64,000 nucleotides of DNA from Anaeromyxobacter sp. (GCA_049840735.1 JASGJN010000026.1:480001-544000), one strand, 5' to 3'. Shown: positions 1-64,000, numbered from the stretch's first letter. The notes: generated by a model from the letters alone, not told the origin. Numbers and translations: made by a program.

Positions 1-342
1 CCGGTGGGCGTGCTGTGCAGCGTGGCGCCCACGCGCGCGCTGCTGCGCGGCGCCATCGGCGAGGTCGGGGCGGTGGCCCGCGCGCGCGGGGTGGCGCTGC
101 CGGAGGGGGTGGAGGACGCCACCCTGGCGGCGCTGGAGGCCATCACGCCCGAGGCCACGGTCTCGATGCAGCGCGACCTGGGGCAGGGCCTGCGCTCGGA
201 GCTGGACGACCAGACCGGCGCGGTGGTGCGGCTCGCCGGGCCGGCCGGGGTGCCGGTCCCGATCCACGCCGCCCTCCACGCCGCCCTCGCGCCCCAGGCC
301 TGGGCGGCCTTCGGCCGGATCCCTGCCTTCCCTCGGACGTGA
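1..342 (+). CDS. panE: 2-dehydropantoate 2-reductase (ketopantoate reductase), C-terminal part; 5' end outside window
   Basis: C-terminal motif SMQRDL..G.RSELD..TGAVVRLA...GVPVP typical of the ApbA/PanE C-domain. Confidence 0.75.
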   Translation, partial: PVGVLCSVAPTRALLRGAIGEVGAVARARGVALPEGVEDATLAALEAITPEATVSMQRDLGQGLRSELDDQTGAVVRLAGPAGVPVPIHAALHAALAPQAWAAFGRIPAFPRT

Positions 343-601
343 GTTTCTCCACACCGCAGAAGATCTCGACGGTCGGGCCCCCTGCGCGCCAAGCTGCGGG
401 AATCCATGCTGTTTTCGGGGTGCCCGGCACCAGCAGGTGCTGAGCCCCTCCACGCGTCCGGGCGCCGCGCGGGGCTTATCCCCCCGGGAACATTCGCCCC
501 GGCGCCTGGCCCGGCGCTTGCCCTTGTGGCGGTTGGGCCACCCCCGCTGATGCGCCGCTCCCGCCCGGAGCGGCCGGCGGCCCGGGCCCGGGAGACGAGC
601 C

Positions 602-1315
602 ATGTCGAGCCTCGTGGAGCTGCTTCAGTCGATGGGCGCGTTCGTGGCGGGCCTGGCCGGCCGGGCCGGCGTGTTCCTCCTGGCCACGCTGCTGGTGCTG
701 CTCCCGGCGGTGATCCTGGCCCTCGCGTGGCGGGGGATGCAGCGGCGGCGCTCCCAGGAGGTGGCGGCGCGCGCCGGCAGCTTCGCCTGGCGCCGCGGCG
801 CCTTCCACGCGCCCAACCACACCTGGCTGGCGCAGCGCGCGCCGGGCGAGCTGGCGGTGGGCATCGACGACCTGGCCCGCGAGCTCCTGCCCTCGGTCAC
901 CGCCGTGGAGCTGCCGCGGCCGGGCGTGATCGTGCGGCGCGGCCAGCCGGCGGCGGTGCTCTTCGCCGGCGCGCGCGCCATCCCCATCGAGTCGCCGGTG
1001 TCCGGGATGGTGGTCCGGCCCAACGCCGGCGTGGCCGGCGACCCGGCGCTGGTGCGGCGCGAGCCCTACGGCGCCGGCTGGCTCTTCTCGGTGGCGCCGG
1101 CCGACGCCGGCTACAAGGCCTTCCCGGCCGAGGAGGGCGCCGAGGCCTGGATGGCGGCCGAGGCGCGCCGCCTGGCGGCGATGCTGGAGACGCAGCTGGG
1201 CGTGGCCGCCGCCGACGGCGGCCCGCTCCCGCCGCCCAGCCCGTCCACGCTGGGTGACGAGGGCTGGGCGGAGCTGCTGCGCAGCTTCCTGCACGAGCCC
1301 GCGCCGAAGGGCTAG
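602..1315 (+). CDS. Membrane-anchored glycine cleavage H-like protein lacking the lipoyl lysine
   Basis: N-terminal hydrophobic helix; H-protein motifs HTW, VGIDD, SPVSG.V, EPYG.GWLF; LFAGARA in place of ESVKA. Confidence 0.75.
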   Translation: MSSLVELLQSMGAFVAGLAGRAGVFLLATLLVLLPAVILALAWRGMQRRRSQEVAARAGSFAWRRGAFHAPNHTWLAQRAPGELAVGIDDLARELLPSVTAVELPRPGVIVRRGQPAAVLFAGARAIPIESPVSGMVVRPNAGVAGDPALVRREPYGAGWLFSVAPADAGYKAFPAEEGAEAWMAAEARRLAAMLETQLGVAAADGGPLPPPSPSTLGDEGWAELLRSFLHEPAPKG

Positions 1316-1330
1316 CTGGGCTTCGCTGCG

Positions 1331-1392
1331 CCGTTCATCCTTCGACTCCGCGAGCCGGCCGCCGGACGGCTCGCTCCGCCCAGGACGAACGG
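1331..1392 (-). repeat. Palindromic REP-like element, copy 1 (between convergent genes)
   Basis: Reverse complement CCGTTCGTCCTGGGCGGAG-[CGAGCCG..CGGCTCG]-CGGAGTCGAAGGATGAACGG matches the other copies. Confidence 0.8.
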
Positions 1393-1417
1393 AGGTCCTT
1401 CCAGGGCGTCGCCTCCT

Positions 1418-3151
1418 TCAGAACGGCCAGCGCCCGAGCTCGAGCGCGTGCCCCGCGATGGCGCGGAGCACGCGGTCCTCGGCCGGGCGCTCCAGCCCGG
1501 CCAGGCTGGCCTCGACGCGCCGCCGCGCCTGCGCGGCCAGCGCCCGCAGGATCTCCCGCTCCGGCGCGGCCGCCTCCACCCCGTGGTCCTCCACGCGCGT
1601 GGAAACGCGCGCCAGCACCGCCGCCAGCGTGAAGAGCTCGATGAGCGCGTCGGCCACCCGCCGCATCACCAGCTGCTCCTCGGCGGCGCGCGGCCCCAGC
1701 CGGCGCAGCACCCGCTCCGCGCCCACCGCCAGCCCGCGCACGCCCTCCTCGAAGATCGCCGCCTCCGGCGCCAGCGCCGGGTGGAGCAGCCGCCACCGGC
1801 CGCGGTCGCGCCGGGCCGCCACCGCCAGCTCGGCGCGGTGCTGCGCCGTCCCGGAGAAGAGCCCCAGCCCGCGCAGCGCGCCGTCCAGCACCCCCTGCAG
1901 CCCGCGCCCGGCCTCCGGGAGCTGCGCCGCCACCCCGTCCAGCGCCGTGAGCGCCAGCGAGAGGCGCAGCACGTCGTTCGTGCCCTCCAGGATCCGGTGC
2001 AGCCGGCTGTCGCGCAGCAGCCGCTCCTGCGCCGAGCCGCGGAGGAAGCCGCGCCCGCCGGCGATTTGCATGGCCTCGTCGGCGGCGCGCCAGAGCGCCT
2101 CGGTGGCGAACACCTTGGCGATGGCCGCCTCCAGCTGCGTGTCCTCGAAGCCCTGGTCGATCAAGCCGGCCACCAGCTGCACCGCGCTCTCCGCCGCGTA
2201 GCAGTCCGCCACCAGGCCGGCCAGCTTCTGCTGCACCAGCCCGAAGGCGCCCAGCGGGCGCCCGAACTGCCGCCGCTCGGCGGCGTGGCGCAGCGACAGG
2301 TCGATGAGCCGCTTCATGCCGCCCACTGCCCCGCCGCCCAGCGCGGTGCGGCCGGCGTTGAGCACCTTCATGGCCAGGCGGAAGCCGTCGCCCACCTCGC
2401 CCAGCACCTGGTCGTCCGGCACCCACACCCGGCGCAGCCGCACCGCCGCGGTGGGCGCCGCCCGCAGCCCCAGGGTCTCCACGCGCGGCCCCAGCGCCAC
2501 GCCGGGCGCCTCGGTCGGCACCAGGAAGGCGGTGAGCGCGTGCGGGCCGCTGCCGGTCCGGGCGAAGACGGTGAGCAGCCCGGCCAGCTGGCCGTTGGCC
2601 ACCCAGGACTTCTCCCCGTCCAGCACCCAGCCGTCGCGCTCGCGCGTGGCGGAGGTCCGGACCGCGGCCGCGTCGGACCCCGCGCCCTCCTCGGTCAGGC
2701 AGAAGGCCGCCAGCCGCTCGCCGCGCGCCAGCGCCGGGAGCCAGCGCGCCCGCTGCGCCTCCGTGCCGAAGAGGAGCAGCGTCCGCAGCCCGGTGGAGCC
2801 GTGGGCGCCCACCGTCAGCGCGGTGGTGGCGTCGGCGCGCGCCAGCTCCTGCAGCACGCGCGCGTGGGCCGCCGCCCCCAGCCCCAGCCCGCCCAGGTGG
2901 CGCGGCACTGTCAGGCCGAAGAGCCCCAGCCCGCGCAGCTCGTCCAGGTAGGCCGCCGGGAGCGCGCCGGCCTCGTCCCAGGCGGCGTAGTCGCCGGCGT
3001 GGCGGGCCAGCACCGGCGCGAGCGAGGTGAGCAGCTGCTGCAGCCCATCCCGCTCGGCCTGGCGCGGCCCGGGGAAGGGGAGGAGGATCTCGTCCTCCAC
3101 CGCGCCGGTCACCATCGACCGGACGAAGCTCGCGGTCCGCCGCTCGAGCAC
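1418..3151 (-). CDS. Acyl-CoA dehydrogenase, long (VLCAD/ACAD9-like) form
   Basis: AFCLTE..AGSD, LDGEKSWV.NG, RRQFGRPL, ILEGTND motifs plus a C-terminal extension. Confidence 0.9.
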   Translation of the reverse strand: MLERRTASFVRSMVTGAVEDEILLPFPGPRQAERDGLQQLLTSLAPVLARHAGDYAAWDEAGALPAAYLDELRGLGLFGLTVPRHLGGLGLGAAAHARVLQELARADATTALTVGAHGSTGLRTLLLFGTEAQRARWLPALARGERLAAFCLTEEGAGSDAAAVRTSATRERDGWVLDGEKSWVANGQLAGLLTVFARTGSGPHALTAFLVPTEAPGVALGPRVETLGLRAAPTAAVRLRRVWVPDDQVLGEVGDGFRLAMKVLNAGRTALGGGAVGGMKRLIDLSLRHAAERRQFGRPLGAFGLVQQKLAGLVADCYAAESAVQLVAGLIDQGFEDTQLEAAIAKVFATEALWRAADEAMQIAGGRGFLRGSAQERLLRDSRLHRILEGTNDVLRLSLALTALDGVAAQLPEAGRGLQGVLDGALRGLGLFSGTAQHRAELAVAARRDRGRWRLLHPALAPEAAIFEEGVRGLAVGAERVLRRLGPRAAEEQLVMRRVADALIELFTLAAVLARVSTRVEDHGVEAAAPEREILRALAAQARRRVEASLAGLERPAEDRVLRAIAGHALELGRWPF

Positions 3152-3284
3152 GCCGGGGCTCCTTGGAGTGAGCCCCTGGCGGGAGTGCCGGGCTCACCCC
3201 AGGAGTATAACGCGGTGCGGCATGAGGCGAAACGGGCCAGAATAGGACGGCGAAAACCGTCGGGACGCCGCCCGGTTCAGGCCC

Positions 3285-4691
3285 TCAGCGGCCGCCGGCG
3301 CTGTAGAGGTCGATGATCCGCTCCAGCGACTTGCGGCAGACGGCGCAGAACGGCACCGGGTTGCGGGTGAACATCACGCAGTCCATCTGCGGCCGGTAGA
3401 AGCCGGAGGCCTCGTAGTTGGCTCCCTCGAAGGCGCCCAGGTCTGTGGCGTGCTTCGCCTTCGAGAGCAGCGCCGACTCCTCCTCCAGCTGCGCCTGGAA
3501 GAGCGCGTCCATCTCCGCCTCGGGCCGGTTCTCGGCGCGGATGCGCTTGCGGCGCTCCTGGAACTCCTGTGCACGCTTGGTGAACAGGTCCTTGGGCCAG
3601 GGCGTGGGGAGCGGCGTGCCCGGCTTGACCAGCGCGCCCCACTTGGCCGCCTTCGGGTCGGCGGTCACGTTGGGCTCCCACGGCTCGGGGCGCCCCTGCG
3701 CCGGGAGGTAGGCGGTGTCGGAGGTGAAGTACTCGTCCGCCAGCGCCGCCAGGTGGTGCCCCAGCTCGTGCACGAAGATGTAGCTGGCCCAGCGGTTGTC
3801 GGCGGCCACGGTGGCGTAGAGGTTGAAGATGCCGCCGCCGCCGTAGGTCTCGCCGTTCACCAGGACGGCCAGCGCGTCGTAGGGCGCGAACGAGGCCACG
3901 TCGCGCAGCGAGCGGTTCTCGAAGGAGAGGATGTACCGCTCCGAGCCGAACGCGTCGTAGGTGGCCCCCACGCGGCTGCGCCGGTGCTGGCCGGTGAGCG
4001 GGCGGGAGACGCCCTTCTCCTCGCTGGGCGGGCAGAGCCCCCAGACGTTGAAGTCGGCCTTGCGCGACCTGAACGGCTCCTTGTCGAACAGCGCGGCGGT
4101 GAGCCGGCGCGCGTCGGCCTCGAACTTGGCCCGGTCCTTCTCGGTGTAGCCGTCGCCGATGAGGAGCAGGTCCAGCTTCTTCCGGGGGTCGCCGCTCTCG
4201 AGGATGGGGATGACCGGGCCGGGCGAGGAAGGCCGGGCGGTGTCCACCTCCTGATCGCGCGGGTCCACCACCAGCGACCAGACCTCGCGGAAGGCGTTGC
4301 CCTCGCCGCGCTTCTTCACCACCAGCTGGACCGGCCGCGCCGGCGCCGGGAAGCGGAGCGACTCGGAGAAGGTGCGCGAGACGCGGCGGGCCTCGTCGGT
4401 CGTCTCCCACTCGCCGTAGAGCGAGGCGTAGCCGCGCGAGTAGGTCACCTGGTTGGTGGCCAGATCGCGGACCTCGAAGAAGTACTTGCCCAGGTTTGTG
4501 TCGTCGAGCGGGCGCGCCGGGTTGCCCGGGAACGGCAGCGGCTCGAGCACCAGCCGGTCCACCGCGAACCGCTCCTCGGTGGCGGTGCCGGTGTGGAACA
4601 CGTCCACGCGGAAGGCCCGATCCGTGGCGGGCGCTGCAGCGGGCGCGGTGGGCGAGGCGGCCAGGGCGGTGGCGAGCAGGGCTGCGAGCAT
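3285..4691 (-). CDS. Secreted M64-family (IgA peptidase-like) metallopeptidase
   Basis: Signal peptide MLAALLATALA; GDGYT, YGGGG, HELGHH zinc motif, FEGANY and C-terminal CVM..FCAVC. Confidence 0.85.
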   Translation of the reverse strand: MLAALLATALAASPTAPAAAPATDRAFRVDVFHTGTATEERFAVDRLVLEPLPFPGNPARPLDDTNLGKYFFEVRDLATNQVTYSRGYASLYGEWETTDEARRVSRTFSESLRFPAPARPVQLVVKKRGEGNAFREVWSLVVDPRDQEVDTARPSSPGPVIPILESGDPRKKLDLLLIGDGYTEKDRAKFEADARRLTAALFDKEPFRSRKADFNVWGLCPPSEEKGVSRPLTGQHRRSRVGATYDAFGSERYILSFENRSLRDVASFAPYDALAVLVNGETYGGGGIFNLYATVAADNRWASYIFVHELGHHLAALADEYFTSDTAYLPAQGRPEPWEPNVTADPKAAKWGALVKPGTPLPTPWPKDLFTKRAQEFQERRKRIRAENRPEAEMDALFQAQLEEESALLSKAKHATDLGAFEGANYEASGFYRPQMDCVMFTRNPVPFCAVCRKSLERIIDLYSAGGR

Positions 4692-4863
4692 GGGGGCGGA
4701 GTCTAAGGGGTCAGCGGCTTCGGGCTGCAGGAAAGAGAGGCCCCGCTTCGCGGTATGGCCATGTCGGCCGGGGTCGCAGACACCCATCGACGGCCGCCCA
4801 TCGGGGACCACCCGATCGTCCAAGGGGTTGCGCTCCGGGCCGATCGCTGTCTACTTAAGGGCC

Positions 4864-5055
4864 ATGACTCCCGGGAACGAAAGCCCACCCCGGGGCTTCT
4901 CGAAGCTGGAAGCGCTCCTCGAGTTCCGGCCGTGGATGCTGGCGCTGGCGGTGTTCCTCGCCTGCGCGATCGGCGTCGCGCTGATGGAGCGGTTCCGCGA
5001 CGCGCCGCCCACGCTCTACGCGCAGGCCACGCCGCCTGCGCAGACGCACCGGTAG
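4864..5055 (+). CDS. Small single-TM hypothetical protein
   Basis: ATG preceded by AAGGG; hydrophobic segment WMLALAVFLACAIGVALM; GC3-rich codons. Confidence 0.5.
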   Translation: MTPGNESPPRGFSKLEALLEFRPWMLALAVFLACAIGVALMERFRDAPPTLYAQATPPAQTHR

Positions 5056-5171
5056 CGCCCCCGCTCCTCGACGGTCGGGCCATCGTCACCGAGCCGACAC
5101 GCAGGCGTCACGGTTCTGCCCGGCTCCGCCGCTACGGTGCAGGGGTCCCACCCTGTCCAGACGAGCGCGCC

Positions 5172-5378
5172 ATGATCGCCCAGAGGGAAACGTTCTACCG
5201 CTGCACCTTCTCCTCCCCCACCGCGCAGGTCACCGCGCACGTGCGCGCCTGGGACGTGGACGAGGCGGTCCAGCTCTTCCGCACCGAGCTCGAGACCGAC
5301 GGCGTCGAGGAGCGCGGGACCATCGACGTCTCGCAGCTCGACGGCCGCGACCACCACCGCGCCAGCTACCGGCCCTGA
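5172..5378 (+). CDS. Small hypothetical protein
   Basis: MIAQRETFYRCTF... with strongly coding-like codon usage. Confidence 0.55.
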   Translation: MIAQRETFYRCTFSSPTAQVTAHVRAWDVDEAVQLFRTELETDGVEERGTIDVSQLDGRDHHRASYRP

Positions 5379-6511
5379 TCGGCCGGGCCGGCCCCCGCCG
5401 CCCCGTCCATGGGCCGGACCGGATCGTCCACCAGCCGGCAGGCCTCCGCGTCGCCGCCCTGGCAGCCGCGCTGCAGCAGCGCGCGCGCCGCGGCCTCGTC
5501 CTCCGGCACGCCGGCGCCGAACCGGTGCAGCACGCCCAGCCCGGTGCAGCCCTCCGCGGCCCCGGCGTCGCAGGCCTGGCGGTAGAGCGCCGCCGCGCGC
5601 GCGCCGTCGCCGGGCACCGCCACGCCCTCCTGGTAGAGCCGCCCCAGCTTCGCGCAGGCCGGCCCGTCGCCGGCCTGACACGCCGCCTCCAGCAGCGCCG
5701 GCGAGGGCGACCTCCCCAGCGCCGCGCCCGGTCCGCCCAGGTGCGCGCGGGCCGCCGCCACGCACTCCGCGGCCGGCAGCGCCGGGCAGTGCTCGCGCAG
5801 CAGCCTGAGCCCCTCCGGCAGGTCCTCGTCGCCCACCGCGATGAGCCCCAGCCCGAGCAGCGCGCAGGCCTCGCCGCCGCCCAGCTCGCAGCCGCGCTCC
5901 AGCAGCGCGCGGGCCAGCGCCGGATCCCGCTTCAGGTGCTGCCGCGCGGCGCCGGCGCAGCCGGCGGCGGAGTGGAGCGCGCAGGCGCGGTCGAGCAGCC
6001 CGGTGCGCCGGGCCTCGGGCAGCGCCGTGGCGGTGGCCACGCAGGCGTCGCCGTCGCCCAGGTCGCAGGCGCGGGTGCGCAGCCGGGCGGCGCGGGCCGG
6101 GTCGGCCTCGGCGGCGGAGCGCTGGGCGCAGGCGCTGGCCGAGCCGGCGGCGCAGCCCTCCTCGAGCAGCGAGCGGGCGCGGGCGGGATCGGCCGGGGCC
6201 ACCAGCCCCGCCAAGCGCGTGCAGCCCTCCGGCAGCCCCGCGCTGCAGGTCCGCTCGTAGAGCCGCTGCGCGCGCGCCAGGTCGGCCGGGGCGCCGGCGG
6301 TGCCGGCCTCCAGCACCCGGCCCAGGAACAGGCAGGCGTGGCGACGCCCCGCGTCGCAGGAGTCCGCCAGGGCCTCGGCGCAGGCGGCGGGCGTGCGCGG
6401 GCCGTCGTCGCGGGCCACCAGCGCGGCGTACAGCTCGCACGGCGAGGGCGGGGGAGCGGCGGCGAGGAGCGCGGCAGCGGCGAGGGCCAGCACCCGCTCC
6501 AAGAACCACAT
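5366..6511 (-). CDS. Secreted cysteine-rich Sel1-like repeat protein
   Basis: Signal peptide; repeated AC..LG..Y..G.G..D..RA..LY..AC..G units. Confidence 0.85.
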   Translation of the reverse strand: MWFLERVLALAAAALLAAAPPPSPCELYAALVARDDGPRTPAACAEALADSCDAGRRHACLFLGRVLEAGTAGAPADLARAQRLYERTCSAGLPEGCTRLAGLVAPADPARARSLLEEGCAAGSASACAQRSAAEADPARAARLRTRACDLGDGDACVATATALPEARRTGLLDRACALHSAAGCAGAARQHLKRDPALARALLERGCELGGGEACALLGLGLIAVGDEDLPEGLRLLREHCPALPAAECVAAARAHLGGPGAALGRSPSPALLEAACQAGDGPACAKLGRLYQEGVAVPGDGARAAALYRQACDAGAAEGCTGLGVLHRFGAGVPEDEAAARALLQRGCQGGDAEACRLVDDPVRPMDGAAGAGPADQGR

Positions 6512-6536
6512 CCCGGGCGCCGGGGGAAGGATCCGC

Positions 6537-7199
6537 TCAGCCCGGCGCGAAGCAGCGGTCCAGCAGCTCCGCCAGCATGCGCCCGGTGAGCCCCCACACC
6601 ACCCGCGCCTCGTCGGCGTGGAAGGACCAGATGCGCAGGTGGCCGGTCTCGCCGTCCACGTCCTCCAGGTCCACCCGCGCCTCGCGCAGCGCGGCGGCGA
6701 GCTCCGGCGGGAGCCGGCCCGGATCCCAGAGCGTGGCGCGCCGGACCGCCGGATCGAGCAGGCGGGCCAGCGGCAGCTCGAAGGCCTCCTCCACCTCCCC
6801 GTCCGCCGCCGTGAAGGCCGCAGGCGGCGAGGCCACCGCGGCCACCACCGGCGTGACCACGAAGCGGGCCACGCTCACCACGTCGTCCAGCCGGCCCAGG
6901 CAGCGCACGGCCCCGGGGGCGAGGCCGATCTCCTCGCGCGCCTCGCGCAGCGCGCCCGCCTCCGGCGCCTCGCCCGGCGCCAGGCCGCCGCCCGGGAAGC
7001 TGATCTCGCCGCGGTGGTGGGGCAGCGCCAGAGAGCGGCGCGTGAAGAGCAGCGCCGGCCCCGCGGGGCGGGAGAGCAGCGGCACCAGCACCGCGGCGCG
7101 GCGGAAGCCCTCCACCGCCAGGGCGCGGGGCGGCCGGGCCGCCAGCGCGGCCTCCACGCGGGCCACGGCGGCCTCGAAGGTGGGGGCAGGCGGGGGCAC
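6537..7199 (-). CDS. Nudix hydrolase, CoA pyrophosphatase (NudL-like)
   Basis: AAVLVPL, FTRRS..L..H.GEISFPGG, ALREAREEIGL, VWGLTG. Confidence 0.9.
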   Translation of the reverse strand: MPPPAPTFEAAVARVEAALAARPPRALAVEGFRRAAVLVPLLSRPAGPALLFTRRSLALPHHRGEISFPGGGLAPGEAPEAGALREAREEIGLAPGAVRCLGRLDDVVSVARFVVTPVVAAVASPPAAFTAADGEVEEAFELPLARLLDPAVRRATLWDPGRLPPELAAALREARVDLEDVDGETGHLRIWSFHADEARVVWGLTGRMLAELLDRCFAPG

Positions 7200-7300
7200 G
7201 CCGGTGATCTAACCAGGCGCCCCGTCCGGAACACGCGGCGTGGTGTCTCGCAGCGCCCGGTCCAGTTGACCCACCCCTCCGGATCCGCCAAAAACATCGG

Positions 7301-8980
7301 ATGCGCAGCGACAGGATCAAGAAGGGCTTCGAGCGGGCGCCCCACCGCAGCCTCCTCCGCGCCACCGGCCTCACCGACGCCGACTTCGACAAGCCGTTCA
7401 TCGGCATCGCCAACAGCCACGTCGACATCATCCCCGGCCACTTCTTCCTGGCCGAGTACGGCCGGATCGCCAAGGACGAGATCCGCAAGGCCGGCGGCGT
7501 GCCCTTCGAGTTCAACACCATCGGCGTGGACGACGGCATCGCCATGGGCCACGAGGGCATGCGCTACAGCCTGCCCTCGCGCGAGCTCATCGCCGACTCG
7601 CTCGAGACGATGATGAACGCGCACTGCCTCGACGCGCTGGTGTGCATCCCCAACTGCGACAAGATCGTGCCCGGCATGCTCATGGGCGCGCTGCGCGTGG
7701 ACGTGCCCACCGTGTTCGTCTCCGGCGGCCCCATGAAGGCGGGCCAGCTCTCCGACGGCACCGCCATCGACCTCGCCACCGCCTTCGAGGCCGTCGCCAA
7801 GCGCTCGCGCGGGGAGATGACCGACGCCGAGCTGTACGAGATCGAGTGCAAGGCCTGCCCGTCCGGCGGCTCCTGCTCGGGCATGTTCACCGCCAACTCG
7901 ATGAACGTGCTCTGTGAGGCCATGGGCGTGGCGCTCCCCGGCAACGGCACCATCCTGGCGCTCACCCCCGAGCGCGAGGCGCTGGTCCGCGCCGCCGCCC
8001 GCCGCGCCGTGGAGATCGCCGGCGACGAGCGGTTCCGCATGCGCCGGGTGGTGACCGCCGACGCCATCCACAACGCGTTCGTGGTGGACATGGCCATGGG
8101 CGGCTCCACCAACACCGTGCTGCACATGCTGGCCATCGCGCGCGAGGCGGGGGTGCCCTACGGCCTGCGCGACATCGAGGCGGTGGCCGGGCAGGTGGCC
8201 CACATCGCCAAGATCGCCCCCTCGCTCTCCACCGTGCACATGGAGGACGTGCACCGCGCCGGCGGGGTGCCCGCGGTGCTGAACGAGGTCTCGAAGCGCG
8301 GCGGCGTGGTGCGGACCGAGGTCCTGACGGTGACCGGCCAGACCGTGGGCGAGCGGATCCGCGGCGCCCGCATCACCGACCCGGCCGTGATCCACCCGCT
8401 GGAGGAGGCCTACTCGCCGGTGGGCGGGCTGGCGGTGCTCTTCGGCAACCTGGCCTCGGAGGGCGCGGTGGTGAAGACCGCCGGCATCCAGCCCTCCATG
8501 CGCAGGTTCACCGGCAAGGCCATCTGCTTCGACTCGCAGGACGAGGCGGTGGCCGGGATCATGGCCGGCAAGGTCCAGGCCGGCCACTTCGTGGTGATCC
8601 GCTACGAGGGGCCCAAGGGCGGCCCGGGCATGCAGGAGATGCTCTCGCCCACCGCGCTCATCATGGGCATGGGGCTGGGCGAGAAGGTGGCGCTGGTCAC
8701 CGACGGCCGCTTCTCCGGCGCCACCCGCGGCGCCTGCGTCGGCCACGTCTCGCCCGAGGCGGCCGAGGGCGGCGTGATCGGCCTGGTGCAGGACGGCGAC
8801 GCCATCACCATCGACGTGGAGAGGCGCGCGCTCACGCTGGACGTGCCGGACGTGGAGCTGGCGGCCCGGCGCGAGCGCTGGAGGCCGGTGCGCCGGCAGG
8901 TCGGCTCCTCCTGGCTGCGCCGCTATGCACACCTGGTGACCAACGCGTCGGCGGGGGCGGTGCTGCGGTCGGATCTCTAG
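7301..8980 (+). CDS. ilvD: Dihydroxy-acid dehydratase
   Basis: [52 protein letters not shown]. Confidence 0.97.
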
Positions 8981-9046
8981 CGCTGCAGGTTGACCTCCGG
9001 GATCTCCCGGGGTGAGATGGGCGCCTTCTCCAACCCCGGGGTTCCC

Positions 9047-9823
9047 ATGTCCGAGCCGCTCCTCGCCCACCCGCCGCCGCTGCAGACCGCGCCCTTCACC
9101 GTCGGTGGCGCCATCTCCACCACGTTCGCGGTCTGGGCCAGGAACCTCGTCCCCTTCACCCTGCTCACGCTGGCGCTCGAGGCTCCGGTCTACCTGCTGA
9201 CCTGGCTGGCGCAGGACGGGGGCAGCGGTGCCCAGCGCGCCGTCCAGTTCCTGGGCCAGCTGGTCAGCCTGGTGGTCACCGCCGCGCTCACCTACGGCGT
9301 GCTGCGCAGCCTGGCGGGTGAGCGGGTCGAGCTCGGCCGGCTCTTCTCGGTCGGCCTCAGCCGCTTCGGGGCGGTCCTGGGGACCTCGATCCTGGTCGGC
9401 CTGGCGGTCATCGTCGGCCTGATCCTGCTGATCGTGCCCGGCATCATCGTCGGCGTGGGCCTCTCGGTGGCGCTGCCGGCGCTGCTGGCGGAGAAGGACC
9501 TCGGCGCCACCGCCGCGCTGAGCCGCTCCTGGGAGCTCACCAAGGGGCGCAGGTGGGAGGTCTTCGCCGTGCTGCTGGTGATCGGCCTGGTCATGCTGGT
9601 GGGCGTCCTCGTGCTCGGCGGCGTCATCGGGCTGGCCGTGGGGGTCACGGCCGGGCTGGGCGGTGACGGGACCGGGTTCGTGGCGCTGGTGGGCATCGCG
9701 GTGGGGGTGATCTCCGCGCCCCTGACCGCGCTCTACGCCTGCGCGCCGGCGGTCCTCTACCGCGACCTGCGCGTGCAGAAGGAAGGCGTGGACACGGCCA
9801 GCCTGGCGGCGGTGTTCGAGTAG
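9047..9823 (+). CDS. Multi-pass membrane protein (GDPD membrane-domain-like); start could be 9017
   Basis: Several TM helices; ALSRSWELTKG and Y.DLR.QKEG.D motifs. Confidence 0.7.
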   Translation: MSEPLLAHPPPLQTAPFTVGGAISTTFAVWARNLVPFTLLTLALEAPVYLLTWLAQDGGSGAQRAVQFLGQLVSLVVTAALTYGVLRSLAGERVELGRLFSVGLSRFGAVLGTSILVGLAVIVGLILLIVPGIIVGVGLSVALPALLAEKDLGATAALSRSWELTKGRRWEVFAVLLVIGLVMLVGVLVLGGVIGLAVGVTAGLGGDGTGFVALVGIAVGVISAPLTALYACAPAVLYRDLRVQKEGVDTASLAAVFE

Positions 9824-9859
9824 CGCTCCGCGGGGCGGGCTGCGGCCTCGGCCGTGGCC

Positions 9860-11134
9860 TCAGCCCGCCCGCTCCCACGCGGCCGCGAAGAAGCCGTCCG
9901 TCCCGTGCCGGTGCGGCCAGGTCCGCACGAAGCCCTCGGCGGTGAGCACGGCCGGATCGAGCGCCGGGACCACGCGCCGGAAGCCGCGGTGGGCGGCCTC
10001 GAAGGCCAGCGCCACCGCCTCGTCCTCCTCGCGCCGGAAGGTGCAGGTGGCGTAGACCAGCCGGCCTCCGGGGCGCACGTGGCCGGCCGCGCGCGCGAGG
10101 ATCTCCAGCTGCAGCGCCGGCAGCGGCGCGAAGCGGGCCGGGTCGAGCCGCCAGCGCAGGTCCGGCCCGCGCCGCAGCGCGCCCAGCTCGGAGCAGGGCG
10201 CGTCCACCAGCACGCGGTCGGCCCGGAGTCCGGGCGGCGCCTCGGCGCCGTGCACCCGCACGATCCCCGCCGCGCCGGCCCGCTCGGCCCGCGCGCGCAG
10301 CCGGACCAGCCGCTCAGGATCCGGATCGGCCGCGTGGACCGCCCCGGCGCTGCCCACCTCGGCGGCCAGCAGCAGCGTCTTGCCGCCGGGGCCGGCGCAG
10401 GCGTCCAGCACCACCTCGCCCGGCCGCGCCTCCACGGCGGCGCCGAGCAGCTGGCTGCCCTCGTCCTGCACCTCGAAGTGCCCGTCGCGGAAGGCGGGCA
10501 GGCCGTAGACGTTGGGGCGCGGGTGGACCGAGAGGAGCGCGTGCGGCGCCAGCGCGGCGGCGCGTGTGGGGACGCCCTCCCAGGCCAGGCGCGCTGCCAG
10601 CGCCGGGCGCGTGGTGCGCAGCAGGTTGGCGCGCAGGAAGACCGGCCCGGGGAGGTCCAGCGCGTCGGCCAGCGCCGCGGCCTCCGGGCCGGCCGCGCCG
10701 CGCAGCTCGTCGGCGAGCCAGTCCGGGAGCGAGAAGCGGTCCGCCAGCCCCGGCGGCGGCGGGACCGGCGGCGGCAGCGCGTCCGGCGGCAGGGCCGTCA
10801 GGGCCGCGGCGTCGGCCCGCCCGCCCAGGTCGCGCGCCAGCGCCGCCAGCAGCAGCCGCGGCGGCGCGTCCGGCGCGCCCAGCTGCGTCCGCAGCCGGCG
10901 GCGCCACAGCCCCACGCCGAAGATGGCCTCGGCCGCCGCGGCGCGGCTGGGGGCGCGCAGCTCGCGGTGGGCGCGCAGGAAGCGATCCAGCACCCGTTCC
11001 CCCGGGGCGCCGGCGAGCACCTCCGCCAGCGGGCCGTCCAGCGCCGGCGCCAGCCCTGCCAGCGCCTCCCAGGGCACGCCCTGCAGGCGCGCCTCCGACG
11101 GGGACGCCGGCGTGGTCTGTGCGTCCAGCGCCAT
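9860..11134 (-). CDS. RsmB/NOP2-family RNA m5C methyltransferase
   Basis: QDEGSQL, DACAGPGGKT, VLVDAPCS, LVYATCT, TDGFF. Confidence 0.9.
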   Translation of the reverse strand: MALDAQTTPASPSEARLQGVPWEALAGLAPALDGPLAEVLAGAPGERVLDRFLRAHRELRAPSRAAAAEAIFGVGLWRRRLRTQLGAPDAPPRLLLAALARDLGGRADAAALTALPPDALPPPVPPPPGLADRFSLPDWLADELRGAAGPEAAALADALDLPGPVFLRANLLRTTRPALAARLAWEGVPTRAAALAPHALLSVHPRPNVYGLPAFRDGHFEVQDEGSQLLGAAVEARPGEVVLDACAGPGGKTLLLAAEVGSAGAVHAADPDPERLVRLRARAERAGAAGIVRVHGAEAPPGLRADRVLVDAPCSELGALRRGPDLRWRLDPARFAPLPALQLEILARAAGHVRPGGRLVYATCTFRREEDEAVALAFEAAHRGFRRVVPALDPAVLTAEGFVRTWPHRHGTDGFFAAAWERAG

Positions 11135-11243
11135 CGGACGAGGATAGCGCAGCGGGCGCGGCCGGCGTGGGTCCCGATGCCGCGCGGCGCGGCGGCCGGC
11201 CCGGTCTTCCGCTACACTCCAGGGGTGATGGCCTTCCTGAAGA

Positions 11244-11295
11244 CCGTTCGGCCTGAGCGTGGGGCCGCGAAGCGGCCCGGAGTCGAAGGCCAGGG
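11244..11295 (+). repeat. Palindromic REP-like element, copy 2
   Basis: CCGTTCGGCCTGAGCGTG-[GGGCCGCGAAGCGGCCC]-GGAGTCGAAGGCCAGGG. Confidence 0.8.
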
Positions 11296-11361
11296 ATCGC
11301 GCCGCCCGCCGCTCGCCCGGCCACCCGTCTCCCGCCCCTCCGCGGGGCTGAGGGAGGCGCG

Positions 11362-12753
11362 ATGAGCCAGGCCCGCGTGCTGGTGGTGGACGACAAGGAG
11401 AACCTGCGCAAGCTCTTGGCGCGGGTGCTGGGGGAGCAGTTCGAGGTGGAGACCGCCGAGGACGGCGCCCGCGCCATGGCGCTGGTGGCCAGCCGCCCCT
11501 ACGACGTGGTGCTCACCGACATCCGAATGCCGGCCGCCGACGGCTTCGAGCTCTTGGCGGCGGTGAAGGCGCGCTCCCCGGACACCGAGGTGGTGATGAT
11601 GACCGGGTACGCCACCGTGGCGGACGCGGTCCGCGCCATGAAGCTGGGCGCGCTCGACTACCTGGAGAAGCCCTTCGACCCCGACGCCGCGCTGGCGGTG
11701 GTGGCGCGGGCGGCGGAGCGCAAGCGGTCGGCCGACGCGGCGCGCGCCGAGGCCCCGGGCGAGGAGGCCCGCTTCCACAACCTGGTGGGGAAGAGCCCGC
11801 GCATGCGCGAGGCCTACGCGCTGCTGGAGAAGGCGGCCGGCCTGGACCTCACCGTGCTGCTGCTGGGCGAGACCGGCACCGGCAAGGAGCTGGCGGCGCG
11901 CGCCGTCCACTACCACTCCGCCCGGCGCGAGCGCCGCTTCGTGCCGGTCAACTGCGGCGCGCTCCCGGCCGAGCTGGTGGAGAGCGAGCTGTTCGGCCAC
12001 GCCCGCGGCGCCTTCACCGGCGCGGCCACCGCGCGCGCCGGGCTGTTCGAGGAGGCGCAGGGTGGGACGCTGTTCCTGGACGAGATCGGCGAGCTGCCGC
12101 TGCCGGCGCAGGTGAAGCTCAACCGCGCGCTGCAGGAGAAGGAGATCCGCCGCGTGGGCGACGCGCAGGCCATCCCTGTGGACGTGCGGGTGATCGCCGC
12201 CACCCACCGCGACCTGCGCGACGAGGTGAAGGCCGGCCGCTTCCGCGAGGACCTCTTCTACCGGCTCAACGTCTTCCCGGTGCCGCTGCCCCCGCTGCGC
12301 GAGCGGCCAGAGGACGTGGCGCTGCTGGCGGCGCACTTCCTGGAGAAGCACGCCCGCGCGCTGCGCCGGGCCGTCACCGGGTTCGAGCCGGAGGCGCTGC
12401 GCCGCATGGCGGCCCACGCCTGGCCAGGGAACGTGCGCGAGCTGGAGAACGCGGTGGAGCGGGCCGCCGCCGTGGCCAGCGGCGAGAAGATCACCGCCGC
12501 CGACCTGCCGCCCGACGTGGCCGCGCCGGCGCCGGGCGCCGCACCCTTGGAGCCGGCCGCCGCGCTGGCGCGCCTGCCCTACCGCGAGGCGGTGGCCGGC
12601 GCGCGCGATTGCGTCTCGCGCGAGTACCTGGTGGCGCTGCTGGAGGAGTTCGGCGGGAACGTCACCCGCGCCGCCGAGCGGGCCGGGCTGGAGCGCGAGA
12701 GCCTGCACCGGCTGCTGCGCAAGTACGGGCTGCGCTCGGAGGACTTCAAGTAG
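11362..12753 (+). CDS. Sigma-54-dependent response regulator (receiver, AAA+, Fis HTH)
   Basis: [49 protein letters not shown]. Confidence 0.95.
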
Positions 12754-13180
12754 TCAGAAGAGGCGCAGGCCGCAGCTCAGCGGGGAGAAGACGGCCGCCA
12801 GCGCCAGGAAGGCCAGCACGACCTGCCAGGTGGGCCGCCTGCGGGCGGCGGCGAGCCGCTCTGCGGGAGACTGGGCCAGCGCGAGCGGCGCCGCGGCCTC
12901 CGGGGCTTCGCCGGTGGCCTCGGCAGCCAGCTGTTCGGCGGTGGGCGCCTCCAGCATCTCCCCGACCACCTCGGCCGCGCGCGCCAGGTCGGACTCGAGC
13001 ACGTAGATGCCCGCGCTGCGCCCCACGTTTCCGAGGACCCCGGCGCCGAACAGCTGCGGCAGCACGCCGTCCAGAATCGCGCAGCTGGCAGGGCACGCCG
13101 GCCTCCTCGAGCAGCCCCTGCACCACGAGGGCCTCGCCGTGGTCGGCGTAGCTGGCGAACAGGACGGTGCGGTCGGACAT
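12754..13180 (-). CDS. DUF2007-like protein with C-terminal TM; apparent +1 frameshift at 13074-13078
   Basis: [16 protein letters not shown]; removing one base (GATTC->GATC) gives continuous CQLRDLDGVLPQ...[11 protein letters not shown]. Confidence 0.7.
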
Positions 13181-13265
13181 GGCCGGACCGTAGCACGGCC
13201 GCGCTGGCGGCGGACGGCCGCCGGTCGTCCACGTCGCGGCCCGGTGCCTCGTGTACAGTCCAGGG

Positions 13266-13847
13266 ATGATGACCCCCGCCGCCTGCCCAACCTGCCTGCA
13301 GCCGCTCCCGGAGCCGCGCGGGAGCTTCTGCCCAGCGTGCGGCGCGCGGCAGGCGTCCGCCGGGCCGGAGCTCCCGGTCCCCAGCGCGCCCGCGGCGGCC
13401 ACGCTCCACCCCGGGCTTCGCCCCACGGGCGTCCTCTTCCTGGCCCGGGCGGCGCTCTCGCTGCCCGGGCTCGTCACCGCCGTCCAGTCGTCGTTCCGGT
13501 TCCCGCTCCCCTGGGTGGCCGAGACCGTGCTCATCGCAGCCATCGGCGCGGCGCTGCTGGCCCGGGTGCAGGCGCTGCGCTGGCCGGCGCTGGGCGCTGC
13601 CGCCCTGCCGCTGGTCCTGTCGATCCACCTGCTGGGGTCGATCGCTGGATACGGCGGCGGCGAGGCGTTCCTGACCGCCGGCGTGCTCATCCCCATGCTG
13701 CTGTCGCCGCTGGTGTTCCTGGCGGCGACGGCCCTCCTGCTCGTCCCGCGCCCGCAGCCCACGGCGCGGGTGGCGCTGGTGGCGCTCGGCCTGGCGCCGG
13801 GGGTGCTGCTGACGCTGTGGAACCAGATCAAGCTGATGGTGGGGTAG
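13266..13847 (+). CDS. Membrane protein with N-terminal zinc ribbon
   Basis: CPTC...FCPACG followed by several hydrophobic helices. Confidence 0.65.
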   Translation: MMTPAACPTCLQPLPEPRGSFCPACGARQASAGPELPVPSAPAAATLHPGLRPTGVLFLARAALSLPGLVTAVQSSFRFPLPWVAETVLIAAIGAALLARVQALRWPALGAAALPLVLSIHLLGSIAGYGGGEAFLTAGVLIPMLLSPLVFLAATALLLVPRPQPTARVALVALGLAPGVLLTLWNQIKLMVG

Positions 13848-14033
13848 GCGAGGAGGTGGGGATGGGCCTGGCGGGGTTCCGCGCCTCGTGAGCGCGGCCG
13901 CGTCCGGTCCGGCAAGGATCAGCCCGGCCGCGCCGGGCTCACCACCGCGTCGTAGCGGCGCGTGCCGGTCCGCTCGAAGCGAGCGCGGCGGCCCGGCGCA
14001 CGTGGGGGCTAGGCGCCGCGCAGCCGCCGTGGC

Positions 14034-14525
14034 ATGAACCGGAGGATGGAGGCGCTGCTCTACACGCTGGGTGGGGTGCTCCTGGTGGTCGGGCTGGCCG
14101 GCGTGGTGCTGCCCGCCGTGCCGGGCTCGCTCTTGCTGGGCCTGGGCGCGGTGCTCATCGGCTGGGCCGACGGCTTCCAGCGGGTGGGCTGGGGCGCGGT
14201 CATCACCGCCGTGGTGCTGGCCGTGATCATCTGGGCGGTCGACCTGCTGGCCGGGATCCTCGGCGCGCGGGCCTTCGGCGCGTCGAAGTGGGCCGTGATC
14301 GGGGCCGGCCTCGGCCTGCTGGCCGGCCTCTTCTTCGGCCTGCCCGGCCTGGTGCTGGGTCCGGCGGTGGGCGCCATCGCGCTCGAGTACCTCCGCAACC
14401 CGGACTTCGAGCGCGCGCTCAAGGCCGGGGCGGGCGCGTTCCTGGGCTTCGTGCTGGGCAGCGCCGTCAAGGTGGCGCTGGCCTTCGTGCTGATCGGCGT
14501 GCTGGTGCTGGCCCTCGTCATCTGA
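14034..14525 (+). CDS. DUF456-family membrane protein
   Basis: LPAVPG..L, GA.AFGASKW, G...GPAVGA..LEY patterns. Confidence 0.85.
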   Translation: MNRRMEALLYTLGGVLLVVGLAGVVLPAVPGSLLLGLGAVLIGWADGFQRVGWGAVITAVVLAVIIWAVDLLAGILGARAFGASKWAVIGAGLGLLAGLFFGLPGLVLGPAVGAIALEYLRNPDFERALKAGAGAFLGFVLGSAVKVALAFVLIGVLVLALVI

Positions 14526-14709
14526 GCCCCCCCCTTGGTAAGGGTGGCGCGTCACCTCCGGGTGTGGCGTGCCCGGGCGATGCCGGCAGAAATGGGCCCT
14601 GGTTTCACGGACCCGTGGTCCGTCCCCTCCGGTGCGGAGCTTGCTTCCGTCCAGGCGTCCCCCTGGCCCAGCCGGCGCCGCCAGGGTGTGGAGGACTCTG
14701 GGGAAAACC

Positions 14710-17152
14710 TTGGCTCGCAGCGGCTTCTCGCGGACGCCCATGCTGCTCTTCGCTGGCCTGGCCCTGGCCATCGCGGCCGGAGGCGTGGCCTTCGAGCGGC
14801 AGACGACCGAGGCGCGGCGCGAGGAGACCGAGCGCAAGGTGGCGGCCATCGCCAGGCTGCAGGCCGACGCCATCGGCGCCTGGCGCGCGGAGCGGGTGCG
14901 CGCGGCGGTCGGGCTGGCGTCCACCATCGAGGCGCTGGTGGACCTGCCGGCGCTGGGCCGGACCGGCCTGGCCGCCGACGGCGTCCGCGCCGACCTGACG
15001 CTCGCCTTCGCCGCCTACCAGCGCGAGCGACGCGCCGACCTGGCCGCGGTGGTGGATGCAGGCGGCCTCCCGCTGGCGGGCACCGCGCAGGACCTCCGCC
15101 CCGTCCTCTCGGCAGGGCTGCCCGGCGCGCCGCTGGCGACCGACGTCACGCTCCCCGGCGGCGGGCTGGGGCTGCAGGTCACGGTGCCGCTGCAGGCGCG
15201 CGCGCCGGCGGCGGCGCTGGTGGTCCGCTTCGACGCGGCGCGCGAGGTGCTGCCGTTCCTCCGCGGCTGGCCCGGCGCCACCGCCAGCGGGCAGCTGCTG
15301 CTGGTGCGGCGGTCCCGCGGGCAGGCGGTGACGTTCGGCGCCGGCGCGAGCGCCGCGGAGCTCTCCTCGCGGCTGCCCGGCGGCTCCCTCCTGGACGGGC
15401 TGACCGCGGCGGCCGCCACCGGCCGCCCGGACGTGGTGCGCGGGCTGGACGACCGCGGCGTGGAGGTGATCGCCGCCGCCCACCCGGTCCCGGGCTCGCC
15501 CTGGACGGTGCTGGCCCGCGTCGACGCCGCCGAGACCGAGGGGGCCGAGCGGACGCTGGGCGCGCTCACGCTCATGGCCGCGCTGGGGCTGGTGGCGGCC
15601 ACCGGCGCCGGCCTCCGCCTCTGGTCGCGCCGCGATCGCGTGCGGACGCTGGAGCGGGCCTGGAGCGCCGAGCGGCGGGCCCGCCTGCTGCGCGACGAGC
15701 AGGCCCGGCTGGTCGAGCTGGTGGGCGAGCCGGTGGTGCTGCTCGACCCCGAGCAGCGCGTCCGCTTCTGGAACCCGGCCGCGGAGCGGCTTCTTCGGCC
15801 ACCCGCCGGACGAGGCCATCGGCCGCGACCTGGACGAGCTGCTGGCGGCGCGCCCCGCCGGCGATCCGGAGGGGCTGCGCCGCCTGCGCGAGCAGCCTCG
15901 CTGCACGACCGAGCTGCGGCTCTGCCGCCGCGACGGCGAGCCGCTGGAGGTGGAGGTCACGGCGGTGGCCCTGCGGGTCGCGGAGGGCGCCGTGGCCGGG
16001 CACCTGCGCGTCCTCCACGACCTGACCGCGCGCCGGCGCGAGGAGGCCTCGCGGCTGGCGCTCAGGGCGCGGCTGGCCGAGAACCGATCGCATGGCGTCG
16101 ATGGGCCTGGTGGCCGCCAGCGTGGCGCACGAGGTGGCCACGCCGGTGGGCTACGCCCTGACCAGCCTGCGCTTCGCGCGCGAGGAGCTGGCCCGGACCG
16201 CGCCCGCGCTCCAGGAGATCGAGGCCGCGCTGGCCGACGCCGAGGAGGGCGCCGAGCGGGTCCGGCGCATCGTGGCCGAGGTGCGCACCTTCTCGCGCGC
16301 CGGCGCAGAGGAGGGGCCGGCCGACGTGGCGCGGGTGGTGGACTCGGCCCTGCGGCTGGCCGGCGCCGAGCTGCGCCACCGGGCGCGCGTGGTGGTGGAG
16401 GTCGCGCCGGTCCCGCCGGTGCGGGCCAGCGCCCACCACCTCGGCCAGGTGCTGCTCAACCTGCTCGTCAACGCCGCCCACGCCATCCCGCCCGGCGCGC
16501 CGGAGCGCAACCAGGTGCGGGTGGTGGCGCGGCGCGACGGCGACCAGGTGCTGGTGGAGGTGGCGGACACGGGCGGCGGCATCCCGCCCGGCGTCGCCGA
16601 GCGGCTCTTCGAGCCGTTCTTCACCACCAAGGCGGCCGGGCAGGGCACCGGCCTGGGCCTGGCCATCTGCAAGCGGCTGGTGGACGAGGCCGGCGGGGCC
16701 ATCTCCTTCGAGAGCGCGCCGGGGCAGGGCACCACGTTCCGGCTGCGGCTGCCCGCGGCGCCGGCCGCCGCCGACGCGGCCGGCCGGGCCCGCGTGCTGG
16801 TGGTGGACGACAATCCCTCGGTGGCGCGCGCCCTGGCCCGCACGCTGGCCTCGGCGCACGACGTCCGACCGAGACCGACCCGCGCAGCGCGCTGGCGCTG
16901 CTGCGGACCGGCGAGCCCTTCGACCTGGTCATCTGCGACGTGCGCATGCCCGGGCTGGACGGGATCTCGCTGCTGGAGCGGGCCGGCGAGGCGCGGCCCG
17001 GGCTGCAGGCCAGCTGGGTCTTCGTCACCGGGCACGCGGGCGAGGCCGAGGAGCGGCTGGTCCGGACCGGCCGGCCCGTGCTGCGCAAGCCCTTCGACCC
17101 CGCCGCGCTCCGCGCGCTGGTGGACGGGCGGATCTCCCGGCGGGCCTGCTGA
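14710..17152 (+). CDS. Membrane hybrid sensor kinase (periplasmic sensor, PAS, HisKA, HATPase, receiver); three apparent indels near 15792, 16081 and 16866; start approximate
   Basis: Two TMs; PAS (FWNPAAERLFG after correction); AHEVATP, QVLLNLLVNA, DTGGGI, FFTTK..GTGLGL; receiver VVDD...CDVRMP...KPF. Confidence 0.8.
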
Positions 17153-17184
17153 GCCGGGTGCGCCGCGGCCCGCGGGCCTGTACC

Positions 17185-18311
17185 ATGGCCGCCTTGTCCC
17201 TGCGCCCCGCCCTCGCCGCGCTGCTGCTCTCCCTGGCCTTCCCTGCGGCCGCCGCGGTGCGCGCCGGCGACGCGCCGCTGGGGCTGGCCACGCCCGGCCC
17301 GCTGCGCGGGCTCTTCCTGGACATGCCGCTCCACGACGCCCGCGGCGCCGGCGCCCCCACCCTCGAGCTGCGCTGGCACCTGGCCAACAGCTGGACCGAG
17401 CCGACGCTGCTCTTCCGCGGCGAGCAGGTGGTCTCGGTGCAGCAGGACGTGCAGGCCGACGTGCTGCAGCTGCGGGTGGGCGTGCCCTGGTCGCGCCTGC
17501 TGCAGGCCGCGTGGGCCGAGCGGGTCGAGACCACCGTGGAGGCGCAGCTGTCGTACCTGTGGGGCGGCTGGACCGACCTGCCCATCGAGCGCTGGCACGC
17601 GCTCATCGACTCCTGGAACTTCGAGCGCGAGCAGTACCCGCGCGACGAGGTGCACCTCACGCTGGCCGAGGAGGGCGGCCCGACGCTGGCGCAGCTCGAC
17701 CACCCGCGCCTGGGCTTCGGCGACGTGGCGCTGCGCACGCAGGCGCGGCTCTGGTCCGGCCCGGCCGCCCCCGGGCAGGCGCCGCGCTGGGCGGTGGCGG
17801 GCCGGTTCGAATCTCAAGCTCCCCACCGGCCAGCTCGCGGCCATGGGCGGCTCGGGCGGCCTCGACGCCGGGCTGGGGCTCTCCGGCACCTGGGCGCCGG
17901 CGGGCTGGTTCACCGGCCACGCCGGGGGCAGCCTGCGCGCGGTGAGCGGCCTCCCGCACGGCTTCCCGCTGCAGCCCCGGACGCTCCAGGGCGGCCTGGA
18001 CCTGTCGCTGGTGGTGCGCCCCTGGCCCTGGCTGGCGCTGGTGGGCGAGGCGCGCCTGTCCTCGGCGCTCTTCCAGGACGGGTGGTCGCTCGCGCCGGGC
18101 GTGAAGGAGCCGGAGGCCACCGCCTGGTACTCGCTGTTCCGGGCCCAGCAGCAGCTCACCGGCGCGGTGCGGGTCGGCGAGGTGACCGTGTTCCTGGCCG
18201 AGGACTTCACGGTGGGGAAACGCTACGCCACCGACCCCGGGGCCGTCCTGGTTCTACGACACCAACACGCCGGACCTGGTGCTGGGCGTGTCGTGGCGCC
18301 ACGCGTACTGA
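17185..18311 (+). CDS. Exported, probable outer-membrane beta-barrel protein (DUF3187-like); apparent indels at 17809-17813 and ~18240
   Basis: Signal peptide; corrected reading gives GFGDV..., FDLKLPTG...GSGG.D and ends PDLVLGVSWRHAY. Confidence 0.65.
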
Positions 18312-18339
18312 GACCTCAGGCTCCAGACCTCAGGCCTCA
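18312..18339 (+). repeat. Degenerate heptamer tandem repeat x4
   Basis: GACCTCA GGCTCCA GACCTCA GGCCTCA. Confidence 0.6.
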
Positions 18340-18388
18340 GGGGAAGCAGCAGCTCCAGCGGGACCGCGAGCTGCGGACCAGCGCCCTT

Positions 18389-18440
18389 CCGTTCGCCCTG
18401 CGCGCAGCGGCGCGAAGCGCCGCGGAGTCGAAGGGCAGGG
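18389..18440 (+). repeat. Palindromic REP-like element, copy 3 (between convergent genes)
   Basis: CCGTTCGCCCTGCGCGCA-[GCGGCGCGAAGCGCCGC]-GGAGTCGAAGGGCAGGG. Confidence 0.8.
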
Positions 18441-18447
18441 CTCGACC

Positions 18448-19029
18448 TCACCTCACCCCGCGCAGGCGCCGCACCGGCGCGGCCGCGGGCGGCGCGTCCT
18501 GCGGCGCCACCAGGGCCACGCGGCCCGGGTCGCGCGCCAGGATCACCTCCGGCCCCTGGTCCGGCGCCAGCGCCCGCAGCTCCGGGAAGACCGCCGCGCC
18601 GAACAGGGCCGGCTCGCGCACCGCGCCGCCGGCCGCGGTGGCGGCCAGCGGGCGCCCCTGCTGCCGGGCGGCGGCGGCCAGCGCGGCCAGGTGGCCCGGC
18701 AGCGGCGCGGCCTCCTCGCTCCCCAGCAGCATCACCCCGCCGGCGGCCGGCGCGCACTCCAGCAGCCGGGCCAGCCCGCGCTGCAGCAGCGCCGGGGCGC
18801 CCGGCCCGGCGCCGGCCCCGCACACGGTGACCACCGGGAGCCCGGCCAGCGCGCCGCGCAGCGGGTCGCTGGAGAGGGCCAGCACCACCACCACCGGCCA
18901 GAGCCCGGCGTCCACGGCGGCGCTGGCCGCCTGGCGCACCAGGGCGCCGTCATCGTCCGCGCTTCCGGAACGCGGCGCCCCGGCCAGCACGATCCCGGCC
19001 AGCCCTTGCATGTCGCTGGAGTCCGTCAC
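18448..19029 (-). CDS. Degenerate MobA/MocA-like nucleotidyltransferase-fold protein
   Basis: GIVLAG, LVRQAA..A..AGL.PVVVVL, EPALF...VFPEL..L..DQG; nucleotide-binding loop truncated. Confidence 0.65.
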   Translation of the reverse strand: MTDSSDMQGLAGIVLAGAPRSGSADDDGALVRQAASAAVDAGLWPVVVVLALSSDPLRGALAGLPVVTVCGAGAGPGAPALLQRGLARLLECAPAAGGVMLLGSEEAAPLPGHLAALAAAARQQGRPLAATAAGGAVREPALFGAAVFPELRALAPDQGPEVILARDPGRVALVAPQDAPPAAAPVRRLRGVR

Positions 19030-19176
19030 GTCCCCCGCCGCAGCGCCCGACGGGGCGCGCGACCGGGATTCTGTCCGGACCGAGGCGCGGCGTCCCGCCG
19101 GAACGTTCGTTTTCCCCCACCTGGGAACCCGGGCAGCCCAGGTCAGGCTGCGCGCTCCAGCGCGCTCAGGGCGCGC

Positions 19177-20730
19177 TCAGCCCCGCGCCGCCGCGGCCAG
19201 CGCGGAGGCCAGCTGGGCGAGGTCGAAGGGCCTGTCCACCAGCGGCCGCCCGGTCCGCGTCACGGCCGCGCGACGCGCGGCGTCGAGCTTCCCGGTGGCG
19301 GTGAACACCACCCGGCGCGCCAGCTCGGGCCAGCGGGCCGCCAGCGCCTGGTGCAGCGCCTCGCCGGCGAGGTCGGGCGTGTCCAGGTCGCAGAGGATCA
19401 CGTCGAAGCGCTGGCCGGCCTCGAGCCGCGCCTGCGCCTCGCCGCCGCTGGCCACCACCGAGACCTCGTGGTCCGGCAAGAGCCGCGCCAGCGACCGGCC
19501 CACCTCCGGCTCGGCCTCGATCACCAGGAGCCGCGTCCGGTCCTCCGCCGCGGGGGCCGCGGCGGCGCCGGGGACGGCCGCCGGCAGGACCACCTGCGCC
19601 ACGGTCCCGCCCCCCGGCGTGCTGTCGAGCAGGAGCGAGCCGCCCAGCGACGTGAAGATGGCCCGCGCGGCCGGGAGCCCCAGCCCGTGCCCGGTGCCGG
19701 CGGGGCCCGCCGAGAAGGGATCGAAGGCGCGGCTCAGCTTCTCCTGCGCCAGCCCGGCGCCGTCGTCGGAGATCTCCACCCGCGCGTCCCCCTCCGGCGT
19801 GCGGCCCAGCCCGACGCGCAGGGTGTGGACCTCGGGCGCCCCGTCCGGCAGCGACTGCAGCGCGTGCACCAGCAGGTTCAGGAAGGCCTGGGCCAGCCGC
19901 GCCTCGTTGGCCAGCACCCGCGGCGCCTCCTGGAAGGCCCGCACCAGGCGGGCCCGGCGGCGCAGCGCCGGCGTGAGGAGCGCCAGCGCCGCGTCGAGCA
20001 CCCGGGCCAGGTCGAGCGCGGCGCGCGGCTCGTCCTCTGCGCGCGCGAAGAGGCGCAGGTACCGGACCGTGTCGCGCACCCGCTCGGCGGCCTCGCGCGC
20101 GTCGCGCAGCGCCGCCTCCAGCTCCGCCGCGGCCTCGCGCTGGGCGCTGGCCGGCGGGAGCGCCGCCGCCAGCCCGGGCAGCGCCTCCAGCGCGTAGCCC
20201 AGGTTGGCCAGCACGCCGGCGAGCGGGCTGCTCACCTCGTGGGCCACGCCCGCCGCCAGGGTGCCGACCGCGGCCAGGCGGCCCGCCTGCAGCGCCCGCT
20301 CCTCGGCCTCCTTGTGCGCCGTGACGTCGAGCAGCGTCCCCTCGATCAGCTCGGTGCCGTCCTCCACCACCCGCAGCTGCTCGCTGTAGATCACCCAGAC
20401 CGGCGTCCCGTCCCGCCGGCGCATGCGCAGCTCGCCGGCCTGCAGCGCGCCGTCGGCGCGCAGCCGCGCCAGGATCTCCTCACGCATTCGCGGGTCGAGG
20501 TAGAGGGCGGTGGCCGGGACCTCCTGCAGCTCCTCGGGCGAGGCGTAGCCGAAGGCGCGGGCGAAGGCCGGGTTCACCTCCAGCAGGCGCCCGTCCGGCG
20601 TGCTCCGGTACACGCCGGCCAGGTTGCGCTCGAACAGGTCGCGGTAGCGCTCCGCGGTGGCGCGCAGCGCCGCGGCCAGCTCCGCCGCGCGGAGCGCCTG
20701 CTCGCCGGTCGTGTCGGGGGGCGCCGTCAC
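19177..20730 (-). CDS. Cytoplasmic PAS hybrid histidine kinase with atypical N-box and receiver
   Basis: PAS (EVNPAFARAFGY), AHEVSSPL, ISDDGAG, GHGLGL, C-terminal receiver. Confidence 0.85.
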   Translation of the reverse strand: MTAPPDTTGEQALRAAELAAALRATAERYRDLFERNLAGVYRSTPDGRLLEVNPAFARAFGYASPEELQEVPATALYLDPRMREEILARLRADGALQAGELRMRRRDGTPVWVIYSEQLRVVEDGTELIEGTLLDVTAHKEAEERALQAGRLAAVGTLAAGVAHEVSSPLAGVLANLGYALEALPGLAAALPPASAQREAAAELEAALRDAREAAERVRDTVRYLRLFARAEDEPRAALDLARVLDAALALLTPALRRRARLVRAFQEAPRVLANEARLAQAFLNLLVHALQSLPDGAPEVHTLRVGLGRTPEGDARVEISDDGAGLAQEKLSRAFDPFSAGPAGTGHGLGLPAARAIFTSLGGSLLLDSTPGGGTVAQVVLPAAVPGAAAAPAAEDRTRLLVIEAEPEVGRSLARLLPDHEVSVVASGGEAQARLEAGQRFDVILCDLDTPDLAGEALHQALAARWPELARRVVFTATGKLDAARRAAVTRTGRPLVDRPFDLAQLASALAAAARG

Positions 20731-20885
20731 CGGACCGACAGTAGGAGAACGCGCCGCCCGGCCGCAAGCGCCTCGCGGTCACGCCTGCGGGGCGGTGCGG
20801 CCTGCCCCCACACCGGGGCCGGGACCGGGGGCCCGCGCGCACTTACCGGTCGCCCGCCGGGCCGCGACGGGGTAGGACTCGGGCG

Positions 20886-21641
20886 ATGATCGCCTGGGAG
20901 ATCGTGGAGCGCGCGGAGCAGCCCGGTGGCGGCGAGCTGGTGCTGGCTCGCCGGGGCCAGGAGTGGGCGGTGCGGGCCGGCGGGCGCGTGCTGATGACCT
21001 CGCGCGTCCACGGCTCGGAGGAGGCGCTGGCGGCGCTGGCGCTGGAGCGGGCCGCGCAGGCCCGGGCGGTGCTGCTGGGCGGCCTGGGGATGGGCTTCAC
21101 GCTGCGGGCCACGCTGGACCGGCTCCCCGGGGACGCGCGCGTGATCGTGGCCGAGCTCTCGCCGGCGCTGGTGGCCTGGAACCGGGGGCCGCTGGCGGAC
21201 CTGGCCGGCCGGCCGCTGGAGGATTCGCGGGTGCGGCTGCAGGTGGGAGACGCCGCGGCCCGGATCCGCGAGGCGCGGGGGGCCTGGGACGTGATCCTGC
21301 TCGACGTGGACAACGGCCCGGAGGCGGTGGCCCGCCCCGCCAACGCCGGGCTCTACGGCAACCCGGGCATCCGCGCCTGCCGCGACGCGCTGCGCGGCGG
21401 CGGCGTGCTGGCGGTCTGGTCGGCCGGGCCCGACGCCGCCTACCAGGCGCGCCTGGAGCGGGCCGGCCTCTCGGCCGAGGTCCGCACCGTGACCGCACGC
21501 GGCGAGGCCGGCGGCGTGCGCCACACCGTCTTCCTGGCCAGCAAGCCCGCCTCCCGCCCCAACCAGCCGCGCCCCGCGCCGGCGCGCCGGGCCGGGCCCG
21601 CGCCGCGGGGCGGCGTGCGGCGGCGGCCGGGGAGAGGGTAG
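20886..21641 (+). CDS. Spermidine synthase-like SAM-dependent methyltransferase
   Basis: LMTSR.HGSEE.LA, VLLGGLGMGFT, ILLDVDNGP, GGVLAVWSA. Confidence 0.8.
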   Translation: MIAWEIVERAEQPGGGELVLARRGQEWAVRAGGRVLMTSRVHGSEEALAALALERAAQARAVLLGGLGMGFTLRATLDRLPGDARVIVAELSPALVAWNRGPLADLAGRPLEDSRVRLQVGDAAARIREARGAWDVILLDVDNGPEAVARPANAGLYGNPGIRACRDALRGGGVLAVWSAGPDAAYQARLERAGLSAEVRTVTARGEAGGVRHTVFLASKPASRPNQPRPAPARRAGPAPRGGVRRRPGRG

Positions 21642-21650
21642 GCTCCCGGC

Positions 21651-22058
21651 GTGCGCCCGTCGCCCACCGCCCGCGCCGCGCTGGCCGCCGCCGCCCTGCT
21701 GGCGGCCGTCGCGCAGGCCGGCTGCTCCCGGAGCTACGACGACGAGCACTACCGGCGCGTCTCGGCGCTCTGCGCCGGGCTGGTGGAGGCGCGCGCCACG
21801 GTGGGGGACGCCGTGGCCGCGTTCGGCAAGCCGCCCTCGCAGGAGGCCTGCGAGCCGGCGGCCTCGCTGGGCGAGGGGGACGCCTGCACGGTCGCCGCGC
21901 CCTGCGCCGTCCGCTGGGTCTGGCCGGCGCGCGACGAGGGGCTGTGCGGCGGCGCCGGGTGCTCCTACGGCTGCGAGCTGCGCTTCGACGATCCGGCGCT
22001 CGAGGGCGGCAGCTGCGCCGGCCAGTTCCTGGACGCGATCCCGCCCGCGCGGCGGTAG
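21651..22058 (+). CDS. Small cysteine-rich lipoprotein
   Basis: Hydrophobic leader ending QAGC, then 8 further Cys. Confidence 0.55.
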   Translation: MRPSPTARAALAAAALLAAVAQAGCSRSYDDEHYRRVSALCAGLVEARATVGDAVAAFGKPPSQEACEPAASLGEGDACTVAAPCAVRWVWPARDEGLCGGAGCSYGCELRFDDPALEGGSCAGQFLDAIPPARR

Positions 22059-22119
22059 GCTCCGGCCGCGCTTGCCCCCGGCCGCCGGGTAGGGGATACC
22101 GGCAGCGGTGCCCGGCCCC

Positions 22120-22680
22120 ATGTACACCGCGCTCGAGGAGCGCCTGTTCCGCGCCCTGAACGCGGACGGCGGCCCCTGGCTCGACCGGCTGGCGACGCTG
22201 TTCGCGCCGGAGGAGACCGGCATCGCCTTCGGCCTGCTGCTGGCGCTGGCGCTCCTGTCGCTGCCGGGCCGCGAGGTGGGCCGCGCCGAGCGTGCCCGGC
22301 GGGTGGTGGCGCTGGGGCTGGCGGTGACGCTGAGCGACCTCCTGGGGAACGAGCTGATGCGGCCGCTCATCGGCCGCATGCGCCCGAACCACGCGCTGGA
22401 GGCGGTGCGCCAGCTGGCCCCGGGGCGCAACGTGGGCTCGCTCCCCAGCCTGCACGCCGCCAACTACGCAGCCATGGCCACCGTGGCCTTCGCGGGCGCC
22501 CGCTGGCTCGGGCTCCTGGCGGCCGGGGTGGCGGCGCTGGCCGCCTGGAGCCGCGTCTACGTGGGGGTGCACTGGCCCACCGACGTCCTGGCCGGCGCGG
22601 CCTGGGGCGTGGGCTGGGCCCTGGTCTCACTGCAGGTCACGCGCGGCGCGCTGCGCGCCTGGGTTCGCCGGCGCTGCTGA
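22120..22680 (+). CDS. PAP2-family phosphatase (start 22120 ATG or 22108 GTG)
   Basis: R.RP, SLPSLHA, SRVYVGVHWPTDV. Confidence 0.85.
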   Translation: MYTALEERLFRALNADGGPWLDRLATLFAPEETGIAFGLLLALALLSLPGREVGRAERARRVVALGLAVTLSDLLGNELMRPLIGRMRPNHALEAVRQLAPGRNVGSLPSLHAANYAAMATVAFAGARWLGLLAAGVAALAAWSRVYVGVHWPTDVLAGAAWGVGWALVSLQVTRGALRAWVRRRC

Positions 22681-22846
22681 CGGCCGGACGTCCCCTGTGA
22701 GGGCGGGCGTCCGGCCGGACCCCCGGCAGGCCCCTGGCCCCTGTCGTCCGATCCGGGGGGACCCCTCCGGCCCTGACCCGTGCCATGATGCAGGCCGCAG
22801 CGCGGACGGCTGATCGCCCCTGCTCCGTCCGTACGCTCCTCCTCCG

Positions 22847-23249
22847 ATGCCCCAGGAACCCGCCAGACCCAACGCCCCCCGGCTGCTCCTCGTCGAGGAC
22901 GAGGAGTCGAATCCGGCTGCTCATGCTGCGCCGGCTCACGCTGCGTGGGTTCAGCGTGACGGCGGTGGGCAGCGCCGAGGAGGCGCTGGAGGCGGCGCCG
23001 GTCGGCGGCTTCGGCGCGGTGCTGCTCGACGCCGGCCTGCCGGGCATGAACGGCTGGGAGGCGCTGGCGGCGCTGCGGGCCGACGAGCGGACGCAGGCGC
23101 TGCCGGTGGTGCTGGTCACGGCCCACGCCTACTCGGCCGACCGCGATCGCGCCATGGCGCTGGGGGCCTCGGGGTTCTTCTCCAAGCCGGTCGACTTCGC
23201 GGCGCTGGTGGCGCTGCTGTGGGAGCTGGCGGGGGCGCGCGCGGCGTGA
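22847..23249 (+). CDS. Single-domain response regulator; apparent +1 frameshift at 22909-22913
   Basis: LLLVEDEES joins IRLLMLRRL after GAATC->GATC; LLDAGLPGMNGW, LVTAHA, SKPVDF. Confidence 0.8.
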
Positions 23250-24412
23250 GCTGGCTGGAGCGGATCATCCCGGCGCGCCCGCCCCGCCCGACGCGGAGCG
23301 GGCTCCTGATCCTGGCGGCGCTGGTGGCCGCGGCGGTGGCCGTCGGGGTGGTGCTGCGGGCGCTCGGGCTGGACGACGCCGGCGTGCTGACCCTGGTCTG
23401 GGCGGTGCCGGCCGGCTGGATGCTGGGGGCGCGCGCCGGGCTGGCGGCCGGCGTGGCCGGGCTGGTGCTCGACGTGGTGCTCACCCGCACCGGCGTGAAC
23501 CCCGGGCCGCTGCGGGACGACTGGCCGGGGCTGGTGGCGGGGCTGCTGGTGCCGCCCGCGGCCGGCGCCGCGCGCAGCCTGGTGGAGAAGATGCAGGCGC
23601 AGGCGGCGCAGCTGGAGGCCGCGCGGGTGGAGGCCATCCGCGCCTCGCAGGCCAAGAGCGCCTTCCTGGCGCGCATGAGCCACGAGCTGCGCACGCCGCT
23701 GGCGTCGATCCTGGGCTACGCCGAGCTCCTGCAGGAGGAGGCGCGGGACGGGGCCCCGGAGGCGCTGGACGCCGACCTGAACCGGATCACCCAGGCGGCC
23801 CGCCACCTGATGGCGCTGGTGGAGGACCTGCTCGACCTGACCCGCATCGAGGCGCAGCAGCTCACGCTCACCTTCGAGCCCTTCTCGCCGGCGGCGATGG
23901 CCGCCGACGCGGCCGAGCTGATCCGGCCGCTGGCCGAGGCGGGCGGCAACCAGCTGGTGCTGGAGGTGGAGCGGGCGCCGGAGCGGCTGGTCTCGGACCA
24001 GCGCCGCTTCAAGCAGGTGCTGCTCAACCTGGCCGGGAACGCGGCCAAGTTCACGCGCCAGGGCACCGTCACGGTCATCGTGGAGCGGGCGCCGCGCGGC
24101 GAGGTGGCCGGGCTGGCGCTGCGGGTGAAGGACACCGGGCCGGGCATGACGCCGGAGGAGCAGCGGCGGCTCTTCGAGGAGTTCTACCAGGCGCCGCGGG
24201 CCCGGGCCTCGGGCAAGGGCACCGGCCTGGGGCTGGCCATCTCGCGGCGGCTCTGCGAGCTGCTGGGCGGCACGCTGGAGGTGGCCAGCGCGCCGGGCGA
24301 GGGGAGCACCTTCACGGCCTGGTTCCCGTCGGTGGAGAGCGCGGTGGCCTTCACCAGCGGCGTGGGTCAGAGCAGCCGGCCGGCCAGGACGATCGACGCC
24401 ACGGTGAAGTAG
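23246..24412 (+). CDS. Membrane sensor histidine kinase
   Basis: N-terminal TMs; KSAFLARMSHELRTPL, NAAKFT, DTGPGM, GTGLGL; GTGA overlap with the response regulator. Confidence 0.9.
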   Translation: MSWLERIIPARPPRPTRSGLLILAALVAAAVAVGVVLRALGLDDAGVLTLVWAVPAGWMLGARAGLAAGVAGLVLDVVLTRTGVNPGPLRDDWPGLVAGLLVPPAAGAARSLVEKMQAQAAQLEAARVEAIRASQAKSAFLARMSHELRTPLASILGYAELLQEEARDGAPEALDADLNRITQAARHLMALVEDLLDLTRIEAQQLTLTFEPFSPAAMAADAAELIRPLAEAGGNQLVLEVERAPERLVSDQRRFKQVLLNLAGNAAKFTRQGTVTVIVERAPRGEVAGLALRVKDTGPGMTPEEQRRLFEEFYQAPRARASGKGTGLGLAISRRLCELLGGTLEVASAPGEGSTFTAWFPSVESAVAFTSGVGQSSRPARTIDATVK

Positions 24413-25701
24413 ATCACCAGCCCGCTCACGTCCACCAGGGTGGCCACGAACGGCGCCGAGGCGCTGGCCGGGTCGAGCCCGAGCCGCCGCAGCAGGAAGG
24501 GCAGCATCGAGCCGGCCAGGCAGCCCCACAGCACCACGCCGACGAGCGAGAGCCCCACGGTGGCGGCCACCGCCACGGCGTGCTCGCCGTAGGTGTGGAA
24601 CATCCCCTGCCAGACCAGGATGCGGGTGACGCCGATGGCGCCCAGGATCAGCCCCAGCCCCAGCCCGGAGAAGACCTCCCGCCGCGCCACGCGCCACCAG
24701 TCGCGCAGCCGCACCTCCCCCAGCGCCATGGCGCGGATCACCAGCGTGGTGGCCTGCGAGCCGGAGTTGCCGCCGGAGGAGATGATGAGCGGGACGAAGA
24801 GGGCCAGCACCACCGCCTTGGCGATCTCGTCCTCGTAGGAGGCCATGGCGGTGGCGGTCAGCATCTCGCCCAGGAAGAGCGCGGCCAGCCAGCCGGCCCG
24901 CTTCTTAACCATCGACCCCATCGACATGTCGAGGTAGGGCGCGCCCAGGGCCTCGGTGCCGCCCAGGCGCTGGATGTCCTCGGTGGCCTCCTCCTGCACC
25001 ACGTCCACGATGTCGTCGACGGTCACGAGGCCGCGCATCCGGCCCTCGGCGTCCACCACCGGCACGGCGATCAGGTCGTGCTGGGCGAAGACGCGGCTGA
25101 CCGCCTCCTGGTCCATGTCGTCGCGCACCGTCACCACGTCGCGGACCATCGCGTCCTGCACCTGCTGGTCGGGGCGGGCGGTGAAGAGGTCGCGGAACGA
25201 GGTCACGCCCAGCAGGCGCTGATCCGCGTCGAGGACGTAGGCGTAGTAGATGGTCTCGACCCGGTCCCGCGCCTGGCGGCGCAGGTAGGTGATGGCCTCG
25301 TCCACGCTCATGTCCGGCCGCACGCGCGCGAAGCGCGGGTTCATCAGGCCGCCGGCGTCGTCCTCGGCGTAGGCCAGCAGCGCCGAGACCTCGCGCCGGG
25401 TCGCCTCGTCGAGGAGCGCCAGCAGCCCCGGCCGCTCCTCCGGCGGGTGGAGTTGGAGGAGGTCGGCGGTGTCGTCGGGGGCCAGGAGCCGCAGCCAGGC
25501 GCGCCGCTCCGCCTGCGGCAGGCTGGAGAGCAGGTGGAGCTGGTCGCGCGACGAGCTCTCCAGGAAGAAGTCCTCCTGGTCGATCCGGCCCAGCGCGTGA
25601 AACCCTTCGGCCCGCTCCTCGTCGGAGAGGAGGTCCCAGGTCTCGCGCAGCTCCTCCGGAGTCAGGGCGAGGTCGAGGGAGGGCTCTGGCGGGGTGGTCA
25701 C
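24367..25701 (-). CDS. mgtE: Magnesium transporter MgtE
   Basis: MgtE N-domain, CBS pair, EEATEDI, SSGGNSGSQ, DPASASAPFVATLVD. Confidence 0.95.
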   Translation of the reverse strand: MTTPPEPSLDLALTPEELRETWDLLSDEERAEGFHALGRIDQEDFFLESSSRDQLHLLSSLPQAERRAWLRLLAPDDTADLLQLHPPEERPGLLALLDEATRREVSALLAYAEDDAGGLMNPRFARVRPDMSVDEAITYLRRQARDRVETIYYAYVLDADQRLLGVTSFRDLFTARPDQQVQDAMVRDVVTVRDDMDQEAVSRVFAQHDLIAVPVVDAEGRMRGLVTVDDIVDVVQEEATEDIQRLGGTEALGAPYLDMSMGSMVKKRAGWLAALFLGEMLTATAMASYEDEIAKAVVLALFVPLIISSGGNSGSQATTLVIRAMALGEVRLRDWWRVARREVFSGLGLGLILGAIGVTRILVWQGMFHTYGEHAVAVAATVGLSLVGVVLWGCLAGSMLPFLLRRLGLDPASASAPFVATLVDVSGLVIYFTVASIVLAGRLL

Positions 25702-25889
25702 TGTGGATCTCCGGCGCGACGGTGCCACTTCCTAACCCACCTGGCGCACGCTGGCACGCGCGGAGTCGCGGGCGCCGGGCCGCTGCGCGCGCCCCGGCGC
25801 ACCCGCCTGCACCGCACCCACCGGGGGAACGGGTCAGGCCAGGAGCCGGGCTTGACGGGTCCGGAGCGCTGTGGCCGTATCATGCCATC

Positions 25890-25901
25890 GCAAACGTTTG
25901 C
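25890..25901. promoter_or_regulatory. LacI-family (RbsR-type) operator upstream of rbsR-rbsK
   Basis: Perfect palindrome GCAAACGTTTGC with the LacI-type central CG. Confidence 0.75.
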
Positions 25902-26085
25902 TCGGCGTGCTCCAGCGGTCGCCGGGCGGCGGCGCGTCGCCTGCCCGTCAGGGGCGGTGGAGGCGCCGGGATGCCGGACGTTGTGTTCGGCCGCGCGGGG
26001 CCGGACCAGCGTATGATCGTGCAGGTGCTTGTGGCCCGGCGCGGGCGCGCGCGGGAGCGACGGCTGGGAGGGGCCGAGAGAAGAC

Positions 26086-27123
26086 ATGGCGACCATCAAG
26101 GACGTGGCTGCGCTGGCCGGAGTGTCCTACACGACGGTCTCGCACGTGCTGAACGAGACGCGGCCGGTGCTGCCCGGCACGCGCGAGCGCGTGCTGGCCG
26201 CGGCCCGGAAGCTGGACTACGAGCCCAGCGCGGTGGCCCGCTCGCTCAAGCACCAGGTCACGCACACCGTCGGCCTGCTGGTCCCCAACAGCACCAACCC
26301 GTACTTCGCCGAGCTGGCGCGCGGCATCGAGGACGCCTGCTTCGCGGCCGGCCACAGCCTGATCCTCTGCTCGTCGGACGACGAGCCGGAGCGGCAGGCG
26401 GCGTACCTGAGATTGCTGCGGCAGAAGCGCGTGGACGGGATCGTCGTCGCGTCCGCCAGCGACGAGCCGCGCTGGGTGGGCGCGCTGCGCGACCTGCGCC
26501 TCCCGCTGGTGGTGGTGGACCGCGGAATCGGCGGCCTCTCCGCCGACCTGGTGCAGGTGGACAACGAGCGCGGCGGGGCGCTGGCGGCAGAGCACCTGCT
26601 CTCCCTGGGGCACGAGGCCATCGCCTGCATCACCGGCCCGCCGGGGCTGAGCGTGGACCGCGACCGGCTCCGCGGTTTCCGCCGGGCGCTGGCGGCCGGC
26701 GGCGTGAAGCTGCCGGAGGGCCGGGTGCTGGAGAGCGACTTCACCGCCCCGGGCGGCCGCAAGGCGGCGCTGGAGCTGCTGGAGAGGACGCCGCGGCTCA
26801 CCGCCCTCTTCGTCTTCAACGACCTGATGGCCATCGGCGCGCTGCGCGCGGCGGCCGAGCTGGGGCTCCCGGTGCCGGGGCGGCTCTCGGTGGTCGGCTT
26901 CGACGACGTGGAGCTGTCACGGTACGTTTACCCGTCGCTCACCACGGTGGGCCAGTCCATCCGCAAGCTGGGCGAGGCCACCGTCGAGGCGCTCTTCGCG
27001 CGGGCGGCGCGCAGGGAGGAGGCGCCGCGCAGGGTGCGGCTGCGCCCCATGCTGCACGCCCGCGAGAGCACCGGCCCTGCGCCGGGCGCCGCGCAGGCGA
27101 AGGAGGGGAGGCGGACGCCGTGA
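26086..27123 (+). CDS. rbsR: LacI-family repressor, ribose regulon
   Basis: MATIKDVA..AGVS..TVSHVLN, NPYFAE, NDLMAIG, SVVGFDD; coupled to rbsK. Confidence 0.85.
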   Translation: MATIKDVAALAGVSYTTVSHVLNETRPVLPGTRERVLAAARKLDYEPSAVARSLKHQVTHTVGLLVPNSTNPYFAELARGIEDACFAAGHSLILCSSDDEPERQAAYLRLLRQKRVDGIVVASASDEPRWVGALRDLRLPLVVVDRGIGGLSADLVQVDNERGGALAAEHLLSLGHEAIACITGPPGLSVDRDRLRGFRRALAAGGVKLPEGRVLESDFTAPGGRKAALELLERTPRLTALFVFNDLMAIGALRAAAELGLPVPGRLSVVGFDDVELSRYVYPSLTTVGQSIRKLGEATVEALFARAARREEAPRRVRLRPMLHARESTGPAPGAAQAKEGRRTP

Positions 27124-28023
27124 CCTCGCCGCAGGTGGTGGTGGTGGGCAGCCTCAACATGGACCTGGTGGCGCGCGCGGCGCGCCTGCCGGTCCCGGGC
27201 GACCGTGCCCGGCGAGGCCTTCACCACCGTGCCGGGCGGCAAGGGCGGCAACCAGGCGGTGGCCGCGGCGCGGCTGGGCGCCCGCACGGCGCTGGTGGGC
27301 TGCCTCGGCGACGACGGGTTCGGCGCGCAGCTCCGGGCAGTCCTGGCGGCGGACGGCATCGAGCTGTCCGCGGTGCGGACCGCGGCCGGCACCTCCTCCG
27401 GCGTGGCGCTGATCGTGGTGGACGGCGCGGGGCGCAACGGGATCGTGGTGGTGCCGGGCGCGAACGGCCTGCTCGCGCCGGACGACGTGGAGGCCGCCGC
27501 GCCGCTCCTGGCGGCCGCCCAAGTGGTGGTGCTGCAGCTGGAGACGCCGCTCGAGACCGTGACCCGCGCGGCCGAGCGCGCCCGGGCGCTGGGCAAGCAG
27601 GTGGTGCTCAACCCGGCGCCGGCGCGGCCGCTCCCCGACGCGCTGCTGCGGCTGGTGGACTGGCTGGTGCCCAACGAGACCGAGGCCGCCGCGCTCTCCG
27701 GGCTGCCGGTGGGGTCGCTGGCCGAGGCCGAGGCGGCCGCGCGGGCGCTCCAGGCGCGCGGCGCGCGGCAGGTGCTGGTCACCCTGGGTGAGCAGGGGGC
27801 GCTGGTGGCGGGCGCCGGCCCGGCGCAGCACTTCCCCGCGCCCCGGGTGAAGGCCGTGGACACCACCGCGGCGGGGGACACCTTCATCGGCGGGTTCTGC
27901 GTGGGGCTGGTGGAGGGCAAGACCATCCCAGAGGCGGTCGGGCTGGCGCAGGCCGCCGCGGCCCTGAGCGTGACCCGCTTCGGAGCGCAGCCCTCCATCC
28001 CGCGCCGCGCCGAGCTGGGCTGA
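27120..28023 (+). CDS. rbsK: Ribokinase; apparent 2-bp deletion near 27200
   Basis: VVVVGSLNMDL, PGGKGGNQAVA, LQLE.P, PNETE, DTTAAGDTFIG. Confidence 0.9.
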
Positions 28024-28115
28024 TCCCTGGGGCGGAGGGCGGGGCGGCGGCCCCGCGCCGCGCTGCGGCAAACTGCATGCGGCGGCCGGGGCCGGCCGGT
28101 GCCACACTCGGCGCC

Positions 28116-28560
28116 ATGGACGGGAGCGCCGACGGCACCGCTGTCACCCGCGCGTTCGTGGCCAGGCACCAGGTCCACTACGACGTCCGCGACGAGATCG
28201 AGGTGGTGGACGAGCAGCGGATCAGGACCGGCTACACGCTGCGGCTGTGGGGCGTGGTACCGGCCGGCGGCCCCGAGCTGCTGCCGGCCGAGGTCCCCAC
28301 CTCGCCCCTGGCCCACGGCCTCTCGCACCTGGCCGAGCACGCCATCCCGGTGGCCCGGGGCCGGACCTCGGTGCTGATCGAGCCGCCCGGCCCGGCCCTC
28401 TACGCGTCACGGGTGGTGAACGGCGCCGACGAGAATCGCGCTCGACGTGCGGATCGTCACCGGCCAGCTCTCCGGGATCCCGGCCGGCGCCCCGGAGGCG
28501 GCCTGCCTCAAGGCCGTCCGCCAGACGCTGGAGCAGCTGGGGGCGAAGCAGCGGGACTGA
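28116..28560 (+). CDS. Hypothetical protein; apparent +1 frameshift at 28433-28437
   Basis: Correction gives DEIALDVRIV...CLKAVRQTLEQLGAKQRD* with coding-like codons. Confidence 0.6.
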
Positions 28561-28663
28561 GCGAGGCGGCCTGGGGCCACCCCACGCCGCCCCGCCGCGC
28601 CGGGCGCGGGGGCCAGGACGCATCCGCCTGCAGGCGGCCCCGAGGTGAGGTAGAACGGCCGGC

Positions 28664-29875
28664 ATGCGCGCCCCGGCCACCTTCCTCCTGCTGCTCGCGT
28701 ACCTGGCCTTCGTCTCGCTGGGACTGCCCGACACCGTGCTGGGCGTGGCCTGGCCCTCGCTGCGCGGCGCCTTCGACCTCTCGCAAGCCGGCATGAGCGC
28801 CGTGCTGGTCTCGCAGGTCAGCGGGTACTTCCTCTCCGGGCTGGTGGCGGGGCGGCTGGTGGGGAAGCTGGGCGTGGGCGGGCTCCTGGCCGGGAGCAGC
28901 CTGCTGGTGGCGCTGGGGCTGGCCGGCTACGCCGCCGCCCCGGCCTGGGCGCTCTTCTTCCCCTGGGCCGCCGTGATCGGCCTCGGCTCCGGCGCCATCG
29001 ACGCCGGCATCAACGGCTACGCCGCGCGCCACTTCCCGGTGCGCCACCTCAACTGGCTGCACGCGTTCTGGAGCGTCGGCGCCACCGCCGGCCCCGCCAT
29101 CATGACCGCGCTCATCGCCGGGGGGGCTGGCTGGCGCGCCGGCTACGCCGTGCTCTCCGCCGCGCTGGCCGCCATGACCGCCGCGTTCTTCATCACCCGG
29201 AGCAGCTGGAACGACCCCGCCGCGCCGCCGCAGCCCGCCCCCGCCGGCGAGGATGGCCAGCCTCCGCCGCACGCGCCCATCGCCGACGAGCCGCTCGCCC
29301 AGGTGCTCCGGCGCGGGCGGGTCTGGCTGCAAATCGCGATCTTCTTCTGCTACACCGGCCTCGAGGCCGGCACAGGTGCCTGGTGCTTCACCGTCCTGCG
29401 CGAGGCGCGCGGGCTCTCGGTGGAGGCCGCCGGCGCGCTGACCACGGTCTTCTGGGGCAGCCTCACCGCCGGCCGCATCGCCATGGGGTTCGTGGTGGAT
29501 CGGGTGGGCGCGGATCGCCTGCTCCGGCTCGCCACCCTCGGCGCGCTGGCCGGCGCCACGCTGTTCGCCGCCGGCGGCGCCGTGGGGGGCGGCGCCGGGC
29601 TGGTGGTGCTGGGTGTCTGCCTGGCCCCGCTCTTCCCCACGCTGATGGCGCGGACCCCGGCCCGCCTCGGCGCCGGCGCGACCGCGCACGCCGTCGGCTT
29701 CCAGGTGAGCGCCGCCACGCTCGGCTCGGCCGTGATGCCGTCGGTGGCCGGCTTCCTGGCGCAGCGGATCGGCCTGGGCGCCGTCGGCCCGTGGCTGGCC
29801 CTGCTGGCGCTGGCGCTGCTGGCGCTGCACGAGACGCTGCTGAAGGTGACGCGGGTGAGGGTGGCGGAGGCCTGA
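28664..29875 (+). CDS. MFS transporter
   Basis: About 12 TM helices; SLGLPD..LGVAWPS, GAIDAG.N.Y, NWLHAFW. Confidence 0.9.
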   Translation: MRAPATFLLLLAYLAFVSLGLPDTVLGVAWPSLRGAFDLSQAGMSAVLVSQVSGYFLSGLVAGRLVGKLGVGGLLAGSSLLVALGLAGYAAAPAWALFFPWAAVIGLGSGAIDAGINGYAARHFPVRHLNWLHAFWSVGATAGPAIMTALIAGGAGWRAGYAVLSAALAAMTAAFFITRSSWNDPAAPPQPAPAGEDGQPPPHAPIADEPLAQVLRRGRVWLQIAIFFCYTGLEAGTGAWCFTVLREARGLSVEAAGALTTVFWGSLTAGRIAMGFVVDRVGADRLLRLATLGALAGATLFAAGGAVGGGAGLVVLGVCLAPLFPTLMARTPARLGAGATAHAVGFQVSAATLGSAVMPSVAGFLAQRIGLGAVGPWLALLALALLALHETLLKVTRVRVAEA

Positions 29876-29891
29876 CCCGGAACGCAGGCCG

Positions 29892-30956
29892 CTACAGCTG
29901 GCTGGCCGTGAGGCTGTCATCCGCCGCGAAGACGCGGGCCCGGCGCGGCGCCAGGTGGACCTGCTCGCCGGCCGCGAGCGCCAGGCGCTCCGCGGTGCGG
30001 GTCTCCACCTCGACCTCGATGGGCCCGTCGTGCGCCGCCGAGCTGAGCTCCACCCGGACCGCCGAGCCCAGCGGGACCACGCGGTCCACGCGGGCCGGGA
30101 AGGCGCCCGCCGCCGGGTCGCGCTGGATCTCCAGCTCGTGCGGGCGGACGAAGACGTGGGCCCGGCCCGGCGCGCGCCGGCCCGCGTCGGCGAAGGGGAC
30201 GCCGTTGAGCCAGGCCTGGCCGCGCTCGATGCGGCCGTGGAAGACGTTCACCGCGCCCAGGAAGCGCATCACGAACGGGCTGGCCGGCTCCTCGAAGACC
30301 TGCGCCGGCGTGCCCACCTGCTCGATCCGCCCCGCGTTCATCAGGACCACGCGGTCGGCCACCTCGAAGGCCTCCTCCTGGTCGTGCGTGACGAAGACGC
30401 TGGTCACGTGCAGCTCGTCGTGCAGCCGCCGCAGCCAGCGGCGCAGGTCCTGGCGCACGCGCGCGTCCAGCGCGCCGAAGGGCTCGTCCAGCAGGAGGAA
30501 GCGCGGCGCCGTGGCCAGCGCGCGGGCCAGCGCCACGCGCTGCCGCTGGCCGCCCGAGAGCTGCTGCGGGTAGCGGTTGCGGTAGCCGTCCAGCTGGACC
30601 AGCGAGAGCAGCTCGTCCACCCGCGCCTTCACCTCGGCGCGCGGCCGCTTGCGGACCCGCAGCGCGAAGGCCACGTTCTCGGCCACCGTGAGGTGGCGGA
30701 AGAGCGCGTAGTGCTGGAAGACCACGCCCACGTTCCGCTCGCGCGCCGAGCGGGCCGACAGGTCCTCCCCGTCGTGCCGCACCGCGCCCGCGTCCGGGTG
30801 CTCCAGGCCGGCGATGATCCGGAGCAGCGTGGTCTTGCCGCAGCCCGACGGGCCCAGCAGCGCCACCAGCTCGCCGGAGGGGACCTGCAGCGACACGTCG
30901 CGCAGGACCGGGTGGCCGTCGAAGGACTTCCGGATGCCCTGGACCTCGATGCTCAT
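29892..30956 (-). CDS. cysA: Sulfate ABC transporter ATP-binding protein
   Basis: [35 protein letters not shown]. Confidence 0.92.
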
Positions 30957-31939
30957 GGGATGGCCTCCTCGGCCGCTTCGCGGGACACCGCCCGGGGCTC
31001 CGCCGCCGCGCCGTCGCCCTCGACGGCGGGCGCCGCGGCCTGCGCCGCGTCGCGGTGGGCCCGCCGCTGGTGCCACTCCAGCGCCTGCTTGGCCACCAGC
31101 GTGACCAGCGCGAGCAGGAAGAGCAGGGAGGCCACCGCGAAGGCCGCCTGGAACGCGTACTCGTTGTAGAGGATCTCGACGTGCAGCGGGATGGTGTTGG
31201 TCAGCCCGCGGATGTGGCCCGACACCACCGAGACCGCGCCGAACTCGCCCATCGCCCGGGCGTTGCAGAGGATCACGCCGTAGAGCAGGCTCCACTTCAC
31301 GTTGGGGAGCGTGACGCGGGTGAGGATCTGCCAGCCGTTCGCGCCCAGCGTCAGCGCCGCCTCCTCCTCCTCGATGCCCTGCGCCTGCATGAAGGGGATG
31401 AGCTCGCGGGCCACGAAGGGGAAGGTGACGAAGACCGTGGCCAGCACGATGCCCGGCACCGCGAAGACGATCTTCACGCCGTGGTCGATGAGGAAGGGGC
31501 CCAGCCAGCCGTGCGCCCCGAAGAGCAGCACCGTCACCATCCCGGAGATGACCGGCGAGACGCCGAAGGGCAGGTCGATGAGCGAGAGCAGCGCGCTCTT
31601 CCCGCGGTAGCGGAAGCGCGTCACCGACCAGGCCGCGGCCAGGCCGAAGAGCGTGTTGAGCGGGACGGCGAAGAGCGCCACCAGCCCCGTGAGCCGGATG
31701 GCCGCCAGCGCGTCCGGGTCCACCAGGGCCTTCCACCAGAGCGCCAGCCCCTTGCGCAGCGCCTCGTGGACCACGCTCGCCGCCGGGACCAGCACCAGCA
31801 GCGAGAGCAGCAGCAGGGCCAGGGCCGTCAGGCTCCAGCGCACCCAGGCCGGATCCTGCGTGGCCGGGCGGACGCGGGGCGCGCCGCGGGCGGGGGCGGC
31901 CGGGGAGGCCAGCGCGGCGGCGTCGGCGGAGGCGCTCAT
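30953..31939 (-). CDS. cysW: Sulfate ABC transporter permease
   Basis: [36 protein letters not shown]. Confidence 0.92.
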
Positions 31940-32775
31940 GCGTGCCCCGTGCGCTGCCGGGTCCAGGCCTGGAGCCGGTTGATGGCCAGCAGCAGGAGGA
32001 AGGAGGAGAGCAGCAGCACCGCCGCGATGGCCGCCGCGCCGCCGTAGTCGAACTGCTCCAGCCGCGTCATGATCAGCAGCGGGGCGATCTCGGTCTTGCC
32101 CGGCATGTTGCCGGAGATGAAGACCACCGAGCCGTACTCGCCCAGGGCCCGGGCGAAGGCCAGGGCGAAGCCGGTCAGCGCCGGCGGCGCCAGGGCCGGC
32201 AGCAGCACCCGGCGGAAGGTCTGCCAGCGCGAGGCGCCCAGCACCGCCGCCGCCTCCTCGATCTCCGGGTCCAGGTCCTCCAGCACCGGCTGGATGGTCC
32301 GGACCACGAAGGGGAGGCCGATGAAGGCGAGGGCCACGAAGACGCCCAGCGCCGAGTAGGTGACCTTGATGCCCAGCGGCGCCAGCCACCGCCCCAGCCA
32401 GCCGTTGGGCGCGTAGACCGCGGTCAGCGCGATGCCGCTCACCGCCGTGGGGAGCGCGAAGGGGAGGTCCACCAGCGCGTCCACCAGCGCGCGCCCCGGG
32501 AACGGGTAGCGGGCCAGCACCCAGGCGATGAGGCCGCCCACGCCCACGTTGGCCGCGGCCGCCAGCAGCGAGATCCCGAAGCTGAGCCGGTAGGAGGCCA
32601 GCGCCCGCGGCGAGGCGATCACCGCCCAGGCCTGCTCCCAGGTGAGGGTGGCCGACTTGAAGGCCAGCGTGGAGAGCGGCACCAGCACCACCAGGCAGAG
32701 GTAGAGCACGGTGAAGCCGGTGGAGAGGCCGAAGCCGGGCAGGGCGCCGCGGCGGCTGCGGGCGGCGGCGCTCAC
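31936..32775 (-). CDS. cysT: Sulfate ABC transporter permease
   Basis: [36 protein letters not shown]. Confidence 0.92.
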
Positions 32776-33365
32776 GCGGCGCTCGCCTCGGCGGGCGGCC
32801 CCGCGTCGGCGGCGGTCGCGCCGGCCGCCAGCAGGCCGCGCGCGCGCAGGTGCTCGAGGATGCGCTCCGCCGACGCGTCCACCGGCTCGGCGTCGGTGTG
32901 CACGCGGACGTCCGGCGCCTCCGGCGCCTCGTAGGGATCCGACACGCCGGTGAAGTGGGGCAGCTCGCCGGCCAGCGCCCTGGCGTAGAGGCCCTTCACG
33001 TCGCGGCGGGCCAGCGCCTCCAGCGCCGCGGCGACGTGCACCTCCACGAACGGCAGGCCCTCGGCCTCGGCCGCCCGCCGCACCTCGGCGCGGGTGGCCG
33101 CGTAGGGCGAGATGGCGGCGGTGATCACCGCCACGCCGTGGCGGGCCAGCAGCCGCGCCACGAACCCGATGCGCCGGATGTTTGTGTCGCGGTCCTCGCG
33201 CGAGAAGCCCAGCCCCGCCGAGAGGAAGGTGCGGACCTCGTCGCCGTCCAGCACCTCCACCGGCAGCTGCGCCTGGAGGGCCGGCCGCAGCCTGGCGGAG
33301 AGCGTGCTCTTGCCGGCGCCGGAGAGGCCGGTGAGCCAGAGGATGAAGCCGGTGGGGCGGCTCAT
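32772..33365 (-). CDS. cysC: Adenylyl-sulfate kinase
   Basis: [36 protein letters not shown]. Confidence 0.93.
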
Positions 33366-34061
33366 GGGCGGGTGTCCTTCCTGTGCAGGCCGCACTCGGT
33401 CTTCTCGCGCCCGCGCCAGCGGCCGGCGCGCGGGTCCTCGCCCGGGGCGACCGGGGTGGTGCAGGGGGCGCAGCCGATCGAGGCGTAGCCCTCGGCGTGC
33501 AGCGGGTTCGTGGGCACCTGGCGCTCGCGCAGGCGCGCCCAGACCTGGTCGTGGGTCCAGGCCACCAGCGGGTTCACCTTCACCAGGCCGAACCTCTCGT
33601 CCCACTCCACCACCTGCGCCCCGGCGCGGTCCGGCGTCTGGTCGCGGCGGATGGCGGTGACCCAGGCGTCCAGCCCGGTCAGCGCGGCGCGCAGCGGCCG
33701 GACCTTGCGTGCCTCGCAGCAGGCGTCCGGGTCGCGCTCCCAGGGCGGCGGCTGGCCCGGGATCAGGGCCGGGGCGTCGGCCCCCTTCACGCCGCGGATG
33801 GTGAGCCCGTAGCGGGCCTCCAGCTCGGTCCAGAGCGCGTAGGTCTGGGCGAAGAGGAAGCCGGTGTCGAGCGTGAAGACGTCCACCGGCGCGCGGGCCG
33901 CGGCGATGGCGTCCACGATCAGGCAGCCCTCGGCGCCGAAGCCGGTGGCGAAGGCGATGCGCGGGAAGCGGGCCGCGGCGGCGGCCAGGATCTCCTCCGG
34001 CGCCTTCCCCTCCAGCGCCTCCGCCAGCGCCGCCAGCGCGGCCGGAATCCGGCGCGCTCAC
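33362..34061 (-). CDS. cysH: APS/PAPS reductase, Fe-S (APS) type; apparent +1 frameshift at 34045-34049
   Basis: LDTG, CC..RK, SIGC.PCT, ECGLH; GTG overlapping the cysN stop comes into frame after GATTC->GATC. Confidence 0.88.
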
Positions 34062-35332
34062 AGGATCATCCCCGCGCCGGCGGTGTCGTTGGTGGCCTCG
34101 TCGATCACGATGAAGGCGCCGGTGGCCCGGCTGTGCTCGTAGCGGTCGGCCGCCACCGGCTGGGCCAGCTTCCAGCGCAGCCGCCCGATGTCGTTCATGC
34201 CCAGGGTCTCGGCCGGCCCCTGGGTGAGCGCGCCCAGGTCCACCTTCCAGTCGATGACCTCCAGCTGGGCGCGGACCTCGCGCGCGCCGTGGCGGATCAG
34301 GTAGCGGCGCGCCGGCGTGAGCGGGCGCTCGGAGAGCCAGCAGACCATGGCCTGCAGCGCGCGGGTGGGCTCGGGGCCGTCGCCCGGCCGCACCAGCACG
34401 TCGCCGCGGCTGACGTCGATCTCGTCCTCCAGCGTGAGCATCACCGACTGCTCGCTCACCGCCCGCGCCAGCGCGACGTCCCCCAGCCGGAGCTCCTTCA
34501 CCCGCGAGGCGCGGCCGGAGGGGAGCACCTGCACCGGGTCGCCCACCGCCACCTCGCCGGCCTCGACGCGGCCGGCGAAGCCGCGGAAGTCGTGGTGCGC
34601 GTCGCTGTGCGGGCGGCAGACCCACTGCACCGGGAAGCGGAAGGCCTCGCCCGACTCGGTGTGGGCGGCCGGGGCCTCCTCGAGCGTCTCCAGCAGCGTC
34701 GGGCCGCGGTACCAGTCCAGGTTCGCGCCGCGCTCCACCACCATGTCCCCGGTGAGCGCCGAGACGGGGATGAAGCGCACGTCGGCGATCCCCAGCTTCC
34801 CGGCGAAGGCCTGGAACTCGTGGCGGATGCGCTGGAAGGTCTCGGCCGACCAGCCCACCAGGTCCATCTTGTTCACCACGATCACCAGGTGCGGGATGCC
34901 GACCAGGTGGGCGATGTACGCGTGGCGCCGGGTCTGCGTGACCACGCCCTTGCGCGCGTCCACCAGGATCAGCGCCAGGTGGGCGGTGGAGGCGGCGGTC
35001 ACCATGTTGCGGGTGTACTGCTCGTGCCCCGGCGCGTCGGCGATGACGTACTTGCGCGTGCCGGTGGAGAAGTAGCGGTGCGCCACGTCGATGGTGATCC
35101 CCTGCTCGCGCTCGGCCTGCAGGCCGTCGGTGAGCAGCGAGAGGTCCATCGCCTCCAGGCCGCGCCGCCGCGAGGTGGCGGCGATGGCGTGGAGCGTGTC
35201 GGCCAGGATGGAGCGGGTGTCCAGCAGCAGCCGCCCGATGAGCGTGCTCTTGCCGTCGTCCACCGAGCCGCAGGTGGTGAAGCGGAGCACGCCCAGGTCC
35301 GGGGCGCCGGGGAGGTTCTCGGCGGGGAGCAT
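34058..35332 (-). CDS. cysN: Sulfate adenylyltransferase subunit 1
   Basis: [34 protein letters not shown]. Confidence 0.95.
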
Positions 35333-36301
35333 CTAGAAGTACCCTTCCTTCTTGCGCTGCTCCATCGACGCCTCGGAGGCCTGGTCGTCCAGGCGGGTGG
35401 CGCCGCGCTCGGTGAGCGTGGTCACGGCGGTCTCGGCGATGATCTCGTCCACCGTGCGGGCGGCGGACTCCACCGGCGCGGTGCAGGTGATGTCGCCCAC
35501 GGTGCGGAAGCGGACCGAGAGCTCCTCGACGGCGTCGCCCGGGCGCGCCGGCGTGACCGGCGTGACCGGGACCAGCGCGCCGCCGCGGCGGACCACCGGG
35601 CGGCGGTGGGCGAAGTAGATGGAGGGCAGCGGGAGCGCCTCGCGGCCGATGTACTGCCACACGTCCAGCTCCGTCCAGTTGGAGAGCGGGAAGGCGCGGA
35701 TGTTCTCCCCCTTGCGGATCCGGGCGTTGTAGAGCGACCAGAGCTCCGGCCGCTGGTTCTTGGGGTCCCAGGTGCCGAACTCGTCGCGGAAGGAGAAGAC
35801 GCGCTCCTTGGCGCGGGCCTTCTCCTCGTCGCGGCGCGCGCCGCCGATGCAGGCGTCGAGGCCGAGCTCGGCGATGGCGTCGAGCAGCGTGACCGACTGG
35901 TGCCGGTTGCGCGGCTCGTCCTCGCGCGCCAGCACCACCCGCCCCTGCCGGATCGAGTCCTCGACCGACCGGACCAGCAGCCGCTCGCCCAGCTCGGCGG
36001 CCCGGCGATCGCGGTAGGCGATCACCTCCGGGTAGTTGTGGCCGGTGTCGATGTGGAGCAGCGGGAAGGGGAAGCGGGCCGGCCGGAACGCCTTCTCCGC
36101 CAGCCGCAGCAGGACGATGGAGTCCTTGCCGCCGGAGAAGAGGAGCGCCGGGTTGGTGCACTGGCCGGCCACCTCCCGCAGGACGTGGATGGCCTCGGCC
36201 TCCAGCAGGTCGAGGTGGGGCAGGGGCGCCCGCCGGGCGGTGGACCGGGCGGTGGCGCGCGGAGCCTTGGGCTCCGGAGTTGCGAGCAGGGTGTCCGTCA
36301 T
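35333..36301 (-). CDS. cysD: Sulfate adenylyltransferase subunit 2 (start 36301 or 36316)
   Basis: [43 protein letters not shown]. Confidence 0.95.
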
Positions 36302-36308
36302 AACAGAT
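36293..36308. promoter_or_regulatory. Putative operator at the cysD start
   Basis: GTCCGTCATAACAGAT, 13/16 match to the palindrome at 36469; just downstream of TTGACT-N18-TAGGAT on the minus strand. Confidence 0.6.
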
Positions 36309-36468
36309 ACGGCCATCCTATGGAGCGGAGCGGCGTCTAGTCAAGCGGACGCAGCGGCCCTGGCCCGGCCCTCCTCGGGGAGGGCTGGGGCGCAGCGATG
36401 CCGTGCAGGTGCGGCGATCCGCGTGGGGTACCCCAGTTGACAGCCGACCGCCGGCATGCAGGATGGGT

Positions 36469-36484
36469 GTCCGTTATAACGGAC
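36469..36484. promoter_or_regulatory. Putative operator upstream of sbp
   Basis: Perfect 16-bp palindrome GTCCGTTATAACGGAC, just downstream of TTGACA-N16-CAGGAT (36437-36464). Confidence 0.65.
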
Positions 36485-36526
36485 GAGCGGCGGACGCCGT
36501 CACGGACGCAACCGGAGGAGAGGATC

Positions 36527-37559
36527 ATGACGACGAGGACCTGGAGGCAGGTGGTGGCGGCGGCGGCCCTGGCCACGGCGGCCGTGCTGGCGCCGGCGGC
36601 GGCGAAGGCGCAGCAGGGCGGGCCGGTGCAGCTGCTCAACGTGTCGTACGACCCCACGCGCGAGCTGTACGAGGCCGTGAACGCGGTCTTCGTGAAGCAC
36701 TGGAAGGCGAAGACCGGGCAGGACCTGACGGTGAAGCAGTCGCACGGCGGCTCGGGCAAGCAGGCCCGCGCGGTGATCGACGGGCTGGAGGCCGACGTGG
36801 TCACGCTGGCCCTGGCCTACGACGTGGACGCGGTGGCCAGGTCCGGCCTGCTGGACGCCGGCTGGCAGAGGCGGCTGCCGCGCAACGCCTCGCCCTACAC
36901 CTCCACCATCGTCTTCCTGGTGCGCAAGGGGAACCCCAAGGGCATCAGGTCCTGGGACGACCTGGTGAAGCCGGGCGTGCAGGTGATCACGCCCAACCCC
37001 AAGACCTCCGGCGGCGCGCGCTGGAACTACCTGGCCGCCTGGGGCTGGGCCCGCAAGAAGAAGGGGCTGGACGACGCCGGCGCCCGCGGCTTCGTGGGCG
37101 CGCTCTACAAGAACGTGCCGGTGCTCGACTCCGGCGCCCGCGGCTCCACCACCACCTTCGTCGAGCGCGGCCTGGGCGACGTGCTCCTGGCCTGGGAGAA
37201 CGAGGCCTACCTGGCGGTGGACCAGCTGGGCGCCGGGCAGCTCGAGGTGGTGGTGCCCTCCTTCTCGGTGCTGGCCGAGCCGCCGGTGGCGGTGGTGGAC
37301 AAGAACGTGGACCGGCACGGCACCCGCGCCGTGGCCCAGGCCTACCTCGAGTTCCTCTACACGCCCGAGGCGCAGGCGCTGGCGGCCAGGCACGGCTACC
37401 GCCCCGGCGATCCGGCCGTGGCCGCCAAGCAGACCCGCTTCCCGAAGCTGGAGCTGGTCACCGTCGACGATCCGCTCTTCGGCGGCTGGCAGAAGGCGCA
37501 GGCCGCCCACTTCGCCGACGGCGGCGTGTTCGACCAGAATCTACGCGCCCGGCAACTAG
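36527..37559 (+). CDS. sbp: Sulfate-binding periplasmic protein; apparent +1 frameshift at 37537-37541
   Basis: [39 protein letters not shown]; corrected end GVFDQIYAPGN*. Confidence 0.93.
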
Positions 37560-37613
37560 CAGCGAGCCGTTCAACCCGAGCACCCACCCGCACGATCAAC
37601 AGGAGCTGACCCC

Positions 37614-38825
37614 GTGAAGAAGACCCGCACCCTCCCCCTCGCCGCAGCGGCCGCGCTGGCCCTGCTGGGCGGCCGTGCCCAGGCGCAGTCCGAGCAGTCC
37701 CAGCCCGTCGCGCCCGCACCCCCCCCTGCCGCCGCACAGCCGGCACCCGCCGCGCCGGCTCCGGCCCCTGCGCCCGTCACCGCCCCGGCGGCGGCCAAGC
37801 CCGCCTCCAAGGGCCCACAGCTCTACGGCTTCGTCCAGCTGCAGCTCTCGCAGCTCAAGCCGCCCAGCCCGGCCCACGACAGCTCCACCTTCGAGGTCCG
37901 TCGCGCGCGGCTCGGCGCCAGGGGCGATCTGACCGGGCAGATCGGCTACGCCGCCATCTACGACTTCGCCGACTCCTCGCTCAAGGACGCCGTCATCGCC
38001 GGCAAGAACCTGGGCTGGGCGCCCGGCGTCGAGCTGCGCTTCGGCCAGTTCAAGACGCCGTTCGGCTGGGAGCAGCCCGAGTCGGACTACAAGCTGCTCT
38101 GGGTCTACAGCTCCTACGTGGTGCAGGCGCTGGCCCGCTCCACCACCACCTCCTCGGTCACCGCCACCCCCGACGCGCGCGACATCGGGGCCCAGCTCCT
38201 GGGCAAGTGGGGCGGGCCGGCGCTGACCGGCGAGCTGACCGCGGCCGTCACCAACGGCGCGGGCCCGAACCGCAAGGACGACCTCGACCGGAAGAACCTG
38301 TGGGGCCGCGCCGGCCTGGCCGGCAAGCTCGGCCCGGTCAGCCTCCGCGGCGGCGTCTCCTACGCCCACGGCCGGCAGCTGGCCGGGCTGGGCGCCAACG
38401 CCAAGTTCGACGGCGTGGGCACGTTCACCGACGACACCTTCTTCGACTTCGACACGGTGGGCGGCGACGTCGAGCTGGACAGCAAGTGGCTGTTCGTGGC
38501 GGCGGAGTACATCCAGTCGGATCGCGATCAGTCGGTCTACGCGGCCGGCGTGGCCACCGAGACCTCCTACAAGGCGCGCGGCTGGTACGCCGGCGCGTAC
38601 GGCAAGACGCCGTGGCGGGTGGGCCCCGTCGTCCGGGTCGAGCAGTACGACCGGAACCGCTCCACCGACGACGACACCGCGGAGCGCTACACGCTCGGCC
38701 TCTACTACGACCTCGACCAGGTCCCGGTGAACACCCGGCTCATCTTCAACTACGAGCTGGACCAGTCCGACGACGGCGTGAAGGTCGGCGACCGGGCTGT
38801 CCTGCTCGGTCAGGTGATCTTCTAG
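37614..38825 (+). CDS. Outer-membrane porin (OprO/OprP-like), probably for sulfate/anion entry
   Basis: Signal peptide, Pro/Ala linker, FEVRRARL, GQFKTPFG.E, RDIG, terminal Phe; follows sbp. Confidence 0.8.
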   Translation: MKKTRTLPLAAAAALALLGGRAQAQSEQSQPVAPAPPPAAAQPAPAAPAPAPAPVTAPAAAKPASKGPQLYGFVQLQLSQLKPPSPAHDSSTFEVRRARLGARGDLTGQIGYAAIYDFADSSLKDAVIAGKNLGWAPGVELRFGQFKTPFGWEQPESDYKLLWVYSSYVVQALARSTTTSSVTATPDARDIGAQLLGKWGGPALTGELTAAVTNGAGPNRKDDLDRKNLWGRAGLAGKLGPVSLRGGVSYAHGRQLAGLGANAKFDGVGTFTDDTFFDFDTVGGDVELDSKWLFVAAEYIQSDRDQSVYAAGVATETSYKARGWYAGAYGKTPWRVGPVVRVEQYDRNRSTDDDTAERYTLGLYYDLDQVPVNTRLIFNYELDQSDDGVKVGDRAVLLGQVIF

Positions 38826-39098
38826 GCGGGGCCTGCGCCCCTCCCCCAGCTTTGCTGGGGCCCCCACCCTGCGAGCCGATTCATGCTCGCTCGACGGGCG
38901 AGCGCGGCCCCGGTCCTCTTCCCTGGGAGGCCGGGGCCGCTGCTCGGGTTCGTCGCGGGGCGCCCGTGTCGGGTGATCACTGCACGCCCGGCCCCGGGTC
39001 CACCCACCCCCGCGTTCCGGGGCTTCCACCCCGCCTCCCTGCTGTCGGAAGATGACCCTTCGGCCGTCAGGCGGCCGCTGCAGGCAGCGGGGGTGGTC

Positions 39099-39893
39099 AT
39101 GGGCGTGGCTTCTTCGCGGTTCGCCGTCTTCGGCGTGGGCTCGCACCTGGTCGGCATCCCGGCCGACCGGGTGAAGGAGATGTTCGTCCTCCCCGAGATC
39201 CGGGTGCCGCCCGGCATCCCCGCGCACCAGCGCGGCGTGGCCCGGCTGCGCGGCTCGGTCCTCCCCGCCATCGACCTGCGGGTCTGCCTCGGCCTCACCT
39301 CGTCAGGGGTCGAGGTGGACGCGTTCGTGCAGCTGCTGGTCGATCGCGAGCAGGACCACCGCAGCTGGCTGGGGGAGCTGGAGGCGTGCGTGCGCGAGGG
39401 GCGCAAGTTCACGCTCGCCACCGACCCGCGCCAGTGCAGGTTCGGCAAGTGGTACTACGGCTTCAAGACCGACGACCCGGTGCTGCGCATGGCGCTGGAC
39501 GCCTTCGAGCAGCCCCACGCCGACATCCACGGCCTGGCCCAGCAGGCCGAGGCGCTCCTGGCCGAGGGTCACGCCGCCCAGGCGCAGCAGCTGGTGGAGC
39601 GGGCCCGCACCGGCGTGCTGGCGGAGCTGATCGGGATCTTCGCCCGGACCCGCACCCTGGTGCGCGAGCAGCGCAAGGAGGTGGGCGTCACCGTCCAGCT
39701 GGGCGGGCGCGACGCGGCGCTGATCGTGGACCGGGCCGAGGCGGTCACCGAGGTGGAGCCGCTGCCCGAGAAGGACGACCCGCTCCGCGGCGGCGCGCTG
39801 GAGAGCCACCTGGTGGAGCGGATGGGGCGCTGGAAGGGGAGCAACGCCCCCGTGCTGCTGCTCTCGCTGGAGAAGGTGGCGGCGCTGCGGTGA
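39099..39893 (+). CDS. CheW-family protein with inserted CZB zinc-binding domain
   Basis: CheW N-half (GVARLRGSVLPAIDLR), CZB (DH..W, CRFGKWYY, PHADIH), CheW C-half (ALIVDRAEAV). Confidence 0.8.
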   Translation: MGVASSRFAVFGVGSHLVGIPADRVKEMFVLPEIRVPPGIPAHQRGVARLRGSVLPAIDLRVCLGLTSSGVEVDAFVQLLVDREQDHRSWLGELEACVREGRKFTLATDPRQCRFGKWYYGFKTDDPVLRMALDAFEQPHADIHGLAQQAEALLAEGHAAQAQQLVERARTGVLAELIGIFARTRTLVREQRKEVGVTVQLGGRDAALIVDRAEAVTEVEPLPEKDDPLRGGALESHLVERMGRWKGSNAPVLLLSLEKVAALR

Positions 39894-39914
39894 CGCGGGG
39901 GCCCGGCGCCGCAG

Positions 39915-40385
39915 CTACCGGGCAGCGGCGGCGCGCGCCAGGCTGCGCCGCCGGAAGAAGGCGTGCAGCCGGTGCGGGAAGGACTGCTGCGGCAGCACCA
40001 TGAACGGGCAGAGGTCGGTGACCACCTCCGCGCCGGCCTCCGCGCAGCGCGCCAGCGCCGCCGGGCTGGCCGAGCCCGCCCCGGCGCCGCGGTGGAACCA
40101 GTAGCGGCGCAGGCCGGCCGCCAGGCCATCGGCGACCACGCCGTCGGCGGCCTGCGGCGCCACCAGCAGCAGCGCCCAGTCCACCGGAGGGGAGATCGCC
40201 GAGAGGCGCGGGTAGGCGGGCCGCCCGGCCAGCTCCGCGGCCGTGGGGTGGACCGGCACCACCTCCAGCCCGGCCTCCTCCAGCGCCTCCAGGACGCCGT
40301 GGCTGAAGTCCTTCGGATCGCGCGACAGGCCGGCCAGGGCCACGCGGCGGAGCGTGAGGAAGCGGCGGGCGGTCTCGAGCGGCAT
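39915..40385 (-). CDS. CoA-binding domain protein (YccU-like)
   Basis: VALAGLSR, VVPVHP, AYP.L..I, WFH.G, CPFM. Confidence 0.8.
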   Translation of the reverse strand: MPLETARRFLTLRRVALAGLSRDPKDFSHGVLEALEEAGLEVVPVHPTAAELAGRPAYPRLSAISPPVDWALLLVAPQAADGVVADGLAAGLRRYWFHRGAGAGSASPAALARCAEAGAEVVTDLCPFMVLPQQSFPHRLHAFFRRRSLARAAAAR

Positions 40386-40464
40386 GGCGGCACCTCAGGC
40401 CCGCAGCGTCGCACCGCTTGTGCCGCTGCGCAACGCGTCTGCGGCGCGGGATCGGGCGCGGCCC

Positions 40465-41191
40465 TCACGCCACCGGCCGCAGGTACCGATCCTGGCACCC
40501 CTCGCAGAAGGTCCACTCCACCGCGGGCGGTGGGGCGCGGACCAGCTCGGGGATGAAGGCCCAGCGCCGGAACGAGCTGGCGGTGGACTGGATTCGAGCG
40601 GCAGCAGGCGCAGGCGCGCAGCGGCCCCTGCCGCTCGCGCGCGGCCAGGGGCTCCACCGCGTGGGCGCGGGTCACCGGCGAGGTGCCCAGCTCCGTCCAG
40701 GTGGCCAGGAGCCCCAGCGCCCGGCCGCCGCGATCCGAGACCCGCTCCAGCCGCGTGGCCAGCAGCCGGACCGCCTCGGGGGTGTTGCACTCGGAGAGCT
40801 CGATCAGCCCGGGCCAGCCGGGGTCGCGCGCGGCGGCCTCCAGCAGCTCACGGTAGTGGGCCTGCACCTCCTCGCCCGCCACGTGCTCCAGCAGCGAGGT
40901 GCCCACCACCTCCGTCCCGGCCGCCGCCGGCAGGCCGCCGTTGGCGGCCGCGAAGCGGTCCCAGGCCCGGTTGACCAGCAGGATCCGGCCGTCCGGATCG
41001 AGGAAGGCGGCGGGGGACGGGCAGCGCTGCAGGCGCCTGCGCGCTCCGGCCAGCGCCTGCGGCGCGGTGCCGAGCGCGATGACGCCGTCCGGTGGGGTGG
41101 CTTGCTTCTCGAGCCGCCCCTCGCGCGCGGAGCGCAGCTGGCCGGCCAGGCGGCGCAGGCAGGCGGGGCAGGTCACGGCCGCGAGGGCCAT
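40465..41191 (-). CDS. PAS-domain protein flanked by Cys motifs; apparent +1 frameshift at 40591-40595
   Basis: N-terminal CPAC; PAS (LDPDGRILLVNRAWDRFA..NG); corrected C-terminus CACCRSI...W...FCEGC. Confidence 0.65.
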
Positions 41192-41431
41192 GGTCCAGTT
41201 GTAGCTGGGGCCAGCTCCAGGGCACACGCTCCGCTTGGCCGCGGCGCTCCAGAAGTGGACGATCCGCGGTTTTCCCCATCCACCGCGCGCGCTCCTGCCT
41301 GGGGAGAAGAGGCGCCGAACATGCGCCCTCCCATCCGGCAAGGCGTCACCCTCGACGGGGCAGCTAGCGCGGGTCAGGCCGCGGGGGGGCCCCCGGTCAG
41401 CGGGGCACTCCCGCAGCCGCAGCCGATCCGC

Positions 41432-44400
41432 TCAGGCGGCCAGCGCGGTGCTCCGCCGGCCGCCGCTGACCTCGCCGCGCTTCCAGAGGAAGTAGACCGC
41501 CGGGTAGACCAGCAGCTCCATGAGGAAGCTGGTGATCAGGCCGCCCACCATGGGCGCCGCGATGCGCTTCATCACGTCGGCGCCGGCGCCGGTGGACCAC
41601 ATGATGGGCAGCAGGCCCATCATGGCGGCGAACACCGTCATGGCCTTGGGGCGGACGCGCTTCACCGCGCCGTGGATGATGGCCTCCACCAGGTCGGCCT
41701 CGGTGTTGAGCTTGCCCTGCTTCTTGTACTCGTCGTGCGAGAGGTCGAGGAAGAGCAGCATGAACACCCCGGTCTCGGCGTCGAGCCCCATCAGCGCGAT
41801 CAGGCCCACCCAGACCGCGATGGAGACGTTGTAGTCGAGGGCCCAGAGCAGCCAGACCGCGCCGATGGCGGAGAACGGCACCGCCAGCATCACGATGGAC
41901 GCCTTGAAGGCGCTCTTGGTGTTCAGGTAGAGCAGGCCGAAGATGACCAGGATGGTGAGCGGCAGGATGGACTTCAGCCGCTCCTTCACGCGGAGCATGT
42001 TCTCGTACTGGCCGCTCCAGGTCATGGCGTAGCCGGCCGGCGTCTTGACGCTGGCCTCCACCGCCTTCTTGGCCTCGGCCACGTAGCTGCCCACGTCGAT
42101 CTTCGAGGTGTCGAAGTCCACGTAGACGTAGCCCGCCAGGAGCCCGTCCTCGTCGCGGATCATCGACGGCCCCTGGGCCAGCTGCACGTCGGCGATCTCC
42201 TCCATGGGGATCTGGCCCTTGCCGCCCGGGAGCGGCAGCAGCACGCGCCGCAGCGCCGACAGGTCCTCGCGGTAGTCGCGGGCGTAGCGGACGTTGATCC
42301 CGTACCGCTCGCGCCCCTCCACCGTGGTGCTCTGGTTGTCGCCGCCCACCGCGGTCATCACCATCATGTTGGCGTCGTCCACCGAGAGGCCGTAGCGCGC
42401 CAGCTGCTCGCGCTTGAGCACGAAGTCGAGGAAGTAGCCGCCCGCCACGCGCTCGGCGTAGACGCTGCGGGTGCCCGGCACCTTGGAGACCGCCGCCTCG
42501 GTGTCCTTGGCGATCCGCTCGATGGTGGCCAGGTCGGCCCCCATGATCTTGATGCCGATGGGCGTCCGGATGCCGGTGGAGAGCATGTCCAGGCGCCCCT
42601 TGATGGGCATGGTCCAGGCGTTGGAGATGCCGGGCAGCTGGAGCGCCGCGTTCATCTCGGTCTCCAGGTCCTCCTGCGTGATGCGATCGCGCCAGAACGG
42701 GCGCAGCCCGGCCTTGAGCCAGTCCGGCGCCCAGCCGGAGTACCAGCGCGGCACCTCGCGCCACTCCTGCTCCGGCTTGAGGGTGATGGTGGTCTCCATC
42801 ATCGTGAACGGCGCCGGGTCGGTGGAGGTGTTGGCGCGGCCGGCCTTGCCGAAGACCCGCTCCACCTCGGGGAAGGTGCGCAGGATCTTGTCCTGCAGCT
42901 GGAGCGCCTTCTGCGCCTCGGCCACCGACATGCCCGGCTCCACGGCGCTGGGCATGTAGAGGATGGTCCCCTCGCGCAGGGGCGGCATGAACTCCGAGCC
43001 CAGCTGCAGGTAGACCGGGATGCTGGTCAGCACCAGCAGCAGGCTCACGGCGATGGTGGCCTTGGCGTGGCGGACCACGAACCGGCACGGCCGCTCGTAG
43101 AGGTGGTGCAGCGCCCGGGAGATGGGGTGGCGCTCCTCGGAGTGGTACGTCCCCACCAGCGTGGAGGTGGCCAGCCTGGCCAGCATCCGGGGCCGGAAGG
43201 TGAAGGGCTCGATGCGCGCGAAGAGCATGCGCATGGCCGGGTCGAGGGTGATGGCCAGCAGCGCGGCGATGGCCATGGCCAGCGTCTTGGAGTAGGCCAG
43301 CGGCCGGAAGAGCCGGCCCTCCTGATCCACCAGCGTGAAGACCGGCAGGAAGGCGACCGCGATCACCAGCAGCGAGAAGAAGACGCCCGGCCCCACCTCC
43401 AGCAGCGCCTCCAGCCGGACCTGGTGGAAGTCGCCCTTCTTCCCGTCCTTCACCCAGTGGTGGATCTTGTTGTAGGCGTTCTCCACCTCGACGATGGCGC
43501 CGTCCACCAGCACGCCGATGGAGATGGCGATGCCGGCCAGCGACATGAGGTTGGCGTTGAGCCCCATGAAGTACATGGGGATGAAGGCCAGGGCCACCGA
43601 CACCGGGATGGTGACGATGGGGATGATGGCCGAGGGGATGTGCCAGAGGAAGATGAGGATGATGATCGAGACGATGATGATCTCCTCGATCAGCTTGTAC
43701 TTCACCGTCTCGATGGCGTGGCCGATCAGCTCCGAGCGGTCGTAGGTGGTCACCACCTCGACCCCCTTCGGCAGCGACGGCTTCACCTGCTCCAGCTTCG
43801 CCTTGATGCGGTTGATCACGTTGAGGGCGTTCTCGCCCTGCCGCATCACCACGATCCCGCCCACCGCGTCGCCCTGGCCGTCCAGGTCGGCCACGCCGCG
43901 GCGCAGCTCCGGCCCCAGCGCGACGGTGGCCACGTCCTCGATCTTGACCGGCGTGCCGCCCTCGGCGCGCAGCACCATGTTCTCGATGTCGGCGATGGAC
44001 TTCACGTAGCCGCGGCCGCGGACCATGTACTCGCGCCCGGCCAGCTCCACCAGGCGCCCGCCGACGTCGTTGTTGTTGGCCCGCACCGCCTTGATGACCG
44101 CCTCCAGCGGCAGGCCGTAGGAGGCCAGCGCGTTGGGGTTGACGGTCACCTGGTACTGGCGCACCTGCCCGCCCACGGTGGCCACCTCCGAGACGCCGGG
44201 CACGCTCTGGATGGCGTAGCGGAGGAACCAGTCCTGGTAGGTGCGCAGCTCGTCGGAGGAGTGCTGCCCGGTCCGGTCCACCAGCGCGTACTGGAAGACC
44301 CAGCCCACGCTGGAGGCGTCCGGGCCCAGCTCCACCTTCACGTCGCGCGGCAGCTGCGGGGTGATCTTGGACAGGTACTCGAGCACGCGCGTGCGCGCCC

Positions 44401-44710
44401 AGTACATGTCCGTCCCGTCCTCGAAGATGACGTAGACGTAGCTGAACCCGAAGTCGGAGAAGCCGCGGATGGCCTTCACCTTGGGCGCGCCCAGCAGGGC
44501 CGCGGTGATCGGGTAGGTGACCTGGTCCTCCAGGATGTCCGGGCTGCGATCCCACTGCGAGTAGACGATCACCTGCGTGTCGGACAGGTCCGGCAGGGCG
44601 TCGAGCGGGATCTCCTTCATCGTCGCCCAGGCGCCCACCAGGGCGGCGATGGTGACGGCGATGACGACGTACTTGTACTCCGCCGAGAAGCGGATGATGG
44701 CCTTGATCAC
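41432..44710 (-). CDS. cusA: CusA/SilA-type heavy-metal RND efflux pump
   Basis: LDALPDLSDTQVIV, EDQVTYP, YWARTRVLEYL, GSEFMPPL.EG, TDPAP..M.ET, RIAAPMVGG. Confidence 0.93.
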   Translation of the reverse strand: MIKAIIRFSAEYKYVVIAVTIAALVGAWATMKEIPLDALPDLSDTQVIVYSQWDRSPDILEDQVTYPITAALLGAPKVKAIRGFSDFGFSYVYVIFEDGTDMYWARTRVLEYLSKITPQLPRDVKVELGPDASSVGWVFQYALVDRTGQHSSDELRTYQDWFLRYAIQSVPGVSEVATVGGQVRQYQVTVNPNALASYGLPLEAVIKAVRANNNDVGGRLVELAGREYMVRGRGYVKSIADIENMVLRAEGGTPVKIEDVATVALGPELRRGVADLDGQGDAVGGIVVMRQGENALNVINRIKAKLEQVKPSLPKGVEVVTTYDRSELIGHAIETVKYKLIEEIIIVSIIILIFLWHIPSAIIPIVTIPVSVALAFIPMYFMGLNANLMSLAGIAISIGVLVDGAIVEVENAYNKIHHWVKDGKKGDFHQVRLEALLEVGPGVFFSLLVIAVAFLPVFTLVDQEGRLFRPLAYSKTLAMAIAALLAITLDPAMRMLFARIEPFTFRPRMLARLATSTLVGTYHSEERHPISRALHHLYERPCRFVVRHAKATIAVSLLLVLTSIPVYLQLGSEFMPPLREGTILYMPSAVEPGMSVAEAQKALQLQDKILRTFPEVERVFGKAGRANTSTDPAPFTMMETTITLKPEQEWREVPRWYSGWAPDWLKAGLRPFWRDRITQEDLETEMNAALQLPGISNAWTMPIKGRLDMLSTGIRTPIGIKIMGADLATIERIAKDTEAAVSKVPGTRSVYAERVAGGYFLDFVLKREQLARYGLSVDDANMMVMTAVGGDNQSTTVEGRERYGINVRYARDYREDLSALRRVLLPLPGGKGQIPMEEIADVQLAQGPSMIRDEDGLLAGYVYVDFDTSKIDVGSYVAEAKKAVEASVKTPAGYAMTWSGQYENMLRVKERLKSILPLTILVIFGLLYLNTKSAFKASIVMLAVPFSAIGAVWLLWALDYNVSIAVWVGLIALMGLDAETGVFMLLFLDLSHDEYKKQGKLNTEADLVEAIIHGAVKRVRPKAMTVFAAMMGLLPIMWSTGAGADVMKRIAAPMVGGLITSFLMELLVYPAVYFLWKRGEVSGGRRSTALAA

Positions 44711-46224
44711 GGCGCGTGCCCCTGGTGCGCGTCGCCCTGGCCCGCCGCCGCCGGCGTGGCCGGCGCGCCCGCGCCCATGGCCGCCAGCGAGGCGCGCAGG
44801 CGCGACTCGGAGTCGATGAGGAAGTTGGCGCGGGTGACGACCTGGTCGCCCTCGCGCAGCCCGGTGACGACCTCGACGTGCGCGCCGTCGGAGTCGCCCA
44901 GCTCCACCTCGCGGGGCTGGAACTTGCCGTCGCCCAGCGCCACGAAGACCACGCTCTTGGTGCCGGAGTCGATCACCGCGTCGGAGGGGATGCGCAGCCC
45001 CTCGCGGCCGCGCCCCTGGAGCACCACCTCGCCGAACATCTCCGGCTTCAGCTCGCCGGTCGGGTTCCCGAACTCCAGGCGGACGTTGACGCTGCGGGTC
45101 TTCGGGTCGAGCAGCGGGGCGATGAAGGCGACGCGCCCCTGGAAGGTGCGGTTGGGGTAGGCCTTGAGCGTGAGCGTCGCCGACATGCCCACCTTCACGT
45201 GGCGCAGCTCGCTCTCGTAGACGTCCGCCACGACCCACACGCGCGAGAGGTCCACGATCTCGTAGGGCATGTCGCCGGCGTTGACGCGCATCCCCGGCAC
45301 CACGTCCTTGCGCGTGATGACGCCGGTGGCCGGCGCGTAGAACATGACGTCCTTCACCGGCTGGCCGGTGCGGGCGATCTTGGCCAGCTCGCCCTCCGAG
45401 ACGTCCCACAGCTCCAGCTTGCGCCGGGCCGCCGCCACCAGCTCGTCGCCGTCGCTGACGCCGGCCCCGCCGCCCTTCAGGGCGTCGCGGGTGCGCAGCG
45501 CCAGCAGGTACTCCTCCTGCGCGGCCAGCAGCTCGGGGCTGTAGAGCGCGAAGAGCGGCTCGCCCCTCCTCACCGCCTTGCCCACGAAGTCGCCGTGCGC
45601 GTGCTGCACGAAGCCGCCCACCTTGACGTTGACGTGGTGCACGCGCGTCTCGTCCACCGCCACGCGGCCGGTGGTGCGCCAGGCGCCGCCCACCGCGCCG
45701 CGGTCGGCCGCGACGGTGCGCAGCCCGATCAGCTGCTGGCGGGCCGGGTCGATGTTCACGGTGGCGAGCCCCTCCGCGTCGGAGGCGGCGGCCCCCGCCG
45801 CGCCGGCCGCGCCCGCCGCCACCTTGACCAGCTTCATGCCGCAGATCGGGCAGTCGCCGGGGTGGTCCTGGACGATGGTCGGGTGCATGGGGCACTGCCA
45901 GGTGTCGTGCGCGGCGGCCGCCGGCGCGTCCTTGGCCGCGGCCGCCCCGGCCCCGGCCACCTTGACCAGCTTCATGCCGCAGATCGGGCAGTCGCCCGGG
46001 TGGTCCTGCACGATGGTCGGGTGCATGGGGCACTGCCACTGCTCCGCCGCCGCGGCCGGGCCGCCGCCGGCGCTGCCGTGGTCGTGGTCGCGGTGGAGGA
46101 ACCAGCTGCCGCCCAGGGCCAGGCCGGCCGCGGCCAGGGCCACCAGCACGAGGCTGCCGGCGCCGAAGCGCGGGCCGCGGGGAGACGGGGAGGAGGGCTC
46201 GGGGGTCGTCATGGGGTCGGTCAC
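44707..46224 (-). CDS. cusB: CusB-like RND membrane fusion protein with two heavy-metal-binding domains
   Basis: 2x WQCPMHP..DCPICGMKLV, LYSPEL..AQEEYL, LKPEMF, ANFLIDSES. Confidence 0.9.
   Translation of the reverse strand: MTDPMTTPEPSSPSPRGPRFGAGSLVLVALAAAGLALGGSWFLHRDHDHGSAGGGPAAAAEQWQCPMHPTIVQDHPGDCPICGMKLVKVAGAGAAAAKDAPAAAAHDTWQCPMHPTIVQDHPGDCPICGMKLVKVAAGAAGAAGAAASDAEGLATVNIDPARQQLIGLRTVAADRGAVGGAWRTTGRVAVDETRVHHVNVKVGGFVQHAHGDFVGKAVRRGEPLFALYSPELLAAQEEYLLALRTRDALKGGGAGVSDGDELVAAARRKLELWDVSEGELAKIARTGQPVKDVMFYAPATGVITRKDVVPGMRVNAGDMPYEIVDLSRVWVVADVYESELRHVKVGMSATLTLKAYPNRTFQGRVAFIAPLLDPKTRSVNVRLEFGNPTGELKPEMFGEVVLQGRGREGLRIPSDAVIDSGTKSVVFVALGDGKFQPREVELGDSDGAHVEVVTGLREGDQVVTRANFLIDSESRLRASLAAMGAGAPATPAAAGQGDAHQGHAP
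45818..46038 (-). repeat. Near-identical ~83 bp intragenic direct repeat (45818-45900 and 45956-46038)
   Basis: Both copies encode WQCPMHPTIVQDHPGDCPICGMKLVKVA; DNA differs only at a few synonymous positions. Confidence 0.85.
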
Positions 46225-46231
46225 CTGGGGA

Positions 46232-47689
46232 TCACATTCCGGAGTTCATCGAGGAGGAGCCGCCGCTGGCCTCGGCCGGCGCCGCGGCCGCGGGCGCGCC
46301 GCCGCCGGACATCCCGCCGCCGGAGGCGCCCGCGCCCGGCACCGGGGTCCCGCCCATGCCGCCGCCCGCGCCCGCTCCGCCCGGCGCGTCGAGGCTGACC
46401 TCGCCCGCCGCGATGGCGAGCTGCTGGGCCCCCGCGGCGGCCTGCAGGAAGCCGTCCTCGTCGGCGATGTAGCCGGCGTTGGCCTCCAGCACGGAGGCGA
46501 AGGTGAGCTTGCCCACGCGGTACTGCGCCAGCGTGCTCTCGGTGGTGGCGCGGGACTGCACCAGCAGCCCGTCGCGGTAGAGGCGCAAGGTCTCCAGCGC
46601 CGCCGCCAGCGCGTTCCGGCGCTCGGCCACGCGCAGCCGCAGCGTCTGGGCCACGGCCTCCTGGCCCTGCGCGCTGGCCACGCCGCGCGCCTGCCGCTCC
46701 TCGACCGCCTTGCCCTGCTTGCTGCCCGACCAGACCGGCAGGCCGATGGAGACGCTGGCCAGCCACATGGGCTCGAGCTGGCCGCGGGGCATCAGCCCCA
46801 CCGTGAGCCCCAGGTCCGGGAAGCGCTCGCGCCGCGCCAGCGTGGTGCTGGCGTCGGCCTGCCGGGCCGAGAGGCGCGCCGCCGCCAGCTCCGGGCTGCG
46901 CGCGAGGGCGTCGTCCAGCGCGGCCTGCCCGTCCGGCAGCGCCGGCAGCGGCTGGTCGCGCAGCCGCGCGCCCAGCGCGATGGGCTCGTCCAGCGGGTGG
47001 TCGCGGAGCCGGTTGAGCGCCTGCAGCCGGGCGGTCTCGTCGGCCTGCAGCGCCACGCGGCGCTGGCGCAGCCGCACCAGCTCGAGCTGGGCGCGCAGCA
47101 CGTCGGACTGGGCGCCCTCGCCGGCCTCGTAGCGCGCGCGCGCGGTGCCGATCGACTTCTGCCAGAGCGCCTCCAGCTGGTCGAGCAGCCCCAGCCGGTC
47201 GCGGACCAGCTGCAGCGCCAGGTAGGCGCGGCGGACCTCGGCCTCGGCCGTGAGGCGCTGGCGCGAGACGGTCGCCCCGGCGGCCTCGGCGGAGAGCCGG
47301 GCCACGTCCCGGCGCATGCCGCGCTTGCCCGGCCAGGGGAAGCTCTGGCTGAGCATGATCTGGTAGTAGCTCGTCTCCATCTCGCCGATCTGGATCTTCT
47401 CGAAGCCGTCGTTCTGGATGCCCAGCGAGAGGACCGGGTCGGGCAGCGCGCCGACCTGCGGGACGCGCGCGCGCTCGGCCGCCACGCTGGCCTCGGCCTG
47501 CTTCAGCTCCGGCCGCGCGGAGAGCGTGTCATCGATGAGCCCCCGCAGCACCGGGTCGTCCGGCGGCGTGGGGGGCAGCGGCTCGGTCGCGCCCGCCAGC
47601 GGCGCGGCCAGCAGGATGGCCAGCGCGGCCGCCAGCCGGGCGGGGCGCAGGGAGGGCAACGTGCGTGGAGGGCAGGGGGGGAGGGTCAT
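46232..47689 (-). CDS. TolC/CusC-family outer-membrane efflux protein
   Basis: Signal peptide, LPDP.LS, QSFPWPGKR, RYEAG..Q.DVLRAQ; first gene of the RND operon. Confidence 0.88.
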   Translation of the reverse strand: MTLPPCPPRTLPSLRPARLAAALAILLAAPLAGATEPLPPTPPDDPVLRGLIDDTLSARPELKQAEASVAAERARVPQVGALPDPVLSLGIQNDGFEKIQIGEMETSYYQIMLSQSFPWPGKRGMRRDVARLSAEAAGATVSRQRLTAEAEVRRAYLALQLVRDRLGLLDQLEALWQKSIGTARARYEAGEGAQSDVLRAQLELVRLRQRRVALQADETARLQALNRLRDHPLDEPIALGARLRDQPLPALPDGQAALDDALARSPELAAARLSARQADASTTLARRERFPDLGLTVGLMPRGQLEPMWLASVSIGLPVWSGSKQGKAVEERQARGVASAQGQEAVAQTLRLRVAERRNALAAALETLRLYRDGLLVQSRATTESTLAQYRVGKLTFASVLEANAGYIADEDGFLQAAAGAQQLAIAAGEVSLDAPGGAGAGGGMGGTPVPGAGASGGGMSGGGAPAAAAPAEASGGSSSMNSGM

Positions 47690-47705
47690 GTCCGGGCAGG
47701 TCCTT

Positions 47706-47721
47706 AGCGAACCGCGTGCCA
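47706..47721 (-). promoter_or_regulatory. Sigma-54 (-24/-12) promoter of the cus-like operon
   Basis: TGGCACGCGGTTCGCT = GG-N10-GC, just upstream of the ATG at 47689. Confidence 0.7.
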
Positions 47722-47802
47722 GCCGCCGGAGGCGCGGCAGAGCCCGAAAACCAGGGCTGGCCGGAGCTTAAGCGGCCTCCGGAGGCGCCGCCCCGGTCAC
47801 GT

Positions 47803-47819
47803 GTGACGGCGGCAGTCAC
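47803..47819. promoter_or_regulatory. Putative enhancer (activator binding site)
   Basis: GTGAC-N7-GTCAC, repeated at 49398-49414. Confidence 0.6.
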
Positions 47820-47950
47820 GGAGGGGAAAGGGCGAAGCGGGGGCGTGAAGGCGTCGGGCTGGCGGGACCCGGGAGCCCTGCGCCTGGGCGGGGACGCCAG
47901 CCCCGCGTGATCGCCCGCTGGTCCGCGAGTTGCTACGCTGCCTCCCGCAC

Positions 47951-49381
<1,431 letters not shown>

Positions 49382-49397
49382 CCGCCCCGGTCTCACC

Positions 49398-49414
49398 GTG
49401 ACCGGGACGGTCAC
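49398..49414. promoter_or_regulatory. Putative enhancer (activator binding site)
   Basis: GTGACCGGGACGGTCAC. Confidence 0.6.
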
Positions 49415-49478
49415 AGGCGCCTGGCCGTGTGCGCTTGAATTTCACCCTTCCAGGGCCGTCTCTCGGGTGGAAACGCTC

Positions 49479-49494
49479 CGGCACGCCGCGTGCT
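49479..49494 (+). promoter_or_regulatory. Sigma-54 (-24/-12) promoter of the cupredoxin gene
   Basis: CGGCACGCCGCGTGCT = GG-N10-GC. Confidence 0.6.
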
Positions 49495-49528
49495 ATGGAC
49501 CTGCTGCTCTGAGCCGTTTCGCGAACCC

Positions 49529-49583
49529 CCGCTCGCCCTGAGCGTAGCCCCGCCGGCAGGCGGGGCGGAGTCCAAGGGCAGGG
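49529..49583 (+). repeat. Palindromic REP-like element, copy 4
   Basis: CCGCTCGCCCTGAGCGTA-[GCCCCGCCGGCAGGCGGGGC]-GGAGTCCAAGGGCAGGG. Confidence 0.8.
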
Positions 49584-49603
49584 ACCCACAGGAGCCGAAC
49601 CGA

Positions 49604-49984
49604 ATGAACCGCATGCTGCTCGCCGTCTCCGCCGCCGCCGTCCTCTTCGCCGCCACCGCCTGCCGCGCCGAGGACCACTCCCAGCACATGAAGTCGGGCG
49701 CCGCTGCCAAGCCGGGCGCGCGCGTCGTCGCCGTGGAGATCACCGACGACGGCGTGAAGCCGGACCAGATCCAGGCCAAGGCGGGCGAGACGGTGCAGCT
49801 GGCCGTGACGCGGAAGACCGACAGGACCTGCATGACCCACATCGTCCAGAGCGACCTGGGCATCGACAAGGCGCTGCCGCTGGGCCAGACCGTGACCGTG
49901 GACGTGACGCCCAGGGCCGCCGGCAAGATCAAGTTCGTCTGCGGGATGGGGATGGACCTGGCGACGCTGGTGGTGACGAAGTAG
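49604..49984 (+). CDS. Exported cupredoxin-domain protein (CupA-like copper chaperone)
   Basis: Signal/lipoprotein leader (ATAC), DHSQHM, TC..., FVCGMGM. Confidence 0.8.
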   Translation: MNRMLLAVSAAAVLFAATACRAEDHSQHMKSGAAAKPGARVVAVEITDDGVKPDQIQAKAGETVQLAVTRKTDRTCMTHIVQSDLGIDKALPLGQTVTVDVTPRAAGKIKFVCGMGMDLATLVVTK

Positions 49985-49995
49985 CTGCACCCGAA

Positions 49996-50049
49996 CCCTG
50001 CCCTTCGGCTGCGCGGGCCCTGCGGGCTCGCGACGCCCAGGGCGAACGG
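49996..50049 (-). repeat. Palindromic REP-like element, copy 5 (inverted relative to copy 4)
   Basis: Reverse complement CCGTTCGCCCTGGGCGTC-[GCGAGCCCGCAGGGCCCGC]-GCAGCCGAAGGGCAGGG. Confidence 0.75.
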
Positions 50050-50165
50050 GCCCGGTCGTGACGCACGCGCCGGGGTCGGGCCGACGAGGCCTGGCTCCGG
50101 CGCGGCCGTCTCCGGCCGGCGCGGGCGCTGGCTGGGCCCCGCAGCAGGATTAAACCCGGGTGTTA

Positions 50166-50229
50166 TTGACGCCTGCCCGGCGAGGCGCTATGACGGGCTC
50201 GCGAATTTCATCCGGATGAAATCATCCGG
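50166..50229 (+). promoter_or_regulatory. Sigma-70-like promoter with downstream palindromic operator
   Basis: TTGACG-N17-TATGAC (50166-50194); perfect 18-bp palindrome ATTTCATCCGGATGAAAT (50205-50222). Confidence 0.65.
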
Positions 50230-50235
50230 CCGAGG

Positions 50236-50619
50236 ATGAGCATGACCGGGTCCACCGCAGACCGCCGGGCCGAGCTGAAGCGCCAGGCGCGCGAGGAGAA
50301 GCCGCAGGCGGCCGTCTACCAGATCCGCAACCTCGGAACCGGCCAGCTGCTGGTGGAGCGCACGCCCAACGTGAAGACGCTCAACGGCCGCAAGGTGGAG
50401 CTGTCCCGCGGCGTGCACCGCAACGCCCGCCTGCGGGCGGACCTGGCCGCCCGGGGTCCCGGCGCGTTCGTCTTCGAGGTGCTGGAGATCCTGGAGGAGC
50501 CGGAGGACGGGCTGGCGTACCGGAACGACGCGCTCAAGCAGCTCGAGGCGAGGTGGATCGAGCGGCTCCAGCCGTGGGGCGAGCGCGGGTACCACGACGC
50601 GCCGGCCGGCGGCCAGTAG
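50236..50619 (+). CDS. GIY-YIG nuclease-family small protein (LuxR-associated-like subfamily)
   Basis: AVYQIRN..TG, G.HRN..L..D....G..AF.FEVLE, LE..W.E.LQP. Confidence 0.75.
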   Translation: MSMTGSTADRRAELKRQAREEKPQAAVYQIRNLGTGQLLVERTPNVKTLNGRKVELSRGVHRNARLRADLAARGPGAFVFEVLEILEEPEDGLAYRNDALKQLEARWIERLQPWGERGYHDAPAGGQ

Positions 50620-50628
50620 CCCGCCCGC

Positions 50629-51435
50629 TCAGTGCGTCCGCGCCCTGCGCCTGGACCTGCGCCGGACCAGCGGCGCCACCTCCAGGTTCCGGTCGCGGAA
50701 CAGGAAGCCCTGCACCAGGTCCACGCCCAGCGCCTCGGCCACGGCCAGGTCGCCGCGCGTCTCCACGCCCTCCAGCACCGTGCGCACCCCGAGCCGCCGC
50801 GCCAGCCCCACCAGCGCCTCCACCAGCGCGCGGTGGCGCCAGTCGCGCAGGGCGGAGAGCGTGGACCGGTCGAGCTTCAGGTACTGCACGTCCAGCAGGC
50901 TCTCCAGCGAGACCAGCTTGCCCGGCGCGCCCAGATCGTCGAGCGCCACGCCCAGGCCGGCCAGCGAGAGCGCCTGGATCATGCCGCGGATCCGCTCGCC
51001 GTCGCCGTGGCACTCGGTCTCGATCAGCTCCACCACCACCCGGCCGCGCCCGGCCAGCTCGTCCACCAGCGGGAGCTGGCGCGCCTGGCAGCCGGCGAAG
51101 GCAAGCGGGTCCACGTTGACGAACAGGTGGCCGGAGGGCGCGTGATCGAGCTGCACGCGCTTGGCCGCCAGCTCGGCGTCGGCCAGCAGGGCCGGATCGA
51201 GCCGCAGCGCGGAGAAGACGCCGGCGGTGTCGAGCGGCGCGCCGCTGCGGGCGTGCAGGCGGGCGAGCGCCTCGTGGGCGCAGGCGGCGCCGCTGCGCAC
51301 CTCGATCACCGGCTGGTAGCAGACGCCCAGCCGCCCGGCGTCGAGCGCCTCGCGCAGCGCGGCGGGGACGCGGGGGGCCCTGCGGGCGCGTTGGCGGGGG
51401 CGGGGGGTCGTCGTCAGGGCGGTGCCTCGGCTCAT
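50629..51435 (-). CDS. Stand-alone EAL-domain c-di-GMP phosphodiesterase
   Basis: YQP, EALAR, FVNV, VELIE, ALDDLG, LKLD, EGVE, QGF all present. Confidence 0.85.
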   Translation of the reverse strand: MSRGTALTTTPRPRQRARRAPRVPAALREALDAGRLGVCYQPVIEVRSGAACAHEALARLHARSGAPLDTAGVFSALRLDPALLADAELAAKRVQLDHAPSGHLFVNVDPLAFAGCQARQLPLVDELAGRGRVVVELIETECHGDGERIRGMIQALSLAGLGVALDDLGAPGKLVSLESLLDVQYLKLDRSTLSALRDWRHRALVEALVGLARRLGVRTVLEGVETRGDLAVAEALGVDLVQGFLFRDRNLEVAPLVRRRSRRRARTH

Positions 51436-51637
51436 GGGGTGGCTCTTGGCGAGGCTCCTGGAGAGGTGGCGGAGCCCGGGGGCGGATGCGGGCACCTACG
51501 GCGCACGCGCTCCACCCACCGGCTCCGACGTGTGCAATGCTCGGCGCGTCAGAATGCTTCCGGGTGTCTGCGGAAGTTTCGTCCAGCAGGCCCCGTCAGG
51601 GGGCGCCCAGCGCAGCCCCAGGCGTGCTTAGCTGCAC

Positions 51638-51653
51638 GCGCAAACGATTGCGC
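51638..51653. promoter_or_regulatory. LacI-family (RbsR-type) operator upstream of rbsD
   Basis: GCGCAAACGATTGCGC; its 12-bp core differs by one base from the site at 25890. Confidence 0.75.
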
Positions 51654-51712
51654 CAGCCCTTCGCCGGTTCAGCCGCCGGGGGAGCGGGCGCCCCGCCGCA
51701 CCGGGAGGATCG

Positions 51713-52132
51713 ATGAAGCGCGGAACGCTGCTGCATCCCGAGCTCTCGATGGTGATCGCCGCGCTGGGCCACGGCGACACGGTGGTGATCGCCGACGCCG
51801 GCCTGCCGGTCCCGCACGGCGTGAAGCGGATCGACCTGGGGTTCGCGCCGGGCAAGCCGAGCTTCCTCGACGTGCTGGACGCGGTCCTGGCCGAGATGGA
51901 GGTGGAGGCCGCCACGGTGGCCTCGGAGCTCCACCTGGCCGAGTCCAGCGAGTTCCGCGAGGCGCTCCACGCCCGGCTGACCGCGCTCCCGAAGGTCACC
52001 CGAGCCGGTGGCCCCGTCATGGTGCCTCACGAGCAGCTGAAGGCCCTCACCCGGGACGCGAAGGCCATCATCCGCACCGGCGAGTTCACCCCCTACGCAA
52101 ACGTGATCCTCACGAGCAGTGTCGTCTTCTAG
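51713..52132 (+). CDS. rbsD: D-ribose pyranase
   Basis: LGHGD..VIADAGLP, RIDL, HEQLK, IRTGEFTPYANVIL. Confidence 0.93.
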   Translation: MKRGTLLHPELSMVIAALGHGDTVVIADAGLPVPHGVKRIDLGFAPGKPSFLDVLDAVLAEMEVEAATVASELHLAESSEFREALHARLTALPKVTRAGGPVMVPHEQLKALTRDAKAIIRTGEFTPYANVILTSSVVF

Positions 52133-52144
52133 GATGGACGGCCG

Positions 52145-53590
52145 ATGGCCCTCCTCGAGATGACCGGCGTGAAGAAGCACTTCGGCGGCGTCCAGGCGCT
52201 GCGCGGGGTGGACTTCGCGCTGGAGGCGGGCGAGGTGCACGCGCTGGTGGGCGAGAACGGCGCCGGCAAGTCCACGCTGATGAAGACCCTCTCCGGCGCG
52301 CTGACGCCGGACGAGGGCGCGATGGTGCTGGAGGGGCGCCTGCGCCGGCTGCGCTCGGTGGCGGAGGGGCAGGCGGCCGGCATCGTCATGGTCTACCAGG
52401 AGATCAACCTGGTGCCGGACCTGTCGGTGGCGGAGAACCTGTTCCTGGGCGGGCTGCACGGGCTGGTCCGCTACGGGGCGCTGCGCGAGCGGGCCCGCGC
52501 GCTGCTCGCGCAGATGGGGCTCTCGCTCGATCCGGCCGCGCCGGTCCGCTCGCTCGGCGCCGGCGCGCAGCAGCTGGTGGTGGTGGCGCGCGCCTTCGCC
52601 CAGCGGGCCAAGGTGATGGTGCTGGACGAGCCCACCGCCACGCTCTCCGCGGCCGAGGTGCGCCAGCTCTTCGCGCTGGTGAAGCGGCTGCGGGGCGAGG
52701 GGGTGGCCATCGCGTACATCAGCCACCGGCTGGAGGAGATCTTCGAGCTGGCCGACCGCGTGACGGTGCTCCGCGACGGCGCGCGGGTGGCCACCCACCG
52801 CATCGCCGAGGTGACGCCGGCGCAGGTGGTGGCGCTGATGGTGGGGCGCGAGGTGCGCCACTTCCAGCGCGCGCCGCTGCTGGGCACGCCGCCGCTGGGC
52901 ACGTTCCAGCTCGAGGGCGGCGGGGTGGCGCCGCTCACCCTGCCGCTCCGCCGCGGCGAGGTGGTGGGGCTGGCGGGCGTGGTGGGCTCGGGCCGGAGCG
53001 AGGCGCTGGAGGTGATGTTCGGCCTGCGCGGCCAGGCCCGCTGGAACGGCGAGGCCATCGGCAAGCCGCGCGACGCGCTCCGGCGCGGGCTCTACCTGGT
53101 CCCGGCCGATCGCAAGACGCAGGGGCTGGTGCTGGGGCTGCCGGCGCGCGAGAACGTGGTCCTCTCGGTGCTGCGCCGGCTGCAGCGGCTGGGGTTCGTC
53201 TCGCGGCTGCGCGAGCGCGCCCTGGTCTCCCGCTGGTTCGAGCGGCTGGCGGTGCGGCCGGGCGATCCGCAGAAGCCGGCCGGCACCTTCTCCGGCGGCA
53301 ACCAGCAGAAGCTGGTGCTGGCCAAGGCGCTGGCCACCGAGCCGCAGGTGCTGCTCCTCGAGGAGCCGACCCGCGGCGTGGATGTGGGGACGCGCAACGA
53401 GCTGTACGGCCTGCTCGACGCGCTGGCGAAGAACGGCCTGGGGCTGGTGGTGTCGTCGAGCGACACCGAGGAGCTGTGCGGCCTGTGCGACCGGGTGCTG
53501 GTGTTCCGGGGCGGCCGGGTGACCGGGGAGCTGGCGGCCCCGCTGGACCGGGAGGAGGTGGTGCGGCATGTCACGGGCGCGGTGGCGTGA
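52145..53590 (+). CDS. rbsA: Ribose ABC transporter ATP-binding protein
   Basis: GENGAGKST, LDEPT, YISHRLEE, SGGNQQK. Confidence 0.88.
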   Translation: MALLEMTGVKKHFGGVQALRGVDFALEAGEVHALVGENGAGKSTLMKTLSGALTPDEGAMVLEGRLRRLRSVAEGQAAGIVMVYQEINLVPDLSVAENLFLGGLHGLVRYGALRERARALLAQMGLSLDPAAPVRSLGAGAQQLVVVARAFAQRAKVMVLDEPTATLSAAEVRQLFALVKRLRGEGVAIAYISHRLEEIFELADRVTVLRDGARVATHRIAEVTPAQVVALMVGREVRHFQRAPLLGTPPLGTFQLEGGGVAPLTLPLRRGEVVGLAGVVGSGRSEALEVMFGLRGQARWNGEAIGKPRDALRRGLYLVPADRKTQGLVLGLPARENVVLSVLRRLQRLGFVSRLRERALVSRWFERLAVRPGDPQKPAGTFSGGNQQKLVLAKALATEPQVLLLEEPTRGVDVGTRNELYGLLDALAKNGLGLVVSSSDTEELCGLCDRVLVFRGGRVTGELAAPLDREEVVRHVTGAVA

Positions 53591-54515
53591 GCTGCTGTCG
53601 GCGTACGGCATCCAGCTGGCCTTCGTGGCGCTGGTGATCGTGCTGGCGGTCCTGTCCCCGAGCTTCCGGGACGTGGGCAACGTGATCACCATCTTCCGGC
53701 AGATCGCGGTCATCGCCGTGCTGGCCTTCGGCATGACCGTGGTGGTGCTGACCGCCGGGATCGACCTCTCGGTCGGCTCGATGCTGGCCCTGAGCGGCGC
53801 GGTCGCGGCCGGCCTCGCGGCGCAGGCCGGGTGGCCGCCGGCGCTGGCCATCGCGGCGGCGCTGGCGGTGGGCCTGCTGCTGGGGCTCCACAACGGGTTC
53901 TTCGCCGGCGTGATCGGCGTGGCCCCGTTCATCGCCACCCTGGGCGGCCTGACCATCTTCCGCGGCCTGGCCCTGGTCTACACAGGCGGCCGGCCCATCA
54001 CCGGGCTGCCGGACGCCTTCACCACCATCGGCAGCAGCGCCTGGCTCGGCCTGCCCTCTCCGATCTGGGTGATGCTCGGCTTCCTGCTCGTCACCCACCT
54101 CATCCTCCGGTACACGGCGCTGGGCCGGGCCATCTACGCGGTGGGGGGCAACGAGGAGGCCGCCCGGCTGTCGGGCCTGCCGGTGACCAAGGTGAAGCTC
54201 TTCGCCTACGCCTACTGCGGGCTGGCGTCCGCCGTCGGCGCGCTGGTGCTGACGGGGAGGCTCAACTCCGCCCAGCCCACCGCCGGGGTCGGCTTCGAGC
54301 TGGACGCCATCGCGGCTGTGGTGGTGGGTGGGACGTCGCTGTTCGGCGGCAAGGGAGGCGTCCTCGGCACCTTGCTCGGAGCCGCCATCCTGGGGGTGCT
54401 GAACAACGGAATGAATTTGATGAACGTCGACCCGTTCTTTCAAGGGATCGCGAAGGGCTACGTGATCCTGGGGGCAGTGACGCTGGAGCGGCTGGTCTCA
54501 ACCAAGAAGAACTGA
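53568..54515 (+). CDS. rbsC: Ribose ABC transporter permease
   Basis: GIDLSVGS, PFIATL, YAVGGNEEAARLSG, ELDAIAAVVVGGTSL.GG.G. Confidence 0.9.
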   Translation: MSRARWRELLSAYGIQLAFVALVIVLAVLSPSFRDVGNVITIFRQIAVIAVLAFGMTVVVLTAGIDLSVGSMLALSGAVAAGLAAQAGWPPALAIAAALAVGLLLGLHNGFFAGVIGVAPFIATLGGLTIFRGLALVYTGGRPITGLPDAFTTIGSSAWLGLPSPIWVMLGFLLVTHLILRYTALGRAIYAVGGNEEAARLSGLPVTKVKLFAYAYCGLASAVGALVLTGRLNSAQPTAGVGFELDAIAAVVVGGTSLFGGKGGVLGTLLGAAILGVLNNGMNLMNVDPFFQGIAKGYVILGAVTLERLVSTKKN

Positions 54516-54535
54516 CGAAACCAGGGGAGGTCGCA

Positions 54536-55433
54536 ATGTTCGCACGTGGAGTCGTGGCGCTGGCGCTCGTGGCGCTGGCCGGTACCGCAGCTGCCAAGGA
54601 CACCGTGGGCTTCTCGGTGTCGACGCTCAACAACCCGTTCTTCGTCACGCTCAGCGACGGCGCCAAGGCGCAGGCGCAGCAGGCGGGCGTGGACGTGGCC
54701 GTCCTCGACGCGCAGGACAAGGTGGACAAGCAGGTCTCGGACATCGAGGACCTGATCCAGCGGAAGGTGAAGGTCATCCTGATCAATCCGACCGACTCGG
54801 CCGCGGTGGTCCCGGCCGTCAAGGCCGCCAACGCCGCCAAGATCCCGGTCATCACCGTGGACCGCGCCTCGGGCGGCGGCGACGTGGCCTACCACATCGC
54901 GTCCGACAACGTGGCCGGCGGCCGGCTGGCGGGCGAGCACGTCTGCAAGCTGCTGGGCGGCAAGGGCAGCGTGGTGGAGCTGGAGGGCATCCCCGGCTCG
55001 TCCGCGGCGCGCGATCGCGGCCAGGGCTTCAACGAGGCCATCAAGGCCAAGTGCCCGGACGTGAAGGTGGTGGCCCGCCAGACCGCCAACTTCGACCGCG
55101 CCCAGGGGCTCTCGGTGATGGAGAACGTGCTCCAGGCCCAGCCCAAGGTGGACGCCGTCTTCGCCCACAACGACGAGATGGCGCTGGGCGCGCTGCAGGC
55201 CATCAAGGGCTCGGGCAAGAAGAATCAAGGTGGTCGGCTTCGACGCCACCGACGACGCGGTCAAGGCGGTGAACGCCTGCGACATGGCCGCCACGGTGGC
55301 GCAGCAGCCGGGCGAGATGGGCCGCCTGGCCGTCGAGAAGGCCGCCGCGCTGGGCAAGGGCGGCAAGGCGCCGGCCAAGACCGAGTTCATCCCGGTGGCG
55401 CTGAAGCTGGTCACCGGCGCGAGCTGCAAGTAG
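54536..55433 (+). CDS. rbsB: Ribose-binding periplasmic protein; apparent +1 frameshift at 55222-55226
   Basis: STLNNPFF, NPTDS, SDNVAGG, FAHNDEMALGA; correction gives KKIKVVGFD. Confidence 0.9.
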
Positions 55434-55453
55434 CGCCGCGCTGCAGGCTCGAG

Positions 55454-55486
55454 GGCCCGGTCTCCGCCCAGGGGGCCGGGCCTTCT
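55454..55486 (+). terminator. Probable terminator hairpin after rbsB
   Basis: GGCCCGGTCTC...GGGGGCCGGGCC stem followed by TTCT, between convergent genes. Confidence 0.45.
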
Positions 55487-55558
55487 CCGTTCAGTCCCGC
55501 TCGGCGTTCGACAGGCTCACCTGCATGCACATGCATGTCAACGTCCCCGGCCGCACCT

Positions 55559-56875
55559 TCATGGCACCACCCAGAACCCGGTCCGGCGGACCAGCGCGGT
55601 GACCACGAAGGCGCGGCCGTCCTCCGGCCAGATGCGCGCCTCGACGAAGGCGGAGCCCTGCCCGGGCTGCGCCGCCCGGGCGTCGAAGCTGATGGAGAGC
55701 GCGCCGGCGTCGGCCGTCGTGGACCCGCCGGCGGGCAGCGCCTCGAAGCCGGCGTAGTACTCGCCCGCGCCCGCCGAGGCGGTCCAGCCGACCAGCAGCG
55801 GGTCGGCCGCGCTGACGGTGGCGCCGTCGGCCGGCGCCTCCAGCGCGAACTCGCCCGGCATGGTGAACACCTGCCCGGCCGAGACGCCCGCGCCGGTCAC
55901 CGAGACCAGGAAGCTGCTCCCCGGCGCCACCAGCGTGGTGGCCGGCTCGGAGAGCACGTAGGCGCCCTGCAGGTCGTCCCAGGGGATGGGCCGCCCGTTG
56001 ACCTGGACGGCGGCGTCGGTGACCGGGCCGGACGGTCCCGTGACGGTCAGTGAAATCTCCAGCCGGTCCCCGTCCAGCACCACGCGCCCGTCGTAGGCCA
56101 GCGTCTCCGGGTCGCCGCCCCCGCCGCCCCACAGCCCGCACACGTCGGCCAAGAGGAAGGTGAGCCAGCCCGCCTGGCAGACGAAGGCGTCGTAGACGGG
56201 GCCGCCGCTGGTCAGCGAGAGGCGGGTCCGGGAGGTGAGCGGGACCACCGCGGCCGAGTCGTCGTCCAGCGCCTGGACCAGGTTGAAGCCAGGGGCCAGG
56301 CCGCTCTCCGCCGGCTGCGCCGAGTCCACGTAGACGAGCGCGAAGGTGGCGCGCGGGTCGCCCAGTAGCGACGAGCCGATCACCCGGTCCACCGGCGCGC
56401 CGTCCTCCGGGATCAGGTCGAGCTGCCGGTCGCCGTCCAGGTCCTGGTAGGCGAGCAGCACGCCGAAGCTGCCGCGGCCGTCGAGCCCGCCGCCCAGCGG
56501 CGCCTGCGCGGCGCGCGGAGGCGGGCGGTAGATGGGGAAGCGGAACTCCACCGGGAAGGTGCCTTGGGCCTCCACGTCCTCGGTCACCACCGTGGGCGGC
56601 GCGGCGCCGCCGGAGGGATCCTCGGCGGAGAGCCACTGCGGGTACCAGGCCACCGCCAGCCGGACCGGGCCGGACAGCTCGGTCTCCGGGGTGGGGACCA
56701 TGCTGCCGCCGAGCGTGGCCAGCGGCTCGCCGGGATAGTCGCCGCCGACCAGCTCGTCGCCGCAGCCGGCCAGGAGCAGCGCGGAGCAGGCAGCGAGCAG
56801 CGGCAGCGCCCCGTTCGTCCTGGGCGTAGCCGCCGCGCCTCGCGGCGGCGGAGTCGAAGGGCAGGGGCGGCGCAT
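55559..56875 (-). CDS. Uncharacterised lipoprotein, last gene of the sigma/anti-sigma/caspase operon
   Basis: TGATG coupling to the caspase stop; lipobox LLAGC; DLDGDRQLD loop; N-domain paralogous to 59883-60611; extra beta-rich C-terminal domains. Confidence 0.8.
   Translation of the reverse strand: MRRPCPSTPPPRGAAATPRTNGALPLLAACSALLLAGCGDELVGGDYPGEPLATLGGSMVPTPETELSGPVRLAVAWYPQWLSAEDPSGGAAPPTVVTEDVEAQGTFPVEFRFPIYRPPPRAAQAPLGGGLDGRGSFGVLLAYQDLDGDRQLDLIPEDGAPVDRVIGSSLLGDPRATFALVYVDSAQPAESGLAPGFNLVQALDDDSAAVVPLTSRTRLSLTSGGPVYDAFVCQAGWLTFLLADVCGLWGGGGGDPETLAYDGRVVLDGDRLEISLTVTGPSGPVTDAAVQVNGRPIPWDDLQGAYVLSEPATTLVAPGSSFLVSVTGAGVSAGQVFTMPGEFALEAPADGATVSAADPLLVGWTASAGAGEYYAGFEALPAGGSTTADAGALSISFDARAAQPGQGSAFVEARIWPEDGRAFVVTALVRRTGFWVVP
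56811..56866 (+). repeat. Palindromic REP-like element, copy 6, inside a CDS
   Basis: CCGTTCGTCCTGGGCGTA-[GCCGCCGCGCCTCGCGGCGGC]-GGAGTCGAAGGGCAGGG within the lipoprotein signal-peptide coding region. Confidence 0.8.
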
Positions 56876-58440
56876 CACAGCCTCCAGCCGAAGCCGGCCC
56901 AGGCGGACGCGGTGGCGCGGGTGACGGTGCCCTGCCCCTCGATCGGCGCCGCCGTGGCCATGAGCTGCCCCTGCAGCAGCGCGAAGGCGCGCCGGCGGAT
57001 GGGGACCTCCAGCCCCGCCACCAGCCCCCCGCCCACCGCCAGCGCGCGGCGCTCCGGCAGCGGCGCGCCGCCGCCGCCGCCGATCTCCCCCTCGGCGTCG
57101 CGGGTGGCCTGCTGCTCCACCCCGGTCAGCTCCAGCCCCAGCCCCAGCTGCGGCACCACCGGCCACTCCAGCCAGCGGTACCCCGCCGACAGCCCCACCC
57201 CCAGCCGCCGCTCGTCGATCTGCAGCGCGTCGCCGGGGTAGCGCGAGCTGCCGGCGCTGAGCGCGCCCAGCGCCCACCACGGCCCCCAGGTGTGCCGGTA
57301 GCCCAGCCCCGCCGCCCAGCGCGGGCCGGTGTCCTCCACCGGCGCGGTGCCCATCCCGCCCAGCAGCAGCAGCGCGCCGTTCCGCACCGACACGTACCCC
57401 CCCTTCATCGAGACCTCGGTGTACCGGCGCCAGGCCAGCTCCTCGTCCTGCACCTGCCGCTCCCCGCCGTAGGGCAGCTCCACCTCGGCCAGCCCGGTGC
57501 TGGCGCCGGCCTTCTTGCGCACCAGGTAGCGGCCTGGCGGCACCGCCAGGCGGAGCGGGCGGCCGGCGGCCTTCTCCACCTCGGCCACCACGTCCGGCCT
57601 GGGCTGGCTGGCCACCACGTAGCGCCCGGAGAGCCGGGCCGGGAAGACCAGCGCGCTGCCGGCCGCGCGCGGCTCGGTCAGCGTGAGCTCGCCCGTCCCG
57701 GAGAGCTCCCAGGCGAAGGCGGGGTGCTGCCCGGCGCCGGCCGCGCCCGCCACCGTGCGCCGGTAGGCGTAGGTGTAGGCCTCGGCCAGCGAGACCTTGC
57801 CGTCCCCCTCGGCGTCGGCGTCGCCGCGCAGCCCGGTGAGGAGGTGGTGGGTGAAGAGCGAGCCCTTGAGCGAGTCCCACTCCTCGCTGGCCTCCCCCGG
57901 ACCGCTGGAGGAGATCACCACCTGGCCGTTGAGCGGGAGCTGCTCCAGCGAGACCGCGAACTCCGGCCCCGGCCGCGCCCCCTTGCGCCGGGCCACCACC
58001 CCGCTCTCGCAGGCGTCCACCAGCAGCACCGTCACCCGCGCGCCCGCGTCCCGGGCGGCGTCGCGCAGCTCGGCCAGCGGCAGGTGCGTGCCGCGCAGGT
58101 GGAGCACGCCGTCGTCGGCGTGGGAGGAGACGTAGACGATCAGCACCGCCTCGTCCCCGGCGGCGCGCAGCTCCGAGATGCGGCCGGCCAGCTCGGCCAG
58201 CCGCTGCCGCACCGCCTGGGCGTCGCGGTCGACCACCAGCAGCGCGCGGTCGGCGCGGACCCCGCCCAGCTCCACGAAGACCTGGCGCACGCGCTGGGCG
58301 TCCTCGTCGGCGTAGCTCAGGACGGGATCGTCCGGGTCGCCCACGTTGGCCCCCACCGCCAGCACCAGCCGGTGCGTGGCGGCCGCGGCCGGCGCCGCCG
58401 CGGCCAGCAGGGCCAGCAGCGCGAGCGCGCGGAACCTCAC
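56875..58440 (-). CDS. Exported caspase-family (C14) protease with C-terminal putative outer-membrane beta-barrel
   Basis: Signal peptide; LSYADEDA, YVSSHA (His107), LLVDACESG (Cys144), SLFTHHLLTGLRGDAD, EAY.Y, GQHP; amphipathic strands ending AGFGWRL. Confidence 0.85.
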   Translation of the reverse strand: MRFRALALLALLAAAAPAAAATHRLVLAVGANVGDPDDPVLSYADEDAQRVRQVFVELGGVRADRALLVVDRDAQAVRQRLAELAGRISELRAAGDEAVLIVYVSSHADDGVLHLRGTHLPLAELRDAARDAGARVTVLLVDACESGVVARRKGARPGPEFAVSLEQLPLNGQVVISSSGPGEASEEWDSLKGSLFTHHLLTGLRGDADAEGDGKVSLAEAYTYAYRRTVAGAAGAGQHPAFAWELSGTGELTLTEPRAAGSALVFPARLSGRYVVASQPRPDVVAEVEKAAGRPLRLAVPPGRYLVRKKAGASTGLAEVELPYGGERQVQDEELAWRRYTEVSMKGGYVSVRNGALLLLGGMGTAPVEDTGPRWAAGLGYRHTWGPWWALGALSAGSSRYPGDALQIDERRLGVGLSAGYRWLEWPVVPQLGLGLELTGVEQQATRDAEGEIGGGGGAPLPERRALAVGGGLVAGLEVPIRRRAFALLQGQLMATAAPIEGQGTVTRATASAWAGFGWRL

Positions 58441-59186
58441 GGCGCCTTCCGCAGCCGGAGCAGGCTCACCCGGCAGCCGCCGCACTCGAGCCGCGGCTCG
58501 GGCCGGCCGGCCTGCCGGCGCAGCGCCTCCAGCAGGGGCGCGGCCTCCAGCGGCCGCTGCGAGAAGACCGCCAGCAGGAGCTCGGGGCCGGGCGCGTCGT
58601 CCAGCACCACGCTGCCGGGCAGGAAGTCGCGCCGCCCGGCCTCGACCGGCGCAGAGGACGCGCCGCCGAAGGGGAGGAGCACGCCGGCCTGGCCGCGCCC
58701 GTCCAGCTCCAGCACCAGCAGGAAGCCCGGCTGCGCGGCCTCGTACGAGAACCGCAGCGCGTCGCCGGCGCGGACCTGGGCGTCGCTCGCCGCCAGCTCG
58801 GGCGCGCCGCCGGCGCGCGCCACCGCCACGCGGAAGGGCTCGCCCTTGAGCGTGACCTCCGGCGTCACCTGGGCCTGCCGCAGCACCAGCACGGCCAGCA
58901 CCGCCGGGACGGCCAGCGCCAGCACCGGCCGCCAGCGGCGCAGCCAGGAGGGCGCGGCGGCCTGGGCGCGTCAATCCAGCTGGCGGAGGAAGCGGTCCGG
59001 CGGGCGCGCGCGCAGGAAGGCCTCGGCCTCGGCGCGCAGCGCCGCCACGTGCGCGGCGCAGGCGCTGCAGCTCCCGAGGTGGGCCGCGACCTCGGGGGCC
59101 GGCTCGCCGGCGCTGAGCGCCTCCAGCGCCGCCGCCGGCGGGCAGCCCGGCGCGCGGGGGGCAGGGGGGAGTGGGGTGGGGCTCAT
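58437..59186 (-). CDS. Anti-sigma factor (ZAS zinc motif, TM, DUF4384-like periplasmic domain); in-frame TGA at 58971-58973, likely a sequencing error
   Basis: HLGSCSAC; TM VLALAVPAVLAVLVL; GDALRF, LPGSVVLDDAPGPE; both ORF halves share one frame and GAT-TGA reverts to GAT-CGA. Confidence 0.78.
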
Positions 59187-59195
59187 GGCGTGACC

Positions 59196-59687
59196 TCACC
59201 GGTGGGCGCGCCAGAGCGCGCGCACCTGCTCCTCGAAGCGCTGCAGCTTCTTGCCCACCGTCCGGCGCGAGTAGCCGGTCCGCTCCGCCACCTCCTCCTG
59301 CGTGTAGCCGTCGAGGTGGTGGAGCACGCCGATGGTGCGGGTCTTCCCGTCCAGCTGCCGGAGCGCGGCGCCGACCAGCGCCCGCCGGTCGGCGTCGGCG
59401 GCGTCGCCGTGCCCCTGCCGCTCCAGCGCGGCCAGCTGCTCCTCGCCGGCCACCGGGTCCCGCCGCTGCTTCTCCAGGATGTCGAAGCAGACGCGGCGGG
59501 CCACCGTGTAGAGCCAGGCCAGCGTGGCGCCGGCGTCGTCCGGGGCCGCGCCCAGCCGGCGGATGCGCAGGAAGGTCTCCTGGAGGGCGTCCTCCGCGTC
59601 CTCGCTGCGCCGCAGGAGCTGCCGGCAGCGCCGGTGCACCAGGTAGCCGTAGCGGGTGTAGAGGCTCGTGAGCTGGGCGTCGTCCAT
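59196..59687 (-). CDS. ECF RNA polymerase sigma factor
   Basis: Region 2 LY.RY...V.RRC..LL..EDAEDALQETF...WLY.VA; region 4 DGYTQEEVA..TG.SRRTV. Confidence 0.9.
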   Translation of the reverse strand: MDDAQLTSLYTRYGYLVHRRCRQLLRRSEDAEDALQETFLRIRRLGAAPDDAGATLAWLYTVARRVCFDILEKQRRDPVAGEEQLAALERQGHGDAADADRRALVGAALRQLDGKTRTIGVLHHLDGYTQEEVAERTGYSRRTVGKKLQRFEEQVRALWRAHR

Positions 59688-59715
59688 GTCGGCACGTGGG
59701 GCTCCTCGATCACTG

Positions 59716-59838
59716 GACCGGGGATCGGCCCGAAACTGGGAACCACCATCCTGGCGAACGCCCATTTATGGCGTGAAACACGTGCGCCGCGCCGCAGCCC
59801 ACTCAGGGCCGTTCCCACCTGGCGCCCGGGTCGCCGTC
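59716..59838. promoter_or_regulatory. Twin divergent ECF-type promoter motifs (59743-59716 minus; 59811-59838 plus)
   Basis: GTTCCCA-N16-CGGTC pointing at the sigma gene and GTTCCCA-N16-CCGTC pointing at the lipoprotein; identical spacing. Confidence 0.65.
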
Positions 59839-59882
59839 TCCCTTCCCGAACCTCGCTCACGAGGCCACGAACCGGAGAGACC

Positions 59883-60611
59883 ATGACCGCCACGCCGTCC
59901 AAGTCCACCCACACCCGCGCACTCGCCGTCGCGCTGGCCGTGCTCGCCACCGCCTGCGGCTCCGGCGGCACGTCCGGCTCCCACCCGAGCCTATCCGGCC
60001 AGCTCCGGGCCTCGGAAGGCGGCGCGGCCCAGGGCCCGCTGCGGCTCGCGCTGGCCTGGTACCCCGGGCTGCTCGCCGCGGAGGGGGAGCCCATCAGCCA
60101 GCCCGGCCACATCGCCACCCAGGACCTCGCCTACGAGGGGGCGCTGCCGCAGGCCTACACCTTCTCGCTGCAGGGCGCCCCGCCGGCCAGCGTCCTGCAG
60201 GCCATGCCGGAGGGCTACACCGGGGAGGGCGCGGTGGGCGTGCTGCTCGCGTATCGGGACGGGAACGACAACGGCGCGCTCGACACCATCCCGGCCGACG
60301 GCAGCCCGGTGGACCATGTGGTCGGCGCTTCGCTGGACTGGGCCGCGGCCCCGGCCTACCTGGTGGCCTACCTGACCGAGGATCAGGACCCGGCCTCGGG
60401 GCTCGAGGCGGGGTTCAACCTCATCGAGATCAGCGACGCCGAGGACGCCGCGGTGGTGCCCTTCGGCACCGCGGTGCCGCTGACTATCGGTGAAGGAGGC
60501 CCGCTGCTGGACCTGTTCGTCTGCGAGGCCGCCTGGGACGGCTCGTCGGCCGAGGTGCCCTGCGGGCTGGTGCCGGAGGAGCCGGCGCTGCAGGCCCAGC
60601 CGCGGCGCTGA
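59883..60611 (+). CDS. Uncharacterised lipoprotein, paralog of 55559-56875
   Basis: GGAGA RBS; lipobox LATAC; GPLRLALAWYP, GVLLAYRDGNDNGALD.IP.DG.PVD, GFNL, FVCEA.W...CGL. Confidence 0.8.
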   Translation: MTATPSKSTHTRALAVALAVLATACGSGGTSGSHPSLSGQLRASEGGAAQGPLRLALAWYPGLLAAEGEPISQPGHIATQDLAYEGALPQAYTFSLQGAPPASVLQAMPEGYTGEGAVGVLLAYRDGNDNGALDTIPADGSPVDHVVGASLDWAAAPAYLVAYLTEDQDPASGLEAGFNLIEISDAEDAAVVPFGTAVPLTIGEGGPLLDLFVCEAAWDGSSAEVPCGLVPEEPALQAQPRR

Positions 60612-60645
60612 TGCGCGCGGCGGGTGAGGGCGCGGCGCGGGGCGG

Positions 60646-62538
60646 TCAGGCCCGCGCCGCCGGGAGGTGGAGCGTGAAGGTGGTCCCCGCCCCGGGGCGG
60701 CTCTCCACCTCCACCCGCCCGCCGTGGTCCTCGGCGATGTGCTGGACCATGGGCAGCCCCAGGCCGGTGCCGCGCCCGGGCGCCTTGGTGCTGAAGAACG
60801 GCTCGAAGATGCGGGCCAGCACCTCGGGCGGCATGCCCGGGCCGGAGTCGCTCACCTCGATGCGCACGCCGTCCCCGTCGCGCCGCGCGCGCAGGGCGAC
60901 GGCGCCGCCCTCCGGCATCGCGTCGCGCGCGTTGATGAGCAGGTTCACCAGCGCCTGCTCCAGCTGCACCTCGCGCCCGTCCAGCGGCGGCAGGCCCGGC
61001 TCCACCTCGACCGTCAGCGTGACCTGCGGCCCCATCACGCGGCCCACCAGCGCGGCCACCTCGCGCACCAGCCGGTCCACCTCGAGCTGCTGGGAGGCCT
61101 GCCGCGGGGCGCCGCGGCTGTAGGTCAGCAGCGCCCGCATCATCTCGGCGCAGCGGCGGGCCGCGTGGCGCGCGACCCTCAGGTCGGGCGTGAAGGGGTG
61201 CTCCGGCCCCAGCGCCTCCAGCGTCGGATCGAGCTGGCCCAGCACGATGGTGAGCTGGTTGTTCACGTCGTGGGCGAGGCCGCTGGCCAGCGTGGCCACC
61301 GTCTCGCGCCGCTGGCTGTGGTGGAGCTGCTCGCGCAGGGTCGAGTGCTCGTGGGCGGCCCGGCCGGCCCGCTGCAGCGCCTCCGCCAGCGCCACCGTGG
61401 GCGGGGCGGGGGTGGGCTGGCCGGCCGGGGCGGCGGGCCGGCCAGGGGCCTCGGCCAGCTCGTCGAGCGGGCGGCCGAAGCGGCGGGCGATGGAGCGGGC
61501 GCGCAGCATCAGCACCACGAAGCCGAGGATGGCCAGGGCCAGCACGCCCAGCGCGCGCCGGCGGCTCACGCCCATGATCTCCGGCTCGGGGATGGCCACC
61601 ACCACGTACCAGGTCAGCCCGGCCGGCCCGCGGTAGGGCCTGACCAGGCCGTAGTGGGCCACGCCCTCCGCGTCGCGGGTCACCAGCTGCCGGCCCTCGG
61701 GCGGCAGCGCCAGGAGCCCGTCGGCCAGCGGCGCCAGCTCGGGGCCCAGCCGCGCCACCGGCCCCAGGAACTGCGCCAGCCGGGCCTCGCGCGACTCGAA
61801 GGCGGCGCGGTGGGGGAGGACCAGCGAGCGGCCCTGGGGATCGGCCAGGACGATCTCGGTGCCGGGCGTGGGGGCGATGGCCCAGAGCCGGCCGGTGAGG
61901 TCGTCGAGCATCACGTCCAGCGCAATCACCCCCTCCAGCGCGCCGGCGCGGCGGATGGGGAAGGAGAGCGTGATGCCCGGGTCCTGCGTGGTCATGAACT
62001 GGTAGGCCTCGGGCGACCAGCGCGGCGCGTCCGCGTCCCCCACGCGCGTGTACCAGTCGCGCTGGCGCGGATCGTAGCCGGTCGCGTCCCAGGGCTCGAT
62101 GCGCGTCACGCCGGCGTGGCGGCGGGTCCAGCGCAGCTCCGCCTCCCCGGCGCCGCGGCGGCGCAGCGCTCGCGAGTGCCAGCCGCCGGGCTGGCGCAGC
62201 TCCAGCACCGAGGTGCCGTCGGCGCTGCACAGGTTCACCGACGAGACGAACGTCTGCGCTTCGAGCAGGGGGAGCGAGAGCGCGTCCACGCGCTCGGGAT
62301 CGTCCAGCCGGAGGGTACCGTCGAGCCACCACCCCGCCAGCGTCGTGCCCACCCGGCTGGCCGAGGCCAGCTCGCCGTCCAGTGCCTGCGCCGCGCGCTC
62401 CGAGGCGTCCGCGGCGCGGGCCCAGGCCTGCGCGTCCAGCGCCCGCACCACCCCCCACCAGCCCAGCCCCAGCACCGCGGCCAGCAGCAGTCCGGTGAGC
62501 GTGAGGATCTCCCGGTAGAGGTAGCCGCTGATCCGCAT
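60646..62538 (-). CDS. Membrane sensor histidine kinase with Cache-type domain
   Basis: TM, YDPRQRDWY, W..AY.F...PGIT, TM, AHDVNNQL, NARDAM, FFSTK..GTGLGL. Confidence 0.9.
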   Translation of the reverse strand: MRISGYLYREILTLTGLLLAAVLGLGWWGVVRALDAQAWARAADASERAAQALDGELASASRVGTTLAGWWLDGTLRLDDPERVDALSLPLLEAQTFVSSVNLCSADGTSVLELRQPGGWHSRALRRRGAGEAELRWTRRHAGVTRIEPWDATGYDPRQRDWYTRVGDADAPRWSPEAYQFMTTQDPGITLSFPIRRAGALEGVIALDVMLDDLTGRLWAIAPTPGTEIVLADPQGRSLVLPHRAAFESREARLAQFLGPVARLGPELAPLADGLLALPPEGRQLVTRDAEGVAHYGLVRPYRGPAGLTWYVVVAIPEPEIMGVSRRRALGVLALAILGFVVLMLRARSIARRFGRPLDELAEAPGRPAAPAGQPTPAPPTVALAEALQRAGRAAHEHSTLREQLHHSQRRETVATLASGLAHDVNNQLTIVLGQLDPTLEALGPEHPFTPDLRVARHAARRCAEMMRALLTYSRGAPRQASQQLEVDRLVREVAALVGRVMGPQVTLTVEVEPGLPPLDGREVQLEQALVNLLINARDAMPEGGAVALRARRDGDGVRIEVSDSGPGMPPEVLARIFEPFFSTKAPGRGTGLGLPMVQHIAEDHGGRVEVESRPGAGTTFTLHLPAARA

Positions 62539-62762
62539 GGACGGGGCACTTTAACCTACCGATGGTGAAGGACCAGTCGGGGTCACGGTGGGTGGATGAC
62601 CCACCCGACCGTCGGTACGACCGCCGACGGGTGAAGGCGAGCGGGTGAGCCCGGCCGTCGCAGCGCCCAGCCCTGCGCCGCGGTAGAGTCCGGGCGTCCG
62701 ATCGAGGAGGAAGCGCCCTGGCCCCTGCTCCCCTGCCTGCCGCCCAGCCCCCTGGCTTCCCG

Positions 62763-63374
62763 GTGCCCGGCACCCCGTCGCTCCTGCAGCGCGCCTGCGC
62801 CGGGGCGCTGCGCCTGCTCGGCTGGAAGTGGCGCGTGGACTGGCCGCAGGTGCCGCGCTGCGTGGTGATCGTCTACCCGCACACGTCCAACTGGGACTTC
62901 GCCATCGGCTACCTGGTGAAGGCGGCCTCCGGCGTCCCCATCCAGTTCATCGGCAAGCACACCCTCTTCCGCTGGCCGCTGGGGCCGGTGCTGCGCTGGA
63001 TGGGAGGCATCCCGGTGGACCGGAGCGCGCCGTCCGGCTTCATCCCGGCCATGCAGGCGGAGCTGCTGCGCCGCCCGTGGGCCTGGGTGGTGCTGGCGCC
63101 GGAGGGGACGCGCTCGCGGCTCGATCACTGGAAGTCCGGGTTCCACCGGCTGGCGGTGGGGGCGGGCGTGCCGCTGGGGCTGGCCTTCATCGACTGGAAG
63201 GAGAAGGAGGTCGGGCTCACCGCCTACGTGGACCTGAGCGGCGACCCGGAGCGCGACCTGGAGGTGCTGCGCGCCTTCTACGCCGGGAAGGCCGGCAGGC
63301 GGCCCGAGCTGGCCAGCGACATCCGCTTCCGCGCCGCCCCGCGGGTGGACGGGCGCCCGCCGACGCGGGGCTGA
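62763..63374 (+). CDS. 1-acyl-sn-glycerol-3-phosphate acyltransferase family (PlsC-like)
   Basis: PHTSNWD, GGIPVDR, APEGTR, WKSGF. Confidence 0.88.
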   Translation: MPGTPSLLQRACAGALRLLGWKWRVDWPQVPRCVVIVYPHTSNWDFAIGYLVKAASGVPIQFIGKHTLFRWPLGPVLRWMGGIPVDRSAPSGFIPAMQAELLRRPWAWVVLAPEGTRSRLDHWKSGFHRLAVGAGVPLGLAFIDWKEKEVGLTAYVDLSGDPERDLEVLRAFYAGKAGRRPELASDIRFRAAPRVDGRPPTRG

Positions 63375-63456
63375 CGGGCGCCGAGGGCACGCACAGCAGC
63401 CGGGCGGACGGGCACTGGCGGCGGCGGGGACGCACCGTTGGCTCGCGACCCGCGCC

Positions 63457-63897
63457 ATGCCCGACACCGAGCCCCTGAACGATCCCCTGGCCGACTTCCT
63501 CCGCGCCCGCCGCGACGAGGTGGTGGAGCGCTGGGCCCGCCGCGTGCGCGCGCTCCCCTCGGCGCGGCTCCTGCCCGAGCCGGCGCTGCGCGATCACGTG
63601 CCGCACATCCTGGAGCGGATCGAGGCCTACCTGGCGGCGCAGGTCGGGCGCGACGAGGTGGCGGCGCGGGCGGAGCCGCACGGGCAGGACCGGGCCAGCC
63701 AGGGGTACGACCTGGAGGAGCTGATCCTGGAGATCGGCGTGCTGCGCGACGTGGTGCTGGAGGTGCGCGCCGAGGCCGGCGCCCTCACCGGCGAGGACGC
63801 GGTGCGGATGGTGCGGGCCTTCGACCCGGTGGTCGCGTCGGTGGTGCAGGAGTGGTCGCGCGCCGGCGGGGAGCTGGGGGAGGGCGTGGCGCCGTGA
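63457..63897 (+). CDS. Stand-alone RsbRD-N-like (globin-like) sensor domain protein
   Basis: LADFLR.RRDEVVERW, LRDH.P..L, HG..R..QGYDL..L..E...LR. Confidence 0.7.
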   Translation: MPDTEPLNDPLADFLRARRDEVVERWARRVRALPSARLLPEPALRDHVPHILERIEAYLAAQVGRDEVAARAEPHGQDRASQGYDLEELILEIGVLRDVVLEVRAEAGALTGEDAVRMVRAFDPVVASVVQEWSRAGGELGEGVAP

Positions 63898-64000
63898 GCG
63901 CCGGGCCGGAGGCCGGCGGCGGGCCGGTCCGCGAGGTGGGCGGGCCGCCCAAGCCGGCGCCGCCGCGCCGCGCCGTAAGCGTATGCTGACCATGAACGCC

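Follow-up and report, generated by a model that had tools for sequence, protein, structure and literature searches.

A myxobacterial gene cassette with a predicted outer-membrane caspase as a candidate trans-envelope switch for an ECF sigma factor

Gene organization of the locus

The window analyzed is a stretch of 64,000 nucleotides from Anaeromyxobacter sp., and the cassette occupies positions 55,559 to 60,611. Five genes were located by profile searches and frame translation at the positions given in a preliminary description of this DNA, the anti-sigma gene only as an interrupted frame. The GTGA overlap of the anti-sigma and caspase genes and the TGATG overlap of the caspase and lipoprotein genes were both present. 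In window coordinates, the features are as follows:

59196..59687, minus strand: ECF sigma factor, 163 aa, sigma2 and sigma4 only (profile search)
59716..59742, minus strand: predicted ECF promoter of the operon, -35 TTCCCA, 17-nt spacer, -10 GGTC, 29 nt before the sigma start
59812..59838, plus strand: second predicted promoter copy, TTCCCA-N17-CGTC, facing the divergent lipoprotein gene
58437..59186, minus strand: anti-sigma frame, 249 codons, interrupted at codon 72 (translation, profile search)
58971..58973, minus strand: in-frame TGA, codon 72 of the anti-sigma, an Arg codon in the closest orthologues
58842..58847, minus strand: K114-G115 of the anti-sigma, where the site-1 cut is predicted, 12 residues out from the transmembrane segment (TM) (conservation)
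56875..58440, minus strand: exported caspase-barrel protein, 521 aa (profile search, structure model)
57979..57984, minus strand: K153-G154 of the caspase, where self-activation is predicted; it lies 9 residues C-terminal to the catalytic Cys and borders low-confidence loop 155-168
57781..57816, minus strand: EF-hand-like loop D209-E220 of the caspase domain, possible Ca2+ site
57400..57405, minus strand: K346-G347 of the caspase, where release is predicted, between beta-sandwich and barrel and within low-confidence segment 345-349
55559..56875, minus strand: LipA, a lipoprotein of 438 aa with lipobox C38 and three beta-sandwich domains; its translation is coupled to that of the caspase
59883..60611, plus strand: divergent lipoprotein LipB, 242 aa, lipobox C25, predicted regulon member

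The sigma factor matched Sigma70_r2 (E 3e-13) and r4_2 (E 1e-8) in the profile search. The presence of only sigma2 and sigma4, together with a bipartite promoter of its own predicted by conservation, agrees with its assignment to the ECF group.

The caspase-barrel protein

The 521 residues are divided into a signal peptide (1 to ~21), a caspase domain (22-258, with H107 and C144), a beta-sandwich (~263-340) and an 8-stranded outer-membrane barrel (~355-520). The signal peptide, the intact His107/Cys144 dyad and the C-terminal barrel had all been proposed beforehand, and all three were confirmed. An N-terminal hydrophobic, signal-like stretch was detected by a hydropathy heuristic in 76/79 rows, the three misses being N-terminally truncated records, and both dyad residues were kept in 67/67 loci. 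The barrel is 8-stranded in the structure model and was matched by fold search (Z 15.7-17.2) to proteins including NspA, OmpW, OprF and OmpA (Z 15.7-16.8). With an aromatic residue within the last five positions in 73/79 rows, it conforms to the OmpA/OmpW/NspA type. The translocator barrel of classical autotransporters is 12-stranded, and a protein of that class was discarded on the strand number given by the model and the fold search.

The caspase domain matched Peptidase_C14 (PF00656) at residues 24-231, above the cut-off (E 2e-9), and a caspase fold with a His-Cys dyad corresponds to Peptidase C14 of the metacaspase type, for which cutting after Lys/Arg and Ca2+-dependent self-processing are characteristic. 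The top fold match was Arabidopsis metacaspase 4 (Z 21.4, rmsd 2.7, 208 aligned). S105 and D142 align with its Ser84 and Asp137, which line the pocket holding the self-cleaved Lys225 (PMC7206013). By motif position only, E187 could be the equivalent of Asp352 of metacaspase 4, and the pocket looks fit for basic P1 residues. The loop D209-E220 shows an EF-hand-like pattern, which we take to be a possible Ca2+ site; D209 and E220 were kept in 67/67 loci and in 59/59 of a second set. The protein is 73% identical to its closest orthologues, and no phage match was found for it. The same genome encodes a paralogous caspase whose gene carries a frameshift.

The anti-sigma frame and its TGA codon

The anti-sigma gene had been presented as intact, which was not borne out: a TGA at 58973-58971 separates the zinc domain from the TM. 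The parts listed for it do occur along the frame, namely HxxxCxxC (H36, C40, C43, plus C15), a TM at ~88-102 and a DUF4384 domain at 138-212 (E 8e-7). The layout of a zinc (ZAS) anti-sigma, with an N-terminal zinc domain, one TM and a periplasmic domain in one polypeptide, is found in the orthologues and is broken in this assembly. The two closest orthologues have CGC/CGG (Arg) at codon 72; in 52 aligned rows this column holds Arg in 26 and a stop in the window's row only.

As sequenced, the window's copy cannot work as described below, because of the stop codon, which would leave a soluble zinc domain of 71 aa. An assembly error is the mildly favoured explanation, a real nonsense change is a serious contender at rather under an even chance, and read-through is highly improbable. 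If the nonsense change were real, the switch would be signal-blind and probably on, by analogy, since the equivalent DdvA fragment is undetectable in vivo. Selenocysteine or other recoding was discarded, as the orthologues carry Arg or other ordinary residues at this codon, and because the genome has only a small number of mid-gene stop candidates (36 in 5493 called genes; by eye, most of these candidates are normal gene ends), which are mixed TAG/TGA. Re-initiation at GTG 58925 was also discarded, no Shine-Dalgarno-like sequence being seen there. The exact DNA pattern around the TGA gave 0 metagenome matches, which has no bearing on error versus real change. Frameshifting also affects a ribose-binding-protein-like gene 350 nt away from lipA, and mid-gene stops appear at several other places; together they fit consensus errors.

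A Lys/Arg-Gly motif at three sites

In 22 aligned anti-sigmas (mean identity 36%), Lys-Gly gives the only invariant columns. Considering the loci surveyed, which are related and were picked via caspase matches, so that the counts overstate independence, Lys/Arg-Gly was found in the anti-sigma linker in 66/66, Lys-Gly after the catalytic Cys of the caspase in 66/67, and Lys/Arg-Gly at the caspase-barrel junction in 65/67. A second, partly overlapping set gave Lys/Arg-Gly in 51/52 anti-sigmas and Lys/Arg in 58/59 at both caspase sites. The near-invariance of these sites contrasts with a Lys content of only ~2% of residues. Lys and Arg are interchanged at two of the three sites, as a basic P1 would predict, and both caspase sites border low-pLDDT segments of the structure model. 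The same dipeptide at three places suggests self-activation, release from the barrel and then site-1 cleavage.

When the search was started from the anti-sigma, Lys/Arg-Gly followed the TM in 47/48 matches with a caspase next to them (counted by eye); locus L155 has an anti-sigma beside a caspase yet lacks the motif. At the equivalent distance, Lys/Arg-Gly was found in 0/12 DUF4384 domains from four non-myxobacterial genomes, with KG elsewhere in the 50 preceding residues in 3/12. That the caspase may be the site-1 protease, as initially put forward, is supported indirectly by the shared motif, the conserved adjacency of the genes and the periplasmic topology, which go beyond the original argument.

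Promoters and lipoproteins

The conserved promoter TTCCCA-N17-GGTC precedes a distant lipoprotein gene, besides the sigma gene and the divergent lipoprotein gene. In the window's clade, a loose form of the motif was present no more than 200 nt from the sigma gene in 27/38 loci (shuffled mean 0.35), and across 40 loci the promoter was located 5′ of 32/73 lipoprotein genes versus 6/215 other genes. A first guess with GGAAC as the -35 was dropped, nothing conserved being found after GGAAC, which is the reverse complement of the TTCCCA element. A phylum-wide k-mer search yielded no single promoter common to all; other clades show related promoter sequences, as judged by eye only.

The pairing of paralogous lipoproteins holds, LipB being 37% identical to LipA over the N-terminal domain, and the shared promoter supports the earlier suggestion that the lipoproteins may be the output. 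Neither belongs to a Pfam family by profile search; the fold search returned only generic Ig/FnIII-like matches (TM <0.35), and the Atlas nothing beyond clusters without a name and weak leads from structure.

Distribution of the cassette

Similar trios had been expected to recur in myxobacteria, and the gene-neighbourhood survey bears this out: sigma, anti-sigma and caspase were adjacent, in this order and on one strand, in 64/67 loci. In the window's clade the trio was adjacent in 38/41 loci, with misses at contig ends. This type of caspase was present in 102/151 genomes of the phylum; the trio was also found at a Fibrobacterales locus (L245), and one locus (L126) carries the caspase but neither sigma nor anti-sigma. 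On the caspase-domain tree, the lipoprotein family groups by clade (9 changes versus 34 shuffled), which indicates stable cassettes rather than co-evolution.

Proposed mechanism

Going by these sequences, the cassette is common in myxobacteria, and in it an outer-membrane caspase-like protease probably acts on a membrane-bound sigma inhibitor, by which the sigma factor would be freed and lipoprotein genes switched on. A trans-envelope proteolytic switch of this kind is, with fair probability, the best explanation. The caspase would be exported and its 8-stranded barrel inserted in the outer membrane, with the protease held on the periplasmic side, to judge from the even number of strands in the model. 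An envelope signal, possibly with Ca2+ and possibly via the barrel or the coupled lipoprotein, would then activate the caspase; this is the weakest step. The motif suggests that the caspase cuts itself after Lys at K153-G154, in the activation loop, and at K346-G347, whereby the protease would leave the barrel. Such prior release is proposed because a protease still tethered to the outer membrane would have difficulty in reaching a site only 12 residues from the inner one. On arrival there, the freed protease may cut the anti-sigma at K114-G115 and remove the DUF4384 domain. By analogy with DdvA, an RseP-type protease would cut the TM stub and the zinc domain would be degraded; a full-length M50 (RseP-type) gene is present in the genome. 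RseP degrades DdvA once the periplasmic domain is gone, according to the consulted part of PMC11506125, where self-cleavage of DdvA, as the nearest precedent, is likewise only proposed. Finally, the sigma factor would transcribe its own operon and the lipoprotein genes from TTCCCA-N17-(G/C)GTC. The mechanism predicts dependence on single residues, three lysines and one cysteine, plus one promoter.

Alternative explanations

The caspase could instead be an output of the sigma factor, serving envelope processing, defence or cell death, while a general periplasmic protease cuts the anti-sigma and Lys-Gly is kept for another reason. The caspase gene does sit behind the predicted promoter of the sigma factor, and an autolytic role was proposed in the consulted part of a 2012 survey (PMC3501461). 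Moreover, loci L280 and L281 retain a sigma gene, an anti-sigma with KG, a gene for the barrel alone and a lipoprotein, but no caspase domain within 12 kb, so that the motif persists there with no caspase next to it; one encoded at the act locus of these genomes, which has no sigma gene, could act in trans. This reading is nonetheless unlikely: the same dipeptide marks the two linker sites of the caspase itself; anti-sigma-like matches without a caspase next to them, partial and mostly zinc-domain-only, have Lys/Arg-Gly in just 1/6 (counted by eye); and no conserved Lys/Arg-Gly was found across LipA-family lipoproteins.

Alternatively, the Lys-Gly loop of the anti-sigma might be a pseudo-substrate or inhibitor lodged in the active site, binding and release being the signal, in a FecA-FecR-like manner, and cleavage incidental. 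Metacaspase 4 is self-inhibited by a Lys in the active-site pocket (PMC7206013), and PCi is both inhibitor and substrate of PCaspase in the consulted part of 10.1101/2023.06.23.546230. Against this stand the full conservation of the catalytic dyad and a site so close to the inner membrane that it would be hard to reach from the outer-membrane tether without a release cut, and it seems quite improbable.

Another alternative is a foreign or upstream Lys/Arg-specific protease (from prey, a competitor, a phage or another host gene) cutting all three sites, with the cassette as a protease alarm and the caspase only amplifying. It is true that all three are exposed Lys/Arg-Gly linkers, and that SAVED-CHAT both cuts and activates PCaspase in a CRISPR locus of Haliangium (10.1101/2023.06.23.546230, consulted part). 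However, no conserved second protease was found among the neighbour clusters of the cassette, the caspase pocket itself looks suited to basic P1, and the motif holds across paralogues with different lipoproteins, all of which makes this alternative very unlikely.

A decaying cassette in the window, making the family features uninformative on a working system here, would account for the TGA and the frameshifted paralogous caspase, and is the least credible reading, with the remaining motifs and both promoters intact, the caspase close to its orthologues, and the nearby frameshift and the other mid-gene stops fitting consensus errors.

Relation to ActD

The act operon of Myxococcus xanthus is reportedly actABCD, in work ascribed to Gronewold and Kaiser (2001, 2002, 2007), and actD mutants are said to shift the timing of C-signal production. 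At the act locus of two relatives, the actA/actB/actC orthologues are followed by a fourth gene, annotated 'ActD protein', that belongs to the present anti-sigma family; a long-type barrel caspase comes next, and both K/R-G sites are present in it. Over 246 columns, ActD is 33% identical to the window's anti-sigma (pairwise E 2e-13, profile E 2.5e-62), Lys-Gly being kept and the zinc ligands absent. With this identity, the window's anti-sigma is a distant paralogue of ActD and not an orthologue; unlike the cassette, the act locus has no sigma gene.

As a tentative generalization, somewhat short of an even chance, there may be a phylum-wide class of surface signalling in which a caspase zymogen on a small outer-membrane barrel frees itself at Lys-Gly, crosses the periplasm, cuts a dedicated anti-sigma at this same motif and induces cassette-specific lipoproteins. 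ActD and the downstream caspase would be one such pair, the caspase step helping to time C-signal production in Myxococcus development. If true, the main group of myxobacterial metacaspases, so far guessed to be cell-death enzymes, would acquire a task in signalling together with a substrate and a cleavage site, and ActD, the product of a developmental gene in a genetically tractable model, would acquire a biochemical function. The cassette would also supply a dedicated site-1 protease that moves from the outer membrane to the inner one, an arrangement for which the literature searched gave no example.

Comparison with known systems

An outer-membrane protein, an inner-membrane anti-sigma and an ECF sigma in one cassette are known from FecI/FecR/FecA, and two-step proteolysis of an anti-sigma from RseA/DegS/RseP. 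The present cassette differs from FecI/FecR/FecA in having an 8-stranded barrel and no TonB-dependent receptor, the dedicated protease being part of the outer-membrane protein; no FecR domain was matched at E 0.1 in the profile search.

The layout had been thought undescribed, and this holds in part only. Operons of sigma-70 and metacaspase genes were noted by Asplund-Samuelsson et al. (2012, PMC3501461) in M. xanthus DK1622, Anaeromyxobacter, Haliangium, Sorangium, Ralstonia and Fibrobacter, with 4/5 M. xanthus metacaspases in operons with a sigma factor. They are very probably the same gene association; in its consulted part, that account suggests a cell-death role, with no mechanism and without anti-sigma, barrel, cleavage motif, promoter or lipoprotein regulon. 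For the barrel-caspase/DUF4384 mechanism, no description was found in the literature searched, a search mostly short of subscription papers. ECF216 (Casas-Pastor et al. 2021, PMC7826278) is restricted to Myxococcales, with a zinc finger and one TM in the +1 gene and EF-hands near subgroup s2; compared by description only, it fits the cassette in taxon, +1 gene and EF-hand context, and the part consulted mentions no caspase, promoter or mechanism.

In the type III-E system Csx29/Csx30/CASP-sigma, cleavage of a sigma inhibitor by a caspase-like protease has been experimentally shown, and DUF4384 is the C-terminal domain of some Csx30, as in the cassette's anti-sigma (PMC10028731, 10.1101/2022.08.17.504292, consulted parts). 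As described there, that system is cytoplasmic, RNA-triggered, of TPR-CHAT type and CRISPR-linked, without TM, barrel or lipoprotein. The protease here is exported and C14-type, which sets the locus outside type III-E, a system marked by Cas7-11 in a CRISPR locus and a TPR-CHAT protease in the cytoplasm, and no cas genes were recognised by eye among the window's called genes.

The closest known mechanism is that of DdvA. Judging from the part of PMC11506125 (2024) consulted, DdvS/DdvA of M. xanthus shares with the cassette an ECF sigma, a CHCC zinc anti-sigma domain and one TM, and there too a periplasmic caspase-fold protease is proposed as the site-1 enzyme at a TM-adjacent linker, followed by RseP. 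In DdvA, however, TPR-CHAT and the anti-sigma form one fusion protein, with CRISPR/CBASS as the regulon, whereas the cassette has a separate C14 enzyme on an outer-membrane barrel, a proposed release site, a DUF4384 ectodomain and a predicted lipoprotein regulon.

Organization of the cassette and its distribution

The cassette is real and widespread, and amounts to an uncharacterised form of ECF signalling under protease control. The preliminary description placed in the window, on the minus strand, genes for a sigma factor (59687-59196), an anti-sigma (59186-58437), a caspase (58440-56875) and a lipoprotein (LipA, 56875-55559), with a divergent gene for a second lipoprotein (LipB, 59883-60611, plus strand). 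A re-check of the sequence bore out these positions and the claimed overlaps, and the Pfam profiles agreed: Sigma70_r2 and r4_2 in the sigma, Peptidase_C14 (residues 24-231) in the caspase and DUF4384 (138-212) in the anti-sigma frame. The caspase also gave an OMP barrel match below threshold, while neither LipA nor LipB matched a Pfam family above the cut-off. The structure model of LipA, submitted to a fold search, has three beta-sandwiches, which are uninformative on function. The closest named homologues belong to Anaeromyxobacteraceae and Myxococcaceae.

A caspase match was found in 40/41 related genomes, in 102 of 151 genomes sampled across the phylum (E 1e-40) and in four copies in the window's own genome. 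A gene-neighbourhood survey covered 67 loci, i.e. the window, six earlier loci and 60 regions around listed matches, picked from several hundred for flank length and family spread. The sigma, anti-sigma and caspase genes (the trio), whose recurrence in myxobacteria had been considered probable, were ordered and adjacent in 64 of them. In the window's clade, whose loci are partly common with that set, the trio occurred in 38/41 loci and a LipA-family gene in 40/41, the misses lying at contig ends. In a variant layout, seen at L237, L238, L239, L241 and L243, the caspase gene and the sigma/anti-sigma pair are divergently oriented. A complete trio outside Myxococcota was present at L245 (Fibrobacterales).

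By a regular-expression test, 53/67 loci had a gene with a lipobox pattern as the next gene after the caspase or the next before the sigma, versus 39/310 more distant genes. The cassette lipoproteins form several unrelated families, often as paralogous pairs, and the family tracks the caspase clade; the six with Pfam matches, out of 18 proteins tested, contain Ig-like, beta-propeller or RCC1 repeats. Long-type caspases (n=4), with a repeat insert before the barrel, are without a coupled downstream lipoprotein. It is a speculation that LipA-like proteins play the same role as this insert. At L037, another locus of the window's genome, the gene that lies upstream of the sigma duplicates the repeat-plus-barrel part (38% identity) but lacks the caspase.

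Other clusters were recognized by eye in the window: sulfate uptake and assimilation (29892-38825), and Cus-like heavy-metal efflux, together with genes for a sensor kinase and a small cupredoxin-like protein (41432-47689, minus strand; 47951-49984, plus strand). A dCache-type histidine kinase gene (60646-62538, minus strand), convergent with lipB, is not kept beside the cassette at other loci.

Interruption of the anti-sigma frame

In the anti-sigma gene, codon 72 is a TGA (58973-58971), which the preliminary description missed. It separates the zinc domain from the transmembrane segment, and both of the closest orthologues encode Arg at this position. The window copy contains either a single-base mis-assembly or a natural truncation. 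Further breaks among the inspected genes, which agree with consensus errors without proving them, were frameshifts in a paralogous long-type caspase (near residue 310; L037:7148-9245, G000:C20 ~794150-796250) and in the sugar (ribose-like) ABC binding protein gene beside lipA (window ~54530-55433, plus strand), the latter near 55218 at an A-rich spot, with the halves in different frames. If the TGA were real, the product would be a soluble zinc domain of 71 residues. Since the equivalent fragment of DdvA, a Myxococcus xanthus anti-sigma fused to TPR-CHAT, was undetectable according to section 9 of PMC11506125, the sigma would by analogy probably be without regulation.

A conserved Lys/Arg-Gly motif

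In an alignment of 22 anti-sigmas (mean identity 36%), the only invariant columns were a Lys-Gly in the linker between the transmembrane segment and DUF4384 (K114-G115 here). The caspases contain a Lys-Gly nine residues past the catalytic Cys and a Lys/Arg-Gly immediately ahead of the barrel. Over the 67 loci, Lys/Arg-Gly occurred in 66/66 anti-sigma linkers, 66/67 post-Cys sites and 65/67 pre-barrel sites, Lys being about 2% of residues. In a second, partly overlapping set the anti-sigma motif was present in 51/52, and Lys or Arg in 58/59 at each of both caspase sites.

A search starting from the anti-sigma (ten genomes, 60 loci, four dropped with no profile match) gave, counted by eye, the motif after the transmembrane segment in 47/48 caspase-followed matches versus 1/6 partial matches without caspase; two full-length matches retained it though no caspase adjoins. 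Among DUF4384 domains from four other genomes, 0/12 had the motif at the equivalent distance and 3/12 had KG elsewhere in the 50 preceding residues. DUF4384-like anti-sigmas with Arg-Gly (three) or Lys-Gly (one) adjoin a more distant caspase subfamily at L157, L177, L181 and L186, and at L267 (genome G178) a DUF4384 protein with Lys-Gly nearby adjoins a caspase gene.

Structure and topology of the caspase

The AlphaFold model (19-row alignment, mean pLDDT 85.5) upheld the proposed C-terminal barrel, whose eight strands follow a caspase domain and a beta-sandwich. In structural searches, with which Foldseek agreed, residues 22-258 matched metacaspase 4 (Z 21.4, rmsd 2.7, 208 aligned) and residues 351-521 matched NspA, OmpW, OprF and OmpA (Z 15.7-16.8). 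The ends of eight-stranded barrels of that class face the periplasm. Since eight strands leave both barrel ends on the same side, the modelled caspase domain should be periplasmic. The only low-confidence segments, 155-168 and 345-349, each adjoin one Lys/Arg-Gly site; S105 and D142 align with the metacaspase 4 residues that hold its self-cleaved Lys225. An EF-hand-like loop is conserved in the caspases.

Predicted promoter and its lipoprotein genes

Upstream regions of the window's clade share a predicted promoter, TTCCCA, 17 nt, (G/C/A)GTC. The window has two predicted copies, both motif matches:
59742-59716, minus strand, promoter copy facing sigma
59812-59838, plus strand, promoter copy facing LipB

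Within 200 nt of the sigma gene, the loose form occurred in 27/38 loci and the strict form in 20/38 (shuffled mean 0.35, maximum 2), and at eight further loci the promoter lay ahead of a large lipoprotein gene upstream of sigma. Over 40 loci it preceded 32/73 lipoprotein genes versus 6/215 other genes. Since it precedes sigma, lipB and other lipoprotein genes, the lipoproteins are, as judged from sequence, outputs of the system. LipA, which is coupled to the caspase, may in addition be a sensor or inhibitor. Eight of 41 genome-wide matches lay in intergenic DNA no more than 250 nt from a gene, including both window copies. Another precedes a gene on contig C14 for a 488-aa Big_2/PD40 lipoprotein (L282:975-2441; G000:C14:34474-35940), a candidate regulon member that matches, both in domain make-up and at its N-terminus, the gene found divergent from sigma at the two nearest orthologous loci; the remaining five may be chance.

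Link to the act operon

Database names for members of the anti-sigma family include 'ActD-like', ActD being the fourth gene product of the act operon. Two loci without a sigma gene contain, in order, a receiver-like/GGDEF gene, a sigma-54 activator, an epimerase-GNAT gene, 'ActD protein' and a caspase:
L283:4705-11869, act operon orthologue, ActD then barrel caspase
L284:4362-11649, act operon orthologue, ActD then barrel caspase

Their receiver-like/GGDEF gene shares a 90% cluster with 'C-signal regulator ActA' of M. xanthus DK1622, their ActD matches the anti-sigma profile (E 2.5e-62) with Lys-Gly retained, and the caspase retains both Lys/Arg-Gly sites. Both genomes have a second locus, where a sigma accompanies a 51%-identical anti-sigma, a barrel-only gene and a lipoprotein gene, so the parts may act in trans. 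These loci, L281:3087-5487 and L280:6737-9153, lie beside dnaN; the caspase domain is absent there, and the barrel-only gene retains both its signal peptide and an Arg-Gly ahead of the barrel.

Proposed mechanism and comparison with known systems

We infer three cuts, one at each Lys/Arg-Gly site, which would produce self-activation of the caspase, its release from the barrel and the site-1 cleavage of the anti-sigma. Release would resolve a problem of geometry, in that the anti-sigma site sits some 12 residues out from the inner membrane. This mechanism, as the best explanation overall, seems fairly probable; the full reading, which adds a role in act to motif-directed caspase release and anti-sigma cleavage, is more tentative and falls somewhat short of an even chance.

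Operons of sigma and metacaspase in Myxococcus, Anaeromyxobacter and others were noted by Asplund-Samuelsson et al. 2012 (PMC3501461). The cassette sigma may belong to ECF216 (PMC7826278). The accessible text of Kaur et al. 2021 presents further systems that combine caspases and ECF sigmas, none of them described with a barrel, and our search of the published literature found no paper on a barrel-caspase/DUF4384 anti-sigma mechanism. Csx29 cleaves Csx30, a sigma inhibitor that in some versions has DUF4384 at its C-terminal end (PMC10028731, 10.1101/2022.08.17.504292), and PCaspase acts in the cytoplasm, where it cleaves both a sigma and an inhibitor (10.1101/2023.06.23.546230). For DdvA, PMC11506125 proposes a periplasmic caspase-fold site-1 step, unproven, followed by a demonstrated cleavage by RseP. 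The working proposed for the cassette is similar to that of DdvA and RseA, although it is a member of neither system.
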